Both the position numbers and the translations under genes were made by a program. DNA of 64,000 nt, taken from positions 1-64,000 of IMG/VR virus record IMGVR_UViG_3300025289_000026; one strand, written 5' to 3'. The notes under the pieces are model-generated. The model was not told where the DNA came from. It saw only the letters and a program-made list of their open reading frames with translations, and did no database searches. This DNA comes from a virus. This document shows positions 1-64,000 of the stretch, one piece after another; position 1 is the first letter of the stretch, and each line of letters begins with the position of its first letter.

Positions 1-17
1 AACCTCGTGGACCCCTC

Positions 18-470
18 GTGATCAAACCCACCGGTGCCCCCGAGCCCAACTTCATCACCTATGGGGCGGTGCTTGGTTGTCACGATGGTGACACGATTGA
101 AGTACTGCGCGATCTCGGGCATGACGTCTACTACAAGACCAGCTTCCGGTTATTGGGCATCGATACCCCGGAGGTCAACCGGCGGGCTGAGAAACAGTAC
201 GGACTGTTGGCCCGCCAGCACCTTATCGACCTGATCTCCCAGACGACCCAATGGTGGGAAGAAGAAACCCCATGGGGCAAGATTCGCCAGCCCATCCTCG
301 TGATGAAATCGGTCGAAGCGGATAAGTTCGGCGGCAGGTGGTTGGGCGAGATATGGCTGCCCAAGGGCAAGGGCCAGCTTCAGCTTCAGATGATCGAAGA
401 CAAGTACGGTCGGACTTACGATGGTGATGCGAAGAAGATTTGGGACTTCAAAGGATACCCGGAGAGATGA
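18..470 (+). CDS. Thermonuclease (SNase-like) family nuclease
   Basis: HDGDTI, RLLGIDTPE and DKFGGRWLGEI motifs typical of the staphylococcal nuclease family. Confidence 0.88.
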   Translation: MIKPTGAPEPNFITYGAVLGCHDGDTIEVLRDLGHDVYYKTSFRLLGIDTPEVNRRAEKQYGLLARQHLIDLISQTTQWWEEETPWGKIRQPILVMKSVEADKFGGRWLGEIWLPKGKGQLQLQMIEDKYGRTYDGDAKKIWDFKGYPER

Positions 471-471
471 T

Positions 472-723
472 ATGAGTAAAAAGCATGATGATGACAGATA
501 TTTTCGCGATGCGTGGGCTTCGTTGGAAAAGACGTGCCCGGTAATTTCAAAGGCACGTGTAGTGTTCAAACAATTACCTGAGGGTACGTGGTCGTGCGAT
601 ATCGAGGACGGGATGGGGGCGGGGGTTGGCGAGAACCGTTCTGGGGCACTAATACGTGCGGCGTATTCTGTAAACATGCTAGTTTTGGAAGAATTACTTT
701 GGCTGAGGGAGTTGCCCAGATGA
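472..723 (+). CDS. Hypothetical protein
   Basis: ATG at 472 after GGAGAG; packed between neighbours. Confidence 0.6.
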   Translation: MSKKHDDDRYFRDAWASLEKTCPVISKARVVFKQLPEGTWSCDIEDGMGAGVGENRSGALIRAAYSVNMLVLEELLWLRELPR

Positions 724-980
724 AATTCCTCAGGTCGATCCTCAGCAACAGCGACGGCACCGGGTCGAGCAACCGGACGGCCATGCTGTTGATCGTGGTT
801 GCCCTCTTGGTCTGGACCACCATCTCGGTCTGGCGGACGGGCCAGGTGCCCGATATTTCAACTGGATGGGTCTCGATCCTCATGATCTTCGTCGGGGGGA
901 CGCTTGGGGGCAAAGCGGCCGACGCCATCACGGCGATCAAGGCCCCGGGTCTTGAGGATGAGGAAGAACCGAAGGCATGA
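720..980 (+). CDS. Putative two-TM holin
   Basis: ATGA overlap; 86 aa, two hydrophobic helices, charged C-tail. Confidence 0.6.
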   Translation: MKFLRSILSNSDGTGSSNRTAMLLIVVALLVWTTISVWRTGQVPDISTGWVSILMIFVGGTLGGKAADAITAIKAPGLEDEEEPKA

Positions 981-1309
981 CAACCAAGCGGCACCATGAG
1001 GCACCTGAACCCGAGGTCACGGAATCCACTGGAGTCAATGGGAACGGTGGTCGCAGTTGGGGCGAGTGGTTCGCCCGCCAGGGCACGACCCTGCGGCAAC
1101 CGAGCGTCTTGCTCTTCATGGTTCTGGCGTTCGTGTTCGGCGACATGGTGACCTTCCTGGTGGCCAAGTCGACGGGCTACGAGATCCACGTGCCCAAGGA
1201 GCGGCCGATCGTCGAGTGCATCCGGCGGGCCATCGGGATGAAGGAGATCGACGACAAGGCGTTCCGCGAGGCCGTGGTGATCTGTATTCCACCCGCGACT
1301 GACGAGTAG
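977..1309 (+). CDS. Single-TM membrane protein
   Basis: ATGA overlap; hydrophobic VLLFMVLAFVFGDMVTFLV. Confidence 0.65.
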   Translation: MTTKRHHEAPEPEVTESTGVNGNGGRSWGEWFARQGTTLRQPSVLLFMVLAFVFGDMVTFLVAKSTGYEIHVPKERPIVECIRRAIGMKEIDDKAFREAVVICIPPATDE

Positions 1310-1334
1310 CTAAAGAAAAGGGCCCAGGGCGCCC
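1309..1334 (-). terminator. Intrinsic terminator
   Basis: Minus strand GGGCGCCCTGGGCCC hairpin then TTTTCTTTAGC, just after the 1345..1980 stop. Confidence 0.7.
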
Positions 1335-1344
1335 AATCTTTTGA

Positions 1345-1980
1345 TCACTTTTTGGACAGATCCAAAATGCGATTGAGAACAGCGACCCCATCTTGATCCA
1401 GGTACTCTTGAGTCGAGTACTCGTCATAGACCTTCTTGAGCCACCCGGCGATAAGCCGAAGATCACTTATCTTGAACAGCATGAGGTACTTTTCCCGGAG
1501 CTGTTCACGCAGGGAATCCAATGCCACCTTCCCCACCATGTCGCTTACGTATAGGGTCATGCCGTCGCCGTCCCACTCCTGTTCGACGATAGTATGTTCA
1601 TTCTTACGGTAGTCGGAGTCCGTGGATATACGAAGTGATATCCGAGGGGTATCGATCGACTCGAATTCGTCGTCAACGGTAGTTTCCATTACGTCCGACG
1701 AAACTTTGGCGCCGATCCGAATATACTTTTTATCGATCAGGTACTTCAGCAACATAAAGGCGATCGCGTAGACCTCCGAGTTCTTGGACTTTCCGACTAC
1801 ACTCTTGACGAACTCGTCGATGTTCTCCTCGTACAGGGCCTCGGATTCCCAGGCAGCCTGCACCCAACCTTCCTTCAACATGTCAGCGAACTTACTCTTC
1901 AACTGCTTCGCGAGCAGAGGACGTATGTGTTCGTTGATAATATCATCGACCTCACTGTCGAGATCAAACTCCAGACTCAT
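1345..1980 (-). CDS. Hypothetical acidic protein
   Basis: 211-aa ORF with AAGGAG RBS; visibly lower GC than flanks. Confidence 0.8.
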   Translation of the reverse strand: MSLEFDLDSEVDDIINEHIRPLLAKQLKSKFADMLKEGWVQAAWESEALYEENIDEFVKSVVGKSKNSEVYAIAFMLLKYLIDKKYIRIGAKVSSDVMETTVDDEFESIDTPRISLRISTDSDYRKNEHTIVEQEWDGDGMTLYVSDMVGKVALDSLREQLREKYLMLFKISDLRLIAGWLKKVYDEYSTQEYLDQDGVAVLNRILDLSKK

Positions 1981-2005
1981 ATGGATACTCCTTGCCTAGA
2001 TTATG

Positions 2006-2031
2006 AAAAATAAAGGGCCAAGGGCGCCCTT
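2006..2031 (-). terminator. Intrinsic terminator
   Basis: Minus strand AAGGGC-GCCCTTG-GCCCTT then TATTTTT. Confidence 0.7.
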
Positions 2032-2058
2032 CTGTTTCGCTGAATCGCAAAGCCACTA

Positions 2059-2292
2059 TCACTCTATTCGCCAGATACGGCACCCCTGCAGTTTCCCTTC
2101 GGTGACATACCTGGACAAATATTTCCAACCGTTGGGGTTATGGTTGAATCCCCAGACTCGCCCACTTCCTTGACCGCTGTTGATGTTGGGGATTAGGAAC
2201 GAGTCCCCAACCTGCATCGAACCTATGGGGTACTTGGTCTTGGATCTGTTGGCTGGGATGGGCACACCTTTCTCTACCTGGAAAGTCGACAT
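2059..2292 (-). CDS. Small putative nucleic-acid-binding protein (paralog 1)
   Basis: VEKGVPIP...YP..MQVGDSF.IP...CRIWRI pattern shared with neighbour. Confidence 0.8.
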   Translation of the reverse strand: MSTFQVEKGVPIPANRSKTKYPIGSMQVGDSFLIPNINSGQGSGRVWGFNHNPNGWKYLSRYVTEGKLQGCRIWRIE

Positions 2293-2534
2293 TACTTGAT
2301 CCTCCAGATACGACAGTCCACCGGCGGGTTACCGACGGCACGAGCGCAGAACCGCTTGGTGTTGTTTGAGAGTTTGCGGAATTTGCTACACCGCGACCTC
2401 CCGGCCTTGACGTCCACCTTGGGGATCACGAACGAATCCCCAACCTCCATCTTTTCGTAGGGGTAGATGGATTCCAACTTCGGGCGTGCTGGCCCGGGTA
2501 TCGACACACCTGATTCAACTGTATAGGTAGGCAT
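2292..2534 (-). CDS. Small putative nucleic-acid-binding protein (paralog 2)
   Basis: VESGVSIP...YP..MEVGDSF.IP...CRIWRI; AAAGGAG RBS. Confidence 0.8.
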   Translation of the reverse strand: MPTYTVESGVSIPGPARPKLESIYPYEKMEVGDSFVIPKVDVKAGRSRCSKFRKLSNNTKRFCARAVGNPPVDCRIWRIK

Positions 2535-2622
2535 TGGTTACTCCTTTGGTTGCCTAGTTGAGGACACTGTTGACAATTCGTGGTTGTGGTCATCCTTTGT
2601 TGCCCCAGGGCCTTGCACAGCA

Positions 2623-3117
2623 CTATCGGGCTGCACGTTGTAATCTTTCACCAATCTGGTTGTCTGTCATGGGCTTGGGCGCAGGGAATCCATCGAGCGC
2701 GATGCCGAAGTAGGGCATGCCCCCGGGCATGACCTTCCACATGTCCCTGGGCAGCAGGAACCTGCAGTACCCCAGGGCAATGCCCAGCAGCAGGAGTTGC
2801 TCGATGTGCCGGTGTTCGCCCCAGTGGTAGCCGTCGCGCCGCAGGCACGCCTGGAGGAACGACCATCCATCGCCGGTACCCTGGTGGAATTGTTCCGGCA
2901 GTTGGCTGAGCATGTCCCGGACGTTCTGCCGTTGGGTCTCGAGTTGCTCACGGCAGAACCCCACGTTGGTTATCACGCCTGCGGCCAGCACGACATAGTC
3001 CGGCAACGGGGCGTCGGCCGCTTGGATCCGGCGCAACTCCTCCATCCTGGGGTCTTGTTCTTGGAACATCGAGGCTCCGAACGCCTGCTTCACGTTCTCG
3101 GCTGTAAGCTCATACAT
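2623..3117 (-). CDS. Hypothetical phage protein
   Basis: AAAGGAG RBS; 164 aa. Confidence 0.8.
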   Translation of the reverse strand: MYELTAENVKQAFGASMFQEQDPRMEELRRIQAADAPLPDYVVLAAGVITNVGFCREQLETQRQNVRDMLSQLPEQFHQGTGDGWSFLQACLRRDGYHWGEHRHIEQLLLLGIALGYCRFLLPRDMWKVMPGGMPYFGIALDGFPAPKPMTDNQIGERLQRAAR

Positions 3118-3164
3118 TGGTTTCTCCTTTGCAGATTGAAAAGTTGTTTTATTTCGTTCAAGTT

Positions 3165-3193
3165 CTTATGCGCACCAAAGCGTCTCGATACAC
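3165..3193 (-). promoter_or_regulatory. Putative bipartite promoter GTGTAT-N17-CATAAG
   Basis: Identical hexamers and 17-nt spacer also at 6733-6761 and 8798-8826; about 48 nt upstream of the 3117 start. Confidence 0.75.
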
Positions 3194-3199
3194 CTGCGG

Positions 3200-3208
3200 T
3201 GCTATACT
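3200..3208 (+). promoter_or_regulatory. Extended -10 promoter (TGC-TATACT), near-leaderless
   Basis: 8 nt upstream of ATG 3217; no SD. Confidence 0.6.
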
Positions 3209-3216
3209 GACGTCGT

Positions 3217-4008
3217 ATGGCTCGATACGTTTGGATCGTGTTGGCAATCTTGCTGGTGATCTTGGGCTACGGGGTAGCCAGGTACTACCGTGAGGCCGTG
3301 GCGCTCCAGGAACTCCTGTGGTTCAAGGACCGGGATAGCGCAGAGGTCAAGCGCAAGTACGACCGAGAGATCACGGTGCTGCGGGAAACCGCTGACGATC
3401 TCCGGCGGCAGATCGAAGAGGCACCCGCGGTCTCGGGTGCCAAGGTCAGGACGATCGTGAAGTATCGTGATCGTGAAGTCGTGAAGGACGTGACCACGGC
3501 GGTCGACCTGCCGCCCGGGTGTGCCGAGTGCCTCGCGGCCATCGAGATCCCGTACCATTTCGACAACTCCTACGTCGTGCTGGACGACACCCTCCGGTTC
3601 AACCCCCTGACCCAGGCGTTTGATTCGGTGGATCGCAAGTTCGTCCTGACGGATCGGTTCAACGATGCCGTCGTATCGACGGGGTTGCAGAACTTTGTCC
3701 AGCACGATGACCGATGGTTCCACGTCCGCTGGGCCGTGGGGGTGGACTACACCTGGGTGCCGATGGATAGGTTCCCTGGCCTTGGGGTTGGCCCGGCGGT
3801 CGAACTGGTGAATCTCAAGAAACTCCTGGGGGCCGAGGTGGGGATCAACCTTGCCCTCATGGTGGTGCCGAATGATATCAAAGACTCCCACGTGTCCGCG
3901 GTGCTGGACTGGAGGGTCGTGCGGAACGCCGCCCTGGGGGTCGGGTATGGACGTTCCATAGGTGACAACCTGGTGGCTGCCCAGGTGGTATTCTTTCCTT
4001 TCGACTGA
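3217..4008 (+). CDS. Membrane-anchored coiled-coil plus beta-rich protein (spanin-like candidate)
   Basis: N-terminal TM, charged helical segment, C-terminal alternating beta strands ending VVFFPFD. Confidence 0.6.
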   Translation: MARYVWIVLAILLVILGYGVARYYREAVALQELLWFKDRDSAEVKRKYDREITVLRETADDLRRQIEEAPAVSGAKVRTIVKYRDREVVKDVTTAVDLPPGCAECLAAIEIPYHFDNSYVVLDDTLRFNPLTQAFDSVDRKFVLTDRFNDAVVSTGLQNFVQHDDRWFHVRWAVGVDYTWVPMDRFPGLGVGPAVELVNLKKLLGAEVGINLALMVVPNDIKDSHVSAVLDWRVVRNAALGVGYGRSIGDNLVAAQVVFFPFD

Positions 4009-4010
4009 CC

Positions 4011-4289
4011 ATGCGGGCCGACATCACGAAGTTTCGGGTCAAGATTCTTCAGACGATCGATCGTGTGCCCCCGGGGTTTCGTGACCACGGGTGGACCGGG
4101 GGCATGCTGGTGGCCGAGCTGGGGATCCCGGAGACAACCTTGCGGCGCCACGTCAGGGCCCTTCGGGACGCGGGTCTCGTGCAGGACAGCATGACCGGCT
4201 ACCGATTACCCCCGGGCGTTAGCCAACGGCTCGATCTTGTCCTCCAGGCCGCCCGTGAGGGCAAGGCCCTGATGGTTCCCCCGGCCTAG
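4011..4289 (+). CDS. Winged-HTH DNA-binding protein
   Basis: LVAELGIPETTLRRHVRALRDAGLV HTH pattern. Confidence 0.75.
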   Translation: MRADITKFRVKILQTIDRVPPGFRDHGWTGGMLVAELGIPETTLRRHVRALRDAGLVQDSMTGYRLPPGVSQRLDLVLQAAREGKALMVPPA

Positions 4290-4320
4290 CTAAAGAAGAG
4301 GGGCTGATGCCGCCCCCCTT
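4289..4320 (-). terminator. Intrinsic terminator
   Basis: Minus strand AAGGGGGGC-GGCATCA-GCCCCTCTT 9-bp stem (one G-U), then CTTTAGC. Confidence 0.75.
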
Positions 4321-4362
4321 GCCACTTGACCCCTTGCCGACCATGGCGGGCCGGATTGTTTC

Positions 4363-4439
4363 CTACGCACCAGAGCGCTTTTGACCAGGGGCCGATGCGT
4401 AGCCCAGTGGGTTGCCTGGGTCTCCTATTTCCCCTGGTC
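4363..4439 (-). ncRNA. Unassigned structured RNA (pseudoknot with inserted hairpin)
   Basis: GACCAGGGG/CCCCUGGUC, CCCAG/CUGGG and CUACGCAUC/GGUGCGUAG helices within 77 nt. Confidence 0.55.
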
Positions 4440-4735
4440 TAGAGTTTGTTGTCTTTCATCACCATGACGAAGAGCTTGCGGAAGTCCTGGCGGTTTCCCC
4501 CAACTCCCTGGCGCAGCCAGTTGTAGAATTGCTTCCGCTTGGACAGCCGGGCCGCCGGCGCGGGGTTGATCGCGGCCTCGGCCCTGCGGTAGTGCCGGAC
4601 GCCAGTTGATTCTTGCTTTATCGAACGGCGGCGCGATACTGCGTTTTCGCCAACCATCTGGCCGTCGCGATATCGCGTCCGCAGGCGCCCCTGGACGACA
4701 GTCTTGTCGCCGTTTCGGTGCTGGATAATCTTCAT
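4439..4735 (-). CDS. Highly basic hypothetical protein
   Basis: AAAGGAG RBS; Arg/Lys rich, 98 aa. Confidence 0.7.
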   Translation of the reverse strand: MKIIQHRNGDKTVVQGRLRTRYRDGQMVGENAVSRRRSIKQESTGVRHYRRAEAAINPAPAARLSKRKQFYNWLRQGVGGNRQDFRKLFVMVMKDNKL

Positions 4736-4956
4736 GTGGTCTCTCCTTTGGTTGGCTGTGTTTCTTTGCTTGCCATCATGCTGGCGGCGTAGGCCTCCAG
4801 AATCCAGAGGATCCGGATGCCGAATTTCTGGAAAATCATCGAGAGTTCATCCCGCAGGGGCCGGGTGTCCTCACGCTTCGACACTTCGTTCCAGTATTTG
4901 GCCATCGACAGGACGGTCGTGGCTTCCTCGGGGGTCATGATGTTCTTTTGGTTCAT
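4732..4956 (-). CDS. Hypothetical protein
   Basis: Start MNQKNIM with AAGGAA RBS; ATGA overlaps. Confidence 0.6.
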   Translation of the reverse strand: MNQKNIMTPEEATTVLSMAKYWNEVSKREDTRPLRDELSMIFQKFGIRILWILEAYAASMMASKETQPTKGETT

Positions 4957-5366
4957 ACGTTTCCTTGTATCGTGGTGATGGGTAGTTGGCTCGGGTGTGG
5001 GAAATCTGCTGGTGTACGGCGCTCCCACTCCTTTGTACCTTGGGCTCGCTCTTCAGCCGTCCATTGGCGCTGAAGATGTCGAGTCATCTGCTGTTTCGTA
5101 CTCTTGTCCAGTATTTCGAGGTGGACCAACCGGGTGGATGTTTTCTCTCGCTGACCCGTGTTGACGAATACACGACCCGTCAGCGGATGGACGCCGGCAT
5201 AGTAGAAGGGCAGGTTCCCCACCATGCTCCGCAGGATACCTATACTCCTTTTGGTTTCGTAGATGTACCAACCCACGTGATCCCATAGGTGTTTGTCGGT
5301 CGTGGCGGCAGCGTTGAGATCAACGATACGGTACAGCAGTCGATGGTTTGTTTCTTTGGTCCCCAT
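4953..5366 (-). CDS. Hypothetical protein
   Basis: AAGGAG RBS, TAATG overlap. Confidence 0.7.
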   Translation of the reverse strand: MGTKETNHRLLYRIVDLNAAATTDKHLWDHVGWYIYETKRSIGILRSMVGNLPFYYAGVHPLTGRVFVNTGQREKTSTRLVHLEILDKSTKQQMTRHLQRQWTAEERAQGTKEWERRTPADFPHPSQLPITTIQGNV

Positions 5367-5893
5367 TACATCTCCTTGGGTTGAGAAGCTTTGAAGGCCA
5401 TTGGAAGTAGGGTGTAGAAACTCGTGTTGTGTAGCCCTTTATGAATCGTCCAGTAGCGACCGGTGCCGTTCCGCAAGAGGTTGAGTGTGATCTGCTTAGA
5501 TATACTGATCTGCTGAGTTGCCTTGATTATCTCTTGTTGGTTCGGTGCGTGTCCGTGCTGTATCGTGAGTTCGGCGATGGTCATTTTTAGTGTTTTCATC
5601 GCGTCGTTGTTTAACGCCTTACCCTGCTGTGTCTTGATGTCGAAGGTAGGGTTTTTCGTAGGGGTTACGTAAGGGATAATGCTACGGAACACATTGCAGA
5701 TGACACGGCCTCGTGGGCTGAGCATCACAAATTTCGTGACGAAAAGTTGAAGCGCTATACCGACCGCGATACCCCCTAGGAGTGATTGAACGGATACATT
5801 GTTCGCTGGGGTGCAGCCGGTCATCCAGATCAGGATCCAGGTGGTCCCGGTCACTAGGCAGGCGTTAGCCCACTTGTATTTTGACGGGTTCAT
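5366..5893 (-). CDS. Two-TM membrane protein with C-terminal soluble (possibly wHTH-like) domain
   Basis: Two hydrophobic segments; AT-richer codons; AAAGGAG RBS. Confidence 0.7.
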   Translation of the reverse strand: MNPSKYKWANACLVTGTTWILIWMTGCTPANNVSVQSLLGGIAVGIALQLFVTKFVMLSPRGRVICNVFRSIIPYVTPTKNPTFDIKTQQGKALNNDAMKTLKMTIAELTIQHGHAPNQQEIIKATQQISISKQITLNLLRNGTGRYWTIHKGLHNTSFYTLLPMAFKASQPKEM

Positions 5894-5897
5894 TGGG

Positions 5898-6431
5898 TTA
5901 CTCCTTTGGTAGCAGTTGATTCAGCCGGATGGCTTCTTTGACCCCTGGGTGATCCCGGGGCTCATCGACACGCACGAGCTGATATCCTCCAGGATAATGG
6001 GCCTGGTACAGGTCATGCTTACTTTCGCTCGACAGCCCGATGTCATGCCAGGCCCACATGTCGGTACTGGAGACGTGGCCGGCCAGTTGGTGCCCTGATT
6101 CCGCCAGCGCGACCGTCCTGACCCAATCGGTTCCTTCGCCCGCGTTGATGAAGACGTATATCTTGGGCTTCAGGGGATCCCCGATGGGTTCGAGTTCCTT
6201 CTGCTTCTTCTCCTCCCAGGCCGTCAGCTTTTCTTCCGACCCGTGGGAGCCGGCCGGCAGGTTCGTGTAGCACCACTGGACGATGTCGAACAGGTCGGCC
6301 CGGTTGTCCAGGTCGGCTACGGCGAATGCCCCGAACAGGTCGTTACACAGGACACGGGTCAGGAACCCCCCGGGCCGTAGCCCTTGGGTTGACCAGAGTT
6401 CCAGGGCCTCGATGTTCTCTTGAGTCATCAT
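5898..6431 (-). CDS. Hypothetical two-domain phage protein
   Basis: PGGFL..VL.NDL..A...AD..N N-terminal half plus a distinct C-terminal half. Confidence 0.8.
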   Translation of the reverse strand: MMTQENIEALELWSTQGLRPGGFLTRVLCNDLFGAFAVADLDNRADLFDIVQWCYTNLPAGSHGSEEKLTAWEEKKQKELEPIGDPLKPKIYVFINAGEGTDWVRTVALAESGHQLAGHVSSTDMWAWHDIGLSSESKHDLYQAHYPGGYQLVRVDEPRDHPGVKEAIRLNQLLPKE

Positions 6432-6688
6432 GCTGCCACCTGGGCTGTATCTCGGAAATCGTGGTGAGAGTGAAGTGAGCCCCAGGTGAGTTCAAGCACC
6501 AGGACGGCGGAAGTCCCGTCGGGACAGGTTTCGCTGATGGCCTTCTTGGCCGTTGGGAATGGCCCGTGCAACTTGCACCCAGATAGTGGGATCGGGAGTA
6601 CCGTCTTGCCTCCATGCTCGATGAACTGACAGACCTGACCGAACCCGTGGATGTTATCGTTCTGGTCAAACCTTGCGACGAAAAACAT
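6428..6688 (-). CDS. Hypothetical protein
   Basis: AAAGGAG RBS. Confidence 0.7.
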   Translation of the reverse strand: MFFVARFDQNDNIHGFGQVCQFIEHGGKTVLPIPLSGCKLHGPFPTAKKAISETCPDGTSAVLVLELTWGSLHSHHDFRDTAQVAA

Positions 6689-6732
6689 AGCAACTCCTTT
6701 GTAATTGGGAAAAGATTTTGTTCTCTCGAGTC

Positions 6733-6761
6733 CTTATGACGACCCAAGAGTCCCAATACAC
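6733..6761 (-). promoter_or_regulatory. Putative bipartite promoter GTGTAT-N17-CATAAG
   Basis: GTGTATtgggactcttgggtcgtCATAAG, about 45 nt upstream of the 6688 start. Confidence 0.75.
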
Positions 6762-6776
6762 TGGCGGGCGCCGCGG

Positions 6777-7634
6777 TTATGTCGAGAGGATTCGAACGGC
6801 TTCGTTGTAACGTCGAGCGCGATCTGCAAGCCCGTGGTCTCCGCCGTTGATCTTGCGGGTCATGTTGGTCACGTCCCCTTGATCCGCCAGGGCGCTGAGG
6901 CCGCGGGCGTTCCAATACCACGTGGCTGACAATAGCGCGGGCTCCTTGTCCAACAGGATTTCGGGTGTCTTGACGAGTCGGTCGTCCCCGTAGATGGCTT
7001 TGCTGCAGGCAAGGTAGTTGTCCTTCCCAGTGAGTTGCACCAGCCCGCGACCGCGGAAACGGTATCCGTCGCCCGAGGTCTCGGGCCCGTTGCCCATCCG
7101 GTTGGCATAGACCTTGTTCGCGATCTTCTCGGGTGCCTTGGCATACGAGGCTGCCAACGTCACGCTGGTGAAATACTTGGGGAACGTCTTGGCAAGACCG
7201 TCGGTGCTATAGTTGAGGTTTTCCTGCAGCACTTTGAAATCACTGGACTCGTGGGCACACTGGGAGAGGAACCCCGCGACCCTTTTGATCGACGTGACCT
7301 TGGCCCCAGGGAGTACCTTGCCGATCGGTTGAAACCACTGGCCACCCTGGGGGTTACCCGGGAGGATAGCCGTGAGCTTCTTTTCGGTGAAGGGGAAGTC
7401 GAACCCCAGGGCTGCGGGTTGGACGGTCGGGGGGAACATGGCGTTCCATGTGGTATCGTCGATCTGTCCGGTGGCCGGGAGCTTTTTTACGGTTTGGAAT
7501 TCCTTTACCTTGCCTTCGGTGCCACCGCCGAACTGACCATCGTCCTTGATCCCAAGGGCCCGTTGGGCCTTCCGGACATTCTCGATAACCTTGGGATCCA
7601 GGTTGGTGATCCCGTCGCCGCGTTTCAGAAACAT
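6777..7634 (-). CDS. Endolysin: peptidoglycan-binding domain plus GH19 catalytic domain
   Basis: DGQFGGGTE..VKEFQ...LPATGQID (PG-binding); FLSQCAHES, ENLNYS, YANRMGNG, FRGRGLVQLTGKDNY, KINGG (GH19). Confidence 0.95.
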   Translation of the reverse strand: MFLKRGDGITNLDPKVIENVRKAQRALGIKDDGQFGGGTEGKVKEFQTVKKLPATGQIDDTTWNAMFPPTVQPAALGFDFPFTEKKLTAILPGNPQGGQWFQPIGKVLPGAKVTSIKRVAGFLSQCAHESSDFKVLQENLNYSTDGLAKTFPKYFTSVTLAASYAKAPEKIANKVYANRMGNGPETSGDGYRFRGRGLVQLTGKDNYLACSKAIYGDDRLVKTPEILLDKEPALLSATWYWNARGLSALADQGDVTNMTRKINGGDHGLADRARRYNEAVRILST

Positions 7635-7640
7635 GGCTAC

Positions 7641-7646
7641 AGTATA
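7641..7646 (-). promoter_or_regulatory. -10 element TATACT for a leaderless endolysin mRNA
   Basis: GGGG-TATACT-GTAGCC-ATG; no SD. Confidence 0.55.
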
Positions 7647-7655
7647 CCCCAGGGA

Positions 7656-7690
7656 GCTAAAAAGAACTGGGGGCTATCCCCTGGTTCTTT
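7656..7690. terminator. Hairpin terminator
   Basis: AAAGAACTGGGGG-CTAT-CCCCTGGTTCTTT; minus-strand tail TTTTTAGC. Confidence 0.6.
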
Positions 7691-7868
7691 CGGGCATTCG
7701 CCCGCCGAGCTCTTGGATGAGCCGGTTGAGTTGTTCCTCCGTGGGTTCTCCCACGAGTTCACGGAATGTGAACTGGCAGATGTCGAATACATCTTCCCGC
7801 GGATTCTGCTGAACACGTTTCCGTACCTCATGCCGGATGATCGACATGGTTTGTTTATCGATTTTCAC
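7674..7868 (-). CDS. Hypothetical protein
   Basis: ATGA overlap within a gene chain. Confidence 0.6.
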   Translation of the reverse strand: MKIDKQTMSIIRHEVRKRVQQNPREDVFDICQFTFRELVGEPTEEQLNRLIQELGGRMPERTRG

Positions 7869-8089
7869 TTGGCTACCGGTTGGTTAGGGGTTGAGGGTCT
7901 ACAGGTGCATTCGCGGGCTCGGCTGTCCTCCACCCGGACGGTCATGAGGGACCCGCCGGTCATGAGGCATTGGCGCCCGCAGGCTTCCAGGAATTCGACC
8001 TCGTGGTTTACCGGTCGCGTGACCCAGACGGCCGCCACGACCGCGAGGCTAGCGATCGCGATGCTGATGGCTTGCCACATGGTGTCCAT
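7865..8089 (-). CDS. Small membrane-anchored Cys-containing protein
   Basis: N-terminal TM, CxxxC...CxC. Confidence 0.6.
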   Translation of the reverse strand: MDTMWQAISIAIASLAVVAAVWVTRPVNHEVEFLEACGRQCLMTGGSLMTVRVEDSRARECTCRPSTPNQPVAK

Positions 8090-8255
8090 GTTGTAACGCT
8101 CGGGCCGCGGCCGCGAGGTCTTCGAGGTCTTGATTGGTCATCTGGATCGCGGTCTCCATGACATCATTATCCTCGATTTCGAACGTCTCGGCCGCCAGGC
8201 TCGCGAGGTATGGGTCACTCTCCAGGATGTCGAACCTCCGGAGCACCGGGCTCAT
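8049..8255 (-). CDS. Small acidic hypothetical protein
   Basis: Start MSPVLRR, ATGA overlap with upstream gene. Confidence 0.5.
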   Translation of the reverse strand: MSPVLRRFDILESDPYLASLAAETFEIEDNDVMETAIQMTNQDLEDLAAAARALQHGHHVASHQHRDR

Positions 8256-8587
8256 ACTGCCACCCCGATGTCCTGGAGCCGTTGGGCAGCCAGTCCTTTG
8301 GCCACCTTGAGATTCTCGAGGATCTCGCGTTTCTGGTTCGTGAGGGTGGTGCCCTTGAGGAACTGGGTCGTCGCGATGATCCGGATGGCCGCGAAGTATA
8401 CCCCCGTGACCACGATGTCCATCGGCACGACCTCGGGCCCCAGGTCGATACCCACGTCTTGACGGACCTTCTGGTACCCGACCTTCATCTCGACCCAGCA
8501 GAGCATGGGGAAGAGGACAATCCAGAGGACAAGCGACACGGTGATCCACGCGATCTTGGTGATGATGTTGTTGAACAGGTTGTACAT
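8252..8587 (-). CDS. Two-TM membrane protein
   Basis: Start MYNLFNN with AAAGGAAA RBS; two hydrophobic helices. Confidence 0.7.
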   Translation of the reverse strand: MYNLFNNIITKIAWITVSLVLWIVLFPMLCWVEMKVGYQKVRQDVGIDLGPEVVPMDIVVTGVYFAAIRIIATTQFLKGTTLTNQKREILENLKVAKGLAAQRLQDIGVAV

Positions 8588-8667
8588 TTGGTTTCCTTTT
8601 GTTGTTGATGATTCCATAGTGCCCGGGGGCAAGCGAGTGCCCACCCCCGGGACAAATGAGCGAGGGG

Positions 8668-8748
8668 TCAGTCGGCAAACAGGCTGTAGCCGAAGTACCC
8701 CAGGACCCCCGAGAGGATCCACAAGCCCAATGCTGTCGTTTTGTTCAT
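8668..8748 (-). CDS. 26-aa hydrophobic peptide MNKTTALGLWILSGVLGYFGYSLFAD
   Basis: AAGGAG RBS; first ORF after the 8798-8826 promoter; below the ORF-track length cutoff. Confidence 0.65.
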   Translation of the reverse strand: MNKTTALGLWILSGVLGYFGYSLFAD

Positions 8749-8797
8749 GATCTTTCTCCTTGTTGGTTTTGGCGAGAAATAATTTCCTCGTTAATTC

Positions 8798-8826
8798 CTT
8801 ATGACCCCTCTGGAGAGCCAATACAC
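8798..8826 (-). promoter_or_regulatory. Putative bipartite promoter GTGTAT-N17-CATAAG
   Basis: GTGTATtggctctccagaggggtCATAAG, about 50 nt upstream of the 8748 start. Confidence 0.75.
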
Positions 8827-8834
8827 AGGTACGG

Positions 8835-8840
8835 TATAAT
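8835..8840 (+). promoter_or_regulatory. -10 element TATAAT for a leaderless mRNA
   Basis: TATAAT 6 nt before ATG 8847; no SD. Confidence 0.6.
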
Positions 8841-8846
8841 GGCTCC

Positions 8847-9569
8847 ATGGGTACGTTCCCATGGATCAAGGTCGCGGCCCTCGGGGGCCTTGGGGCCATC
8901 CTCCCGTTGATCGTCGAGTTCGTGGGGCTCGACGGCGCCGCTGTCGCGGGGTTCCTCGCGGCCCCGGACGCCGCGGTTGTGCTTGGCCATGGCATCAGGG
9001 CCACGGGATACTTCTTCATCGGGGCTCTGTGGACAGGACTCCAGTACAAAGATCTGGTGAAGCCGAGCCATGCGGTTCAGCTCGGGATCGTGGCCCCCAT
9101 GACGGTCTCGGCCATGTTGGCCGGGCAGGCCAGTGGGCCCGAGGCCCAGGGGCACCAGGGGTATCGATTCACTGGGGTTGCGTACGCAGAAGATTCTTCA
9201 ACACCGCCCACCAGGTTCCCCAAGCTTGAGTTTGGTGACCGTATGTTTCATTCGTTTTCCCGCAAGACCCCGGAGGTCACCTGGTGGGTCATGAGCCCCG
9301 AGGTCACGGCCGACCAGGCCAACGGCTTGATGCTCAAGCTGGCGCCCCCGCCAGTCCAGGGGAAGAAGCGCAGTACCCCAAAGGATACCCCATTGATTCC
9401 CAACATTACCCCATTGGTCATCGGGCCTCACGAAGATCAAGTAGGCTACGTGGTGGTCCTGGGGCATTCAATGGGCAGGTCGGCGGCGGAGCAGTTGTTC
9501 GCCGCGGTTCGAAAGATCCCTGGGTTCGAAACTTTCCGGTTGGTCTCGTTCCCCAAGGTACAGCCGTAG
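8847..9569 (+). CDS. Multi-TM membrane protein with C-terminal SPOR-like domain
   Basis: About three N-terminal hydrophobic segments; YVVVLG...RSAAEQL...VRK.PGF pattern. Confidence 0.6.
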   Translation: MGTFPWIKVAALGGLGAILPLIVEFVGLDGAAVAGFLAAPDAAVVLGHGIRATGYFFIGALWTGLQYKDLVKPSHAVQLGIVAPMTVSAMLAGQASGPEAQGHQGYRFTGVAYAEDSSTPPTRFPKLEFGDRMFHSFSRKTPEVTWWVMSPEVTADQANGLMLKLAPPPVQGKKRSTPKDTPLIPNITPLVIGPHEDQVGYVVVLGHSMGRSAAEQLFAAVRKIPGFETFRLVSFPKVQP

Positions 9570-9608
9570 TTGTTGTCCAATTGGCCAATCTGCTAAGCTG
9601 TAGTTCAC

Positions 9609-9875
9609 ATGAGTCTGGCGAAACGAGCATCCGACTACGCCGCGGGGCAGCCCGAACAAGAGGATCGCGCCCGTGGGCTCAAGAACGTGGCCCTGGTGGG
9701 CGGGGGGGTGCTGGCCGGTACCAAGTTGACCAAGATGATGCTAAAACGAAAGGGCGGCCAGGGGGCTGCTAACCTGTTGCTTCGTGCTCGGAAGGGTCGA
9801 CCGGCCGTCGTGAAGGCCGAACGAGTATTTCGTCCGAGCTTGTTTCAATACACTGGAAAGGCGAAAATATCATGA
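9609..9875 (+). CDS. Basic K-x-A protein, putative internal head protein
   Basis: Starts MSLAKRAS; Gly-rich hydrophobic patch; upstream TGC-TAAGCT. Confidence 0.65.
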   Translation: MSLAKRASDYAAGQPEQEDRARGLKNVALVGGGVLAGTKLTKMMLKRKGGQGAANLLLRARKGRPAVVKAERVFRPSLFQYTGKAKIS

Positions 9876-10636
9876 GCCTAGCTATCAAGCTCTCCAAGGA
9901 GGCCCAGGGCACCACCGTGGTGTACGGGGGTCAGCAGGAGAAGAGGCCGAGCCTATTGGGCCGAGTGGCCAAGGGGGTGGCGCTCGGAGGCCTGGCCCTC
10001 GGGGGAGTGGCGGCACTTCGGAGCGGAGCCATCGGGGCAGGGCGTGCGTCCTACGGGATCCGGAGGGCCGCGGGCCAAGGGGTAGGGGAATCGTTGGGTG
10101 GCTCGGCCAGGCACGGGGCTGGCCTGATGGGCGAGGAGATCAAGTCCTGGGGCCAGAAGATCAAGAGTTCCGTCACCCCGGGGGAAGGCGCGGGTCCTGT
10201 GCCGGCTGCAATTCGGAACGCCCGGGCCGCCACCGAGACCCCTCGGATGCGGAGGGCGAGGCAAGTGTTTCAAGGGACCCAATCGCCTAACCCCGCGACC
10301 CTTGGGACCCAGGTGTCTGTTGCTGCCAAGGGTGCCCGTAGGGCCATGGCCGGTAAGGCCGACCCGACGTCTCTTCGGTATCGACTGTTTGGCAAGGGGG
10401 CAGACATGACCTCGGCCCTCGAGTTCATGCACCTGTATGCTCAAGAGAAGACCGCGGGCCGAGGGCCAGTGGTTGTGACGAAACCGGTGGTCCAGCCGCC
10501 TACCGAAGACAAACTTGAATCCGCGCTGGATTACGTGCGGGTCAATCAACTGGGCCAAGGGGCCGCCACCATGGTCAAGCAGGAACATGACCACTCGTTG
10601 GCCCGCCGGGCAATCCAGAACTCCATCTCTCGCTAA
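9872..10636 (+). CDS. Basic Gly/Ala/Arg-rich K-x-A protein, putative internal head protein
   Basis: MSLAIKLSKEAQ, EKTAG; GxxxG hydrophobic segment. Confidence 0.7.
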   Translation: MSLAIKLSKEAQGTTVVYGGQQEKRPSLLGRVAKGVALGGLALGGVAALRSGAIGAGRASYGIRRAAGQGVGESLGGSARHGAGLMGEEIKSWGQKIKSSVTPGEGAGPVPAAIRNARAATETPRMRRARQVFQGTQSPNPATLGTQVSVAAKGARRAMAGKADPTSLRYRLFGKGADMTSALEFMHLYAQEKTAGRGPVVVTKPVVQPPTEDKLESALDYVRVNQLGQGAATMVKQEHDHSLARRAIQNSISR

Positions 10637-10874
10637 GCGGGCAGGTGATCCTCGGCTCGCCTCGGCCGTCGGGTCCACCATGGCGGCGAACCCTGGGCTC
10701 AAGGGTCCATTGGCTCGCGTGAGGGCCGGGGCCTTGAGTGCAGCGGACTTCATGGCGCTGTATGGTGGCCAGATGCGAGGAGCGTTCCTGGGGGCCAAGG
10801 CTAAGCACGGGCCACGACATGGCTTTTCGAACAAAAGTGTGGCAGACTATGGCAAGAGCCTTACGGAACCTTAA
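10587..10874 (+). CDS. Basic K-x-A protein (or frameshifted tail of the upstream gene)
   Basis: Contains SLAKRAG; overlaps the upstream gene in the +1 frame. Confidence 0.5.
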   Translation: MTTRWPAGQSRTPSLAKRAGDPRLASAVGSTMAANPGLKGPLARVRAGALSAADFMALYGGQMRGAFLGAKAKHGPRHGFSNKSVADYGKSLTEP

Positions 10875-10927
10875 GTTTCAGTTTGCACTCCGATGAATCC
10901 AGACTACAATCTCAATGGGAGCACAAG

Positions 10928-11290
10928 ATGAAAGCATCACAAGTGAATCGTGGCGTGGCCTCCAGCCTGATCTTGGGACATCTCAAGGCCGCGGGGTTTG
11001 TCCAGAACCAGGGGAAGGACCAGGAGAAACGAGCCAGTGGCCTTGATCCCAAGGTGAAGCTTGGGCTCCGGAAGGAAGCGGAATCCAGGGTGTTGGAAAC
11101 CGTGGCGGTCCAGATGTACCAGGACCCCATCCTCGCGAGAATGCTAGAGTCGGGGTTCATCAAGCAGGCGGCCCTGTTGGCCGAGGGCCGGTTTTCAGAC
11201 TGCGAAACCCTTGACAAACTAGCGTCCCTCGGGCCCCAGGGGATCCAGAAGGTCGCGTCCCAAGGATTCGAGCGCCTCGGGGCCGTATGA
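10928..11290 (+). CDS. K-x-A-rich protein, putative head protein
   Basis: KAA, KRA, KEA, KQA, KLA, KVA in about 120 aa; GGGAG RBS. Confidence 0.7.
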   Translation: MKASQVNRGVASSLILGHLKAAGFVQNQGKDQEKRASGLDPKVKLGLRKEAESRVLETVAVQMYQDPILARMLESGFIKQAALLAEGRFSDCETLDKLASLGPQGIQKVASQGFERLGAV

Positions 11291-12024
11291 CCGAGGAATC
11301 CCGGGCCTCCCGGGAGCACGGGCTCTGGGAAGCCTGGCGAGCCAGTGGGAAGCATCCCTCGGCCCTCCGGCCCCTTGTCAACTCATTGGCCCCCCTGGTT
11401 CACAAGACTGTCAACACCTACGCGGCCGCCGATGTCGCGACCCCGGCGCTCCTGACCCAGGCGGAGAACCAGTTGATCCAGGGGCTCCACAGTTACGACC
11501 CTACCAAGGGGGCCACCCTCTCGACCCACTTGAACTGGCAGATGCGGGGTGTGGGTCGATTTGTCGAGAAGCACCAGAACCTCGCCAGGATCCCGGGGTC
11601 AAGGATTCGGCACATTGGCAAGGTCCAGTCGGCGACCAAGAGCCTGACGGAGTCGCTTGGACGTGCCCCCACGTTGTCCGAGTTGGCCCGAAAGTCCAAG
11701 GTACCAAAACATCAGGTCGAGAAGCTCCAGCGGGAGATCCGGCCGGTCCATATCCTTGGGATGGATCTGGGGAGCGAGGGCATGACCCTGTCGGACCTCG
11801 GGACCGGGGGCTTTAGCCCAGATCGTGAGCGTCTTGAGTTGCTTTACCCAGACCTTACCCCGATGGAACAGCAGGTCGTGGACTACTCGGTCGGGCGGGC
11901 GGGCAAGCCGGTGATTGAGTCGACTGGGCAATTGGCTGGCCGACTCAAGGTCTCGCCTGCTAGAATAAGTAACATCAGGGCCTCGATTACCAAGAAACTC
12001 ATGAATCTCCATTGGATACGCTGA
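11287..12024 (+). CDS. Sigma-70 family RNA polymerase sigma factor
   Basis: Region 2 (SYDPTKGATLSTHLNW), RIP, region 3 (LGRAPTLSELA), region 4 HTH (QLAGRLKVSPARISNIR). Confidence 0.9.
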   Translation: MTEESRASREHGLWEAWRASGKHPSALRPLVNSLAPLVHKTVNTYAAADVATPALLTQAENQLIQGLHSYDPTKGATLSTHLNWQMRGVGRFVEKHQNLARIPGSRIRHIGKVQSATKSLTESLGRAPTLSELARKSKVPKHQVEKLQREIRPVHILGMDLGSEGMTLSDLGTGGFSPDRERLELLYPDLTPMEQQVVDYSVGRAGKPVIESTGQLAGRLKVSPARISNIRASITKKLMNLHWIR

Positions 12025-12025
12025 C

Positions 12026-12232
12026 GTGCCGGTCGTAAGTAACACGGCTCTCGTGACCTTCCAGGCAGACTTCCGAGCCTTCGTCGCGGCCGAGAGGTTG
12101 CGGTTGGAGCAGGACAAGAGTTTCCTTCAGGAGATCAAGGTCGGGGAGGAAGAGACGTCGATCGCCGAGTTGTCCGACAGCTTAGCCGCGGCCTCGGGTA
12201 GTGAATTGGAACAATTGCTCGGAGGAACATAA
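12026..12232 (+). CDS. Hypothetical protein
   Basis: Tight operon packing. Confidence 0.6.
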   Translation: MPVVSNTALVTFQADFRAFVAAERLRLEQDKSFLQEIKVGEEETSIAELSDSLAAASGSELEQLLGGT

Positions 12233-12234
12233 AG

Positions 12235-12645
12235 ATGGCCGTGACGCCCACAGAAATCATCCTGCAGCCCAATAGCCCCGAGACCCTGATGGTTGGGTCT
12301 TCCATCAATGCGTTTGTTCAGCACCGGGTGATGGGCCGCAAGACCGCGGTCACGGGAGCGGACAACACCAGTGCCCCGATCGAGCGGGTGGGGGCCGAGG
12401 TCGTGACCATCTATGTCGCGGGAACCTCGGGGGATGCGTACGAGATCCAGGCAGCCTACAGACCCGTTTACCTGGCAAACGGTACCCTTGATGTTGCGTC
12501 CACCGGGTGGGTGGCCCTGGCCTCTGGATCGATCCCTGCGACGGGTGTCGCGTCCCAGAGCTTTCAGGACGTGATGCCGGCATTTCGGGTCAAGCGTACC
12601 GTGGGGGTTGGGGCCTTTACCGTTTACGCATGGTTCATATCATAA
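12235..12645 (+). CDS. Putative virion beta-sandwich protein
   Basis: GGAGG RBS; beta-rich. Confidence 0.7.
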   Translation: MAVTPTEIILQPNSPETLMVGSSINAFVQHRVMGRKTAVTGADNTSAPIERVGAEVVTIYVAGTSGDAYEIQAAYRPVYLANGTLDVASTGWVALASGSIPATGVASQSFQDVMPAFRVKRTVGVGAFTVYAWFIS

Positions 12646-13310
12646 TGCCTTTTCTTGCTAATGATTTTGAAATCTCGAGCGCCTTTGGCCCGAGTTACTA
12701 CGGGGTTCAGGATCTTCCTGAACTCGAGGCTTTGTCACCCCCGGGGGACAATAGCTTCGCTTTTGTCGAAAGCGAGGGTTCGTGGTATTTCTACGATGCC
12801 CTGAGCATCACGGCGCCCTCAAGCCCCACGGTCATTGTTCCGGATGCCATCACGCCCCCGGATCCTGGCCGTTGGATCCAGAGTTCCGCTGGTCCCCCGC
12901 CGCCCCATAGCCACGTGATGACCGATATCTCTGATCTCGACGCCTCGGGGGTTCCCTATGCCCCAGGGGTCGTGGGGGATTGGGCTTCAGTCCCCACGGT
13001 CGTGGCGGAGGCGTTGGACGAAGCCATCAAGCGGCGCTTGAATGTTGTCAACACCGCGGTGAATTATTTGGCGACATTCAGCGATGGGTTGATCCGGGTG
13101 GCGGCCGCCGGGGTGGTGATCAGTTTGCCCGCTAGCCCGGGGGCAGGAGATGTTGGACGCTCCATCGTGGTAAAGCGGGTCCACACGGGTGCCACGTCGT
13201 CGGTTTCTGGAAATGGCAACACGATCGATGGATCGGCCAGCAGGACCCTGGTGTCCAGGTATGATGCCGAAGTTTACACGTGGACCGGTAGCGAATGGGA
13301 TGTGAATTAA
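12645..13310 (+). CDS. Putative fibre/decoration protein
   Basis: TAATG overlap; PGRW module, H.H.M.DISDL fibre motif, C-terminal NGNTIDG domain. Confidence 0.7.
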   Translation: MPFLANDFEISSAFGPSYYGVQDLPELEALSPPGDNSFAFVESEGSWYFYDALSITAPSSPTVIVPDAITPPDPGRWIQSSAGPPPPHSHVMTDISDLDASGVPYAPGVVGDWASVPTVVAEALDEAIKRRLNVVNTAVNYLATFSDGLIRVAAAGVVISLPASPGAGDVGRSIVVKRVHTGATSSVSGNGNTIDGSASRTLVSRYDAEVYTWTGSEWDVN

Positions 13311-14075
13311 ATGTCACACAAGACACCCACGACGATCGCTGAAGAACTGCCGGCCAACAGTATTGGCACCACCGACATTCTTGACGGTGCCATCACGGAC
13401 GCCAAGTTCCGCAACAGCCAGGCGTTCTCCGTCATCGGGCGTGCCCTGGGTTCCGCCGGGGTGCCGGCGGACATCGTGGCCGCCGTGACGGATCGTGTCC
13501 TGGCCTACAGCGGTGGTGCCCTGGTGTTCCAGCAGGTCGCCACGGCGATGCTGCAGAACAACGCCGTGACGAATGCCAAGTTGGCCCAGATGGCGGCGAA
13601 CACCTTCAAGGTCAACAACACGGGGTCACCGGCTGATCCGGTGGACGCCACCGTGGCCCAGGTGTTGGCCATATTGGGGATCTCGGCTGGCAAGCGATTC
13701 ATTACTATCCCGATCTACGGGGCCTCGGGGTCTGGGAACGTCTTTGGATCGACAACGAGTACGTCGTACACCGTGATCGCGAGGTTTCTGTATCCTGGGT
13801 CTACGACTTTTGGTACGCCCTCGGGCATTAAGGCCGATTTGTTTTCGAATAACCCAGGGGTGAGGGGTAACATCAAGGTGCGGGACGTCACCAACGCCCT
13901 GGATATCGCGGTAGTGTTTGGAAGCTCAGATCTGCCCACGACCCCTGGGATCATAACCCTCGGGGCGATATCCAATGTCCCGGTGTCCGCGGCACTTTTC
14001 GAGGTGCAGGTACGCCGCACCGTTGGGGTGGGGGCTGACGAAATCAGATGTTCAACCGTAGCGATGGAGTTCTGA
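13311..14075 (+). CDS. Putative fibre protein
   Basis: AITDAK / [14 protein letters not shown] fibre-shaft repeats plus C-terminal beta domain. Confidence 0.7.
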
Positions 14076-14076
14076 C

Positions 14077-14718
14077 ATGACGTTGAAAAAGTACCGTAGA
14101 CGTTGTAGCACCGAGGCCGGGTATGTGTACTCCGATTTTCGTACCGACGCCCAGGGCGCTCCGTCGGTGTGTCCCAACGACTCCGCCCACACGCTGGATC
14201 CTGAGGACGAGTGGGTAGTGGTCGAGAGCTACACCCAAGAGGTTCCCATCGGCGCCGAGAGCGGTCAAGTGTTGGTCAACACGGGCCAGCACAGCCATGG
14301 ATACGCAGTCCATATGAAGGGCCATCGAATCGTGATCCCCTCGGGGTCGGCGGTAGCGGTAAAAGACTACTTCAAGTTCAGCAAAGGAGACCCTCTTGTC
14401 GACTACCCCGTGGAGATATTTTCTGGTGCCATTAGGGTATCGGGTGCCCAAGACGGTGATATTATCGACGTCGACATGGTGGTGAAGGACGGCGGCGGCC
14501 CGGGAGTCGATATCGTGGCCGCGAGTTTCTTGAGTTCGTTTTACCCCAACGGAACTGCCGTCGGGGTCTACGAACTCCATGATTTCGTTCCGCCCGACAA
14601 GGCCAAGCTGCTGCCCGCGGGAATATACTTGCGGACGATCTACACGCCGGTGGCGGCACTGCCCAACGATGTCGTGGTCAAGGCGTTGGTCACGGCGTTC
14701 AAAGACCCGTTGGTGTAG
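14077..14718 (+). CDS. Hypothetical protein with N-terminal C-x-TE...CPN...H motif
   Basis: YRRRCSTE...PSVCPNDSAHTLD. Confidence 0.75.
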   Translation: MTLKKYRRRCSTEAGYVYSDFRTDAQGAPSVCPNDSAHTLDPEDEWVVVESYTQEVPIGAESGQVLVNTGQHSHGYAVHMKGHRIVIPSGSAVAVKDYFKFSKGDPLVDYPVEIFSGAIRVSGAQDGDIIDVDMVVKDGGGPGVDIVAASFLSSFYPNGTAVGVYELHDFVPPDKAKLLPAGIYLRTIYTPVAALPNDVVVKALVTAFKDPLV

Positions 14719-14796
14719 GGTGGCCGGGGGGGCGTTGTCTGGCTTTGGGTACCTGTGGGGTATTGCCGTCAGAAATATCGGGTATAGGGTTTGCAC

Positions 14797-15012
14797 ATGG
14801 GTATAGAGGAAGACATCGAGAATGTGAAAGAGTCGGATACAGAGTTCAAGCTGTACACGAATGGAACCCAGGAACACACCGTGATGCTGTGGCACAAAAG
14901 GATTGTCGGGCACCTTAAACATATGTTTTTCCGTAAAGGAGCGGGTACAAAAACAGTGGACTTCGTCGTGGAGATCGAGGTAGACGACGACGAGCTAGGA
15001 AACGGGAAATAG
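14797..15012 (+). CDS. Hypothetical protein
   Basis: Short ORF in a plus-strand run. Confidence 0.55.
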   Translation: MGIEEDIENVKESDTEFKLYTNGTQEHTVMLWHKRIVGHLKHMFFRKGAGTKTVDFVVEIEVDDDELGNGK

Positions 15013-15028
15013 TCTCAAAGGAAATCTT

Positions 15029-15424
15029 GTGGAACTTTTTTCAAACCCCACCGGTGCCCTCCGGCAGGTATCGAAGATCGTGCTGATCGCCACGGGGGTC
15101 TTCTGGGGGCTATATGACGTCATCCCGATGCTCAACCAGGGGCGGGGTGATACGTTGTCGGAAAACCTTCGTGACTGGAGCCGCAGGGCCTGGGTGTTGC
15201 CGTGGTTCTGGGGGGCGCTGAGTGCTCATCTGTTTCTCAACACCGGGCAACCCCAAGACTACCGGCAACGGTTCCTCATCGCCGCCGGGGTGTTGGCGGC
15301 GTTGATCGTGGCGAATGTCGTGACTTGGTACGGCCTGCGTTGGGAAGCCGGGGTCGGCTGGAGGACAGGGTTGTTTTTCCTCGGGATCGCCGCAGGGTTG
15401 CTCCTGTGGAGTCAGAACCAGTAG
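15029..15424 (+). CDS. Four-TM membrane protein
   Basis: Four hydrophobic segments. Confidence 0.7.
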   Translation: MELFSNPTGALRQVSKIVLIATGVFWGLYDVIPMLNQGRGDTLSENLRDWSRRAWVLPWFWGALSAHLFLNTGQPQDYRQRFLIAAGVLAALIVANVVTWYGLRWEAGVGWRTGLFFLGIAAGLLLWSQNQ

Positions 15425-15466
15425 ACTAAAGAGGAACCACCAAGGCAATGCACCAAGGGATACCAG

Positions 15467-15700
15467 ATGGACAAATTGATCGAAGTCCTGATCGCCAACG
15501 GCCCCATGGGGTTGGTCGCCGGGGTCATGTTCTACCTCCTGATGGTGGAGAAGAAGGAGCACAGGGAAACCCGCGTGACTTTGGCAGACATTTATAGCAA
15601 ATACGAAGTCGTGGCCGACAGGTCTATCGAGGCGATGTCCAGGGTCACGACCCTGATTGGCGAGCGTCTTCCCAACCGTAACCAAACCCAAGGGGGCTGA
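15467..15700 (+). CDS. Putative single-TM holin (BhlA/UviB-like)
   Basis: NGPMGLVAGVMFYLL followed by a charged helical tail; AAGGGA RBS. Confidence 0.55.
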   Translation: MDKLIEVLIANGPMGLVAGVMFYLLMVEKKEHRETRVTLADIYSKYEVVADRSIEAMSRVTTLIGERLPNRNQTQGG

Positions 15701-15701
15701 C

Positions 15702-15974
15702 ATGTCGGCGCATCCACAGGTCTATGCAACCAAGGGTCTGGATATGCAGGAGTTCGTCCGGCGGGCCGCCGATACCCACGCGAGGCTCCTGGAGACAGCG
15801 GACCACCTGGCCGCCGTGATCGATGACGCCAAAGCCATGATGCCGGCCTCGGGCGTCCTGGGGGTCGTGCTGCAGTGCCGGGGATGTGGTGAGCAGTACC
15901 TCGAGCGCCGTCGCCCCGATGCCACCGAATACGGGTGTTGTTCATCCCGGTGTTACCGCGGTGCGGATTCCTGA
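15702..15974 (+). CDS. Hypothetical protein with C-terminal zinc finger
   Basis: CRGCG...CCSSRC. Confidence 0.65.
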   Translation: MSAHPQVYATKGLDMQEFVRRAADTHARLLETADHLAAVIDDAKAMMPASGVLGVVLQCRGCGEQYLERRRPDATEYGCCSSRCYRGADS

Positions 15975-16056
15975 CCTCTGGATCGACGGGATCGCCGAGG
16001 CCATCAAGGCGTTCAAGCGGTTGCTTCGTTTGATCCGTAGGATCTTGGGTCGTTAG
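15961..16056 (+). CDS. Cationic amphipathic peptide
   Basis: GTG start (or ATG 15919): RIPDLWIDGIAEAIKAFKRLLRLIRRILGR; fills the gap to a convergent gene. Confidence 0.45.
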   Translation: MRIPDLWIDGIAEAIKAFKRLLRLIRRILGR

Positions 16057-16730
16057 TTCGTCCCACCGGACAGACGCGAACGAATCGCATTGCCTGCCCC
16101 TTGGGCAAATCCACCACCTAGAGCACCTTTCTGCGTGAAGGGTTTGGACACCGGCATGCTCCCGGGGGTCGTGGGGGGTTTGACAGGCGGGCGAGTCGAT
16201 GGCCCAAAGATTCGATTCATCATCGGGGTGCTGGAGAGCTGGCCCCCGGGTGTTAAGCCCGAGGGCCCAAACGCCATCTTGGCCAACGGGATCTTTGGGG
16301 TCGTGAGCCCAATGGCCTGGGGCTTCACCCCGGGCTTACCTGGGGGCTTGAGCTTGGAGACCGTGCGCCCTGGGGTCAGTTTACCGGACGACGGCTTGAG
16401 TTCTTCACGCTCGACCGTTCGGTTTCGAATCATTTCCAAAAGCCCATTGTTCCGATGGATTGCGTCCGCGGCCCCGAGGCGGCTCTGGAGCGCCGGGATC
16501 CCAGAGTCTAGGTAGGCGGTCTTGCCCTGGAGGGCCAAGGATATCTTGCCCACCGGGGTCCCCCGGAGAGCGGTGGTGTTAAGTTTCCGCTGCCTCATCT
16601 TCTCGACGTACTGCCGAAGGGTCTCGGGTTGTGCGAGGAATTTTTTTGCCTCTTGGCCAATCGTCAGGACGCGGGCTGGCTTGAGGGTTGCGAACCCGGG
16701 CCCAAGGCCCGCGAGCTTGAATTTCACCAT
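16053..16730 (-). CDS. Basic Pro/Gly/Lys-rich K-x-A protein, putative internal head protein
   Basis: KLAG, KTAY, KMAF; TGC-TAAGCT 5 nt before ATG. Confidence 0.7.
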   Translation of the reverse strand: MVKFKLAGLGPGFATLKPARVLTIGQEAKKFLAQPETLRQYVEKMRQRKLNTTALRGTPVGKISLALQGKTAYLDSGIPALQSRLGAADAIHRNNGLLEMIRNRTVEREELKPSSGKLTPGRTVSKLKPPGKPGVKPQAIGLTTPKIPLAKMAFGPSGLTPGGQLSSTPMMNRIFGPSTRPPVKPPTTPGSMPVSKPFTQKGALGGGFAQGAGNAIRSRLSGGTN

Positions 16731-16827
16731 ACCTAAGCTTAGCAGGTTTGCACGCTACCGGAAAGCTCTGGTTTCCTGTTATAGTGTTGAGGTCGTAACA
16801 AAACCCCCTTTTTATCTGGAGGTGTCG

Positions 16828-17217
16828 ATGGATCCCGTGACTGCCGTGACGTTGAATGACACATCCGCTCTCTTGGGCCTCGTCCAAGGGTTCGCGAGTG
16901 CGGCTGAGAAAGGAAATTACTGGTGGGTCTCGGCCACCGTGGTGTACCTGCTGGTCGAGGTCCTGCGGGGCAAGATCCCGGGGACCAACAAGCCTTTGCC
17001 CTTTATCCCCGTGGTGTTGGCGCCTCATCTGTCGGGCAACGCGATCAAGATGGTGGTCCTGGTGGCCAACATCCTGATGGCGGGGATATACCTGTTGGCT
17101 GGAGTCCCGGTGGACAACGCGGTCGCCAGCGCGGCGACCGGATGGTTAGCTTCCATGGGGATCCACGATGCCGTTGGGCTCAAGAGCCTGGTGTTCAAAC
17201 CTTCGAGCAAGGTCTAG
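16828..17217 (+). CDS. Multi-TM membrane protein (holin-like)
   Basis: GGAGGT RBS; three or more hydrophobic segments; upstream TGT-TATAGT. Confidence 0.65.
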   Translation: MDPVTAVTLNDTSALLGLVQGFASAAEKGNYWWVSATVVYLLVEVLRGKIPGTNKPLPFIPVVLAPHLSGNAIKMVVLVANILMAGIYLLAGVPVDNAVASAATGWLASMGIHDAVGLKSLVFKPSSKV

Positions 17218-17227
17218 CTGACGGTTC

Positions 17228-18205
17228 ATGGCGCTCCCGATTGCCAAGATCACGTTGGAGAATGGAGCTACCCCGAGGGGCTTGTTCCTTACTCGCCAGG
17301 ACCTCCGGGCCGTCTCGTCCCATGGGGATGGTGACGTTGCCCAACTCCACGACTTCCGCCGTGTCTATAGCTTTGACCCTGGGTCCATGGCGGTTGACGA
17401 CGGGCTCGATCCCAATGTTGTGAAGCCGGACGACATCCTGGTGTCTAACCCTGGCCGTTGGTTAAGTGGTGACATATCCATCGACCTGACGCTCGAGGGC
17501 ACGACCTCGGCGCCGAGCGATCAAGGTTCTTCTATCACGTCGTACGCTTGGTTCCTGGTGTTCGAGCCGAGCGAAGGCAGCCCCCCGGCAGCCGCCCTGG
17601 TGGCCGGGGGTGCCACCGCTGTCCTCACGATTCCCCTGGGGGCCGGGTGGAACCCCGGGGGTATCCTGGTGTTCCTCCGGGTCACGGATAACGCGGGCCA
17701 GACGAGCATCGGGAACCCCTATGCCCCGGCGCTCAACCCGGATGCCCTGTTCCAATACATCCTGGGGACCGAGGAACTGGGGTTCGAGATCCCGGCCGCT
17801 GGGTCTCGTAACTGGCACCGCCACTACCAGAGGGCCTTCATCCTGCTGGATGCCAAGATCAAGGAGGTGGCCGAGACGATCCCGGGGGCCAACTTCCCGG
17901 TCAAGGAGGACAAGGGCAAGAACCCCACCAACACCACGACGATGGACCAAGAGGCCGTGGCCAATGTATTCATCACCAAGACGCCGGCCGGCGATGGCGT
18001 CGTGGCCGTCTACGTCGGGGGCCTGCGGGTCCAGGTGGGCAACGGGGTCAAGACCGAGGATTGCTACTTCAGCCCCGATGGCGGCACCACGGCCCGGCTA
18101 TTCGCCGACATCCAGGCAGGGGATCAGCTAATATGGAACACCGTGATCGCTGGCTACGGAGTGTCGCCCAGCGATGACATTGATTTCGACTACGACGCTG
18201 CCTAA
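17228..18205 (+). CDS. Virion structural protein with PKD-like domain
   Basis: S.ITSYAW...LRVTDNAGQTS PKD pattern; PGRW module. Confidence 0.75.
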   Translation: MALPIAKITLENGATPRGLFLTRQDLRAVSSHGDGDVAQLHDFRRVYSFDPGSMAVDDGLDPNVVKPDDILVSNPGRWLSGDISIDLTLEGTTSAPSDQGSSITSYAWFLVFEPSEGSPPAAALVAGGATAVLTIPLGAGWNPGGILVFLRVTDNAGQTSIGNPYAPALNPDALFQYILGTEELGFEIPAAGSRNWHRHYQRAFILLDAKIKEVAETIPGANFPVKEDKGKNPTNTTTMDQEAVANVFITKTPAGDGVVAVYVGGLRVQVGNGVKTEDCYFSPDGGTTARLFADIQAGDQLIWNTVIAGYGVSPSDDIDFDYDAA

Positions 18206-18209
18206 CCGT

Positions 18210-20570
18210 ATGATCAACGCCAAACAGATTCGAAACCTTACTCCCTTGGCCACCAAGGCGGTCTTTTCATCCGACTTCCTAAGGGATGCCGAAGGATGGA
18301 CCGACGTGAGTCCCAATGCAACGTCTGCCTGGGTGTCACCCCAGGTCGTCAGGGTCACGCAGATCAGTGGGTTCGGGCCCACTGACCCGCCGGTCACGGT
18401 GGCCAACGTCTTGCCCGTCCAGATGGGATCTTTTGTGACGTATGGACGCCTTGGGCTTGAGGCCACCGGTACTCTGAATCAGGGATTTGGTGCCGCGGCA
18501 TCTGGAGGCGACCAGATGGTCATGGGGTTTCTGGTGGATGGATCCCTAGCGGGTGGAGGGCCCACAGCCTTGATAGTATTGATAGCAATTCATGACGGTG
18601 CTGGAGACGCCGACATGTTCTTCCTTGGTGGATCGATTAGTGGCGGACCTATAGTGTTTGTCCCCCTCGGGGTAAAGCTTTCGGTGGTTACGGGTCGTCA
18701 GGTTGTCCGGATGGATGTCCTCAGAAAATCCGCTGGTGTCGCGGATGTCGTGTTTTCGTGGAACGGCGATACCGTTGGGATTCTTGACAATCTTTTGATT
18801 GCGGAGTTTGGATGGGATGTCGGGATGCTGGCGGCGCTGGCGTCGTTTTCCCAGGTGGCCGCTGTGCCGCTGGATTTTCATCGATTCAACGGTACCCGGG
18901 AAGCCGGGTTCATCGGTGCTCAAGTGCCTGATGTAGTCTTTACCCCAATAGTGGCAGAGTACACCTTTCAAGACGCCGATAGCTACCCCACGATGGCATT
19001 TTCGCCAACCGAGGGGGGTGCAACTGTAGAGGCTCCAAACAAGATCTCCGATGGTGGCGGTAATTTCGTGGCCTCGAGTGTAGAGCCAGGGGACAAGGTT
19101 GCACTTAATGGTGGGCCGTTTCCCGGAGTTTATGAAATCGCTACCGTCGCCCCAACCCAACTGACCGTAGTGGGAACACCCTTTGGATACGATGCTCCCC
19201 CGGGTCCTCCAGGTCAAGGCGGGCTGTGGGGACTCATCACGACGGCCGAGGTGCAGGTCGGTACCGCTACCGTCAACGATCCCGGGGCAGATTTTTCGAT
19301 GGTGCAGCCCGGCGATTTCTTCATCGTCACGGGCCCAACGGGAGACCTTGTTGGAGTCTACACGGTCGACACCGTGGGCAGCGGGACGCTGGATGTCGTT
19401 GGAACGACGTGGCCCGCGACGACACGGGTTGAGTACGTCGTCGTGGATCAAAACGACAATATTTTTGACGGTCAAGGTTGGCAATCCGACGGCGTCGATA
19501 ACATCCAGGCCGTGTATGACCACGGCATGACGGTATTTTTGAAGCCATCGGGAGCCGGAGCCGGGCCCCGGGTTATATCGGAGATTCTCTCGACACTTCT
19601 GTCGTTCCATCTTGGCCAGGCCTTTGGTTATGCCGTTGAATGCACCCTGACGATCCCCGGGCTGCCGTCGACGGGTTCCAACATAATGGAATTCGCCTTT
19701 GGTGTCTACCCGGGTTTAGTCGAAGCTCTACTGGCCGGTGTTTTGGTCGATTCTTCAGGTGTGTACGCAATAGCGTCGACGTCACCGTCGCCGGATGTCA
19801 GGGGTTCACTGCAGCCCGGTGTTTTTGGTCCGATAGCGTTGGCACCGACGAGCGGCCAGGGTCACGTCAAGATAAGATTTCGAGCGGAGATTTTTCATGT
19901 CGGTCAATCCAAAAAAGAGATGTTCCTCCGCGTGTACTTCGACGACACCCTGGTGGCGGCGTCGTCAGTGTCTAAGGAATCTCTTTGCGATGGGTCTTTT
20001 GGTGACGGCGAGCTTCGAGAGTTCTTGATGGCGATTGTCCTCAGCAGTACGTCGTCGAATATAGCGGCGTGGCGGTTTGAGAATATTAGGACGAGCAAAC
20101 TCACCAGCCAGGAAGCCCTGGTACCGCGGATCATTCGAGGAGATCCTCGCAACGCCTATGGTTCTTCGGTGGCCGTGACTGGTCTCACGGGTGTCTATCC
20201 TCAGGAGATGACGGGATTTCCAGGTGAGGAGCTAATCGACGTGACGGACGTCAGTCCTGGGACTAAATACCGGTGGTACGGAAATCCGTCGAAGTACCTC
20301 GACAACCCCGGGCACATCAAAGTCGTAGACAACGACGGCCAGACGACAATCGGCACCGGTACTTTTGACGGCGTCGGTACGCCGTTCTCCCGTACGGAGA
20401 TCGGCGACATACTGTGGATTTTCGAAGGGCCCGACATGGGTGAGTACGTCGTGACGGCAGTAGACCCGGGGTTCGCCCAGATCACCGTGGCCGCTGTCTT
20501 TGTAGCCACGACCTTAAGTCTGGACTACGCCGTGTACAAAACCCGTCCCGGCGAATGGGTGGTGGTATGA
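18210..20570 (+). CDS. Virion fibre/baseplate-associated protein
   Basis: MINAKQI start; beta-rich domains and three copies of the xGD beta module. Confidence 0.75.
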   Translation: MINAKQIRNLTPLATKAVFSSDFLRDAEGWTDVSPNATSAWVSPQVVRVTQISGFGPTDPPVTVANVLPVQMGSFVTYGRLGLEATGTLNQGFGAAASGGDQMVMGFLVDGSLAGGGPTALIVLIAIHDGAGDADMFFLGGSISGGPIVFVPLGVKLSVVTGRQVVRMDVLRKSAGVADVVFSWNGDTVGILDNLLIAEFGWDVGMLAALASFSQVAAVPLDFHRFNGTREAGFIGAQVPDVVFTPIVAEYTFQDADSYPTMAFSPTEGGATVEAPNKISDGGGNFVASSVEPGDKVALNGGPFPGVYEIATVAPTQLTVVGTPFGYDAPPGPPGQGGLWGLITTAEVQVGTATVNDPGADFSMVQPGDFFIVTGPTGDLVGVYTVDTVGSGTLDVVGTTWPATTRVEYVVVDQNDNIFDGQGWQSDGVDNIQAVYDHGMTVFLKPSGAGAGPRVISEILSTLLSFHLGQAFGYAVECTLTIPGLPSTGSNIMEFAFGVYPGLVEALLAGVLVDSSGVYAIASTSPSPDVRGSLQPGVFGPIALAPTSGQGHVKIRFRAEIFHVGQSKKEMFLRVYFDDTLVAASSVSKESLCDGSFGDGELREFLMAIVLSSTSSNIAAWRFENIRTSKLTSQEALVPRIIRGDPRNAYGSSVAVTGLTGVYPQEMTGFPGEELIDVTDVSPGTKYRWYGNPSKYLDNPGHIKVVDNDGQTTIGTGTFDGVGTPFSRTEIGDILWIFEGPDMGEYVVTAVDPGFAQITVAAVFVATTLSLDYAVYKTRPGEWVVV

Positions 20571-20842
20571 AAAAACGCTACATCGTGACGGGTCAGGTCG
20601 CTACCCCGACGGATGTCACGAGCCTACGGGACTGGCTCGTGGCACAGGCAGGCCCTGAGTTTGAATCCATTGAGGTCATCAGGATCCCCACGGCCAGTTG
20701 GCGCCGCATTACCCTTGGGCTAACTCGAGCGGTAAAACCAGAGGGTTCTATCCTTGTCAACTGTGGCCCCACTGCCCAGGCCATAGAGGCTAGACCCGAG
20801 TTTATCAAAAAGCCAACGATCACGATTGTCCTGAGGGCATAA
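20567..20842 (+). CDS. Hypothetical protein
   Basis: ATGA overlap. Confidence 0.6.
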   Translation: MKKRYIVTGQVATPTDVTSLRDWLVAQAGPEFESIEVIRIPTASWRRITLGLTRAVKPEGSILVNCGPTAQAIEARPEFIKKPTITIVLRA

Positions 20843-22021
20843 ATGTCGACCATCGGGCAGCCCGTTGAACTCTCGTTCGAGATTCTCCACGACGCCACCG
20901 GGGCCCAGATCCTGGCGCCCACGGGGTTGAGGCTTTACCTGGTGAAACCCGGGACTCAGGTGCTCGAATATATCCCGGGCCAAGTGTTTGAACCCGTGGG
21001 TGGTGGGGTCATCAAGACTACGATCCCGGGGGGTGAGATCAACGTCATGGGGCTCTACGGGGCCGTCGTGACGGCGGATAACGGTAGTTCTCGGGATATT
21101 GAATTGTTCGTTGCCCAGGGGGTACGGGCCAATGCCGAGATCTTGTTGCCTTTCGCAGCTCGGCGCGAAGATGGATCCGCCAAGACCAATCTCACGAGTT
21201 CCGCAGTATCGCTGTCTTTCCATCTCACCACCCAGGTGACCCGGACGGTCGATCCATTGGATTTTGTCCATCTGTTCGACAGCTTCGCGGCCCCGACGGC
21301 ATTCTACATGGTCCGGATCCTGGCGACCGAGTTGACCGGAGCGGGAACCCTGGCCTACGGGGTCGACGGGACTGACATGGAAGTATGGCGGCACGATCTT
21401 GTGATCCAAGATCAGCCATATGTGGATTTCACCATCAAGACGAACCCGTGGCTCGACAACGTGTCGGTTGAACTTTACCTGGACGACATCCTTGTGTTCC
21501 AGGGGATTACGGATCTGTTGGGCAACCTGGCGGCCCGGGCGCCGATCGGTACCCTGGAGGCCAGGATATCGAAGCTGGGGCTAGTCTTCAGCACCAACAA
21601 TTTTGTTGTCGAGCTGACCGAGGACACGGTATCGGTCGAGATCTCGACTGCCCATCGGGTTGAACAGACGGAACCCCCGGGATTCTGCAGGATTGATTTT
21701 CAGTTGCTCCAGGCCAATGGAACCCCACTGGCTGGCAAGAAGATTTTCTTTACCCCGATCCTGGGTCTCACGGGCACGGGCGCCGGGGTGGTGAAACAAC
21801 CGTTTGAAATCACCCTCGATCCCCAGGGCCGGGGGGTCATGTTCTTGATCCCGGGGATCCGGTCGGTGGTGACGCTCGAGGGCACGAGGTTGTACGAAGA
21901 GTTTGAAGTTCCGGCGCAACCTCAGGCCGATTTGTTCGATTTGATTTCATTTGAAGACAAAGGATTCCAATCCTACGCGGCCAAGCTGCAGGATGGGATT
22001 CGGAGGAGCCTGTTGCCCTGA
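20843..22021 (+). CDS. Virion protein with Ig/prealbumin-like domains
   Basis: Beta-sandwich patterns; C-terminal domain paralogous to the next gene. Confidence 0.7.
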   Translation: MSTIGQPVELSFEILHDATGAQILAPTGLRLYLVKPGTQVLEYIPGQVFEPVGGGVIKTTIPGGEINVMGLYGAVVTADNGSSRDIELFVAQGVRANAEILLPFAARREDGSAKTNLTSSAVSLSFHLTTQVTRTVDPLDFVHLFDSFAAPTAFYMVRILATELTGAGTLAYGVDGTDMEVWRHDLVIQDQPYVDFTIKTNPWLDNVSVELYLDDILVFQGITDLLGNLAARAPIGTLEARISKLGLVFSTNNFVVELTEDTVSVEISTAHRVEQTEPPGFCRIDFQLLQANGTPLAGKKIFFTPILGLTGTGAGVVKQPFEITLDPQGRGVMFLIPGIRSVVTLEGTRLYEEFEVPAQPQADLFDLISFEDKGFQSYAAKLQDGIRRSLLP

Positions 22022-23217
22022 TGGCCGCGTATGTAACCAAGGTATTTGTACAAGACCCCGGGGATGCCCCGGTCGTGGGGGCGTTGGTCGCGATCGTCTC
22101 GATGGCCGACGGTACCGTGGTCATGGGGGTATCGGACGGTACTGGGAAGGTCGAGGTTCCGCTCGAGGAGGGATTCTACGTGGTATCGGCGTCAAAGAAT
22201 CTGTACGTGTCACCCGCCTCCATGCAGATCGAGGTCGCGGCGCCCCCGAGTCCAACGGCCGCATTTTTCCGACCCCCCAACCAGGCCACCACGCAACAAT
22301 ACAGTGGATTTCGTAAGAACGTGAAACTCGGGATCGATGGCGCGGCCCCCGTGTTGATCGACGTGACCGGCGGGGACAACCTGGTGGCAAGTTTTGTTGA
22401 ATTGGTATCCAATCTCAACACTGGGCTAGGCGCGGGGATCGCGTCGGTTATTTTGGATGAGATCAGGCTACTCTCCACGACCGTGGGGGCGTTGTCTGAA
22501 ATCTTGATTGTGAACGACGGCACCGTGCCGGACCCAGCGATGGATTTGGTCTGGGGGTTGGTTCTTGGGGATGGGGACATCTTGATCAATGGGCAGGATA
22601 CCCCTGGGGACTTCAACGACTATGATGTTGAACTAACGCCATCCAGCGGGTTCACGAGTCTCGACCCAGAGCGGTGCGTCCTGTGGGGTGAGTTTTTTAC
22701 CAACCAGCCAAACGTGCCGTTGGCCGGGGCCACGCTTCAGTTCGAGGTCTTGGCCAGGCCTTCGGCCAACGACCAAGGTCTCGATGTAGCGGATTCCTTT
22801 TATCGTCAGACCGATGTCAACGGAGTGGCGTCGTGCGAGTTGATGCGCGGGGTGCTGGTCAACATCTACCTGCCCTGGCTCGATGTGGTCAAGACCGTGG
22901 TGGTGCCGAATGCTCCGTCGGCCGACCTGGCCGCGTTGTTGACACCTTACGCCGTGTCTGCCGACATAACCCGTGGGGTCGCGTTCTCCATGGAGGTGGG
23001 GCAAGTGTTGAACCCGGGGGTCAAGGCCGTGTTTTCCGATAGCTCGGTCAAGACAATCCCAACGGTCACCTACACGTCGTTGAATAGCGCGGTCGTCACG
23101 GTGACGAACGGGAACCTCGTGGCCGTGGCGTCCGGAACCGCATTGGTGACTGGTTCGTTCCGCAATGCTCGTGGCCAACTCATCATTACCCCCCAGGCCA
23201 CCGTCACGGTCCCATGA
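22021..23217 (+). CDS. Virion protein with carboxypeptidase-regulatory-like and Ig (Big-2-like) domains
   Basis: APVVGALV...SDGTGKV; VTYTSLNSAVVTVTNGNLVAVASGTALVT. Confidence 0.75.
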   Translation: MAAYVTKVFVQDPGDAPVVGALVAIVSMADGTVVMGVSDGTGKVEVPLEEGFYVVSASKNLYVSPASMQIEVAAPPSPTAAFFRPPNQATTQQYSGFRKNVKLGIDGAAPVLIDVTGGDNLVASFVELVSNLNTGLGAGIASVILDEIRLLSTTVGALSEILIVNDGTVPDPAMDLVWGLVLGDGDILINGQDTPGDFNDYDVELTPSSGFTSLDPERCVLWGEFFTNQPNVPLAGATLQFEVLARPSANDQGLDVADSFYRQTDVNGVASCELMRGVLVNIYLPWLDVVKTVVVPNAPSADLAALLTPYAVSADITRGVAFSMEVGQVLNPGVKAVFSDSSVKTIPTVTYTSLNSAVVTVTNGNLVAVASGTALVTGSFRNARGQLIITPQATVTVP

Positions 23218-23606
23218 CAGCACTCCAGATAGCAATTGATTCAGGTGACTATGCCAACGAGTTTCACCTGCTTCCTGAACTCAGGAGTTTGATTCCCAAG
23301 CGCCTCGATGGATCTGAATCGTGTCGAAGATTCCTCTTGCGAGTGGTCACCAGGTCGATCATCGATGTATGCGTCTACCCTGAGGGAAACCCTAGCCATG
23401 ATTCAGCCCGCGATTGGCTTATGGGAAAAGACGACTCTGCTATGCCCTTTCGCGATCTTGTGCTGCTCTTGGATCTCGAGTGGATTGAGTGCCAGGTGAT
23501 CGCGATCCTGAAGGGCAACACGGCGCATAAGAACAAGGTCATGGAAATGAAACGCTTGATCTATAGACTCGGGGAAGACGCCGTGGGGAGCGATGCCAGC
23601 GAATGA
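23214..23606 (+). CDS. Hypothetical helical phage protein
   Basis: ATGA overlap; RSIID...ARDWL...F.DL..LLDL. Confidence 0.65.
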   Translation: MTALQIAIDSGDYANEFHLLPELRSLIPKRLDGSESCRRFLLRVVTRSIIDVCVYPEGNPSHDSARDWLMGKDDSAMPFRDLVLLLDLEWIECQVIAILKGNTAHKNKVMEMKRLIYRLGEDAVGSDASE

Positions 23607-26190
23607 TTTCCTCCTCGATGCCGCGAACCGGCTACTCCCCGGGGTATTGTCCCGTAGTGTCTCGGGGGTCACCGAGGAGCTAGAGCTTCGTTTCTTCGAA
23701 ACTTCCGAGATTCTTGTCCATTCCCTTGCCCTTGACCCGGACGCACCCTACTACCTTGCGCTCCTGGTGATCTCGGGGATTCTGGATGACCTCCGGGGTA
23801 TCGAGAACCAGGTGGCCACGATCCTCGAGACCCTCGCGGCATCGAGAAAAGAAGCCCCACTCCCGCGGGTTGATCGACATTTCGACCTGGCGGCCAATGC
23901 CCTGGCTAACATAAGCACCAAGGTAGCGAGGGGAGGGTTCCCAACGGCTCATGACCTGGAGCTTTACTCTACGGAATCGAGGTTATTTGCCGCGGGCCAA
24001 TTGGTCCCCCAGGAGACCGTCCTGAGTGATGAACTCTATAGAATCAAGTTGCTCGGTGCGATCAAGGCGATGAACGAGACCCTTGGGTCTATTCACGAGC
24101 GTGCCGCACGAGTGACCCCAGGGTCATTCTTTGTCGACACTCTGGATGCTTCGATCCCAAAGTCAAGGCAGTTGGACATTTTTCTATCCAGGGTCCAGGG
24201 CATGGTGGAGTCTCAACGCCTTACCTTGTCGGATCCTTCGTCCGAGGTCAGGGCATCGGCATCTTCCAAGATGCTGGCCGAGACCGCCACCATGATCACG
24301 CTGATCAACACGCTGGTAACCCTTAGGTTCCTGGCGGGCCGCGCCAGGGTCACGGGCCAAGCCATCCCCGTGACGACACTCAACGGTACGTTGGTATCCC
24401 CAGGGGTTCCAGCACATCTCGACGGTACTGTGGAGACTGGAGATCTTGACAATCTTGGAACCCCGCGGGTTCATATAGATCCTGATGACGACACCCTGGT
24501 GCTGGACATCGATCAAGATGGTCTTGGTAACCCGGGGATCGCGGGTCAAGTGATTGTGCTCCCAAGCTCCACGGGCCCGTTGCTCCAGATATTGGACAAA
24601 CCAGGGACCGGGTGGGTGACGGAACACGATTTCACCGTGGTGTTCCTGTTACAAATCCATAAGGATGGGGTCTTGACACCGTTGCATCACCGTTTCGTGG
24701 TGATCCCGTCGTACGATGTGCCTGGTTCTTTGCCGGTCACGGCGGTTGACGGTGACTATGCCTACGTCGTGACCCCGGTGCAGTATTACAAGCGGGTCAC
24801 GGGGGTGTGGACAGCCATCGGGACCACGGCCCCCACGATCACGAGGCTCGAGTACAAAGGATTCTTCGATGATTCTCGCCGGACCCTCACGACGACCAAC
24901 CATGCACCCACGGGGCTAGTGCTGTCGGACGTCGTCGACACTACCGACGCAATGTCACCCGACCGTCTTGAGTTCACGATGAAGTCAGTCGTGACCTGGC
25001 GGGAGCGCGGGTCCGACATCACGATCCAGCTCCAGACCATTGGGACCGACCAGACCAGTTACGCTGGCTCTCCCTCGGTAGCCCAGGGGCTTGGCCCTTT
25101 GATCGATTCTGAGATCGACGGAGCTTTCGTAGGATCCCCAGGCAACCAGTTCACCACTGGATCGGGAGACTTTACTTTGGTTCGCCCGGGCCATGTGCTC
25201 CGGGTCCTCACGGGCACGAATCCAGGGGACTACCGTGTTACCGCGGTGCCGAGTGCATCGCTTCTGGAATTCGATGGATCGATTGCCGCGGAGACGGGTC
25301 TGACTTACGAGATCGTCACGGTCTCGGGATCGAACCTCCTGGTGGCCGTGGGCACCAGCCCCACGCTGCCCGATATCGTCGATGCAATCAACCTTGGGTA
25401 CGGAACTGTCGTGTTGGCGGAACAACGACCGGGCCGAAGGATCCGGATCTCGTCCCTGATCTCTGGGGTGTCGATTTCTGGCAGCACGGCCATGGGGTCG
25501 AGACTCAGGGTCTTGAGTCAACCGGCCGGCAGCGTGGTCCCCACGTTGTTGGGGCTATCGGTCGATCCGGTGTATGGACGCTGTACCGCGTTGCTGGATC
25601 GTCAGCATGACCTTGTGGCCGCCGGGATCTTGATCGGCATGATGGTGGAGTTAGGCGCCACGATTCTTGAGACCGGGGGGGACGAAACCTTGGTCTCAAG
25701 GGTCTTGGGATCCAATAGCTTTGCTCCTCTTCGGAAAATCCTTTCGATTCCCTCGGCAGTGGAGTACAGGCTTTTGGCCCTTGGGGCCAAGGGATACCAG
25801 GACACCATTGAGCCGGTGGCCGGCGCCTTGAAGGCCGCGATCGAGGTGTTGCCACTTGATACTGAAGCTCTATCGGTCCTGTTGGGCAAGTCGGTCAATA
25901 GCCCTGGGGATGTGCGCCGGTCACGTGATTATCTCGTGGACAAGTTCGGAAATCCTGCGGATCCATTGGACCCAGGGCCTGTGTCGGTATTGATACGAGA
26001 GTTTTCTAAGTACCAGGCCCCTGTATCCAGATCATTGGAATCCGCGATCGCGGGGATGCGGGAACGAGGGTTCGATCAGTCGGTTGACAAGTTATTGACT
26101 GGAGATGTCGAGGGAGCACTCGATGAGGCCAATGCAGCCTATGGATTATCGTTGAAACGGTCATTTCAGTCCCTTGGGGTTACACTGTAG
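23593..26190 (+). CDS. Large tail/baseplate protein
   Basis: 865 aa; helical termini, beta-rich middle; operon position. Confidence 0.7.
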   Translation: MPANDFLLDAANRLLPGVLSRSVSGVTEELELRFFETSEILVHSLALDPDAPYYLALLVISGILDDLRGIENQVATILETLAASRKEAPLPRVDRHFDLAANALANISTKVARGGFPTAHDLELYSTESRLFAAGQLVPQETVLSDELYRIKLLGAIKAMNETLGSIHERAARVTPGSFFVDTLDASIPKSRQLDIFLSRVQGMVESQRLTLSDPSSEVRASASSKMLAETATMITLINTLVTLRFLAGRARVTGQAIPVTTLNGTLVSPGVPAHLDGTVETGDLDNLGTPRVHIDPDDDTLVLDIDQDGLGNPGIAGQVIVLPSSTGPLLQILDKPGTGWVTEHDFTVVFLLQIHKDGVLTPLHHRFVVIPSYDVPGSLPVTAVDGDYAYVVTPVQYYKRVTGVWTAIGTTAPTITRLEYKGFFDDSRRTLTTTNHAPTGLVLSDVVDTTDAMSPDRLEFTMKSVVTWRERGSDITIQLQTIGTDQTSYAGSPSVAQGLGPLIDSEIDGAFVGSPGNQFTTGSGDFTLVRPGHVLRVLTGTNPGDYRVTAVPSASLLEFDGSIAAETGLTYEIVTVSGSNLLVAVGTSPTLPDIVDAINLGYGTVVLAEQRPGRRIRISSLISGVSISGSTAMGSRLRVLSQPAGSVVPTLLGLSVDPVYGRCTALLDRQHDLVAAGILIGMMVELGATILETGGDETLVSRVLGSNSFAPLRKILSIPSAVEYRLLALGAKGYQDTIEPVAGALKAAIEVLPLDTEALSVLLGKSVNSPGDVRRSRDYLVDKFGNPADPLDPGPVSVLIREFSKYQAPVSRSLESAIAGMRERGFDQSVDKLLTGDVEGALDEANAAYGLSLKRSFQSLGVTL

Positions 26191-26192
26191 CG

Positions 26193-26471
26193 ATGCCGGT
26201 ACTTTCTCGAAATGATGTCTATTACCTGGGCCTCGCGTCCGCGGCCATCAGGCGATCAACCCGTACGATGGAGTTTGCCACCACGCTCTCGGCCCTGAAG
26301 CAAGAGGCCATCGATGCGATAGGCGGGGATGGCAAAACCCTGGAGGCCGATGTCCCGCTCTCAAGGTTGGATTTCCTCACCATGTTGGAGAAGCGGGTAG
26401 ACGATATTGTCGCGACCGCGGTGGTCCGGAGCCCCGAGATCTTGACCGATGAACTTTTATTGGCCAGATGA
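26193..26471 (+). CDS. Hypothetical protein
   Basis: Tight packing; TACACT 6 nt before ATG. Confidence 0.65.
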   Translation: MPVLSRNDVYYLGLASAAIRRSTRTMEFATTLSALKQEAIDAIGGDGKTLEADVPLSRLDFLTMLEKRVDDIVATAVVRSPEILTDELLLAR

Positions 26472-27352
26472 TGAAAGACTTGTCAATATTCCATCTGGCT
26501 AACCGTGCTACTCTCGAGGATGTGGTATCCCTTGGGTCCAGGGTCGAGACCAAGGTCTACCGGACGGTCGAGACCCCTGGGCCATTGTTCAACCTGGCGG
26601 TCAACGTGGAGATCAAGTCCCTGGTGGTCCGGGTGGACGGGGTACAGTTGCTCCCAACGACCGATATCCCTGGGGTCGGGCAGTTTCGTCTGGTGTATGG
26701 AGAGGGCCCGGGGGGCGAGGATCAGGTAGAGGTGAGTGTTGACCAGGATTTCGTGGAGCTGACGGCCGTGTACAGTAAGCTCACGGATCTGGATGCTGTG
26801 TACTTCGAGCTCAGGGGCAAGGGCCTGAGGTTTGTCACCGATGTCTTCGTGGGGGCCGATAGGGTTGAGGAAATCATTCCGATCAATGACACCAAGCTTT
26901 GGATCCGGGTGCCAACAGGCGACGCCCCGGGGGTATTTCTTGAGAACTTGAGGGCATTGGTACCTCTGGACCACAGCCCTGCGGCGTCCGACATCATCGT
27001 GGACCTATCGACTCGATCCCGCGCGGCCACGGGGTCCAAAATCCTGATCCAGCGGTTCCTTTCGATCTTGATGTCGCCCGAGGGTGCTAATTTGTCTGAC
27101 CTTATACCTAAGGGTCGTACCAATACCCCCCAGTTTCGTGCTACTCTACTGAGCAGGACATCCATGGCCGTCACGATCACGAAGAACAAGATGATCCGCA
27201 CGACTCCCAAGAACGCAACCCCTGGGGAAGTTATTGTTGCGGCCTTTGTCACCGGGGTGACGTTTTTGCCCGATGGTTCTGCCGAGGTGTCGGTGAAACT
27301 TAAGAATCGCGCTGGTTCCACGGTATCGGTACCCTTGAGCCTGGGGACATAG
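26468..27352 (+). CDS. Baseplate wedge gp25-like protein
   Basis: C-terminal TG.KILIQRFL.IL...G and VSVKLKNRAG pattern; directly upstream of the baseplate J-like gene. Confidence 0.6.
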   Translation: MMKDLSIFHLANRATLEDVVSLGSRVETKVYRTVETPGPLFNLAVNVEIKSLVVRVDGVQLLPTTDIPGVGQFRLVYGEGPGGEDQVEVSVDQDFVELTAVYSKLTDLDAVYFELRGKGLRFVTDVFVGADRVEEIIPINDTKLWIRVPTGDAPGVFLENLRALVPLDHSPAASDIIVDLSTRSRAATGSKILIQRFLSILMSPEGANLSDLIPKGRTNTPQFRATLLSRTSMAVTITKNKMIRTTPKNATPGEVIVAAFVTGVTFLPDGSAEVSVKLKNRAGSTVSVPLSLGT

Positions 27353-27353
27353 T

Positions 27354-30300
27354 ATGGAAGAAATTATCGAGAAGATACGTGAACTCATGGGTCAGGTTGA
27401 CCCCGCGTTCGATGTGTCGGCCGGTTCGGCATTCGATACCGTGGTGTTGCAGTACGTCCGGGATCAGTTCGGTGTCGAGGACCTGACCCTTGATATCGAG
27501 GACATGATCATCAGGAGGATCGAGCAACTCGACCCCGAGATCCTGACGGCCGAGGGGAGTCCGATTCGTGAGTTCCTGATCAAGCCCTTGACCGCGATCC
27601 TCCAGGTCCCGAGGCTCGAGATCCAGCGGATAAAGAACAACCAAGATCTAAATAATTTCAACGACATGACCGACCTCGAGCTCGAGCGCCGGTTGTCGAA
27701 CTTTTTCGTCTCACGGCGCCAGGGTGACGTAGCCGTAGGGGTCGTGAGGGCTTTCTTCGCATCCCCGGTGCCCGTCCGGACCAACTTGACCAACAGGGCC
27801 ACGACGTCGACTGGCCTGGGGTACTTGCCGGATGGAGCCTTCACCGCGTCCCAACAGCTGGTCGCGAGCCAGAAGTCCGATGGACTCTTCTTCGTCGATA
27901 TCCCGTACGTCGCGGAGAACCGGGGGCAGCAGTACAACGTGGACCCCGGGGCCATCTCGGCGATCGACAATCTCCCGGGTCTTGTCCGGGCGACCAATGT
28001 GGAGGCGTTCGTTGGAGGGATCCCACGAGAAGACAACACCGCCATGTTGAACCGTGCGCTAAAGAGCTTGGCAGAACGATCCCTCAGTTCACGCAACAGT
28101 ATCGTGACGATCCTGTTCGAGCGGTTCTCCAACAAGCTCTTGTCCATCATCCCGATCGGCTTTGGGGATATTGAGATGCAGCGGGACGTCTTTACGGTCG
28201 AGCCCTCGGTCTTGAAGGCCGGGGTCAGGATCATGTTGATACCTGGGGGCGGTAACGCTACCTTTGACCTCGACAGCCCCGAGGTGGACGATAGCTCAAC
28301 GCTATTCCGGGTGTTCGACGGTACTACCGAGTTGACCAAGGTGGCGTCATTCACGGGTCCGGATCAATTTATGTTTCTCGACAACGCGGGTCCCGGGGGT
28401 GTTGATCAGATTGTCCTGGACACCGCGACTGCCGAGGTCGTGACGGTGTTGCTACACGACCGCTCCGCCGTGGTGGATTTGATCCGCACGATCCCGGGGT
28501 CGATCGAGTTGCCCCCGTTGTTTCCTGCGCCTGACCAGAGCCAAGACATCCACGTGGGCGGTAAGGCCGACATCTTTGTCAAGCCCTCGACCCACGAGGT
28601 GGATTCTGTCAAGGTGCTGGTCCTGGGGAACTTCACGGTATTCAAGGCAGACGACGGGGCTATCTACCAGGAGCCCGATGGGTCGTGGTACTTCGAGACA
28701 GCCCGACGGCTCGACCTCCAGGAGATGGGGGTGTTGCCAGGAGATTTTGTCGAATTGGTGTCGGAAGATTACCTTGAAGGCCAATACGTCCGGGCCGGCG
28801 AGAGCTTCGTGGCCGAGCAGCTGGATCTGGCGAACAAGAGGATCAAGTTGGCGGGTGTGCCGGCGGGATTCATCGCGGTGGTGGACCGGGACGTTCGGAT
28901 CCGGATTCCAGAGGCCAGGGCATTCCCGTTGGAACGGTTGGTCGCGGTGGACAACCAGAATGCCGCCGTGTTCCTTGACACCAGTGGGGTCAACACGGGT
29001 GAATTCAGCACCGCGGCCCGGCCCTTGGCCCCGGGGTTCGGGAGTTTCAATCGCGATATCTCGGATCCCGCGTTTGCCCGGACGTTCCAAACCCCCGTCC
29101 CCATGGTCGCGACCCGGGGGTCTACTATTTTTGATCACGAGGGAAGCCCCGTGCTCTACGGCATCGGGATCGAGACGGGTGCAGGAGAAGTGTTGTACTT
29201 TACCGCCGAGGAGAACATCGCGAGCGGGAGTTTGAATCGCCCATGGACTCGAATCCTCGATGTCAAGATATTGGACTCCTTGTCCTTGGAACCTATTGCC
29301 GACGAGACCCTCGCGTCCATCTACCCCGCGGATATCCGGTCAGTCGATCTGGCCGGCGGGGTCGACGAGGTCAACGAGGCCGCGGGTAACGTCAGGATTT
29401 ATTTTGAGAAGCCGGTCACGATCCTGTTGTACGGATCGGACTATGGGGCCGAGCAGACGAGGTTTGTCCACCGGGTGACCCGGGAGGTCGAGCCTGGGGT
29501 TTTCGTAGAGTTCAATCTCAAGTACCGGCTTATCACCCATGGGCCCGCCGGCTCCCCCGCGGTGCTGTTGTTGCCTCCTGATTTCCGAGAAGAGAACGGC
29601 CTCTGGTTCATCGAGTTGGCTGTCCAGGGGGATCATGTAGAATCCGAACGCAGCGATGCTGCCGACGTGACGGAATCGGATCTCGTGTTGGGCGATGGAG
29701 CCGTCATGGTGATCGGGGATGTGGATCTTGAGGATGATCTTGTCCACCAGGTCGGTGAACTGGAGTTCGAGTCAGCCGGCGACCCAAGCCCCAGGCTCGC
29801 GGGCAACGCGACCGGTGGGCTCGAAACCCCTGTAGACTCGTTGCACCCGTATCTCTTGTACACAGGTACCGGCTGGACAGGAGGCATCTTTACGGCCAAT
29901 TCATCGTTTGTTTCGTTCCGAACCAACCAGATTCGAATCGGTGATTTTCTCCGCACGTTGGTCCAGGCTCCGGCATCTTACGCTACGATTACGACTGGGT
30001 CTGTACAAGTACCACCTAACGACTACAAGTACAAGGATCCATCGTTGAACTTTGGGCCCACGGGTGTGAATGTCAAAGTAGGGGATATTGTCACTGGCTT
30101 GACCCCAAGTCCGGTATACGTCGTCGCCATCTCGACCGATACCAACCCGAACGATACCCTTGAACTGTCAAGTGTTGTTACCCCTTTGGGCCTCGTCACT
30201 ATCTCTCTATGGCGTTGGGTTGCATATTCCACGTATCCAATTGTGGATGTACCATCTGAGGGCACTGTTCAGGTAGAAGAACCTGGAAATGAAGTTGCAC

Positions 30301-31976
30301 CAATCCGATTCGTCATCCTGAACCAAGAGGGTACTTTCCGGCTGAAGAACCCCCACATCCGCCTGAGCGCAGAACTTCTGGAGGATGGGACCACTGGGAA
30401 TTTGCCCAATCGCAGTTACCGAGCTGAAGGTTTCCGTGTGGAACCTCGTAACCCTTACGACCGTCGGTTACTGGATCGTCAGTACACCTTTGGGGTCGAG
30501 GAGTTGAGCTACTTCCGCTATACCGAGGGGTCGAACTCCGAATACTTGCCGAACCTCGACCCATCGGGTAGTGAGCTTCGCCTGTTGGCCGAGCGGGCCG
30601 TGGTAGACGGGAGAGCTCGCGGGAACTTCACCTTCATGTGCGGGCGCCGCGTCGCGGTCAAGGGGCCGGGCTATGAATTTGTAACAGGCCCATCGGTCGT
30701 GATGTACGACACCTTCCCCTCGGCCACGGGGCTCGCGGGAGTATCGTCCGTGGCGGCGAATCAACCATCACTCCCACCGACTTTTAAGAAAAATCTTGTT
30801 GACGGTACCTTGACCAATGATTCGATTGATTCTCAACACCTCAGGGCGCTGATCGGCTCCTTGGAGCTTCGGCAGATTCCCTATGTACCGACGGATCTGC
30901 CGATGACCCTTGGGTTCGACTATATGTTTGGTAAACAGGCGGGCGATTCAGCAGCCGATGCATTGTTTTTCTCGGCCGACACGATCGCGCAACTTGGTAT
31001 CGAGGTAGTGGCCTTGTCTGCCCCCGCCAGCGTGACTTTCAGCGCAGGGAATAATTTTGAAGATGCTGGGTTCGATTTTGTGGCCGCGGGGGTGGTGCCG
31101 GGAGATTTCCTATGGATTCGTAAGCAGGGGTCTCCTCCTAACACTGGGCTAGACATTGGGTTCTTCAAGATCGCGGTTGTGGGTTCTCCCCCGTTACCCA
31201 ATGTTAATCAAGTGGAAGTCGTCGGCACGCCTTTCGTGACTGTTGGGGCGGACACTACGATCGAGTACGGGGTCATCAGGCCCAATGGCAAGCGGATCGA
31301 TATTCAACACTTGATACGGCTTGACGGAATCATCTTGGCGACCGGCGCGGCCCCGGTCTCGTTGACCGACGGGATCTTGACCGTCACGCTGCCCGTAACC
31401 CCTCGGCCGGCCAAGTTGGTGGCCAGCACGATCAATGGGTCAGCTATTCTGCTCTACAGCGTCCTGGGGGATCAGGATCTCGAGGCCGATGTGCCGGACG
31501 GTTCCTACACCCGTGGTACTGCCCCGGTGAATGAGCTTGGGGAGAACTATACGTCCGTTGGGCTCCAGGGGCGGGACATTGAGATCGAGTACGAATGGTC
31601 AAGGTCGGCCCGTGAGACCCACGAGTACGTGGTGGCGCCGTCGACCCGTTCGATTAACCAAGACCTTCTAGTGCGCCACGGGATCCCCGTGTACGTGAAT
31701 ATCCGCATGACGGTCAACTCGCCATTTGCCTCGTCTCAAGACCTTGAGGATGCGCTCAGAAGCTATATCCTGGTGCTCGACCAGACTGACCTCAAGACTT
31801 CGAATCTCGTGCGGTTGCCCGCGATTGCCAAGCACGTCCCGATCCCCGTGTCGATCATCGGGGTCACGGTGCTGGAGGATAGGACGTTGTCAACTTATCG
31901 GTCGGACGACGGGATCGATTACCGCCGCATCGAAGTCGTGCTCCCAAACGACATCGAAGTCACCGTGACGTCGTGA
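27354..31976 (+). CDS. Baseplate J-like (T4 gp6-like) wedge protein, much enlarged
   Basis: GSPIREFLIKP, AENRGQQYNV, TNVEAFVGGIPRED...R baseplate-J N-terminal signature. Confidence 0.85.
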   Translation: MEEIIEKIRELMGQVDPAFDVSAGSAFDTVVLQYVRDQFGVEDLTLDIEDMIIRRIEQLDPEILTAEGSPIREFLIKPLTAILQVPRLEIQRIKNNQDLNNFNDMTDLELERRLSNFFVSRRQGDVAVGVVRAFFASPVPVRTNLTNRATTSTGLGYLPDGAFTASQQLVASQKSDGLFFVDIPYVAENRGQQYNVDPGAISAIDNLPGLVRATNVEAFVGGIPREDNTAMLNRALKSLAERSLSSRNSIVTILFERFSNKLLSIIPIGFGDIEMQRDVFTVEPSVLKAGVRIMLIPGGGNATFDLDSPEVDDSSTLFRVFDGTTELTKVASFTGPDQFMFLDNAGPGGVDQIVLDTATAEVVTVLLHDRSAVVDLIRTIPGSIELPPLFPAPDQSQDIHVGGKADIFVKPSTHEVDSVKVLVLGNFTVFKADDGAIYQEPDGSWYFETARRLDLQEMGVLPGDFVELVSEDYLEGQYVRAGESFVAEQLDLANKRIKLAGVPAGFIAVVDRDVRIRIPEARAFPLERLVAVDNQNAAVFLDTSGVNTGEFSTAARPLAPGFGSFNRDISDPAFARTFQTPVPMVATRGSTIFDHEGSPVLYGIGIETGAGEVLYFTAEENIASGSLNRPWTRILDVKILDSLSLEPIADETLASIYPADIRSVDLAGGVDEVNEAAGNVRIYFEKPVTILLYGSDYGAEQTRFVHRVTREVEPGVFVEFNLKYRLITHGPAGSPAVLLLPPDFREENGLWFIELAVQGDHVESERSDAADVTESDLVLGDGAVMVIGDVDLEDDLVHQVGELEFESAGDPSPRLAGNATGGLETPVDSLHPYLLYTGTGWTGGIFTANSSFVSFRTNQIRIGDFLRTLVQAPASYATITTGSVQVPPNDYKYKDPSLNFGPTGVNVKVGDIVTGLTPSPVYVVAISTDTNPNDTLELSSVVTPLGLVTISLWRWVAYSTYPIVDVPSEGTVQVEEPGNEVAPIRFVILNQEGTFRLKNPHIRLSAELLEDGTTGNLPNRSYRAEGFRVEPRNPYDRRLLDRQYTFGVEELSYFRYTEGSNSEYLPNLDPSGSELRLLAERAVVDGRARGNFTFMCGRRVAVKGPGYEFVTGPSVVMYDTFPSATGLAGVSSVAANQPSLPPTFKKNLVDGTLTNDSIDSQHLRALIGSLELRQIPYVPTDLPMTLGFDYMFGKQAGDSAADALFFSADTIAQLGIEVVALSAPASVTFSAGNNFEDAGFDFVAAGVVPGDFLWIRKQGSPPNTGLDIGFFKIAVVGSPPLPNVNQVEVVGTPFVTVGADTTIEYGVIRPNGKRIDIQHLIRLDGIILATGAAPVSLTDGILTVTLPVTPRPAKLVASTINGSAILLYSVLGDQDLEADVPDGSYTRGTAPVNELGENYTSVGLQGRDIEIEYEWSRSARETHEYVVAPSTRSINQDLLVRHGIPVYVNIRMTVNSPFASSQDLEDALRSYILVLDQTDLKTSNLVRLPAIAKHVPIPVSIIGVTVLEDRTLSTYRSDDGIDYRRIEVVLPNDIEVTVTS

Positions 31977-32142
31977 TATGGCCGCACCCTGTACACAACT
32001 GTACCGTGGCGGCCTGGCTCTTGTTGTTCAACAGGGTACCGCCGCACCGGCACGTCGCCATGGTGGTGACCTGGCCGGCCGCCAGGCTCTTGACCCATTG
32101 ATCTTCGAAACAGTGGGGAGCCACGGCATCCAGGAGATCCAA
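31960..32142 (-). CDS. Small zinc-ribbon protein antisense to the baseplate operon
   Basis: CRCGG...CTGCG filling a 167-nt gap; start TTG 32142 or ATG 32061. Confidence 0.45.
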   Translation of the reverse strand: MDLLDAVAPHCFEDQWVKSLAAGQVTTMATCRCGGTLLNNKSQAATVQLCTGCGHITTSR

Positions 32143-32143
32143 G

Positions 32144-35100
32144 ATGCCTAAGATCTTTGGGTCCTCGGTTGAGTCTTCGTTCTTCAAGTTTTTGTCCAAG
32201 ATTTGGGATAAGCTCCCGCAGGACGATCGAGATTTCCTTGCGGAGTATTGGCGTGGGTTGATCCGCGGGGCATCGGACGAATACCTCAACATTCTACAGG
32301 TCGAGGCCGCGACCGGCATCCTGTCGATCAATCCGTTTGAGGTCAAGAAGTGGCGCCCCATCGAGGTGCGGAAAGTCCTGGGGTTCAAAGACCAGGATGC
32401 AGACGGCCTCGTCTCGGTATATCCATCGGGCCGCACGACCCCACACCATCTTGACCACGGGATCGCGAGGATCGAGGGACTGTATCGAAATCTCGAGGCT
32501 CTGCATTTTGAACTCGACCCTCCTGTACCTCATGCCCAGGTGTTCGATTTCTCGTTTGACATGCGGTTGACCCGCCTGGGTCCCCAGGGCGATGCCGTGG
32601 CCGTGGGGTACTACGACGGGGAGGGCGTGCGTGCTCGAGCCTCGTCGGTTGCCCTGGTGTTTGGCAAGATCGCGGGTACCGAGTTCGTCCCCGTGGTCAC
32701 GTTGGTGGGGTCCGACACGACCGTCAAGGTGGGGTTCGCGCTCCCCGAGGTGATCTCACCGACCGGGATCTTGGCCGCGGGGTTCGCGTTCTCCAACCAG
32801 GAGAACCTCGCGGTCGTGGCACCCAGGTTGTTGCCCAGCACCACACTGGAGGGCGGGCAAGCGGCAGTCCAGGTACCCGAAGGTAGCTACGGATCGGTGT
32901 CATTGCTCCTCAGTACACCCCCGGGCCCAGGGGATCGGTTGTTCCACGTGTACCGTTCCCCCACGAATTTCCAAGACAGTTATGAACTCCTCACGACCCA
33001 GGGGCCTGTGGAACTGACCAACGTGGCGTTAGGCGAATACAGTCTCCAGTTCAGTACCTCGGGGGTGCCGTTCAATCAAGGCGATTGGATTAAGATCCGG
33101 CCCCTGTCGCTCGATGCACAATTCACCTTCCAGTCGGGCGCACCTCCATTCATGCCTTTACGAGTCCAGCAGACGACTTCGAAACTATCGCTCACCTGGG
33201 CTGCTGCTTCGGGGTCCGAAGCCCCGGGCCTGTGGCTCGTGACATCCGACACCCTCGGGCTGTACGAATCGCTCCAGGCGGTCAAGATCCTGGAGGGCAC
33301 GATCAATCCCTTGGATGACCTGACGACGTTTCACTTCGAGGACTTCCACACCTACAGGGTCGATGTCGGCAACGGGTTGATCAAGGTGTTGATCGACGGG
33401 GCCGAAGTCTTGTCCCAGGGGTTCGACCATAGGTCAGATCGTGAGTTCGGCGCCTTCGGGATCTACTCGTTGGAGGGTGCCGTAGGGTCACTCGCGTTCT
33501 TCCGCAATACCAAGTTTTTCCGGTTCAACCTTGACCAAAGGATCGCGGAACTCCCGGCCCTGTATGACAAGTACGAGCAGGCCACCAAGGTCCTGGAGAT
33601 CGGGTCCAACTACACCCTTGAGCCCGGGATCCTGAGGTTCAACAGCTTGGCGGACGTGGGGATCGACGACATCATGGTGGCGGAGTACGTGGGGTACTCG
33701 ACCCGCCGGATCGAGACGACCTATGGATTGCTCGCTGGGGTCACGGGACCCGACAGCCTCGAGATGAAGAACAGGACCATCGCGATCTGGAACGCCCTGT
33801 GGAGCGGGGCCCAGCTCGAGAGTATCCGGAAGGGCGTCCAGGCATTCCTTGGACTCCCCATCAGTTTGGTAGAGGGTTTTGTTACGAGCGACACCTCGGT
33901 GGACAATTTCATCGATATCGATGGGGTCCGCTACACATTCAAAGAGCCTGTGGGCCCAGGGGTTAACCCCAGGACGGGGAAGATATTTCAACGCGGTGAC
34001 TACGTGGCCTCCATGACCGCGTTGTCCAGTGGCGTTACGGTCCGGGACCTGGTGGTCCAGCGGGGCTGGTGGTATCAGCACCAACAGGATGGCAATCTCC
34101 ACGAATTACAGAAATACCACTACTTCGAAGTCGAGATCGATGACCGGCTCGTCGACCCCGCCATCATCATCGAGGTCGAGGCATTCCTGGATCGTATCAG
34201 ACCCATCGGCGACCGTTTCTTCGTGGTGGCCCGGGGGGATAACCTCGATACCCTGGTGGTCGAGGGGAACGAGAGCCGTGTGGCTCTGCTGGATCCAACC
34301 ACGGGGGACCCACGGCGAGTGTTCATTGGGGATTCGAGTGATCCGGCGGTTGTCTGCACCCCCTACATCCTCACGACCCCGGAGCCCGCGACCCTGGGGT
34401 ACCAGATGTTCGGTGCCTTGACGATCCAGGAGGTAGAAGGATTGTTCGACCTCCAGGAAGGCCAGAGCCTCACGGGCATCGAGGTCGGGGGGTTTGGAGA
34501 TCCTGACCCTGCGTTCCTGGAGTTCAACTTGATCCAGAGTGGAACCGGTGGAGCCACCACGGCCCCATTGCTGTTTTCCGACCCCACGCTCGCGGGTCCC
34601 ACGACCTTCACGGCCACGGGCGTCAGGCCGGGCGATGTCCTGACGATTCTGCTGGGTCCACTGTTTGGTAACTACCAGGTATCCGAGGTCACGAGTCCCA
34701 CGACCCTGGAGATCAACCCGACGTTCCGGCCCTTCGTGACCAACGGGGGGCCACTGCTCTACGAGGTCACGAGACCAGCGGTATACAACGGGGCCATGAG
34801 TTCCTTCTTCCCTGTGGGCGGGTACCTGGTACGACCCGGCGCTACCTTGGTCATCAAGGCCGATTATTTTCCTGAAGTTTCGGTAATTGTTGGTATCGAG
34901 CCTGCTGTGGACCCATTCTTAGCGCCGTTTGTTCAGCCAGAGGATCTTGTGGATGCGCTTTTCTTTCTAAACGGGGAATCCAAGATCCCGGGGGCGATCC
35001 CGAAGCTCCAGTTCCTGAGGGTCGACACACGAGATTTTCCACCATTCGCTACACCGCCGCGGCGCCTTTGTATCGAGACCGCGGCGAGCAAGGGGATGAA

Positions 35101-36565
35101 TTCCACTATCCTGCTGACTGAGACCAATGGGTCACAAGACCTCCAGATGGCCGAGGGGACGTACCGAGGGCTCTTCACGTACCCTGGGCCGGATATCGAG
35201 CCGCTCGTGGGGACCGAGGGGGGGCCCTTCCTGGAGTCCGAGCGGTTGATCGTCCTGCCGGTCGATGCCTCGGGCCCCGGGGAACCGGGGCTGGAGTTCG
35301 ATGCCGAGATCGAGCTGGACGATGGCCTGACGGTCCGGCGGGATCTCCAGGCCGTCACGGATCCCCCGGATCCCGATGTCCTGCTTCCTGAACCCTACCG
35401 TGTCGTCGGGTTGCTGGAAGTCCCGGGGTCCCAGTACAATGATCTCCGGACGGGCCAGCCCTACCAGGTGGCCATCGCCAATGGGTCTCAATTCGGTACC
35501 TTCTACCTCGATTACCAGTTCCCCAGGGTCGAGTTCCCCGTGGCCCAGGGGGCCGATGGCGAGGTATTGATCGGCAGCCCCAATTTCGTGATCCCGAGCC
35601 TATTGGCCGGGACCCCCGCGGTCTTCATCACGGGGTTGGGGGCCGACACCCTGGCGCCCAACGTGGTGGAGGACTTGTTGGCCGATTTTTCGTCCGTGCG
35701 GCCTGGTGATACCATCGAGGTCGGGACCCCCCTGGTCCCCCGGGCTATCGCCCAGGTGCTCTCCAGTACCAAGTTACTGTTGGCCGACGCCCCTGCCCTT
35801 GAGCTATCGCAGCTTGGGGTGCCGTATACGATCCGGGGGACCGTGGTCCCGGGGGACTGGTTGTTCATCGAGGAGTTCGCCGGTCCAGTGGATCGCGATA
35901 TCCTGGGGATCCGGGAGGGTGACGTCCTGGTCGTCACGTCGGTCGGGAGCCAGTTTGTCACGGTCTCGAGGATTCTGGTGAACGGGAGTCTCGAGGCCCT
36001 GGTGTTCGGCGCCACGGTCACGGGGATTCAGTACCGGCTCCTGAGGGCACCGCTGCCCTACAGTGCCAACCCACAGGTCCCCGCGGTCTCGAGGGTCTCG
36101 AGGGTGAACCTTGGGTACAACTTGAAAGCCGACGATATCCGGTCGGTCGAAGATGCGGTCGATATCGAGATCCTGCTTCCCTGTGGCCCCGGGGAGGTGG
36201 CGGTCATGGAGAACACCAGCTATACCCTGGCGCTTGGTGATGTCGTCAGGGTATCGTTCGAGTATGATGGTCAGGTCGTCATCCCGGGCCAGGCGGCCGA
36301 GGGGGTTGGGATCGGCCAGGGGGACGTGATCTCGGCCTCGAGGTTCAAGTCACCGGTCGATTGGTACAACATGGGGGTCAGGTCGGTCGCGGACGTGGGG
36401 GCAACCCAGGGGGACTACATGGATCTCGTGGGCCTGCCGGCCAACACCGGGGTATTCCAAATCCTGGCCATCGAGACGACGGATCAATTGAACGATACCC
36501 TCGTGCTGGCCATTGGGACACTGGTTATTGAGACGGGTGTATCCTATACTGTCGTGTGCCTCTAG
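32144..36565 (+). CDS. Large baseplate wedge subunit (gp7/tail protein I-like)
   Basis: ALWSG.QLESIRKGVQAFLG, FLDRIRP; follows baseplate J. Confidence 0.7.
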   Translation: MPKIFGSSVESSFFKFLSKIWDKLPQDDRDFLAEYWRGLIRGASDEYLNILQVEAATGILSINPFEVKKWRPIEVRKVLGFKDQDADGLVSVYPSGRTTPHHLDHGIARIEGLYRNLEALHFELDPPVPHAQVFDFSFDMRLTRLGPQGDAVAVGYYDGEGVRARASSVALVFGKIAGTEFVPVVTLVGSDTTVKVGFALPEVISPTGILAAGFAFSNQENLAVVAPRLLPSTTLEGGQAAVQVPEGSYGSVSLLLSTPPGPGDRLFHVYRSPTNFQDSYELLTTQGPVELTNVALGEYSLQFSTSGVPFNQGDWIKIRPLSLDAQFTFQSGAPPFMPLRVQQTTSKLSLTWAAASGSEAPGLWLVTSDTLGLYESLQAVKILEGTINPLDDLTTFHFEDFHTYRVDVGNGLIKVLIDGAEVLSQGFDHRSDREFGAFGIYSLEGAVGSLAFFRNTKFFRFNLDQRIAELPALYDKYEQATKVLEIGSNYTLEPGILRFNSLADVGIDDIMVAEYVGYSTRRIETTYGLLAGVTGPDSLEMKNRTIAIWNALWSGAQLESIRKGVQAFLGLPISLVEGFVTSDTSVDNFIDIDGVRYTFKEPVGPGVNPRTGKIFQRGDYVASMTALSSGVTVRDLVVQRGWWYQHQQDGNLHELQKYHYFEVEIDDRLVDPAIIIEVEAFLDRIRPIGDRFFVVARGDNLDTLVVEGNESRVALLDPTTGDPRRVFIGDSSDPAVVCTPYILTTPEPATLGYQMFGALTIQEVEGLFDLQEGQSLTGIEVGGFGDPDPAFLEFNLIQSGTGGATTAPLLFSDPTLAGPTTFTATGVRPGDVLTILLGPLFGNYQVSEVTSPTTLEINPTFRPFVTNGGPLLYEVTRPAVYNGAMSSFFPVGGYLVRPGATLVIKADYFPEVSVIVGIEPAVDPFLAPFVQPEDLVDALFFLNGESKIPGAIPKLQFLRVDTRDFPPFATPPRRLCIETAASKGMNSTILLTETNGSQDLQMAEGTYRGLFTYPGPDIEPLVGTEGGPFLESERLIVLPVDASGPGEPGLEFDAEIELDDGLTVRRDLQAVTDPPDPDVLLPEPYRVVGLLEVPGSQYNDLRTGQPYQVAIANGSQFGTFYLDYQFPRVEFPVAQGADGEVLIGSPNFVIPSLLAGTPAVFITGLGADTLAPNVVEDLLADFSSVRPGDTIEVGTPLVPRAIAQVLSSTKLLLADAPALELSQLGVPYTIRGTVVPGDWLFIEEFAGPVDRDILGIREGDVLVVTSVGSQFVTVSRILVNGSLEALVFGATVTGIQYRLLRAPLPYSANPQVPAVSRVSRVNLGYNLKADDIRSVEDAVDIEILLPCGPGEVAVMENTSYTLALGDVVRVSFEYDGQVVIPGQAAEGVGIGQGDVISASRFKSPVDWYNMGVRSVADVGATQGDYMDLVGLPANTGVFQILAIETTDQLNDTLVLAIGTLVIETGVSYTVVCL

Positions 36566-36592
36566 CGTGCTAGAATAACCCGATCCACTTGC

Positions 36593-37318
36593 ATGAAGGC
36601 CACGATTCCACCGTTCACTGGTTTTGTCGAGATCGAGCAGCTTGATCTCCAGGGGAACCTCGTGGCTCTCGAGTCCCAAGGTTTCAACCTGGTGCTCAAT
36701 AATTTTCGGCAATATCTGCCCCGCCTCCTGGCCCCCCGGATCGTGACGGGCCGGACGGACAACTCCTCGGGCAACAACAGTTGGCTGGACCGCCGGATCG
36801 CGCTGTTGGGAATTGGAATCGGCGACGGGGCTGTCCCGACCCCGACGGTCAAGCCAGAGGATCCGGAGGATGGCCGCACCCGGCTGCTCGGCGGTCTATT
36901 TACCGACGACGAGGATGCAAAGCAAGGACTCCAGGGCCCGATCCGCCGGATCCCCCTGACACCCAGCGGCCCGAGCGAGAAGCATACGCTCGTGAGCCCG
37001 ATCAACAGCTTTTATCTGTTCAAAGAAGTGGACATCGATGGGATCGCGTTTCAGGATATTGGTGGCGGGGGCTCGGAGATCAAGTTCAGGTTCACCGTTG
37101 ACTCGGACGAGTACATTGGCAACATCATGGAGTATGGGCTCTACCTCGGGGGTGGGGACGCGACTGACGATACATCATTTTTGATCTCAGGACCTGATTT
37201 TGATCGTGTCCGGTTGTCCCGCGAGACCGCCATCATTGTGGCGCGGAAGACACGGAACAAACCGTTGGAGAAAACCAGAGGATTCAAATTCCGCCTGACC
37301 TGGCGGCTCCGTACCTAG
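36593..37318 (+). CDS. Baseplate/tail-collar protein
   Basis: GIGIGDG..P, IMEYGLY, ARKT.NKPLEKT pattern. Confidence 0.7.
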   Translation: MKATIPPFTGFVEIEQLDLQGNLVALESQGFNLVLNNFRQYLPRLLAPRIVTGRTDNSSGNNSWLDRRIALLGIGIGDGAVPTPTVKPEDPEDGRTRLLGGLFTDDEDAKQGLQGPIRRIPLTPSGPSEKHTLVSPINSFYLFKEVDIDGIAFQDIGGGGSEIKFRFTVDSDEYIGNIMEYGLYLGGGDATDDTSFLISGPDFDRVRLSRETAIIVARKTRNKPLEKTRGFKFRLTWRLRT

Positions 37319-37325
37319 GGGATTC

Positions 37326-40300
37326 ATGATTGTCAGGCGCCCAAAAGAACTACTGCTCGGTAACCTCCCGGTCGCCACCACGGGACCCCAGGGGAGTCCG
37401 CCGGATACCCGGCTGCTCGGTCGTGCCGAGCCCATGGCGGCCGAGACGATCAACCGGGGGGCCTACGCGGTCGCGGAACAATTGGATGCTCTGTACAACC
37501 AGGTGTTCGCCATCTTCCGCAAGGCCGTGACCAAGGCGGCTCGCAAGGAAGTGGGGGTCACGGCTCCGTACAACCAGTTCAATATTCTACAGCCACCCGG
37601 CGATGGGCTCACCATGTACTCGGGTGTGTCGGTCGACGATACCCCCGCGACCTTGGCCGATGTGTTCCAACCGGGCGAGAACTCAACCTACCAGCAGGCT
37701 GTCGAGGGGGCCTACACGGTCTACCGTGACGCCGGTTCGATCACGGATGCAAATCCGTTCGTTCTTCAAATCCGAACACTCGACACCTACACGGACGCCT
37801 GTCAGATCATTTTCGTACTTGACAATGCTTTCTTGCCCCTGCCCGACCCGGTGACGATAGCGTTCACCAATGGGTCGCCCGACATCCTGGAGGTCAGGTA
37901 CAAGACAGCCGCTACGTACTACGATGTAGCGTATGCGATCAATAATGACATCGGCGCCACGGTAGCGGATAAATTCAAGGCCGTGGCCCCGGTGCCCAAC
38001 ACGGTGGCGGTGACTTCATTGAACAACTTGGCCGCTGGCCCAACATCCGCTGGCCAGTTGGTCGACATCCTGGGGAAAGCTCAGGTCGATGCTTCGATCG
38101 AAGGGATCGTGATCGACGACCCCATCTCGGGGATTGATCTTCCAGCGCTATTCAGCAATCCCCCGGCGGTCGTCAAGCTCACGACGCCCGCGCATAACGA
38201 GCTTAGCCTTGCGACCGCATGGCCCGGGGGCCTGGGTGACCCGTTGGCCGTGGGGGACAAGTTGGTCATCGGGCTCAACGCATCCACGGCTGCGGGGTTC
38301 CCGGGGGACGGCATCTCGGTGGGTCGCTACCAGGTGGTCGAGATCGCGGCGTTGCCTGGGCCTGATGGGTACTCTCAAGGATCTTTGATCCAGTTCACCG
38401 AGGAGTTCAACCTACCGACCGATACGAATGAAAACTTTCACTACCTGGTGAACCGATACAAAGCACGCCACTGGGCCATCGGGCACAACCATCGGTTCGA
38501 TATTCCGAAATCCGGCAACCCGTTGAAACTTGAGTTCGGGGAACTGGAGAATATCCATTGGTTCCAAGGGACCGCCGGGATCCCGTTCGCCGATTTCGAA
38601 GACATCAGGATCGCAACATACCGAGGTAGATACGACCTGCCAGCTAACGATATGGATGGGCAAGCGAGTTTCGTACAACCGCTGAATGATGAAATAATTT
38701 TGACCGGTGGCGGGTTGATAAACCCTAGCGATGGAACAGAGCGTCTTCAAGTGGTGATCAGGCCTTTGTTTAACGCGGTGCCGTCGAGTGTAAATATTGA
38801 AGATCTTCGGTTCGTGATGGACGCGGTTCCTTCGTCTCTAGTCAATGCCGTAAAAGTATACTACTCAGATAGTGGGGATCCTGGACCATCCAGTTGGATA
38901 CCGTATGGAGGTCCTAAAGATCTGCAGGTGGTTGAATCCTTAGGCCCAAAAGTATTGCTTCGTGTTGAACCAGACGGCTTTTCGAGCGGTATCCACTCGT
39001 ACTACAAGGTAGTATTCCAGAGTGTCATAACCACCTCTGCGAATATAGAGCGCATCTTCTTCAGCGGGGCCCACGCGGCCGGTGCCATGATCCATCACAC
39101 CGGTGGTGGCGATTACGTCGTGACCGACCTGGAGGTCTGGATAGTCCAGCCGAGCGACACCCCGGTGCCCAACCACACGGTCGATATCTACACCTCGAAT
39201 TCTCCCTCGGGGGCCGCGGGGTCGTTCGTCAAGATTGCGGAGAACATTGAACTCCGGCAGTCCCATTTGATTGCGTCGAACAGCCCCTCGGGTACCAACA
39301 AGATCTTCGCCTACAGGGCCTCGATTTTCCCCGAGAGCTACACCCTGGTGGAGGGCCTGGTGGGTGGCCAGTTCCTCGCCTTCATCGTCAAGGAAGCGGG
39401 GGTCGCGACATCCCAGCGGATCATCAAGGCCTGGTTGGCCGAGAGCCAATGCCAGGAGAACGCTTCACACATCGGATCGTTCATTGGGGATTCTCTTGGG
39501 GGCGCCGGATCGTCGTATATCAACCCCCTGCACCCCAGCGGGTTCGAAGGTGCTACCAACAAGTTCCGCTTGATTACCAACGTGGATATCGTTGGGCTCC
39601 CGGGGCCCGTGGCTAATCCACAGATCGATTTTGGATTCGGGAGCTATGCGAAATTCGGGGAGTTATCACCCGACAGCCTCCGGGCCGCGAGCGGCAGCTT
39701 CGGTGACGCCGGGTTCCTGGGGGCCAAGCTGGCCGAGGTGATGGGCGAGCCCGTGAGCTCGACGGTCCCGCCAGAACGATCGCTCATCGGGTTGGAAAAC
39801 CGGTTACGAGAAATTTCTATCATTACCGTGGGGTTAGGGGTAACGAACTCATTCGGTCAGTTCAATGTCTCGGATTACCCGACGGTCAACGCAACCATCG
39901 AGGCCGCGGTCGCGGCCCTGCTGCCGGTGGACGGGGGCGTCATCTCGTTCAAGCCGGGGGTTTACGGAGATCTCAGCAGCCTGGTGACCAACTTCGTCGA
40001 CAACCACATCCGGATCAATCGGGACAACGTGGTCCTGAGGGCCGAGGCCCTGGGGTCCGTGACGATCAAGCTGCGACACTCACCCTCGGTTGCCCGGGGG
40101 TTCTGCCTGAAGCTCAATGGTTCGAACCTTGGGGTTCAGGATATTCGTTTCGATTCCGACGCCCCCGCGGCGGCCGATGCGTCCCCCTTCCTAGACCTCG
40201 AGAATGCCGTGTGGATCTCGGCGCCCCAGCAGTTGGCTGGGCCAGCCACGAGGCCACTTGATGGGACTGATGACTATACCGATGTGTCGATCCACAATTG

Positions 40301-43300
40301 CGAATTTGCTGGATTCACAAGGGTGCGGATCGGGACACCCGACATCTCCAGTGCCTTCATCACGTCGGCCAAGCTGTCGGGCGTCAGGATTACCAACTGT
40401 GACTTCGATGCCACCTCCGATAGTGACCCCGTGGCGGTCAACGTGTCGTATTCGAGCCTGATGGTCAACCCCACGGTCACGCGGATTTCAGACCTTGTGG
40501 TGTCGGACTGCAGGTTATCGGGCGAGTTCGTCTCCCCCGTGACCAAGGCCATCAGGATTGCGGCAGCCACTAGGGTTGCGATCCAACGGATCCGCGGGGT
40601 CGTGAAGCTTTACTGGAGCAACACCCTGACGCTTTCGGACAGCAGTGTGTTCAATCTTTATGCCCGTGGAGTCCAACGGTTCACTTCAACGGATTCGGAG
40701 TTCTATACCCTTGCGTCGGGTAATGTCCCGGCCATCACGCTGGATGGTTACGCTGGGCGCAAGTGCTCCGGGGTCGTGTTCCACGCCTGCACCATCGCGA
40801 CGGTCCAGGGATTCGCCTCCGGGTTAACCCAGGGGACGCTTGACGTAATGTATACCGACGGGTTGATCGTGTCGGAGTGTAACATCGAGTCCGTAGGCAA
40901 CGCATCCCCGAGTCAGAAGGATCATTACGGCGTGACCCTCCGGACCGCGGTCACGAGCGCGGTGTTCCAGTCCTGCGGATTCGTGGGCAACCGAGTGATG
41001 CTAAATACTGATACTGGTGTAAATAGCAAGATTGCTATCCGTGGGTGCCAGGTGGTTCATTTCTCTTCGGAACCGGTGACGTCCCCTGGAACTCACGGGG
41101 TATTTAGCTTTGTCAATGTGAACAATCTGTACATCGGGCACATCAGCGCGGCCCCTGGGGAGATGTCGTCAGCAAATCCGGACCGATTGATTCGGTTGGA
41201 GAGTTGCAACCATTTCACCATCGAGGCTGCGGAAGCCAGGGACAAGGGGTCGATACATTTACTAAACTGTACCTTCGGGATCGTGGCAAATTGCCGGCTG
41301 ACCAACTCGTTGTCGAACCCCGGGTGCGCCGTGACGAAAACTACGTCATCGCGTATATTCCAAGTCGGAAACATCACGTCGGACGGCGGGGGCATTGTGT
41401 TGCCCGACGGCGCCCGTTACCGATCAGAGGAACCCTCCGGTACGTCGTTACCACTGGCCGATGGCAAAGAGATTCTAAAGTACGGCGATGGTGTTACCTA
41501 CGGCAGCTTTAGGGTGTGGAAGGCTGGTCACAAGATCCTTATCACCCAGAACGTAAAATCGTTTACAGAAGCCGGGGGCTTGCTAATTGGCGCCAACGTC
41601 ATCACGAAGGAGATCAACGCCCAGGCCTCCACCACATTGGTCCTTGGTGTCGGGAGCGAGGTGCTGGAGGTATATGGATCCCGTGGGGGCGATGCCACGG
41701 CACAATCGCTCGTGTCCTCGATCACCACGGGGGGCGCCGGACTCTTGAGCCTGCTGCCAAGTTGGGCACTGTCTCTGCTGTCTGGTATGAACAGCCCGTT
41801 GCTGGCGTTCCTCAAGACCGTGGTGGCGTCGGTCGGGGGCGCGAGTGGCAAGCCCGGGATCGTGCTGGAACAGTTTACCGACGCGGTTGTCTTGTCGGTC
41901 AACCTGCAGTCCGACACAGGGCAGACAGATCGGTCGAATAGTTGGAACAACAGCTACTGGTCGAAGAAGGATACATCGAAGGCTGCCTTCGCCTTCATCC
42001 TGACCTTGGCATCCAACGCTGGGGATTCGCCTCCATCGACGACAGCGAGATTTGCCGTTGTGGCATCGGGTGAGCGTACCACCACTGGTTCTTTGAGCAC
42101 GTCTGTACGGTTTACTTTCGATACCACGGGCAACGGGGTTGGCCGGTTTCTGGCCTCAAACGGTGGGATCATTCGCGCGGCCCTCGAGACCGTTGGGACG
42201 ATTCTTCAGCGTGGCATTGGGTCTGATGTGGCTGCCCGTCATTTTGATTCCGATTCGTCACCTTTGCTGTCGTTCAAAGAATGGTCTACGGTCAAGTTTC
42301 CAAACGCATCGACAGGTGCGACAACTGAATTTTATCGTTGGGCCCTGACCAACAATGTGAATTACGATAGTGCGAATCTGCGCTGGGGTATAAACACCAA
42401 TATCCACACCACCTTTACCGAAGCCTTGGCCTTGGCCGTTGGGGGAGAGGGTCATTTGTTTGCACTCTATCGGCTGACCGCAGGCGAGACCACGACCCTG
42501 AGGGCAGCGCCCGGTTACATCGCGGCCACCGGGACCCCCGGGACCCAGACGTGGCGCATGGTCTTTGCCATCACGACCAGTGGGACGATTGTCCAGGGAT
42601 CCCCCGGTTCATCCGCGGTCATCGGGGCGATTCCATTGTTCAAGTTCATGTCGTTCTTCCGCCAGTGGCAAGATGTGAGTCTCCCGAGACCGAATGCCCC
42701 TGGTTCGTCCGACTCCTTCTCCCTGGTCTTTACTCACAACGTCGACTACAACGACACGGGACCCGTGTGGGTAGGGAAAAGTACCTTGGACACTCGATTT
42801 GGGAGCAACGCCTACGCGATGGCTCTCCTGAGCCCGAATTTTTTGTTTGCCATCTATGCCCTCAAGAGTGCGTCCGACAGTATTGCGGGTCGATCTGTCC
42901 CCGTGACCGGTACCCCAGGGGGTGCAACGGGTACCTGGAGGCCTATCTTCTGGATGGATTACGGGGGTTCGATCCAGTTCACGAAAAATGACTTACCCGG
43001 TATACCGGAGACCGTGGCGGCAGTAAGTGACGTCTCCGTGCCGGCGACATTCGTAATAGCGGCTCCCGATTCCGTCAATATCGGTCGGGCGGACTACGTC
43101 GCCACGAGTTCTGCCCAGAATGCAATCAATACCGCCCTCCGTGATTTAGAAGCGGAATCACCCGGCGGTCCAACGAATCCAAAGGGAGGGTCTATTGTAC
43201 TTCTAGAGGGGACGTACAACATCACTGACGTCATCAAGATCGGCGTCTCTGGGCAGATACCGTGCCGCCACATAAAATTCATCGGGCAGGGCCGCGGGTC

Positions 43301-45386
43301 TACCAAAATTGTTGTTAACTCCACCCATTCCATACCCAACAACGGGTCGATATTCGTGAACGAAAACACGTCGAGTGGACCCCTCGTTGTGGAGTTCGAG
43401 GACCTGACGATAGAAGGGGCAAGTGTGGTTGAAAGTGCCAATACGGTTTACGCCACTGGTTCAGGGTCGTGGTCGGTGGCGAACACGTTCATGTCACCGC
43501 AAATCAGCAACGGTTCCCTTTATGCTGGTAAGAGATTGGTTGTCTCCTCGGGGTCGGGATCCGTGAGGGCACTGAATGGAGAGTTTACTATTCTAGGCGG
43601 AGGTGTGGGGTACGTTGTAGTCACTTCCCCGGGTGTAGCCGACGCCACCAAGCTTTACCCCGGGGGTCCACTTTCATTTCCCACGGTGGGAACGCTTCCG
43701 TTCTCCATTGTCGACGCGGGTCTGCTGCAGGCGACGGCTACGCATTCAGCTTTTGACCTTTCGGCATCGAACTACGGCGGTGCTCCTCATAAAATCGCCG
43801 TCCGCAGATGTGCTGTTGAGAAGGTCAAGTATGGATTCAATACCAAACTTAGTGATGCTGAATTTAGCGACACCGCGTTTAGATGGTGTACAGAGGCCGC
43901 GCTGTACTCTGGAGCAGCTTCGGACGGTCTTATTTCCGGTACCCTGACGCCGCCCACACGTATCCGGGGTTGTCAGTTCCGAAGCTGCAGTTGGGCGGAG
44001 TCCGCCACTTCAAATAAATACGTGATAATTGCAACTAACCTGCAGTTGCAATCGTGTACCTTTGGTAGCAACGGGTTGGAGTCACTCTATAGTCCAGGCA
44101 TGATTGTTGACCGGTGGGCTCCAGGGCTTGTCGCAGGTTCCTTTGTGTCGGCATGGGGTTGCCAGGCCGATGCCGGTTACTACGGATTCGTTGGGGTAGT
44201 GTTAAAAATCAGCAACTGCCAATTCCGATACGACGTGTACCCCGGAAGCTTGGTGGCGCTCCCCCAAGGTTTTGGTGAGGCCGTCATTAAATGTATTGGC
44301 TCCGGCTTTCCGGCTTACGCTTCCGTACGGGATTGCGAGTTTACCGGTGTGGTCAAATCGAAGGCTATAGAGTTGGTTTCTGTCGAGTCAGCAGTAGTCA
44401 GTGGGTGTACGTTCCGTCCCGATACGACTTTAGATAGCTCTGATTATTGGGGATCTTTTTCTGGGGATACGCTTATCCGTGCGGAGCTCTCGACGGTGTC
44501 CATCAAGGACAGCACATTTACTTCCCCGAGGCTGCAGCATGTTTTACTTGTTGAATGCTCTGATTGCGACATCCGTGGCAACGTGTTTGACGGTCCCAAC
44601 GACAACACAGGACTATACACTGGGTTTAGTTCTTGTGTTGAACTCACGGGAACTGCTTCCTTTGTGTCCCGACGTAACAGGATCATCGAAAACAGTTTTA
44701 TTGGACTTGACTCGACGTTCAAGGCTATACGCCTTGCGAATTACAACGATATGATTCAGGTGAGGAACAATGTTGGCGACGGATCTTTTGACCGCGGTGT
44801 TCAGGTGGAAGATACCGACAGTCAGCCCGCCGCTGTCGTCGTTGGAAACCGGTTCGGTATTCCACTAAATAAACAGGTAACGAATGCCAGCGGGGCTAAC
44901 TTTCATACCTCGGTACTGACCGGGGACGAATTCCGTAAAGTCCACGAGGTCACACTAGCTTCTGCTATAGCTTCCAGCGCTGTCGCCACATTTATATTTT
45001 CGGATTTAGTCGGGACTTTCAAGATACCGGACAACACTTTACCCAGTACCGGAATGTATCTTTTGCTGCTGTACCTCGATACGAGCACACCCAACATAAT
45101 TAATAACCCCGGTGTCTTCGAAGTGCAGGTACTCGATGATAGCGAGCGTATCGTCGGTGAGACAGAATGGGGTGTAGGGACGAGCGGTCCTGTAAGTGAA
45201 CCGTTTGACGGTGTAGTCATCCCGGTGACGTTCTACGTCAGTTCAACGACGGTAGAGTACTTAGTTCGGATATCCAACATGAGCATCTTCGATTCTCCGT
45301 ACCCGGGGTTCGCGATAGGCACGAAGCTCAAGGTGTACCGCATGGAGTCCATGGTGGGTGTGATGGATTCCGGCAGTTTGAACTAA
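37326..45386 (+). CDS. Giant tail fibre/tailspike with parallel beta-helix (pectate-lyase-like) domains
   Basis: 2686 aa; two AI..A.....GG.I....G.Y caps, each followed by I.NC.F beta-helix rungs. Confidence 0.85.
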   Translation: MIVRRPKELLLGNLPVATTGPQGSPPDTRLLGRAEPMAAETINRGAYAVAEQLDALYNQVFAIFRKAVTKAARKEVGVTAPYNQFNILQPPGDGLTMYSGVSVDDTPATLADVFQPGENSTYQQAVEGAYTVYRDAGSITDANPFVLQIRTLDTYTDACQIIFVLDNAFLPLPDPVTIAFTNGSPDILEVRYKTAATYYDVAYAINNDIGATVADKFKAVAPVPNTVAVTSLNNLAAGPTSAGQLVDILGKAQVDASIEGIVIDDPISGIDLPALFSNPPAVVKLTTPAHNELSLATAWPGGLGDPLAVGDKLVIGLNASTAAGFPGDGISVGRYQVVEIAALPGPDGYSQGSLIQFTEEFNLPTDTNENFHYLVNRYKARHWAIGHNHRFDIPKSGNPLKLEFGELENIHWFQGTAGIPFADFEDIRIATYRGRYDLPANDMDGQASFVQPLNDEIILTGGGLINPSDGTERLQVVIRPLFNAVPSSVNIEDLRFVMDAVPSSLVNAVKVYYSDSGDPGPSSWIPYGGPKDLQVVESLGPKVLLRVEPDGFSSGIHSYYKVVFQSVITTSANIERIFFSGAHAAGAMIHHTGGGDYVVTDLEVWIVQPSDTPVPNHTVDIYTSNSPSGAAGSFVKIAENIELRQSHLIASNSPSGTNKIFAYRASIFPESYTLVEGLVGGQFLAFIVKEAGVATSQRIIKAWLAESQCQENASHIGSFIGDSLGGAGSSYINPLHPSGFEGATNKFRLITNVDIVGLPGPVANPQIDFGFGSYAKFGELSPDSLRAASGSFGDAGFLGAKLAEVMGEPVSSTVPPERSLIGLENRLREISIITVGLGVTNSFGQFNVSDYPTVNATIEAAVAALLPVDGGVISFKPGVYGDLSSLVTNFVDNHIRINRDNVVLRAEALGSVTIKLRHSPSVARGFCLKLNGSNLGVQDIRFDSDAPAAADASPFLDLENAVWISAPQQLAGPATRPLDGTDDYTDVSIHNCEFAGFTRVRIGTPDISSAFITSAKLSGVRITNCDFDATSDSDPVAVNVSYSSLMVNPTVTRISDLVVSDCRLSGEFVSPVTKAIRIAAATRVAIQRIRGVVKLYWSNTLTLSDSSVFNLYARGVQRFTSTDSEFYTLASGNVPAITLDGYAGRKCSGVVFHACTIATVQGFASGLTQGTLDVMYTDGLIVSECNIESVGNASPSQKDHYGVTLRTAVTSAVFQSCGFVGNRVMLNTDTGVNSKIAIRGCQVVHFSSEPVTSPGTHGVFSFVNVNNLYIGHISAAPGEMSSANPDRLIRLESCNHFTIEAAEARDKGSIHLLNCTFGIVANCRLTNSLSNPGCAVTKTTSSRIFQVGNITSDGGGIVLPDGARYRSEEPSGTSLPLADGKEILKYGDGVTYGSFRVWKAGHKILITQNVKSFTEAGGLLIGANVITKEINAQASTTLVLGVGSEVLEVYGSRGGDATAQSLVSSITTGGAGLLSLLPSWALSLLSGMNSPLLAFLKTVVASVGGASGKPGIVLEQFTDAVVLSVNLQSDTGQTDRSNSWNNSYWSKKDTSKAAFAFILTLASNAGDSPPSTTARFAVVASGERTTTGSLSTSVRFTFDTTGNGVGRFLASNGGIIRAALETVGTILQRGIGSDVAARHFDSDSSPLLSFKEWSTVKFPNASTGATTEFYRWALTNNVNYDSANLRWGINTNIHTTFTEALALAVGGEGHLFALYRLTAGETTTLRAAPGYIAATGTPGTQTWRMVFAITTSGTIVQGSPGSSAVIGAIPLFKFMSFFRQWQDVSLPRPNAPGSSDSFSLVFTHNVDYNDTGPVWVGKSTLDTRFGSNAYAMALLSPNFLFAIYALKSASDSIAGRSVPVTGTPGGATGTWRPIFWMDYGGSIQFTKNDLPGIPETVAAVSDVSVPATFVIAAPDSVNIGRADYVATSSAQNAINTALRDLEAESPGGPTNPKGGSIVLLEGTYNITDVIKIGVSGQIPCRHIKFIGQGRGSTKIVVNSTHSIPNNGSIFVNENTSSGPLVVEFEDLTIEGASVVESANTVYATGSGSWSVANTFMSPQISNGSLYAGKRLVVSSGSGSVRALNGEFTILGGGVGYVVVTSPGVADATKLYPGGPLSFPTVGTLPFSIVDAGLLQATATHSAFDLSASNYGGAPHKIAVRRCAVEKVKYGFNTKLSDAEFSDTAFRWCTEAALYSGAASDGLISGTLTPPTRIRGCQFRSCSWAESATSNKYVIIATNLQLQSCTFGSNGLESLYSPGMIVDRWAPGLVAGSFVSAWGCQADAGYYGFVGVVLKISNCQFRYDVYPGSLVALPQGFGEAVIKCIGSGFPAYASVRDCEFTGVVKSKAIELVSVESAVVSGCTFRPDTTLDSSDYWGSFSGDTLIRAELSTVSIKDSTFTSPRLQHVLLVECSDCDIRGNVFDGPNDNTGLYTGFSSCVELTGTASFVSRRNRIIENSFIGLDSTFKAIRLANYNDMIQVRNNVGDGSFDRGVQVEDTDSQPAAVVVGNRFGIPLNKQVTNASGANFHTSVLTGDEFRKVHEVTLASAIASSAVATFIFSDLVGTFKIPDNTLPSTGMYLLLLYLDTSTPNIINNPGVFEVQVLDDSERIVGETEWGVGTSGPVSEPFDGVVIPVTFYVSSTTVEYLVRISNMSIFDSPYPGFAIGTKLKVYRMESMVGVMDSGSLN

Positions 45387-45413
45387 AAAAGGCGGCACAG
45401 AAGCGCCGCCTTT
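45383..45413. terminator. Bidirectional intrinsic terminator
   Basis: AAAGGCGGC-ACAGAAGC-GCCGCCTTT between convergent operons. Confidence 0.85.
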
Positions 45414-45434
45414 GATCCCTGGGTCACGTGGTCA

Positions 45435-46427
45435 TCAGGCTGACCGCAGCAACTCCACCAGCTTGGGCATCCGGGGGGCGGCGAACTCCCGGTAGAGCTG
45501 CGCCTTCACGTCGTCTGGTAACGTGATGATGCCCAAGACATAGACCGTTAGGTCCCACTCGATCCGCCGGATCTCATGGATGACGCTCTGCTCGGCTTCC
45601 TGAATCTTGAGCGCGAGGAACTGGACTGCCTCGGGTCCCATGGCCGGGAGCTGGGGCGACGCCGTGGGGTCCTGGGTCTTCTCGAGAGTCCGGTGACCCA
45701 TGAGCGACTCGATCGCCGAGGCCGCGGCCGCGACATCCGGGGTTGTGACCGGCCCGGGGGTCTCGATGGTGTTGTGCTGGGGCACAGGGGTCTGGGCAAC
45801 CTGAGGAACCGGTGCCGCGGGAACCGATGGAGGGGTTACCCCAGGGGCCACGACTGTGTCGGGTAGCAACGGGAGACCCGACAGATCATACCCGGGGGGC
45901 GTTTTGTCCACATGGAGGCGCCCATGTGCCCCGAGGCCCTTGAGATCCCGGGGGGTCTTGGTGATGTAGAGGTTTGGTTTCCCGTCCTTGACACACTGCT
46001 GACACAGGAGTCGGCCGTCCTGAAGCGCCAGGTGGTTGTTCGCAGTACGGAACACCGGGTACGGAAACGGAGGCAACGGGATCGTGCTGGTTGGGACCCC
46101 GGGGCCTTGGGGTTGGGGAACCGTCCCGGGGACCTGGGCAACGGGCGGAGGTGCCGTCGTGACCGGCGTGGCGACCGCGGACCCCTGGGTAGCCCCGGCT
46201 TCAGGCCCGTTGGCCAACATCCCGAGGGCCTGGAGGTCGTTCACGAGGTCCGGTTGGGTGACCCGCTGGTACTTGTCCATCAGGTACCGCATGATGTCGG
46301 AATTTTCCGCAACCTGGACGGGTAACCCGTCTTTGCCGCGGAACACCACGTTGGTCCGTTGGGCCGTGGTCACGGCCCAGCCGACCAGTTCGGCGAATGT
46401 TTGGTTATGAGCTTCTTGAGGGGTCAT
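45435..46427 (-). CDS. Pro-rich protein with C2H2-like zinc finger
   Basis: AAGGAG RBS; CQQC...HGRLH flanked by P/A/V/T low-complexity linkers. Confidence 0.75.
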   Translation of the reverse strand: MTPQEAHNQTFAELVGWAVTTAQRTNVVFRGKDGLPVQVAENSDIMRYLMDKYQRVTQPDLVNDLQALGMLANGPEAGATQGSAVATPVTTAPPPVAQVPGTVPQPQGPGVPTSTIPLPPFPYPVFRTANNHLALQDGRLLCQQCVKDGKPNLYITKTPRDLKGLGAHGRLHVDKTPPGYDLSGLPLLPDTVVAPGVTPPSVPAAPVPQVAQTPVPQHNTIETPGPVTTPDVAAAASAIESLMGHRTLEKTQDPTASPQLPAMGPEAVQFLALKIQEAEQSVIHEIRRIEWDLTVYVLGIITLPDDVKAQLYREFAAPRMPKLVELLRSA

Positions 46428-46447
46428 GCAATCTCCTTTTTAAGGGG

Positions 46448-46843
46448 TTATGGGTTACGAGGGAAGCGTGGGTGACGAAGAACCTTGTTCTGCACTTGGC
46501 ACTCCATCACGTGGACATCTTGATGAGCAAAGCAGTTGGCATCGCACGACATGCTGGTTCGGTAGATGTGGAAGCGGTTCAGCAGGATCCCGGCCTGGTG
46601 GAACCTGATCTCATCCACTGGGCTCCCAGGGGGCTCGCCTCCACCTTCAAGGAACTGGATAAGGAGTGCCCTTTGGGTCCAGGGGGATAGGAACCTCTTG
46701 AGCCTGGCTTCACAGGCCACCCGGAGTTCCGTGTTATTGATCCCGTGGTATTGCTCGGCTTCAGAGCTTTCGGCCCCTCTGGGGTCCGAGGGTTCCGTTG
46801 GCATCTCTGAACCTTGCGTCTGGGTCTCGTCCATAGAAATCAT
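46448..46843 (-). CDS. Hypothetical Cys/His-containing protein
   Basis: GAGGAG RBS; C...C..H. Confidence 0.65.
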   Translation of the reverse strand: MISMDETQTQGSEMPTEPSDPRGAESSEAEQYHGINNTELRVACEARLKRFLSPWTQRALLIQFLEGGGEPPGSPVDEIRFHQAGILLNRFHIYRTSMSCDANCFAHQDVHVMECQVQNKVLRHPRFPRNP

Positions 46844-47345
46844 CTCCTCGTCTCGTGATCTCCCGGGAGATGAACTGGATCCTCCTGGAAATCATGGATC
46901 GTGCGTTTTCGAGTTTGTCGGCCGTGATCCGGGCCGTCAGGTACTCGGTGTCGGTCTGGATGTACCGGGGGTCACCGCGGTACTCTTCATCGGCGTCGTC
47001 TTTGGACTTGCCGGATGCTCGGATGTCCTTCTTGACCTCCACTTTGATCAGGTCACTCAGGGCCTTGGACACCACTTTGTCATGGTCCGCGTTGGTCGCC
47101 AGGGCCGCGATGTAGTTGTGCCATGCTTCGGTCGCCTGGTAGAGGCGCCCAAGCTCCTGGCTCGTGATGACGGTCAGGTCCTCGGGCATCATGGGGAACC
47201 CGATGTCGTCGTACTCAACCCCCGGGACAGGGCTTTCCACCGGGTTCCGGGGGATCGGGACCTCGACCCTGACGTCCAGGGCATCGCGGTACATCTGGAT
47301 CTTGGCCTGGAGCTTGGGATCATCCAATGGTTGGGCAAGCTTCAT
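46761..47345 (-). CDS. UvsY-like recombination mediator
   Basis: Long helical protein with DEEYRGDPRY; next to RecA and Cas4-like genes. Confidence 0.5.
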   Translation of the reverse strand: MKLAQPLDDPKLQAKIQMYRDALDVRVEVPIPRNPVESPVPGVEYDDIGFPMMPEDLTVITSQELGRLYQATEAWHNYIAALATNADHDKVVSKALSDLIKVEVKKDIRASGKSKDDADEEYRGDPRYIQTDTEYLTARITADKLENARSMISRRIQFISREITRRGDDFYGRDPDARFRDANGTLGPQRGRKL

Positions 47346-48040
47346 AATTTCCTGGTGGTTGGGTTCATGACCTCGGGGCAGATGCCACGGAACCTGCAGC
47401 TCGAGGTACAGGGGGATGTCCCGAACCAATGTTTCTTGGTTTCGGGTGGTACCCCGCGGGTGATTGCATCCTCTACCTTCAGGAGCATGGTCCACATTTT
47501 CTTGGCACGATCCGGGCTGTAGGGTACCCGGTACTGCCGGGTCGAGAAATCGTTCCGGCAGATGTACAACAAGTACCCAAGGGTCGCGTTGGTCCTGCTC
47601 ATGTAAAGTTGCAGTTGGTCTTCGTGCTTCTCCAACGGGGTTTTGCCAAGGCTGTCGAACACCGACTTGGAGCAGGTCTTGTATTCATGAACCTCGTGGT
47701 GCTCTTGAGGTCCATGGACATCAGCATCACACCGGCCGGAGCAATGGCTGGAGAACTGGATCCTGAGCTCTGGGCTATAGGTCCACCCCACCATGTCATA
47801 ATGCTTGGCCATTCCATGCTGTACTTGCTCGTGGATATACTTCCCCACGTCCATCATCCCGTTGGATTCGAAGGTTCGGTCTTCCTTGAGCCCCGGGGTC
47901 TTGAGAGCATCGTGGTAACAGGCAAACAGACAACCGTTCACCAGGTTGCTTGGATAGAATCTTCCCGTCGGTTCCCTTGGGGTCTGGTGGAGCGATGGCC
48001 AGGATAGCCGGACAATATCCTCGGGGGTCATGGGGGCCAT
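47342..48040 (-). CDS. Cas4-like PD-(D/E)XK exonuclease
   Basis: PS....C, G..IHE, GRCD, EYKT, QLQLYM, C-terminal C...C.FR.IC. Confidence 0.85.
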   Translation of the reverse strand: MAPMTPEDIVRLSWPSLHQTPREPTGRFYPSNLVNGCLFACYHDALKTPGLKEDRTFESNGMMDVGKYIHEQVQHGMAKHYDMVGWTYSPELRIQFSSHCSGRCDADVHGPQEHHEVHEYKTCSKSVFDSLGKTPLEKHEDQLQLYMSRTNATLGYLLYICRNDFSTRQYRVPYSPDRAKKMWTMLLKVEDAITRGVPPETKKHWFGTSPCTSSCRFRGICPEVMNPTTRKL

Positions 48041-48058
48041 TGTACAGATCCTTAAAAA

Positions 48059-48466
48059 TTACGCAAGTTTTAGAAGATCACGCCCGATAGAACCGGACAC
48101 CACTTTGAATACCTGGCCCCCGGCGGCAAAATGGATCATGTGGCTATAGGGTTCCAAGGTGTTGTCACTCTCGAGGGTCTCGAGCTCCAGGCAGTAGCCC
48201 GGCACCACGATGATCTCGCGATGATGCCGGATAAAGTTGACCAAGAGCATCGGGGTACGGCTCGATACCCTGGCATCCTGCAGCAGCTTCCGGATGACCC
48301 TGTTGGTAACCTTGAAGGTATCCTTGGCCGTGCTCTTGACCTCCTGGACCCATCGTTCTCCATGGCGCCCATCTCCCTTGCTGTGCCACATGGCCCCGGA
48401 GTTGGCATTGACCTTCCCGCCGTACTTCTTGATGACGTCGCGTTCGCGTCGTTTCCAATGGTTCAC
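48059..48466 (-). CDS. Holliday junction resolvase-like PD-(D/E)XK nuclease
   Basis: ERDV..NSGA...KGD...EVKST. Confidence 0.7.
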   Translation of the reverse strand: MNHWKRRERDVIKKYGGKVNANSGAMWHSKGDGRHGERWVQEVKSTAKDTFKVTNRVIRKLLQDARVSSRTPMLLVNFIRHHREIIVVPGYCLELETLESDNTLEPYSHMIHFAAGGQVFKVVSGSIGRDLLKLA

Positions 48467-49761
48467 TCGGGTTCCTCACCGGACTCGCGATCTTGCAGAC
48501 TTTCGTCCATGATCTTGGCCCTGGGGTCAGGGAGTGAGGTCTTGTGTATCCCCCGGATCTCCAGGGCCTTGTGAGCCTGGAGAATATCATCCTGAACCAT
48601 CTTGAGGAGATCCGGATCGGTCTGGAGGATGAGGGCCAAGTCCTCTCGTTTTACCTGCTCACCATTCAGTTCCAAGACCCCGTCCCCATAGAACCATTTG
48701 TTACCTTGATATTTGAATATGTCGGATGACACCGCCAGGTCCGTGACCTCACTGTAGATGTCGGGTCCAATGGGAAGACCCCGGGGGTTGTCCCCCCGGA
48801 TCACGTAGGTGACCTGGCATGACCTGTGGGGTACGCAGATCTTGGACTTGTCCACCGTGATGGAGATCTGTTTGGCCCAGGTCTTCTTGTTCGTCGTGAC
48901 GAAGGATGCCACCCGGGTCTTGAGGGCCAGGTGCTTGTCATGCTTGAGGGCATAGCCCCCGGGGGTATCGGTGGCCTCGCCGGTTGGACTCCAGCCCCCG
49001 ATCTTGGCCCTGATCTGGTTGATGATCACGAGGGCTGTCTTGAGATTCTCACGACTCAATCGGTTGCATAGGCTCAAGAGGAAGTTGCAATGACGGTTCA
49101 CAAGCTTGGGATTCAGGGCCACGTGGACATCTTCATGCTCTCCCGCGAGTTCCTTGTCCGTCACCATGGCCCCGATGGAATCCAGGATATAGAGGTTGAG
49201 CTCCCCGGTGAGCAGGAGACGCTTGACCTTGTTTAGCTCGGTCTCGGCATTATCCCCATACAGCAGGATGAACTTGCCCCCGCCCTCCTGGGACGCGACG
49301 ATCCTGTCGACCTCCTGGGCCACGACCCCCAGGTTCTTGAACATCTTGATCTCAAGGTCCGAGTACGGGATCTTGACCCCTTGGTGCCGAACCCAGTTGA
49401 GATCCAGCCCGGCGCTCTCGGTCGAGACGACCGCGATGGCGCAGTTTTTACCGAAGACCTGTTGGGCGCTCTTGGCTAACCCGAGCGCTATGGTGGACTT
49501 GAAGGTTGCGGGTGGGCCAAAGATCTCGGTGATGGCGTTGTACGGGATCCCGCCCCCCGTGATCACGTTGACCCCAAAGATCTGGGCCGGGAGCCGATCC
49601 TCGAACGCAGGGGTTATGTTGCTCCCAACTTCAATGACCCCGCCGTAGTCCCGCCGTAGCTCCTGGATCACCAGGTCTAACCTGCTCTTGCTACTCTTGA
49701 GCTTCGTCGACTTGGGGGTCTTGGGTACCAGATCCTTGGGCTTTTGTTTTTTCTTCGCCAT
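48463..49761 (-). CDS. recA: RecA/UvsX recombinase
   Basis: GGGIP, EIFGPPATFKS, ILDSIGAM, IINQIRAKIG, TPGGYALKH. Confidence 0.92.
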   Translation of the reverse strand: MAKKKQKPKDLVPKTPKSTKLKSSKSRLDLVIQELRRDYGGVIEVGSNITPAFEDRLPAQIFGVNVITGGGIPYNAITEIFGPPATFKSTIALGLAKSAQQVFGKNCAIAVVSTESAGLDLNWVRHQGVKIPYSDLEIKMFKNLGVVAQEVDRIVASQEGGGKFILLYGDNAETELNKVKRLLLTGELNLYILDSIGAMVTDKELAGEHEDVHVALNPKLVNRHCNFLLSLCNRLSRENLKTALVIINQIRAKIGGWSPTGEATDTPGGYALKHDKHLALKTRVASFVTTNKKTWAKQISITVDKSKICVPHRSCQVTYVIRGDNPRGLPIGPDIYSEVTDLAVSSDIFKYQGNKWFYGDGVLELNGEQVKREDLALILQTDPDLLKMVQDDILQAHKALEIRGIHKTSLPDPRAKIMDESLQDRESGEEPE

Positions 49762-50587
49762 ATTTAACCGCCTTGTATGCTCGGTAGAGTGATGCACAGT
49801 TGTCTTCTATCGACTCGCCGTACTGGTGACTCGGGATCATGCCGCTGGGGCGTGGATGATAATGGACGGCCGAGACCCAGGTATCGGGCAGGAATACGAT
49901 GTCGTGTCTTGACGACACCGACAACGACACCGCCATTGGGTCGGGTTGAAAATCAAACACCACGGCCACCCGGGTTTTGCCCCGGAGCCGGAATTTCATG
50001 GAAGCGAACGGCCGGTCGTTAAGCTCGCCGTGATACCGGGCCGATGGAAGGAGCGGCGACGCCCCGGTGGCCAGGATCCACTTGCGGATGAACTCGACTC
50101 GTTCCTGCTGCCGCAGGCTTGCGATGGGCTTGTTCGAGAGGGTCAGATCCGCAATCCGGACACAGACGGACAGATCCATACTTCCGGGTGGGAGTGCCGC
50201 ATCGAGGGCATTGACTACTGTCCTGTGTATCGACTCCGTATTTTTCCATTGGGGAACCTCGATTGAATTGGTTTTCAGGTACAACCTCATGGTATCAGGT
50301 TTGTAGAACCCCTGGCCTGTGTTCACGCTGTAAACCCTCCCGGTGAACTTCCGGTGCTCCAGATGACCGAAATGCTGGAGCATCATCTTGCGGTCTGTCA
50401 AGAACGCGGTGTACTTGACGTAGTGGAGGAAGGCGTAGACCGCGTCAGCCGCCTGGTGGTAACTGAGGCCCGTGTGGTCCGCTACCTCCTGGATGATCCT
50501 GTGGGCCGAGATCTTGGGCTTCATGCCCTTGGTCTCGGGGGCCGTGGGATCGGGCTCTTGGATGATTTTGTCGATCGGGTCGGTCAT
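49691..50587 (-). CDS. HU/IHF-like domain fused to an unknown domain
   Basis: IIQEVADHTGLS...A..AV..F...LQHFGHLE.RK..GR...NTG. Confidence 0.7.
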   Translation of the reverse strand: MTDPIDKIIQEPDPTAPETKGMKPKISAHRIIQEVADHTGLSYHQAADAVYAFLHYVKYTAFLTDRKMMLQHFGHLEHRKFTGRVYSVNTGQGFYKPDTMRLYLKTNSIEVPQWKNTESIHRTVVNALDAALPPGSMDLSVCVRIADLTLSNKPIASLRQQERVEFIRKWILATGASPLLPSARYHGELNDRPFASMKFRLRGKTRVAVVFDFQPDPMAVSLSVSSRHDIVFLPDTWVSAVHYHPRPSGMIPSHQYGESIEDNCASLYRAYKAVKYGEEKTKAQGSGTQDPQVDEAQE

Positions 50588-50604
50588 GTTGGAGTCCTTG
50601 TATT

Positions 50605-53600
50605 CTATTTCGCCGCAGACCACGTAGTTGCGTATTTCGCACTTACCTTCAGGGGCACCCGCCAATCGATGTGACTCATCGATGCCTCCATGTGGTTCAC
50701 AATGATGATCTTGGCTTCTTCGGCGTGCTGGTCCGGTACTTCTTCCACGACTTCGTCGTGAACCTGGAGCACGAGATCCGCCCCCATGGTCTTGAGCACT
50801 GGATCGTTCGTGATCGCGGGCATGTAGTAGCGCATCAGGTCTGCTGCGGAGTTGTGAGTGATGACCCCGTTGACCATAAATCGTCCAGTGTCGCTGTTGA
50901 CTACATCGAACATCTCGATGTATTCTTCAGTTTCTGTTACGCTACGGACAATCTCTACCCTGCCGAAGGCTTTGGACACGTTGTCATTCGCGAGTAGGCT
51001 CAGCGCCTTTGCATTCTTCGCAGGGTTCAGGAATCCGATCTGTTGTACAAATTTATGGAGATCGCGAGTGCGTAATCGTACGAGTGTTCTATCGACGTAG
51101 GTATGGACTCGACTTTCGATGCCAAACAACAACAGTGCTTGCTGTATCTCTTCGGCGTAAGTTCTGAATCTTCCGCCTTGCCCGAATGTAAGGGCGATAG
51201 TTTTGCCTGTCACGCCACCATCGCCATCAAACATTCCCCGTAAGAATCCACGCAACAATTCAGAATCTTTGAATATCTCCGCTGGAATGCCATTCTTAAG
51301 GTTTAGTTCGGTGGCTTGACGTGCCAGGACAGCGGAGTCCAGATTGAGTATGTGCATGGGTAATTTGTTGGGGCGCTGACGTGTACAGAGTCTATACCGT
51401 AGCCCTGCGGTGCTCAGGCAGTCCAGCATGTAGGGAAGGATACTGATCTCGTGCTCCGCTACCAGCCAGGTCAAGGCTTTATTTCGAACGATAGTTCCGT
51501 CTGAGGCCAATCTACCCAGCATGATCCCTAGAGCTAGAGGATTCTGTATGGCGCTGAGTGATATTCTTTTTGCGTTGCCGACACCATTCGGAGCTTTCCG
51601 GTGTGTCCTTAGTGTGGGTTTCGGAAGTTCTACATGACCATGAAACTTTACTGCATGGGCAAGTTTGATGCGCTCTATTGGTGCAAATTCTAGTGCGGTT
51701 CTAAAGCGTTCCGATCCAACTTCGTTAACCGTAAGGAATTTGTGCTCAGGGCTACAGATGATTCGATTACCAGATGCAAATTCAACGAGTATTTTCTTTT
51801 TCATACCGGAAGCGATCACCACCGCGCCGACAAAGGCGTTACCATCCCATATCCTTACCGATCTATTGACGAGCGACTTGATAGGAACGTAGCCGTGACC
51901 TTCGACCAATACCCTGGAGTTTCCCTCAACACAGCCCTGGATGATGGCGTTGAAGAGCTGGCGCTCCGCTTTGGAGGAAGCCCGTATGTTGTTGGACCAG
52001 ATCTCCGGCAGCCGTCGGCGCCTGTTCAGCAGCGTGAGGACAAACCCATTGGCCTTGCAGAAACCTGTGTGATACTTCTTGGCCTGGAGTATCCCAGGGA
52101 ATGTTTTGAAGAACAGGTCGATGATCGCTCTGGCTTCCTCAAGCGTAACCCCAAGGTTGGCGGCCAATCGTTTGTCCCCCATGCCGTACAGGATGCCGAA
52201 GAGCAATGTCTTGGCCGACTTGCGGCACGCCAACATCTTCTTTTGTGCGGACGTCAGGACACCACCCGACTCCTTGAGAACCTTGGCCTCGAGGATGTCC
52301 TCGTACTTGAGGTCAAACAGGCTCGCGGCCGTGTAGGCGTGGAGGTCGCGGCCCTCTAGCAACACCTTGATCAAATTCTCATCACCCGATATCTGGGCCG
52401 TGAGCAAGACCTCCAGTTGGCTGAAATCCGCCACCACGAGGGATCTGCCCTCCGGGGCCTTGAAGGCAATCCGGATATCGTACTGCTGGATGCGCTCGTC
52501 TTCCGATGGGTTCTCGACGTTCTGTAGATTTGGTGAGGCAGAACTGGTACGTCCGGTCCGAGTCCCGGTGACGCGAAACTGACAATGGACTCGTCCGTCA
52601 CTCTTGATATGGCTGGACAAGCCCTCGACATATGTGCTCAACAGCTTGCTGAGTTTCCGGTGCTCCAACAGGGGGGTAATGTCATCGGGGTAGTCTTCCT
52701 CCAGGATTTCGAGTGCCTCTTTTTTGTACGAGGCCTTCCGTATCCCGCTGGCCCCGCCATCCGTGTACTTGACGATCGGCATCCCGATGGTCTCGTGGAA
52801 CAACCGGTGTAGCTGGTCACTGGAGTTTAGGTTGATGACATGGCCTGCCCGCTGGGTGTAGAAGTTCTCAATCTCCTGAATCCTTGATTTCAAAGGAGCT
52901 TCGTACCGTTTGAGCGCATGGGCCTCGACGCAGGCGCCGTTGTGCTCCATCGTCCAGATGGACTTGACATACGGTTCCTCCATCTCGATGTAGTAGTCCC
53001 AAAGGGATTTGCCGTCTTGCCATACCTGCTCCTCAAGCCGACGCTTGAGTTCGTAAAAAAGCAGCAAGGTGGCGTAGGGATCGGTGGCCGCGTAGTCTAG
53101 GAATACTTCTCGTTTGGTCTCCATGGCCCACTCGGCCGGCGACAGGTTGATCCCCTTGGGCGGTTTCTTAAACAGGGTGCTGAATGGCTTCATCCCGTGG
53201 ATTAATCCGTAATCTCCGCAACATTCCTTGAGTCCATGACGACCGTACCGGTTCTCATCCACCAGGTGATCCATCACCAGGGTGTCGAACACCCGGGCAC
53301 GGAATCCCGGGCGAACCCTCCAGGTGCGCCAACAGATGTGGGCGTCGTAGGGGTAGTTGTGGGCAATGACGTCAACCCCAACGCAGTCGAGCATCGAGAC
53401 CAACGGGACCGCGACCACGGGGTTGGGTTCGAATACCAGGCGGGACCCTTGCGCAAGATCGAACAATTGGTCACCCCATTGGGGTCTCCAGGGTGTCTTG
53501 GGAACGCTCAAGGACACCAGGACGTTGCGGGCGACGTGGGGATCCTCACTCGTGGTTTCGGTATCGAACGCCACGATCCCCAGGTCGCGGATCACCTGGG

Positions 53601-53667
53601 ACAAGACCAAAGCCTCGGCCTCAGTCTTGATTTCGATGTATGGTAGAAGGGAGTGAAATTTTGGCAT
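50605..53667 (-). CDS. polA: Family A DNA polymerase (3'-5' exo plus polymerase) with intein
   Basis: FDTET, HNYPYD, TGRTSSASPNLQN, ADFSQLE, RKSAKTLLFGILYG, QVHDE. Confidence 0.95.
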   Translation of the reverse strand: MPKFHSLLPYIEIKTEAEALVLSQVIRDLGIVAFDTETTSEDPHVARNVLVSLSVPKTPWRPQWGDQLFDLAQGSRLVFEPNPVVAVPLVSMLDCVGVDVIAHNYPYDAHICWRTWRVRPGFRARVFDTLVMDHLVDENRYGRHGLKECCGDYGLIHGMKPFSTLFKKPPKGINLSPAEWAMETKREVFLDYAATDPYATLLLFYELKRRLEEQVWQDGKSLWDYYIEMEEPYVKSIWTMEHNGACVEAHALKRYEAPLKSRIQEIENFYTQRAGHVINLNSSDQLHRLFHETIGMPIVKYTDGGASGIRKASYKKEALEILEEDYPDDITPLLEHRKLSKLLSTYVEGLSSHIKSDGRVHCQFRVTGTRTGRTSSASPNLQNVENPSEDERIQQYDIRIAFKAPEGRSLVVADFSQLEVLLTAQISGDENLIKVLLEGRDLHAYTAASLFDLKYEDILEAKVLKESGGVLTSAQKKMLACRKSAKTLLFGILYGMGDKRLAANLGVTLEEARAIIDLFFKTFPGILQAKKYHTGFCKANGFVLTLLNRRRRLPEIWSNNIRASSKAERQLFNAIIQGCVEGNSRVLVEGHGYVPIKSLVNRSVRIWDGNAFVGAVVIASGMKKKILVEFASGNRIICSPEHKFLTVNEVGSERFRTALEFAPIERIKLAHAVKFHGHVELPKPTLRTHRKAPNGVGNAKRISLSAIQNPLALGIMLGRLASDGTIVRNKALTWLVAEHEISILPYMLDCLSTAGLRYRLCTRQRPNKLPMHILNLDSAVLARQATELNLKNGIPAEIFKDSELLRGFLRGMFDGDGGVTGKTIALTFGQGGRFRTYAEEIQQALLLFGIESRVHTYVDRTLVRLRTRDLHKFVQQIGFLNPAKNAKALSLLANDNVSKAFGRVEIVRSVTETEEYIEMFDVVNSDTGRFMVNGVITHNSAADLMRYYMPAITNDPVLKTMGADLVLQVHDEVVEEVPDQHAEEAKIIIVNHMEASMSHIDWRVPLKVSAKYATTWSAAK
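50851..51933 (-). mobile_element. Intein with LAGLIDADG homing endonuclease (361 aa)
   Basis: Starts CVEGNSRV, ends VITHN|S; LGRLASDG and FLRGMFDGDG motifs; splits IQG|SAAD; lower GC. Confidence 0.95.
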
Positions 53668-54286
53668 GTGGCATCACCAGCCCATAGATGTTGATTCCAG
53701 CGCGATAAAAGACCCCCTTGGCCGCGACCGGCAGGCTACGCCACGAATGGGTTGGTTCTCGAAACGAATCCCTGACCCCTGAGTAAAGTTGTACCAGCTT
53801 GTTATCCAGCAGGTTTCGGTAATACCGTATCCCAACATGGACGACCTCGTTGTGACGATTGGTCGTTAGAAACACGATCCCTTCGGAGTTCTCCCCCATC
53901 TTGACAAGCGGGAGGCGTTCCTGAGGCCCGGCGTCGGCCTGGGCTTCCGCCAGCGCCACGATGTCGGACATGAAGAGACTTTTGTTGTAGATCAAGCTTT
54001 TGAACTTTTGGTCCACGTCGTACTTGGCCTTGGGGTCAAGCATTTCGGTGGACGGTAATTCGGCGTTCTGACGTGCGTACATCCCGATGGCCCTGAGTCG
54101 CATGGGTACCAGTAGTTTGGATGCTTCCCGAATCGCCATGACGGAATATAAGTCCGTCGCGACCACCAGGTCCTGGGAGGCCACGTAGGCCAGAAGCCCC
54201 CCAGGACCCAGGTTCCGGGCGTAATCCTCGATCAGCCCCCGTAGGGCCGAGCGTTCGGATTTGAGGTATTGGAACCTTGTAGCCAT
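53621..54286 (-). CDS. Hypothetical protein
   Basis: 221-aa ORF within the replication operon. Confidence 0.7.
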   Translation of the reverse strand: MATRFQYLKSERSALRGLIEDYARNLGPGGLLAYVASQDLVVATDLYSVMAIREASKLLVPMRLRAIGMYARQNAELPSTEMLDPKAKYDVDQKFKSLIYNKSLFMSDIVALAEAQADAGPQERLPLVKMGENSEGIVFLTTNRHNEVVHVGIRYYRNLLDNKLVQLYSGVRDSFREPTHSWRSLPVAAKGVFYRAGINIYGLVMPHAKISLPSTIHRNQD

Positions 54287-55239
54287 TCTTTCGGTATCGC
54301 GAGTCCGATTTCTTCTGCCTGTTGCCCGATGGTCGGGCCTTTCGTGATGATGAGGTTGAGTCTCTCGAAGAAATGCTCCAAGTCTTCAAAATCAGGTTGT
54401 ACCACCTGGTAGCCCTTGGCCTCGGCATAGTCATAAGCTGACTTTTTTCGCGGCTGACCATCGCGGCCAATCGTGTTGGTCACGGTCTTGGAGACGTAGA
54501 TCACGATGTCGTACAGTGCCTTGGGATGCGGTTGGCCACACTTGGTGCAGCGGCGCACAACCTCGGGGTATCCTTCGATCTTGCACATCTGGCACACCGC
54601 AGGGTTGTACCGCACTTGTTCGAATTGCTCGACGTTCAACTGGGCAATCTGGTGGGTGTTGAACATCGGGGCCTTGCACTGCTGGCACGCCAGAGCTTCG
54701 ATCTGCATGAGGCCCCCGCAGCCTTTGCACTCGTTCTGTACATTGTTGTGAAGTTGCCGGATGTCCCGGTACTGGGCTCCGCTGCAGTACAGCACCTTGA
54801 GACCCCCGGGCACTACCATCTGGCGTTGCGCCGGGTCGACAATCGGGACATTCGCTGGAATCAAGGTTTTCTTGCCATTGGTTTCGATGTAGCGGCCGTG
54901 GTCAAACACCGGGATCACGATCTCGCTGGGGGCGGAGCGTTGCCCGCGGTCGGCCCGGAGCTGACTCGTGGCTTTGCCGTAGCACGTGAGGCAGCGGCCC
55001 GTGGTGCTCTCGAATCCGTCGGTACATATGACCGGGGGCATGGTCTCCTTCTTGCCCGTCTTCTCGCTCACCCGTTCGATCCAATGGCGCCGGACCTCAG
55101 GGAAGCCGTTAGGGAACAGATCTTCCGGGGGTTGGAGCACCTGGATGGGAAGTTGGGACCCATCCTGCAGGATGACGTTGGGCAGGAACGGCATCCTGCC
55201 GCTTGAGGTCGGTTTGGTCTTGGTGAAGGCGTCGTTCAT
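54232..55239 (-). CDS. Putative single-stranded DNA-binding protein with multiple CxxC motifs
   Basis: RRHW...VIC...CLTC gp32-like pattern; strong RBS; between primase and polymerase. Confidence 0.6.
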   Translation of the reverse strand: MNDAFTKTKPTSSGRMPFLPNVILQDGSQLPIQVLQPPEDLFPNGFPEVRRHWIERVSEKTGKKETMPPVICTDGFESTTGRCLTCYGKATSQLRADRGQRSAPSEIVIPVFDHGRYIETNGKKTLIPANVPIVDPAQRQMVVPGGLKVLYCSGAQYRDIRQLHNNVQNECKGCGGLMQIEALACQQCKAPMFNTHQIAQLNVEQFEQVRYNPAVCQMCKIEGYPEVVRRCTKCGQPHPKALYDIVIYVSKTVTNTIGRDGQPRKKSAYDYAEAKGYQVVQPDFEDLEHFFERLNLIITKGPTIGQQAEEIGLAIPKEWLQGSNTSNPNARPYGG

Positions 55240-55278
55240 AGGTTCTCCTTGTAGTGGGTAGCTAAGTAGCCTGATGGT

Positions 55279-56139
55279 CTAGTTAGCTGGGTTAAACAGG
55301 TGTTTTATTTCTTCAGGTGACAGGTTATCCGGTTGGGCCCCTGGGTACTGGAGCACCGTCGCGGGTACCCCTTGGGCCAGGAGCGCTTGTTGAACGATTT
55401 TCCCAGAGGTTCTTCCGGAAACGTCGTTGTCAAACACCACGATAACACGGTCCGCCAGATTCTGCAAATGGGTGATTTGTGACGGCGTCACCTTGGTCCC
55501 CATGGTGGCGACGACGTTGTCGACCCCGTGCTGCTTGAGCCAAAGGCAGGCCTTGTACCCCTCGACCACATAAAGCAACGGGGTGCCCTTGGGCACCAGG
55601 TGGCCCCCGTAGAGCCATGACTTGTTTCGAGGTGCATAGTTGTGATCTACAGCACCCCGGAGCATCGTCCCGGTATAGACTTTATACCGCGGTTCCACCC
55701 CGTCGGCCGCTCGCCCGCTGATTGCCACGAGACGACCACCGGGTGCCCGGATTGGGAACGTGATGCGCTCGTACATCATGTCGTACCCGACTTCGAATTT
55801 CAGTAATGTGGCTTCGGAGAAACCTGTGTCCGCCAGGGCCACGGGGCAGTAGCGAAACAGCGCCAAGACCGATTCGTTCATCTGGTCGTTCGTTTCCCGG
55901 CGGATCGCGGGCATCAGGTTGACGCCGTCGAAATTATACCCAAGTAATTTCTTGAGGGATTCGAAATTTCCTGTGATCCCGCAGCTAAAGCACCGGTAGT
56001 GGCCACTGGCCAGATGGACTGAAAAACTTGGATGTGCCTCTTGTCCGCCCTTGTGGACAGGGCACGCGGCAATCGCATGGGTATCGCTGGTACGACGCAC
56101 CAGGTTGAGCCGGGCGTCGAGCTGGTCTAACAAATCCAT
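55279..56139 (-). CDS. DnaG-type primase
   Basis: CPVH...CFSC zinc finger, RITFPI, SGRA, VVEG and VFDND TOPRIM motifs. Confidence 0.9.
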   Translation of the reverse strand: MDLLDQLDARLNLVRRTSDTHAIAACPVHKGGQEAHPSFSVHLASGHYRCFSCGITGNFESLKKLLGYNFDGVNLMPAIRRETNDQMNESVLALFRYCPVALADTGFSEATLLKFEVGYDMMYERITFPIRAPGGRLVAISGRAADGVEPRYKVYTGTMLRGAVDHNYAPRNKSWLYGGHLVPKGTPLLYVVEGYKACLWLKQHGVDNVVATMGTKVTPSQITHLQNLADRVIVVFDNDVSGRTSGKIVQQALLAQGVPATVLQYPGAQPDNLSPEEIKHLFNPAN

Positions 56140-57452
56140 TAGTCGTTGAACCGGTTGGTCTCCTTGGATTCTTCCTCATCCTCCCCAAGGTACTTGGACG
56201 GAAGTTTCCAGTCGGGTTGACCGTTGGGCAACATGATGGGGCCAAGGCCATGACAGCATTTGTTCCCAACGGAGAAGCCGTCCAGCGTGGTCTCGCGGGC
56301 CGCCTGGACTAAAAAAACCGTACGTTCGAGACGTTTGTCATTGTCGAGCCGGAGCATGAGGTCACAGTCCATCGCAAAGGCATCGGAGAACGCCGCGTCT
56401 CCCGTGACCCAGAGGCGTGCTCTCTCGCCCTTCCGATTCGCCTGGGTCGTGATGACACTCGGGAGCTTGAGCGCTTGGCAAAGGTGTTGCAGATCGTAAC
56501 TGATGTTCCGGATGGTCTTGGGGTCGGCGTCCCGTTTCTTGGTCTGCTGATCCACCATCTTGTAGAGCGAGTCCACCAACAGGATGTCGGGCTTATATTC
56601 GTCGATCTTGGCCATGAGGGACGAGACCGTTCGGCCTTCGATGTTATCAGTCAGCGACGTGATGATGATCTCCTGTTCATACGGAATCGTATTCCGAGAC
56701 GTTAAGTATTCGCGGAACCTTGCCTCGTCGGTTTCAAACAAGCTGCCGCCGAGCACCTGGCCGTAGTCCACATGACACTGGATCGCGGCCGTACGGTTGA
56801 GCAGTACCTCCTCGGCCATTTCGCACGACACCACCAGGGAGCGCTTGCCAGCCCGTTGGGCCGCACACGCGATTTCCAGGAGCCGGAACGTCTTGGTAGA
56901 TTTCATACGCCCATAGATCACGTTGAATGTCCCTGGCTGGATTCCGCCGGTTGCCTCGTTGAGCGGTGCCCAAGGCCAGGGAATTCCCCTCATCCTGCCG
57001 CCATGCTTGATGTCGAGGTACATTTGATAGAGCTTACCCGAGTGGCTCGACATAGTGATGTCTTTTGACATCATCATGCTGGAGCTGGCGGCCGAGGCCC
57101 CGCGGTGCAGTTCCGCGACGGCGTCGTCATACTGCTGCATCGCGATGTTGCTTTCCGCGTTGGCAATCGAGGCCCTGAGGGTAATTTCGACTCGCTCCTT
57201 ATGAACCCTGTCCACTAGCTCCGAGACATTCATGGTGGTCTCGGGGGTGTACATGAACGCGGGGACAAGCCGTGTGATGTCCTCGAGTGGCGGGACGTTG
57301 GTGTGACGTTGGAAATATGCCCCGATGAATCCCCAGACGGCTTTTTCGTCTGGCGTGTAGAACGATCGTTCCGTAACCCCAAGGCGCTTGGCCTCCAGGA
57401 AATTGGTCGAGCTTTCGATCGCTTTGGTCAAGAGCTTGACAGTACTGCTCAT
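56139..57452 (-). CDS. DnaB-like replicative helicase
   Basis: LNEATGGIQPG, GRMKSTKT, VSCEM, LVDSLY, TTQANR. Confidence 0.9.
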   Translation of the reverse strand: MSSTVKLLTKAIESSTNFLEAKRLGVTERSFYTPDEKAVWGFIGAYFQRHTNVPPLEDITRLVPAFMYTPETTMNVSELVDRVHKERVEITLRASIANAESNIAMQQYDDAVAELHRGASAASSSMMMSKDITMSSHSGKLYQMYLDIKHGGRMRGIPWPWAPLNEATGGIQPGTFNVIYGRMKSTKTFRLLEIACAAQRAGKRSLVVSCEMAEEVLLNRTAAIQCHVDYGQVLGGSLFETDEARFREYLTSRNTIPYEQEIIITSLTDNIEGRTVSSLMAKIDEYKPDILLVDSLYKMVDQQTKKRDADPKTIRNISYDLQHLCQALKLPSVITTQANRKGERARLWVTGDAAFSDAFAMDCDLMLRLDNDKRLERTVFLVQAARETTLDGFSVGNKCCHGLGPIMLPNGQPDWKLPSKYLGEDEEESKETNRFND

Positions 57453-58036
57453 AGGATTTCCTCGAGTGTCTTGGTGGCGGCCAGCGCGGTCTTGAGGCTG
57501 ACTCCGCGGAGTTGTTGTAGTTGTAATAATGCTTCGAGTACCGGGAGATCCCCAAGATGCAGGATGTTGCCCCACAGGTTTTCGACTCGCTTGGTCAAGG
57601 GGAAGTTGAATGGCGACGCGAGCATCTCGGTGATGAACTCCATGTTGTCCGCCGGTACCCCGTGGGTCAGGGCCACGCGGGCCACGTCCTCGAGGTCTCC
57701 CTTGATGACCGAGGGGGCACCGAACGCTACCCCACGGTACACCACGAGTCCGGCGGAACTGAACTTGCCTGCGCTATAGTCATCCACGGCAAACCATGCC
57801 GTCATGGTCCCGGGGATCGACATCCCGACCTCAAGACCCCATTTTCTATGGGTTGAGCGCACCAGGGTGGCCATGTGGTAACTCGCGGCCTCCATGGCCA
57901 TGATGGAGGTTATGGCCGGCCGTCGCAGTTCTTCCAGGCGCTCACCCGAGGGATTCTCCAGGTAATCCCCGTGGTCGAGAAACCGGTACTCCGGTTTTTC
58001 AGGAAGGACGGTTCCCCAGAATGCTCGCCAGAACAT
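57449..58036 (-). CDS. Hypothetical protein
   Basis: GAGGAA RBS before MFWRAF; ATGA overlap with the helicase. Confidence 0.6.
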   Translation of the reverse strand: MFWRAFWGTVLPEKPEYRFLDHGDYLENPSGERLEELRRPAITSIMAMEAASYHMATLVRSTHRKWGLEVGMSIPGTMTAWFAVDDYSAGKFSSAGLVVYRGVAFGAPSVIKGDLEDVARVALTHGVPADNMEFITEMLASPFNFPLTKRVENLWGNILHLGDLPVLEALLQLQQLRGVSLKTALAATKTLEEIL

Positions 58037-58334
58037 CTCGTTCCTCGTGGTTGTGCTCCAGGGCGTTGGCAATATCGTCCCGTAGGCAGTTAAAAAAATA
58101 GGCAAAGGCCTTGAGGGTCTCGCGGTCCATCACCATGTTGTTGTTTGCAGCCGTGGGGCTGTTGGATATCGTGCCCTTGGCCACCAGCTCCCCACGGCTC
58201 GACAGCATGGCGAACTCACAGCCGAGCAACAACTTGGATTCCTCATCCGCTGGCCCAGGGGTTATCCCGGGTTCCGGGGGGGAGATACGGAACTCCCCCC
58301 CGAGGATACGGATTTCTTTGATCTCGATCTTCAT
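57999..58334 (-). CDS. Hypothetical protein
   Basis: GGAGGA RBS, ATGA overlap. Confidence 0.7.
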   Translation of the reverse strand: MKIEIKEIRILGGEFRISPPEPGITPGPADEESKLLLGCEFAMLSSRGELVAKGTISNSPTAANNNMVMDRETLKAFAYFFNCLRDDIANALEHNHEERDVLASILGNRPS

Positions 58335-58771
58335 TTGTCCTCCTCTGGTTTTGTGATCTTGGCGGTGAAGCTCTTGGTCTTGATGGCCGTGAGGGCTTCG
58401 GACGGAAGGGCCTTGGCCTTCACCAAGGTCTCGAGCGTAGCGGTCAAGACGACAGGCTCCTTGGGTTCCACGAGGCCAGGGTATTGTTCGAGCGGGTTTG
58501 ACAACAGGGTCTTGAGGACTGCGGTATCCACGAAGCGGTTCGGCGTGAGCGAGAGACTGAAGCTCTTGCCCGTTACATCACGGAAGTCCTTGTTTGATTC
58601 GGCCTCTTGCTTGGACAATTCGACGAGTCGTTTCTCGATCGCGTCTTTGTTATCTACAAGCTTGGTGTACAACCTGATTTTGTCGCCGTGCTCTGTCATC
58701 AGGATCTCGATCGTGCTGTTGGATTGATCGAGGGCATCGCGTTGAATTTTGATTTTTTCAGGTAAGCGCAT
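58331..58771 (-). CDS. Hypothetical coiled-coil protein
   Basis: AAAGGAG RBS. Confidence 0.75.
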   Translation of the reverse strand: MRLPEKIKIQRDALDQSNSTIEILMTEHGDKIRLYTKLVDNKDAIEKRLVELSKQEAESNKDFRDVTGKSFSLSLTPNRFVDTAVLKTLLSNPLEQYPGLVEPKEPVVLTATLETLVKAKALPSEALTAIKTKSFTAKITKPEEDK

Positions 58772-58808
58772 GGTACTCCTTTGGGGTATGGGTTAAGTAG
58801 ATCGTCCT

Positions 58809-58837
58809 CTTATGAGCACCAGATCATGTATTTTCAC
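58809..58837 (-). promoter_or_regulatory. Variant bipartite promoter GTGAAA-N17-CATAAG
   Basis: Same 17-nt spacing; about 38 nt upstream of the 58771 start, heading the core replication genes. Confidence 0.55.
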
Positions 58838-59180
58838 TGGCCCAGCGGGTCAAACGATCGTAGGCGTATTGCTCATGTTCCTCGGCCGTGGCCTTGAGGA
58901 TACCGATGAGCCGGTCGAGTTGCTTTTTCTCATCGCCCGGGTGACACGGGGTCTTGGCAAACACCCGGATCCCCACCTTGCTGAACTCAAGGTTACGGGC
59001 ATTGTCCAGTTCGGCCGACACCCAGCCGATTTGGCTTGGATCGATACCCCGGAGATCCGGGGCCTCAACCTTCACCTCCACGGGGGTCATGACCGTGGCC
59101 CCGAGGTATCCTTGTTTTGTCGTGGTGGCGCCCCCGGTCCTCGCGCCCAACAGTGCGGAAAGTGCATCATTTCGATTCAT
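58824..59180 (-). CDS. Hypothetical protein
   Basis: AAGGAG RBS before MNRND. Confidence 0.7.
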   Translation of the reverse strand: MNRNDALSALLGARTGGATTTKQGYLGATVMTPVEVKVEAPDLRGIDPSQIGWVSAELDNARNLEFSKVGIRVFAKTPCHPGDEKKQLDRLIGILKATAEEHEQYAYDRLTRWASENT

Positions 59181-59844
59181 GGGTAAGCTCCTTGCTAAAT
59201 TCTTTGGCCGACATCGCGGCACTCCAGGCCACCGATACGGCTTCCTTGAGTTGTGTCAACTGTGTCCCCGGGTTCTCCACCATGGACCCACGGGCGACTT
59301 TCCCGGGGTCCCACGACACCACCGCGGGGTATCGAAGTGTCTTGGCAATGCTTTTGCCAGGAACCTCGAGGTAATGGACGGTGTCGGACGCCTTGGTGAT
59401 GGTGTTGCGGGTCACAAGGGTCGCGGCTCTCTCGCCTAGCAGCAGGATGATCTTGGGGTCCACGATGTAGATTTCCTGCATGAGCCTTGGGTTACAGGCG
59501 AGTAGTTCGTCTCGTGTAGGTGATCTCGGCTTACGCTTGATCCCTTCGTCGGTGTCCTCATCGTATGATGGCCGGCACAGCACCATCGAGGTGATGTAGA
59601 CATCGTATTGGCGTGATATCCCCAGGGGGGTGAATATCTCGTCCAACAGACTCCCGGCCTCACCCCTGAGGGGGAACCCGACCTTATCCTCGTAGGCGCC
59701 AGGTGGTTCCCCGATGATCATGAGGTTGGCATTTATCCCACCTTCACCGAACACCACCTTGGTTCGCCGCGTACACAGGTCAGGACACCGGAGGCACCCC
59801 TTGTACTCTTCGAATAGTTGTTTGATATCACTTCGTTTGTCCAT
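59167..59844 (-). CDS. Family-4 uracil-DNA glycosylase-like protein (degenerate active site)
   Basis: CLRC...VVFGEG..A.LMIIGEPPG..ED..G.P..G.AG..L, LCRP, EI..VDPKIILLLG. Confidence 0.85.
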   Translation of the reverse strand: MDKRSDIKQLFEEYKGCLRCPDLCTRRTKVVFGEGGINANLMIIGEPPGAYEDKVGFPLRGEAGSLLDEIFTPLGISRQYDVYITSMVLCRPSYDEDTDEGIKRKPRSPTRDELLACNPRLMQEIYIVDPKIILLLGERAATLVTRNTITKASDTVHYLEVPGKSIAKTLRYPAVVSWDPGKVARGSMVENPGTQLTQLKEAVSVAWSAAMSAKEFSKELTHESK

Positions 59845-59845
59845 T

Positions 59846-61150
59846 TTACACATCCTTCTGGACCCTGTAGCCCGAGACCGTCAGGGATTCCATTGTCTTG
59901 TTCAGTGTCCTGATGAAGGCTGGGTGCCGCGCCGCGTAAAACCATGCCTGCGGTTCTTGCCCGCCTTCACGTTCGAGCCGCCCAACCGTCTGGACCACGG
60001 CGTTGCGGTCTTTCATCGGGGTCACGACCCTGAGGGTATCGAGTGATGGTTCACTCAATCCTTCTTTTCCGAATAGCTCGATTGCCAAGGTAATGGGCTT
60101 GGTCCGGAGGTTCGCGAGCCGGACATCTGCCGGAGTTTCCATGATGTTGATCCCGGGGGCAAGGTCATGCAACCTGTCCCTGAGGTTCAACAATACTTGC
60201 CGACGGCTCGAGATGATGAGTTGCTTTCGAAGTTGACGGTATCCTTCTCGAATGTCTGTCTCCAGGACCCCGAGGTATTGTTCCGATTCGGCCAACTGGG
60301 TGACCGCCACGGCGTAGTTGTCGTCCAGCAGCAGGTCATCCATCCGGACGAGCCGGAAGAATACCGAGGCCTTGGCCCTGGTGGAGTCTCGATAGAACAC
60401 GTTCTTACTCAAGGCATGGTAGTAGACGAACGACAGGTAGTCCTCTCGCGCCAGGGTGGCGGACAACCCTATGCGGCGCCCTGGGAAAGCATTGGCCACC
60501 CCGGAGAACACGGGGGCAGCGAGATGATGCATCTCGTCCATAATAATGCATCCATATATTTCGCCTAGCATACGCTTGTTAGTTTCATCGAGCGCAAGGA
60601 CCGACTGGACCAGCGCGACGGTGAAGGGCTGGAGATCAAGATCTCCGGATATCACCCGGCCTACCCGTTTGATCGACGTCTCCTTCAGGATCACCTCGGT
60701 CCATTGTTCCAGGATGTCTTTCGTGTGGGCCACCACCAGGGTCCAGCGACCGTACTCCACCGCGGCCTTGAGGGCGATGTACATCTTGCCCTCTCCGCAC
60801 CGAAGACTCACGATAGCGTCGGACTGCCCTGGGGGCAGGGTCCCGGCGTCCCGGAGGAACTGGATGGCATCGACCTGCAACTGGTCCCTCGGGACAATAG
60901 CGCAGTGCTCCGCCACCGTGGGGAAATCCTTGGGGCCACGGTAGTGCGTAGGGGTAGAGGCGAGGTCAAGGTAGTGCCTTGGGGCCACGATGTGGTCGGG
61001 GGTCTCGTGGTACAGTTTCACCACCTTGGCCACGGTTGCCCTTCCGGTGGGTAGTACAATATACTGTAGGTCGTACATGGCTTTATCGGCCTCGGGGGTA
61101 CCCCGGGGTAACCAAAGCATTTGATCCAGGAGGATACCCGTGTTCGACAT
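59846..61150 (-). CDS. SF2 helicase (UvsW/Rad25-like)
   Basis: CGEGK, MDEMHH, GLSAT..RED, QTVGRLER. Confidence 0.88.
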   Translation of the reverse strand: MSNTGILLDQMLWLPRGTPEADKAMYDLQYIVLPTGRATVAKVVKLYHETPDHIVAPRHYLDLASTPTHYRGPKDFPTVAEHCAIVPRDQLQVDAIQFLRDAGTLPPGQSDAIVSLRCGEGKMYIALKAAVEYGRWTLVVAHTKDILEQWTEVILKETSIKRVGRVISGDLDLQPFTVALVQSVLALDETNKRMLGEIYGCIIMDEMHHLAAPVFSGVANAFPGRRIGLSATLAREDYLSFVYYHALSKNVFYRDSTRAKASVFFRLVRMDDLLLDDNYAVAVTQLAESEQYLGVLETDIREGYRQLRKQLIISSRRQVLLNLRDRLHDLAPGINIMETPADVRLANLRTKPITLAIELFGKEGLSEPSLDTLRVVTPMKDRNAVVQTVGRLEREGGQEPQAWFYAARHPAFIRTLNKTMESLTVSGYRVQKDV

Positions 61151-62153
61151 ATATGATGATGCTGGAGCGTTACTGAAGCGGCTCTACCCAGATGTCTCTC
61201 AACTTCCCAAGTTTGTCCTCATGGGCCAACCCAGGCAATTCGATCTTCCAAAGTATGCGTCCGATGACTTTGCCGTCGCGGTGCCGCTGCACGATGGGAT
61301 CAAGTATGCTTACCCCTTGATGACCCCTGGGGCCACGGCGGTGAGTTGTCTCTACTTCGAACATACGCATCAAAATCTTCCTGCTGATCTTCGCAAGGAA
61401 GCGGCCACTCGATTGCTCGAAGCATGTGACCACCATTCCCTGGAGGTGACGGAAAAAGTTGCGGAATTAGCGACAGAGTATCAGGAAGAAGAAAAAACCG
61501 CAAGTTTTAAGACCCGGTTCCCGGACCAAGGGATCGAGGGCACCCCGTGGTTCCCTCTCTCGACGGCCGAACAAGTAAAGCTCGCGACAGACCTATACCC
61601 CCAGATCATCCGAAAACTGGCACCATCGGAACGACGGGAGTTTACCTTGAACCTGCAGAAACAGGCGTCGGCCCATGGGCTCGGGATGCCCGATACCGCT
61701 GCCCAGTGGGGCGGGAACGTCTTGGCCAAGGGGCTGGTGCTCGATGGCGTGGAGAAGCGGGCCTCCATGATGAATCCCCAGCAGGCCGAGTTGCTCCGGG
61801 GGGCGATTGACCAGATCCTTGTGATGTCACCCGAAAAGGTGGCATCGGTGTTTGAACAGCTGGATCAAGAGCTTGGGTTTGATGTCCTGTGGGACACCAA
61901 GCTGCGGGATCCCCAGGCTATCCATGGGTTTTCTGAACCTGAGGTCGAGTTGGTGAAGTTCGCGGAGTTCGAAATGTCACGTGAACATTGGGACGCAGCG
62001 TGCGATGCGGGCCTGTTGGATGTCTTCGAAGACGACACCAAACGGGCACTTCGCCAGCACCCCGAGGTGTTGGACGAATACACCGGGACCCCGGTGCTCC
62101 AGCACATCCTCGACGGGCTCGAATCCCTTGGGATCGTCCAGGGGGACAACTGA
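61140..62153 (+). CDS. K-x-A-rich head morphogenesis protein with an internal duplicated domain
   Basis: GGAGG RBS; 12 K-x-A motifs; two (Y/F)PL.T...L....R helical repeats. Confidence 0.75.
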   Translation: MFDIYDDAGALLKRLYPDVSQLPKFVLMGQPRQFDLPKYASDDFAVAVPLHDGIKYAYPLMTPGATAVSCLYFEHTHQNLPADLRKEAATRLLEACDHHSLEVTEKVAELATEYQEEEKTASFKTRFPDQGIEGTPWFPLSTAEQVKLATDLYPQIIRKLAPSERREFTLNLQKQASAHGLGMPDTAAQWGGNVLAKGLVLDGVEKRASMMNPQQAELLRGAIDQILVMSPEKVASVFEQLDQELGFDVLWDTKLRDPQAIHGFSEPEVELVKFAEFEMSREHWDAACDAGLLDVFEDDTKRALRQHPEVLDEYTGTPVLQHILDGLESLGIVQGDN

Positions 62154-62222
62154 CGGATAATCATGTATCGTGATGGCGATTCTGTAGCGATGAGGTGACT
62201 CTCGCGTGGACCAGAAACCCAG

Positions 62223-62900
62223 ATGTCAAAAATTTCATCCCTATTCAATCGCCCAGAAATTCATCCCCTTGTACTCGACGTCGGGCTCGTTGAAATCTTT
62301 GGGCCCGAGTGGATCACGTGGGATGGGGACTCCGTCGCGATGGCGGCGGCGAGACAATCGGGCGGATCGGTAAGTCGAGCTACACAGTCGAAAATTAACG
62401 GGTTGCTTGTGCTTCACGGTACCCATGGGTATTGGGAAGACTGGCGGGCATTTGAGGATGTCTCCTGGGGACTGTCGGGCCATCAGGTTGACCTCGCGCA
62501 ATTGACCCCCTTGACCGCCGTGGTGCTGCTCTATGGGTACCGCACGGCCAAGTGGATTGATTCCAAGAGTGAATTCTCTGATGACGTCATTGCCTACATC
62601 TTGGTCGTGATGTTGAGCGAGCAGTTCAGTCTATTGCCTACTGACCTTGGGTTCCTGCAGTCACGATTTCTTGAGGCTAATCCATTGGCCAGCAATAGGG
62701 CCGAGTTGGTGAAGGCGGGGTTGATCGCTGGGATCAAGACTCCAGCGAGCAATACCGAAGAGAATGCGATCTCGGTCGAGTTACTTCGACATTCGAATTT
62801 GGAAACAGTGTTGGCATCCTCGTGTTCCATCGAGATCATTACCCAGCAGGCTGATGCATTTGGGCTAGGCCGTACCGTGCGGGCAGTATTGGAGGTTTAG
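62223..62900 (+). CDS. Hypothetical head-module protein
   Basis: 225 aa directly upstream of the portal-like gene. Confidence 0.75.
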   Translation: MSKISSLFNRPEIHPLVLDVGLVEIFGPEWITWDGDSVAMAAARQSGGSVSRATQSKINGLLVLHGTHGYWEDWRAFEDVSWGLSGHQVDLAQLTPLTAVVLLYGYRTAKWIDSKSEFSDDVIAYILVVMLSEQFSLLPTDLGFLQSRFLEANPLASNRAELVKAGLIAGIKTPASNTEENAISVELLRHSNLETVLASSCSIEIITQQADAFGLGRTVRAVLEV

Positions 62901-62901
62901 C

Positions 62902-64000
62902 ATGAGTGTTACGTTTGGTAATCCAGATCGGCCCTCTACGGTTACGGACTTTGTCGCGCGGGGCGGTACCATTCGGTACCCAAACCCCTTCTTCGACGTG
63001 GCCCAGACCTACATGCCGACCACGGTCAAGCACCTGTTTAGTTTCTGCAAGACCTACTATCTTGGCAACGGGCTGGTCAACAACGTGATCAACCGGATGG
63101 CCTACTACCCAGTGACTAAGCTCCGGTACGGCCAGAAGACCAAGAACAAATCCACCGACGATTATGTCGAATTGTTTGAAGAGCAACTGAACCTTGAATC
63201 CTTCCTCATTGAGGTTGGGGTCAATGTCCTGGTGTTCGGCAACGCCTACATGTCGGTTCACTATCCGATCCGCAAGATGCTCACCTGCACGGCGTGCAAG
63301 CATGAGATGGCGGCCGACACGGTAAATTACAAATTCGAGCGATTTGAATTCAAGCTTAGTCCTTGTCCTCGATGCGGTTCCGTAGCGATCGCTACAGTAC
63401 GGGACATGGCGATAGCATCGTCCAGGAAGATCAACTTGATCCGATGGGACGTGATGGACGTGGAGGTGTTTTTCAACCAAGCCAACGGGATGTCGTATTA
63501 CATCTTGTCGGTCCCCATGACCACTGCCAAGGCCATTACCGAGGGCAACACCCTGTTGATCAACGATACGCCCCAGGTGTTTATCGATGCGGTCAAGCGA
63601 AAGGAGAAGATTCTTCTCAACAGCCAGAATGTATTCCACATGAGGCGCCCGAGCCTCGCGGGCCAGGACATGGGCCTGGGGATCCCGTTGGTTCTCCCGG
63701 CGATGAAAGACCTCTACCTCATGCAGGTGTTGAAGAAGTCCCAAGAGGTCATTGCCCACGAACATATCGTGCCCTTGCGGATCCTCCACCCCGCTACCTC
63801 AACAAACGTGGATCCAATCCAAACGATGGATTTGACTTCATGGCAATCGACTGCCCGGTCAGAGTTGGCCCGTTGGCGGCAAGATCAAAACTATATCCCG
63901 ATGCTCCCGATGCCCATTGGGTTCCAGTATCTTGGGGGCCAGGGAAAATCACTCCTGTTGACCAACGAACTCAAGCAGTTGTCCGAGAGCATCGTGATGT
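62902..64000 (+). CDS. Putative portal protein (3' end outside the window; absent from the ORF track)
   Basis: GGAGG RBS; open to the window end; NGLVNNVINRMAYYPV, VFGNAY, VFHMRRP...GLGIPLVLP portal-like pattern. Confidence 0.75.
   Translation, partial: MSVTFGNPDRPSTVTDFVARGGTIRYPNPFFDVAQTYMPTTVKHLFSFCKTYYLGNGLVNNVINRMAYYPVTKLRYGQKTKNKSTDDYVELFEEQLNLESFLIEVGVNVLVFGNAYMSVHYPIRKMLTCTACKHEMAADTVNYKFERFEFKLSPCPRCGSVAIATVRDMAIASSRKINLIRWDVMDVEVFFNQANGMSYYILSVPMTTAKAITEGNTLLINDTPQVFIDAVKRKEKILLNSQNVFHMRRPSLAGQDMGLGIPLVLPAMKDLYLMQVLKKSQEVIAHEHIVPLRILHPATSTNVDPIQTMDLTSWQSTARSELARWRQDQNYIPMLPMPIGFQYLGGQGKSLLLTNELKQLSESIVM

Follow-up and report, generated by a model that had tools for sequence, protein, structure and literature searches.

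Four sites on the minus strand of a metagenomic phage contig from soil very probably form a promoter class of the phage's own. They lie in the first 64,000 nucleotides (the window) of a 78.5-kb contig, IMG/VR record IMGVR_UViG_3300025289_000026. In the explanation proposed here, they would be read by a sigma factor encoded at 11287-12024 (plus strand) acting with a single-chain beta-beta' RNA polymerase of the phage (contig positions 64765-73599), and not with the core enzyme of the host. Both proteins would be made late, along with the virion proteins, from transcription units headed by a second promoter class. They would then be packed into the capsid and injected with the DNA, and would fire the four promoters first, turning on accessory operons (from P1, P2 and P3) and replication genes (from P4). 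The explanation as a whole is given a probability of about 0.5. For the sigma and the polymerase alike, the best GenBank matches are in Salmonella phage Arash (OQ632216) and in Vibrio phages D69, D148 and D181.

Three of the sites are exact copies of GTGTAT-N17-CATAAG (P1, 3165-3193; P2, 6733-6761; P3, 8798-8826), and the fourth is the variant GTGAAA-N17-CATAAG (P4, 58809-58837). All were located on the minus strand by motif search and weight matrix. The exact motif does not occur in any of 100 shuffled sequences, and the looser pattern GTG-N20-CATAAG has four matches where 0.23 are expected. A weight matrix built from the sites scores them at 28.7-35.0, while the next best position on the whole contig scores 0.9. 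The three copies and one variant listed in an earlier note on this DNA are therefore non-random, and over the 78.5 kb they stand alone. Their consensus joins a -35-like GTG(T/A)A(T/A) and a -10-like CATAAG by a spacer of 17 nt. It fits a housekeeping promoter poorly: two of six -35 bases match, T-12 and T-7 are both absent from the -10 box, and a sigma-70 scan called none of the four. This misfit, together with the non-randomness of the motif, supports a private promoter class.

The placement of the sites points the same way. CATAAG is found 13 times on the two strands of the contig, and four of the 13 are P1-P4. By our arithmetic, about 1.4% of strand positions have a called start 30-60 nt downstream of them, which puts the probability of at least four of 13 occurrences at such positions at about 3e-5. 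Each leader carries a strong ribosome-binding site, CAAAGGAG or CAAGGAG. P1 is 47 nt from the ATG at 3117, and a plus-strand TATACT box (3203-3208) stands back-to-back with it; the gene that follows P1 (2623-3117, minus strand; phrog_26039) is 39% identical to Arash gp53c. P2, directly past the stop codon of the endolysin gene, is 44 nt from the ATG at 6688, where a gene (6428-6688, minus strand) heads a six-gene run ending at 4439. P3 is 49 nt from the ATG at 8748 and back-to-back with a plus-strand TATAAT box; its first ORF (8668-8748, minus strand) encodes a hydrophobic peptide of 26 codons and is followed by a GC-rich hairpin. At P4 the distance to the ATG (58771) is 37 nt, and the site overlaps the stop codon of the ORF at 58824-59180. 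The same strand runs on from its first gene (58331-58771, minus strand) into replication genes, including those for a DnaB-like helicase (56139-57452, minus strand) and an intein-containing family A DNA polymerase that also has a LAGLIDADG domain (50605-53667, minus strand). The sites had been described as preceding the first gene of a run. All four do stand 37-49 nt before an ATG led by a Shine-Dalgarno (SD) sequence, but P4 is internal to the minus-strand replication block and not at its head.

A second promoter class is marked by TAnnnT boxes 5-8 nt before ATGs that lack an SD sequence, so that its mRNAs would be leaderless. It is found at the endolysin gene (PG_binding_1 and GH19-like; 6777-7634, minus strand), where the arrangement TATACTGTAG-cc-ATG occupies 7637-7646, and at several plus-strand genes. 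One such box, TATAAT (8835-8840, plus strand), stands 6 nt ahead of an ATG without an SD sequence (8847), at the head of the plus-strand block in which the sigma gene lies. Another, TATACTGTAG at 61060-61069 (plus strand), heads a block that runs from 61140 through a portal-like gene to the polymerase, and shares its TA..CTGTAG sequence with the endolysin box. Because this class heads the units of the sigma and the polymerase as well as the endolysin gene, both proteins are probably made late. The earlier description of late genes under housekeeping-like TGnTAnnnT promoters is borne out for the TAnnnT part, whereas a TG in the extended -10 position accompanies only about half of the boxes. It is doubtful that a host sigma reads them, since in Arash the box of the late class, CTAAAAT(A), is specific to the phage, and a second sigma, apparently not a virion protein, is encoded there.

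The ORF at 11287-12024 encodes 245 residues with regions 2.1 to 4.2 of the sigma-70 family, without region 1.1. It matches phrog_351 and is an ortholog of Arash gp10. Pfam Sigma70_r3 scores 38.5 bits (cut-off 25.3), Sigma70_r2 reaches 13 bits, below its 24-bit cut-off, and Sigma70_r4 gives no match. The parts that contact DNA and core have thus diverged. The family profile can still be aligned with primary sigmas over regions 2.1 to 4.2, including the helix-turn-helix of the latter, as far as the end of SigA (8h3v_G, E 1.9e-12). An AF2 model (pLDDT 76.5) includes the C-terminal helices, and sigma factors make up all of its top 50 Foldseek matches, with about 240 columns aligned. By profile alignment and predicted fold, then, the ORF encodes a genuine member of the sigma-70 family that has regions 2, 3 and 4, with region 2 divergent and region 4.2 present. 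A phage-encoded sigma with a region 4 had been expected, and both DNA-reading domains do align to SigA.

The start codon of the sigma gene overlaps (ATGA) the stop of a 120-residue ORF (10928-11290, plus strand) in which six of ten lysines stand in K-x-A, where 1.2 would be expected. The coupling and the K-x-A richness are thus as first reported; the label of head protein is not, and Pfam and phrog searches returned no sign of one. The gene block is of a late, virion-linked type, as had been suggested. In five genomes a baseplate-J-like gene lies downstream of the sigma and on its strand: the present contig (G000), three of its IMG/VR relatives (G001, G002 and G005) and Arash.

The polymerase gene begins 3 nt after the portal-like gene, which starts at 62902 (plus strand) and continues past the end of the window at 64000 to 64761. 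With the endolysin-class box at the head of the unit, this gene context would fit a late, structural module. The product, of 2944 residues with two inteins, has Rpb2_6, Rpb2_3 and Rpb1_1/2/4/5 within one chain. Its beta' clamp-helix and beta flap-tip regions can be aligned to bacterial enzymes, in which they dock sigma domains 2 and 4. Five IMG/VR relatives (G001-G005) were picked via the sigma, and all five also encode beta-beta'; with this contig and Arash, the two proteins co-occur in seven of seven genomes. In G000, G001, G003, G004 and Arash, the gene directly downstream of the portal gene is that of the polymerase. No alpha subunit was found in five records, one of them 94% complete. The earlier note had the sigma redirecting the host core. 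The encoded beta-beta' and its co-occurrence with the sigma speak against that, and the partner of the sigma is quite likely the phage polymerase.

Related boxes occur in some relatives. Sites of the form GG(T/C)ATAAG are intergenic in 30 of 31 cases in Arash, 19 of 24 in G002, 6 of 7 in G005 and 6 of 10 in G001. Intergenic DNA makes up 6-18% of these genomes, whose GC content ranges from 42 to 67%. In four of seven relatives, then, the box is a mark of intergenic DNA; the pattern is patchy, with no enrichment in Vibrio phage D69, G003 or G004, and in G005 some boxes lie inside the polymerase gene region. The final G is specific in Arash, where intergenic TATAAG occurs 49 times and TATAAT four times. 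Its box is almost confined to the minus strand, which bears mainly non-structural genes. In G001, GTGAAA or GTAAAA stands 16-19 nt upstream of the sites, as it does at P4. Part of this conservation could reflect host sigma-70, because TATAAG is one base away from the universal TATAAT. On the sequence evidence from contig and relatives together, the sigma at 11287-12024 is the probable reader of P1-P4.

The closest parallel is Arash, the nearest cultured relative, which has its polymerase in gp206 and gp216, its sigma in gp10 and its portal in gp204. The two phages have orthologous sigmas (28% identity), polymerases (30%), portals and terminases. In both, the sigma is encoded within a terminase-to-structural operon, and the polymerase gene comes immediately after that of the portal. 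Boxes of the (T/C)ATAAG type stand before minus-strand genes that are for the most part non-structural, a box of another kind stands before structural genes and the endolysin, and the two classes are arranged back-to-back. They also differ. Arash is 181 kb long and divides its polymerase between two chains. Its box, GGTATAAG, lacks a clear -35 and has GTGTAA downstream, in contrast to CATAAG with a -35 GTGTAT. Its late CTAAAAT(A) class gives SD-led mRNAs, unlike the leaderless TAnnnT class. Finally, its second sigma, gp196, has a canonical region 2.4.

Evidence for packaging comes by analogy from the Arash particle. Mass spectrometry detected beta, which gave more spectra than any other protein, along with beta' and sigma gp10, the last at 100% coverage by 24 peptides; gp196 is absent from the covered rows of the proteome table (PMC10585845). 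The preparation yielded 116 of some 250 proteins, ribonucleotide reductases among them, and the authors themselves raise contamination; neither caesium chloride nor promoters are mentioned in the paper (PMC10585845). Contamination is likely. For the present phage, the odds that the sigma is packaged are put at even. A late-made, packaged sigma that fires early promoters, as first suggested, is thus plausible from the late-type block and the Arash particle, but its partner is likely to be the phage polymerase.

With bacterial-type beta and beta' domains, a gp10-like sigma, portal-polymerase synteny and a related terminase, the contig has the traits of Arash-like phages. It likely falls within the multi-subunit-RNAP-encoding Caudovirales (mReC), a clade known from metagenomes and delimited by its bacterial-type beta and beta' genes, in whose description sigma, virion and promoter are all unmentioned (Weinheimer and Aylward 2020; PMC7481178).

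The same logic is known from N4 and from phiKZ/AR9, whose polymerases are produced late, packaged in the capsid and then injected to transcribe early genes from phage-specific promoters; the late genes of N4 go back to the host enzyme. The proposed cascade, which had been called the reverse of the usual one, is therefore not the reverse of every known scheme. The enzymes differ, however. The N4 virion polymerase is a single-subunit, T7-like enzyme with hairpin promoters, unlike the hairpin-free two-box promoter and bona fide sigma found here. SPO1 gp28 and gp34, T4 gp55 and gp36 of phiEco32 and 7-11 redirect the host core, and share with the present system a sigma-70-family protein and a phage-specific promoter consensus. 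Those phages have no polymerase core and make their sigmas early or middle, whereas here a core is co-inherited with the sigma, whose gene lies among virion genes. The contig, which carries beta-beta', does not belong to that core-less class (SPO1 gp28, T4 gp55, phiEco32 gp36). The phiKZ/AR9 enzymes are split into four or five pieces without a sigma-70-family subunit, and no sigma factor has been found in phages of that type (PMC7824862).

Another model is a middle-gene switch without packaging. Host polymerase would first transcribe the plus-strand block from sigma-70-like boxes, and the newly made sigma, with host core or new phage polymerase, would then open the CATAAG promoters, as with SPO1 gp28 or phiEco32 gp36. 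The sigma might be made early by host polymerase, because TTTGCA-17-TACAAT (10882-10910, plus strand), the nearest candidate promoter for its gene, lies just upstream of its operon, 18 nt before the ORF at 10928. TGGAGA-18-TATAAT precedes the start at 8847, TAnnnT boxes resemble housekeeping -10 elements, and the Arash proteome may be contaminated. Against this, sigma-70-like matches in the region number four, not above the 5.8 expected by chance. The switch would also express endolysin, portal-like and tail genes, which share the promoter class, ahead of replication genes, and throughout the lineage the genes for sigma and polymerase sit within virion modules. This model is rather unlikely, though it fares better than those that follow.

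Alternatively, host polymerase with a housekeeping or alternative host sigma may read CATAAG, leaving the phage sigma to serve other promoters. (T/C)ATAAG is close to TATAAT, and some forespore-type sigma promoters resemble GTAT-type -35 and CATA-type -10 boxes. The absence of both T-12 and T-7, the failure of the sigma-70 scan to call the sites and the preference for a final G in Arash argue otherwise, as does the same box in phages of 42-67% GC with presumably different hosts. The model is improbable.

Equally improbable is a second, gp196-like phage sigma, encoded in the missing part of the genome, that reads CATAAG while the gp10-like sigma works elsewhere, for instance on the late TAnnnT class. 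The contig ends inside the terminase gene and is a fragment estimated at about 43% complete, so a second sigma may be unseen and the encoded factor cannot be called the only one. Arash gp196 is the more canonical protein, in region 2.4, and has a weak homologue in G002. Yet G000, G001, G003, G004 and G005, all incomplete records, show no gp196 homologue, although G001 and G005 bear the box, and the gp10-like sigma alone is present in every genome.

It is very improbable that the sites are not promoters but operators bound by some DNA-binding protein, or relics of an intergenic cassette that was duplicated (P1 and P2 share GAC..CTT.GGT in their spacers). The boxes are not palindromic and no conserved hairpin accompanies them; the sites keep a constant orientation and a constant distance to SD-led starts, their spacing is typical of sigma-70-family promoters, and a related box precedes genes in distant relatives.

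The fullest form of the preferred explanation is a minimal holoenzyme carried in the capsid. It would consist of single-chain beta-beta' and sigma, without alpha or omega, and once injected would read classical -35/-10 promoters that have a code of their own, CATAAG with G at -7, while the second, leaderless class would run the late genes. This form is tentative, its chances being somewhat below even. If true, this would be the first virion RNA polymerase known to depend on a sigma factor.

The best account of the sigma factor, the RNA polymerase and the CATAAG promoter sites discussed here is a self-contained transcription system. In this model, a single-chain beta-beta' polymerase and the sigma factor would be made together with the virion proteins. 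Next, both would be packed into the particle and injected, and the injected pair would read the CATAAG class of promoters, starting the accessory and replication genes.

The promoters have the form GTGTAT-N17-CATAAG. The three exact copies reported in the earlier note are present on the minus strand at 3165-3193 (P1), 6733-6761 (P2) and 8798-8826 (P3), compared with none in 100 shuffles. Its fourth, variant site, GTGAAA-N17-CATAAG at 58809-58837 (P4, minus strand), is recovered once the first box is relaxed to GTG, a pattern with 4 matches against 0.23 expected. P1-P4 account for four of the 13 occurrences of CATAAG on both strands of the contig (the whole 78,502-base record), and the promoter sites occur on the minus strand only. 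An ATG follows 47, 44, 49 and 37 nt downstream, respectively, each with CAAAGGAG or CAAGGAG ahead of it. A weight matrix made from the four sites scores them at 28.7-35.0 and the next best contig position at 0.9; likewise, no weaker copies were found in the contig with the matrix or with relaxed patterns. N4-type hairpin promoters were ruled out, since P1-P4 have no hairpin in common and fold no better than shuffles.

Our own ORF scoring gives the following gene map. The runs of P1 (1345-3117), P2 (4439-6688) and P3 (7674-8748) are on the minus strand, as is the endolysin (6777-7634; PG_binding_1 and GH19-like). The minus-strand replication block (45435-61078) encodes a RecA-like protein, a DnaB-like helicase and an intein-containing family A polymerase. 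P4 had been placed at the start of a gene run, and is instead an internal promoter of this block. Plus-strand genes occupy 3217-4289, 8847-15974 (with the sigma gene), 16828-45386 (with baseplate-J-like and beta-helix giants) and 61140 to the contig end. Neither the genes around the sigma gene nor those of the P1-P3 runs could be given a function by Pfam or PHROGs; among the latter, gene 2623-3117 has 39% identity to gp53c of Salmonella phage Arash (OQ632216). P3 also differs from the earlier description: its first ORF codes for a 26-codon hydrophobic peptide and is followed by a hairpin. At 8626-8748 of the window (minus strand) the peptide reads MNKTTALGLWILSGVLGYFGYSLFAD, and the hairpin before the next gene is GC-rich; the arrangement may represent an attenuator-like leader or a small membrane peptide.

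Several other features of the map may be mentioned. Directly behind a T-run hairpin that resembles a terminator, at 2005-2032 of the window (minus strand), stands CATAAT, with the ATG of 1345-1980 another 25 nt on. A terminator followed by a promoter is also seen in G002, one of five IMG/VR relatives (G001-G005) found through the sigma factor, and this CATAAT could be a weak fifth promoter of that kind. The divergent region between the replication and portal-side blocks (61079-61139) contains the palindrome GGTTACCCCGGGGTACC and lacks a CATAAG box; at the equivalent junction in G001, a TATAAG box reads into the replication genes. An intein bearing a LAGLIDADG domain interrupts the family A DNA polymerase (50605-53667, minus strand). 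It is one of three inteins in this 78-kb fragment, the other two being in the RNA polymerase.

The record is a fragment, with a completeness of 43% by CheckV estimate. Its end (78033-78502) falls within the N-terminal part of the large terminase, and positions 1-470 of the window hold a 5'-open first ORF with a staphylococcal-nuclease-like motif (LLGIDTPE) and no match in the relatives. A circular contig with the terminase across its ends was ruled out on the strength of this first ORF and because the ends do not overlap. A second sigma factor and further promoters may thus be missing from the fragmentary contig. All 16 runs listed with the contig's DNA are metagenomes of soil or sediment, entered as probable DNA, and no RNA run is listed.

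The earlier claim of a sigma-70-family ORF at 11287-12024 (plus strand) is upheld by Pfam region 3 (38.5 bits) and by PHROGs (phrog_351, RNA polymerase sigma factor). With E 1.9e-12, a profile built from this sequence and ten homologues (50-64% identity) can be aligned with primary sigma factors from region 2.1 up to and including the 4.2 helix-turn-helix. The AlphaFold model has a mean pLDDT of 76.5, and sigma factors make up all of its 50 best Foldseek matches. Pfam region 2 scores 13 bits, below the cut-off, and region 4 gives no match. Both DNA-reading domains are present, in diverged form. The family comprises 157 representative clusters at E up to 1e-30; contigs of 112 kb and 167 kb encode sigma factors 57% and 55% identical to this one.

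The polymerase lies beyond the window, in a contig ORF (64765-73599) of 2944 aa that carries beta (Rpb2_3, Rpb2_6) and beta' (Rpb1_1, 2, 4, 5) domains and two intein/LAGLIDADG inserts. Its start is separated from the end of the portal-like gene (62902-64761) by 3 nt. In bacterial RNA polymerases, sigma domains 2 and 4 bind to the clamp-helix and flap-tip regions. The beta' clamp-helix and beta flap-tip segments of the phage polymerase remain alignable to the bacterial enzymes.

Sigma factor and polymerase are inherited together. The best GenBank phage matches of both are Arash and Vibrio phages D69/D148/D181, and all five IMG/VR contigs recovered via the sigma factor (31-34% sigma identity) encode the polymerase, three of them as a single intein-free frame of about 2050 aa. 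Among the seven genomes compared (the contig, G001-G005 and Arash), every one has a sigma factor like gp10, the Arash ortholog; a second sigma, of the gp196 type, is confined to Arash and, as a weak match, G002. Five records, including one that is 94% complete, yielded no alpha subunit. A near-identical search with 3000-13000 gave no match in GenBank phages, nor did the exact promoter pattern in viral contigs, and two metagenome scans, started from the sigma alignment and from the gene that directly follows P1, gave no confirmed relatives.

Evidence for packaging comes from the particle proteome of Arash (PMC10585845). There, beta (gp206) has the most spectra of all proteins, beta' (gp216) is detected, and sigma gp10 reaches 100% coverage with 24 peptides and 467 spectra; gp196 is absent from the examined portions of the proteome table. 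The preparation contained 116 proteins, ribonucleotide reductases among them; its authors themselves raise carry-over, and their paper makes no mention of caesium chloride. The proteome is suggestive of packaging and no proof. In five genomes the sigma gene lies upstream of a baseplate-J-like gene on the same strand, and in five the polymerase follows the portal gene, a synteny that adds weight to packaging.

Lysine patterns were also noted. In a 337-aa protein (61140-62153 of the window), two genes upstream of the portal-like gene, 12 of 17 lysines are in K-x-A (1.7 expected), as are 6 of 10 (1.2 expected) in ORF 10928-11290, coupled to the sigma gene. This strong bias could be a maturation-protease or packaging signal. 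The sigma factor itself has no such bias (1 against 1.1 expected).

A second promoter class consists of TAnnnT boxes 5-8 nt upstream of ATGs that have no Shine-Dalgarno sequence. They precede the endolysin (TATACTGTAG, 7637-7646, minus strand) and, on the plus strand, the heads of the sigma-containing block (TATAAT at 8835; TAAGCTGTAG at 9594-9603) and of the portal-polymerase block (TATACTGTAG at 61060-61069; GATTCTGTAG at 62178-62187). Thus, sigma factor and polymerase fall into one promoter class with the lysis and virion genes. The promoter-like form TAnnCTGTAG stands 2-9 nt before such ATGs, giving leaderless mRNAs, at 7637-7646 (minus strand) and at 9594-9603, 26181-26190, 61060-61069 and 62178-62187 (plus strand), ahead of the endolysin and plus-strand virion-side genes. 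This late box was sought in the distant relatives and is not conserved there.

The main rival model is a middle switch, with the sigma factor made early from a host-like promoter. The candidate for such a promoter is TTTGCA-17-TACAAT at 10882-10910. This order would put expression of endolysin, portal-like and tail genes ahead of replication, and the middle switch is rated lower for that reason.

A plan of two promoter classes is common to the contig and Arash. The Arash box GGTATAAG was picked out by intergenic k-mer enrichment, with 31 genome copies, 19 of them in sampled upstream regions against 0.93 expected. About 30 sites have the form GGTATAAG-N4-GTGTAA. The box is nearly exclusive to the minus strand, ahead of mainly non-structural genes; one copy lies 11 nt before gp9, the gene directly upstream of gp10. 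A second box, CTAAAAT(A), stands 21-53 nt upstream of the genes after the terminase (gp2 onward), the portal-polymerase unit, beta'-C gp216, several structural operons, the endolysin (an isolated plus-strand gene in a minus-strand region) and two minus-strand genes that are structural by mass spectrometry. The two classes are frequently back-to-back, as CTTATACC-CTAAAATA; box loci include 109220-109260, 137600-137640 and 139380-139420. Given that this late box seems specific to the phage, and that a second sigma is encoded by Arash, the earlier idea that the host sigma serves late genes is unsupported.

Related boxes lie mostly outside ORFs in Arash (30 of 31), G002 (19/24), G005 (6/7) and G001 (6/10), the last three having 42%, 67% and 48% GC, respectively. 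The last base of the box is specific: intergenic Arash sequence has 49 TATAAG and 4 TATAAT, which argues against a simple host sigma-70 reading. In G001, GTGAAA or GTAAAA, the P4 box of the contig, occurs 16-19 nt upstream, and G005 has a CCGGTT-like element. No clear -35 is seen at the boxes of Arash and G002, and Vibrio phage D69 (GGTATAAG), G003 and G004 show no enrichment of the box. Within the lineage, the promoter code has drifted.

According to a comparative review, polymerase-encoding jumbo phages lack a sigma factor and sigma-encoding ones use the host core enzyme (PMC7824862). Unlike this division, the contig's lineage has both a sigma factor and a multi-subunit polymerase. The mReC paper describes the clade's polymerase from metagenomes and makes no mention of sigma, virion or promoter (PMC7481178), and the Arash paper lists proteins and describes neither promoters nor either box class (PMC10585845). 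If the pair is packaged and reads the two-box promoter, two proteins, without alpha or omega, would make up a self-contained transcription system of bacterial type and very small size. Arash is a cultured relative with a gene layout like the contig's and about 30 related boxes, so the idea is testable now. If true, it would bear on the mutual recognition of sigma and core and on the recoding of -10 specificity (G at -7), and would be of interest as an orthogonal expression system.
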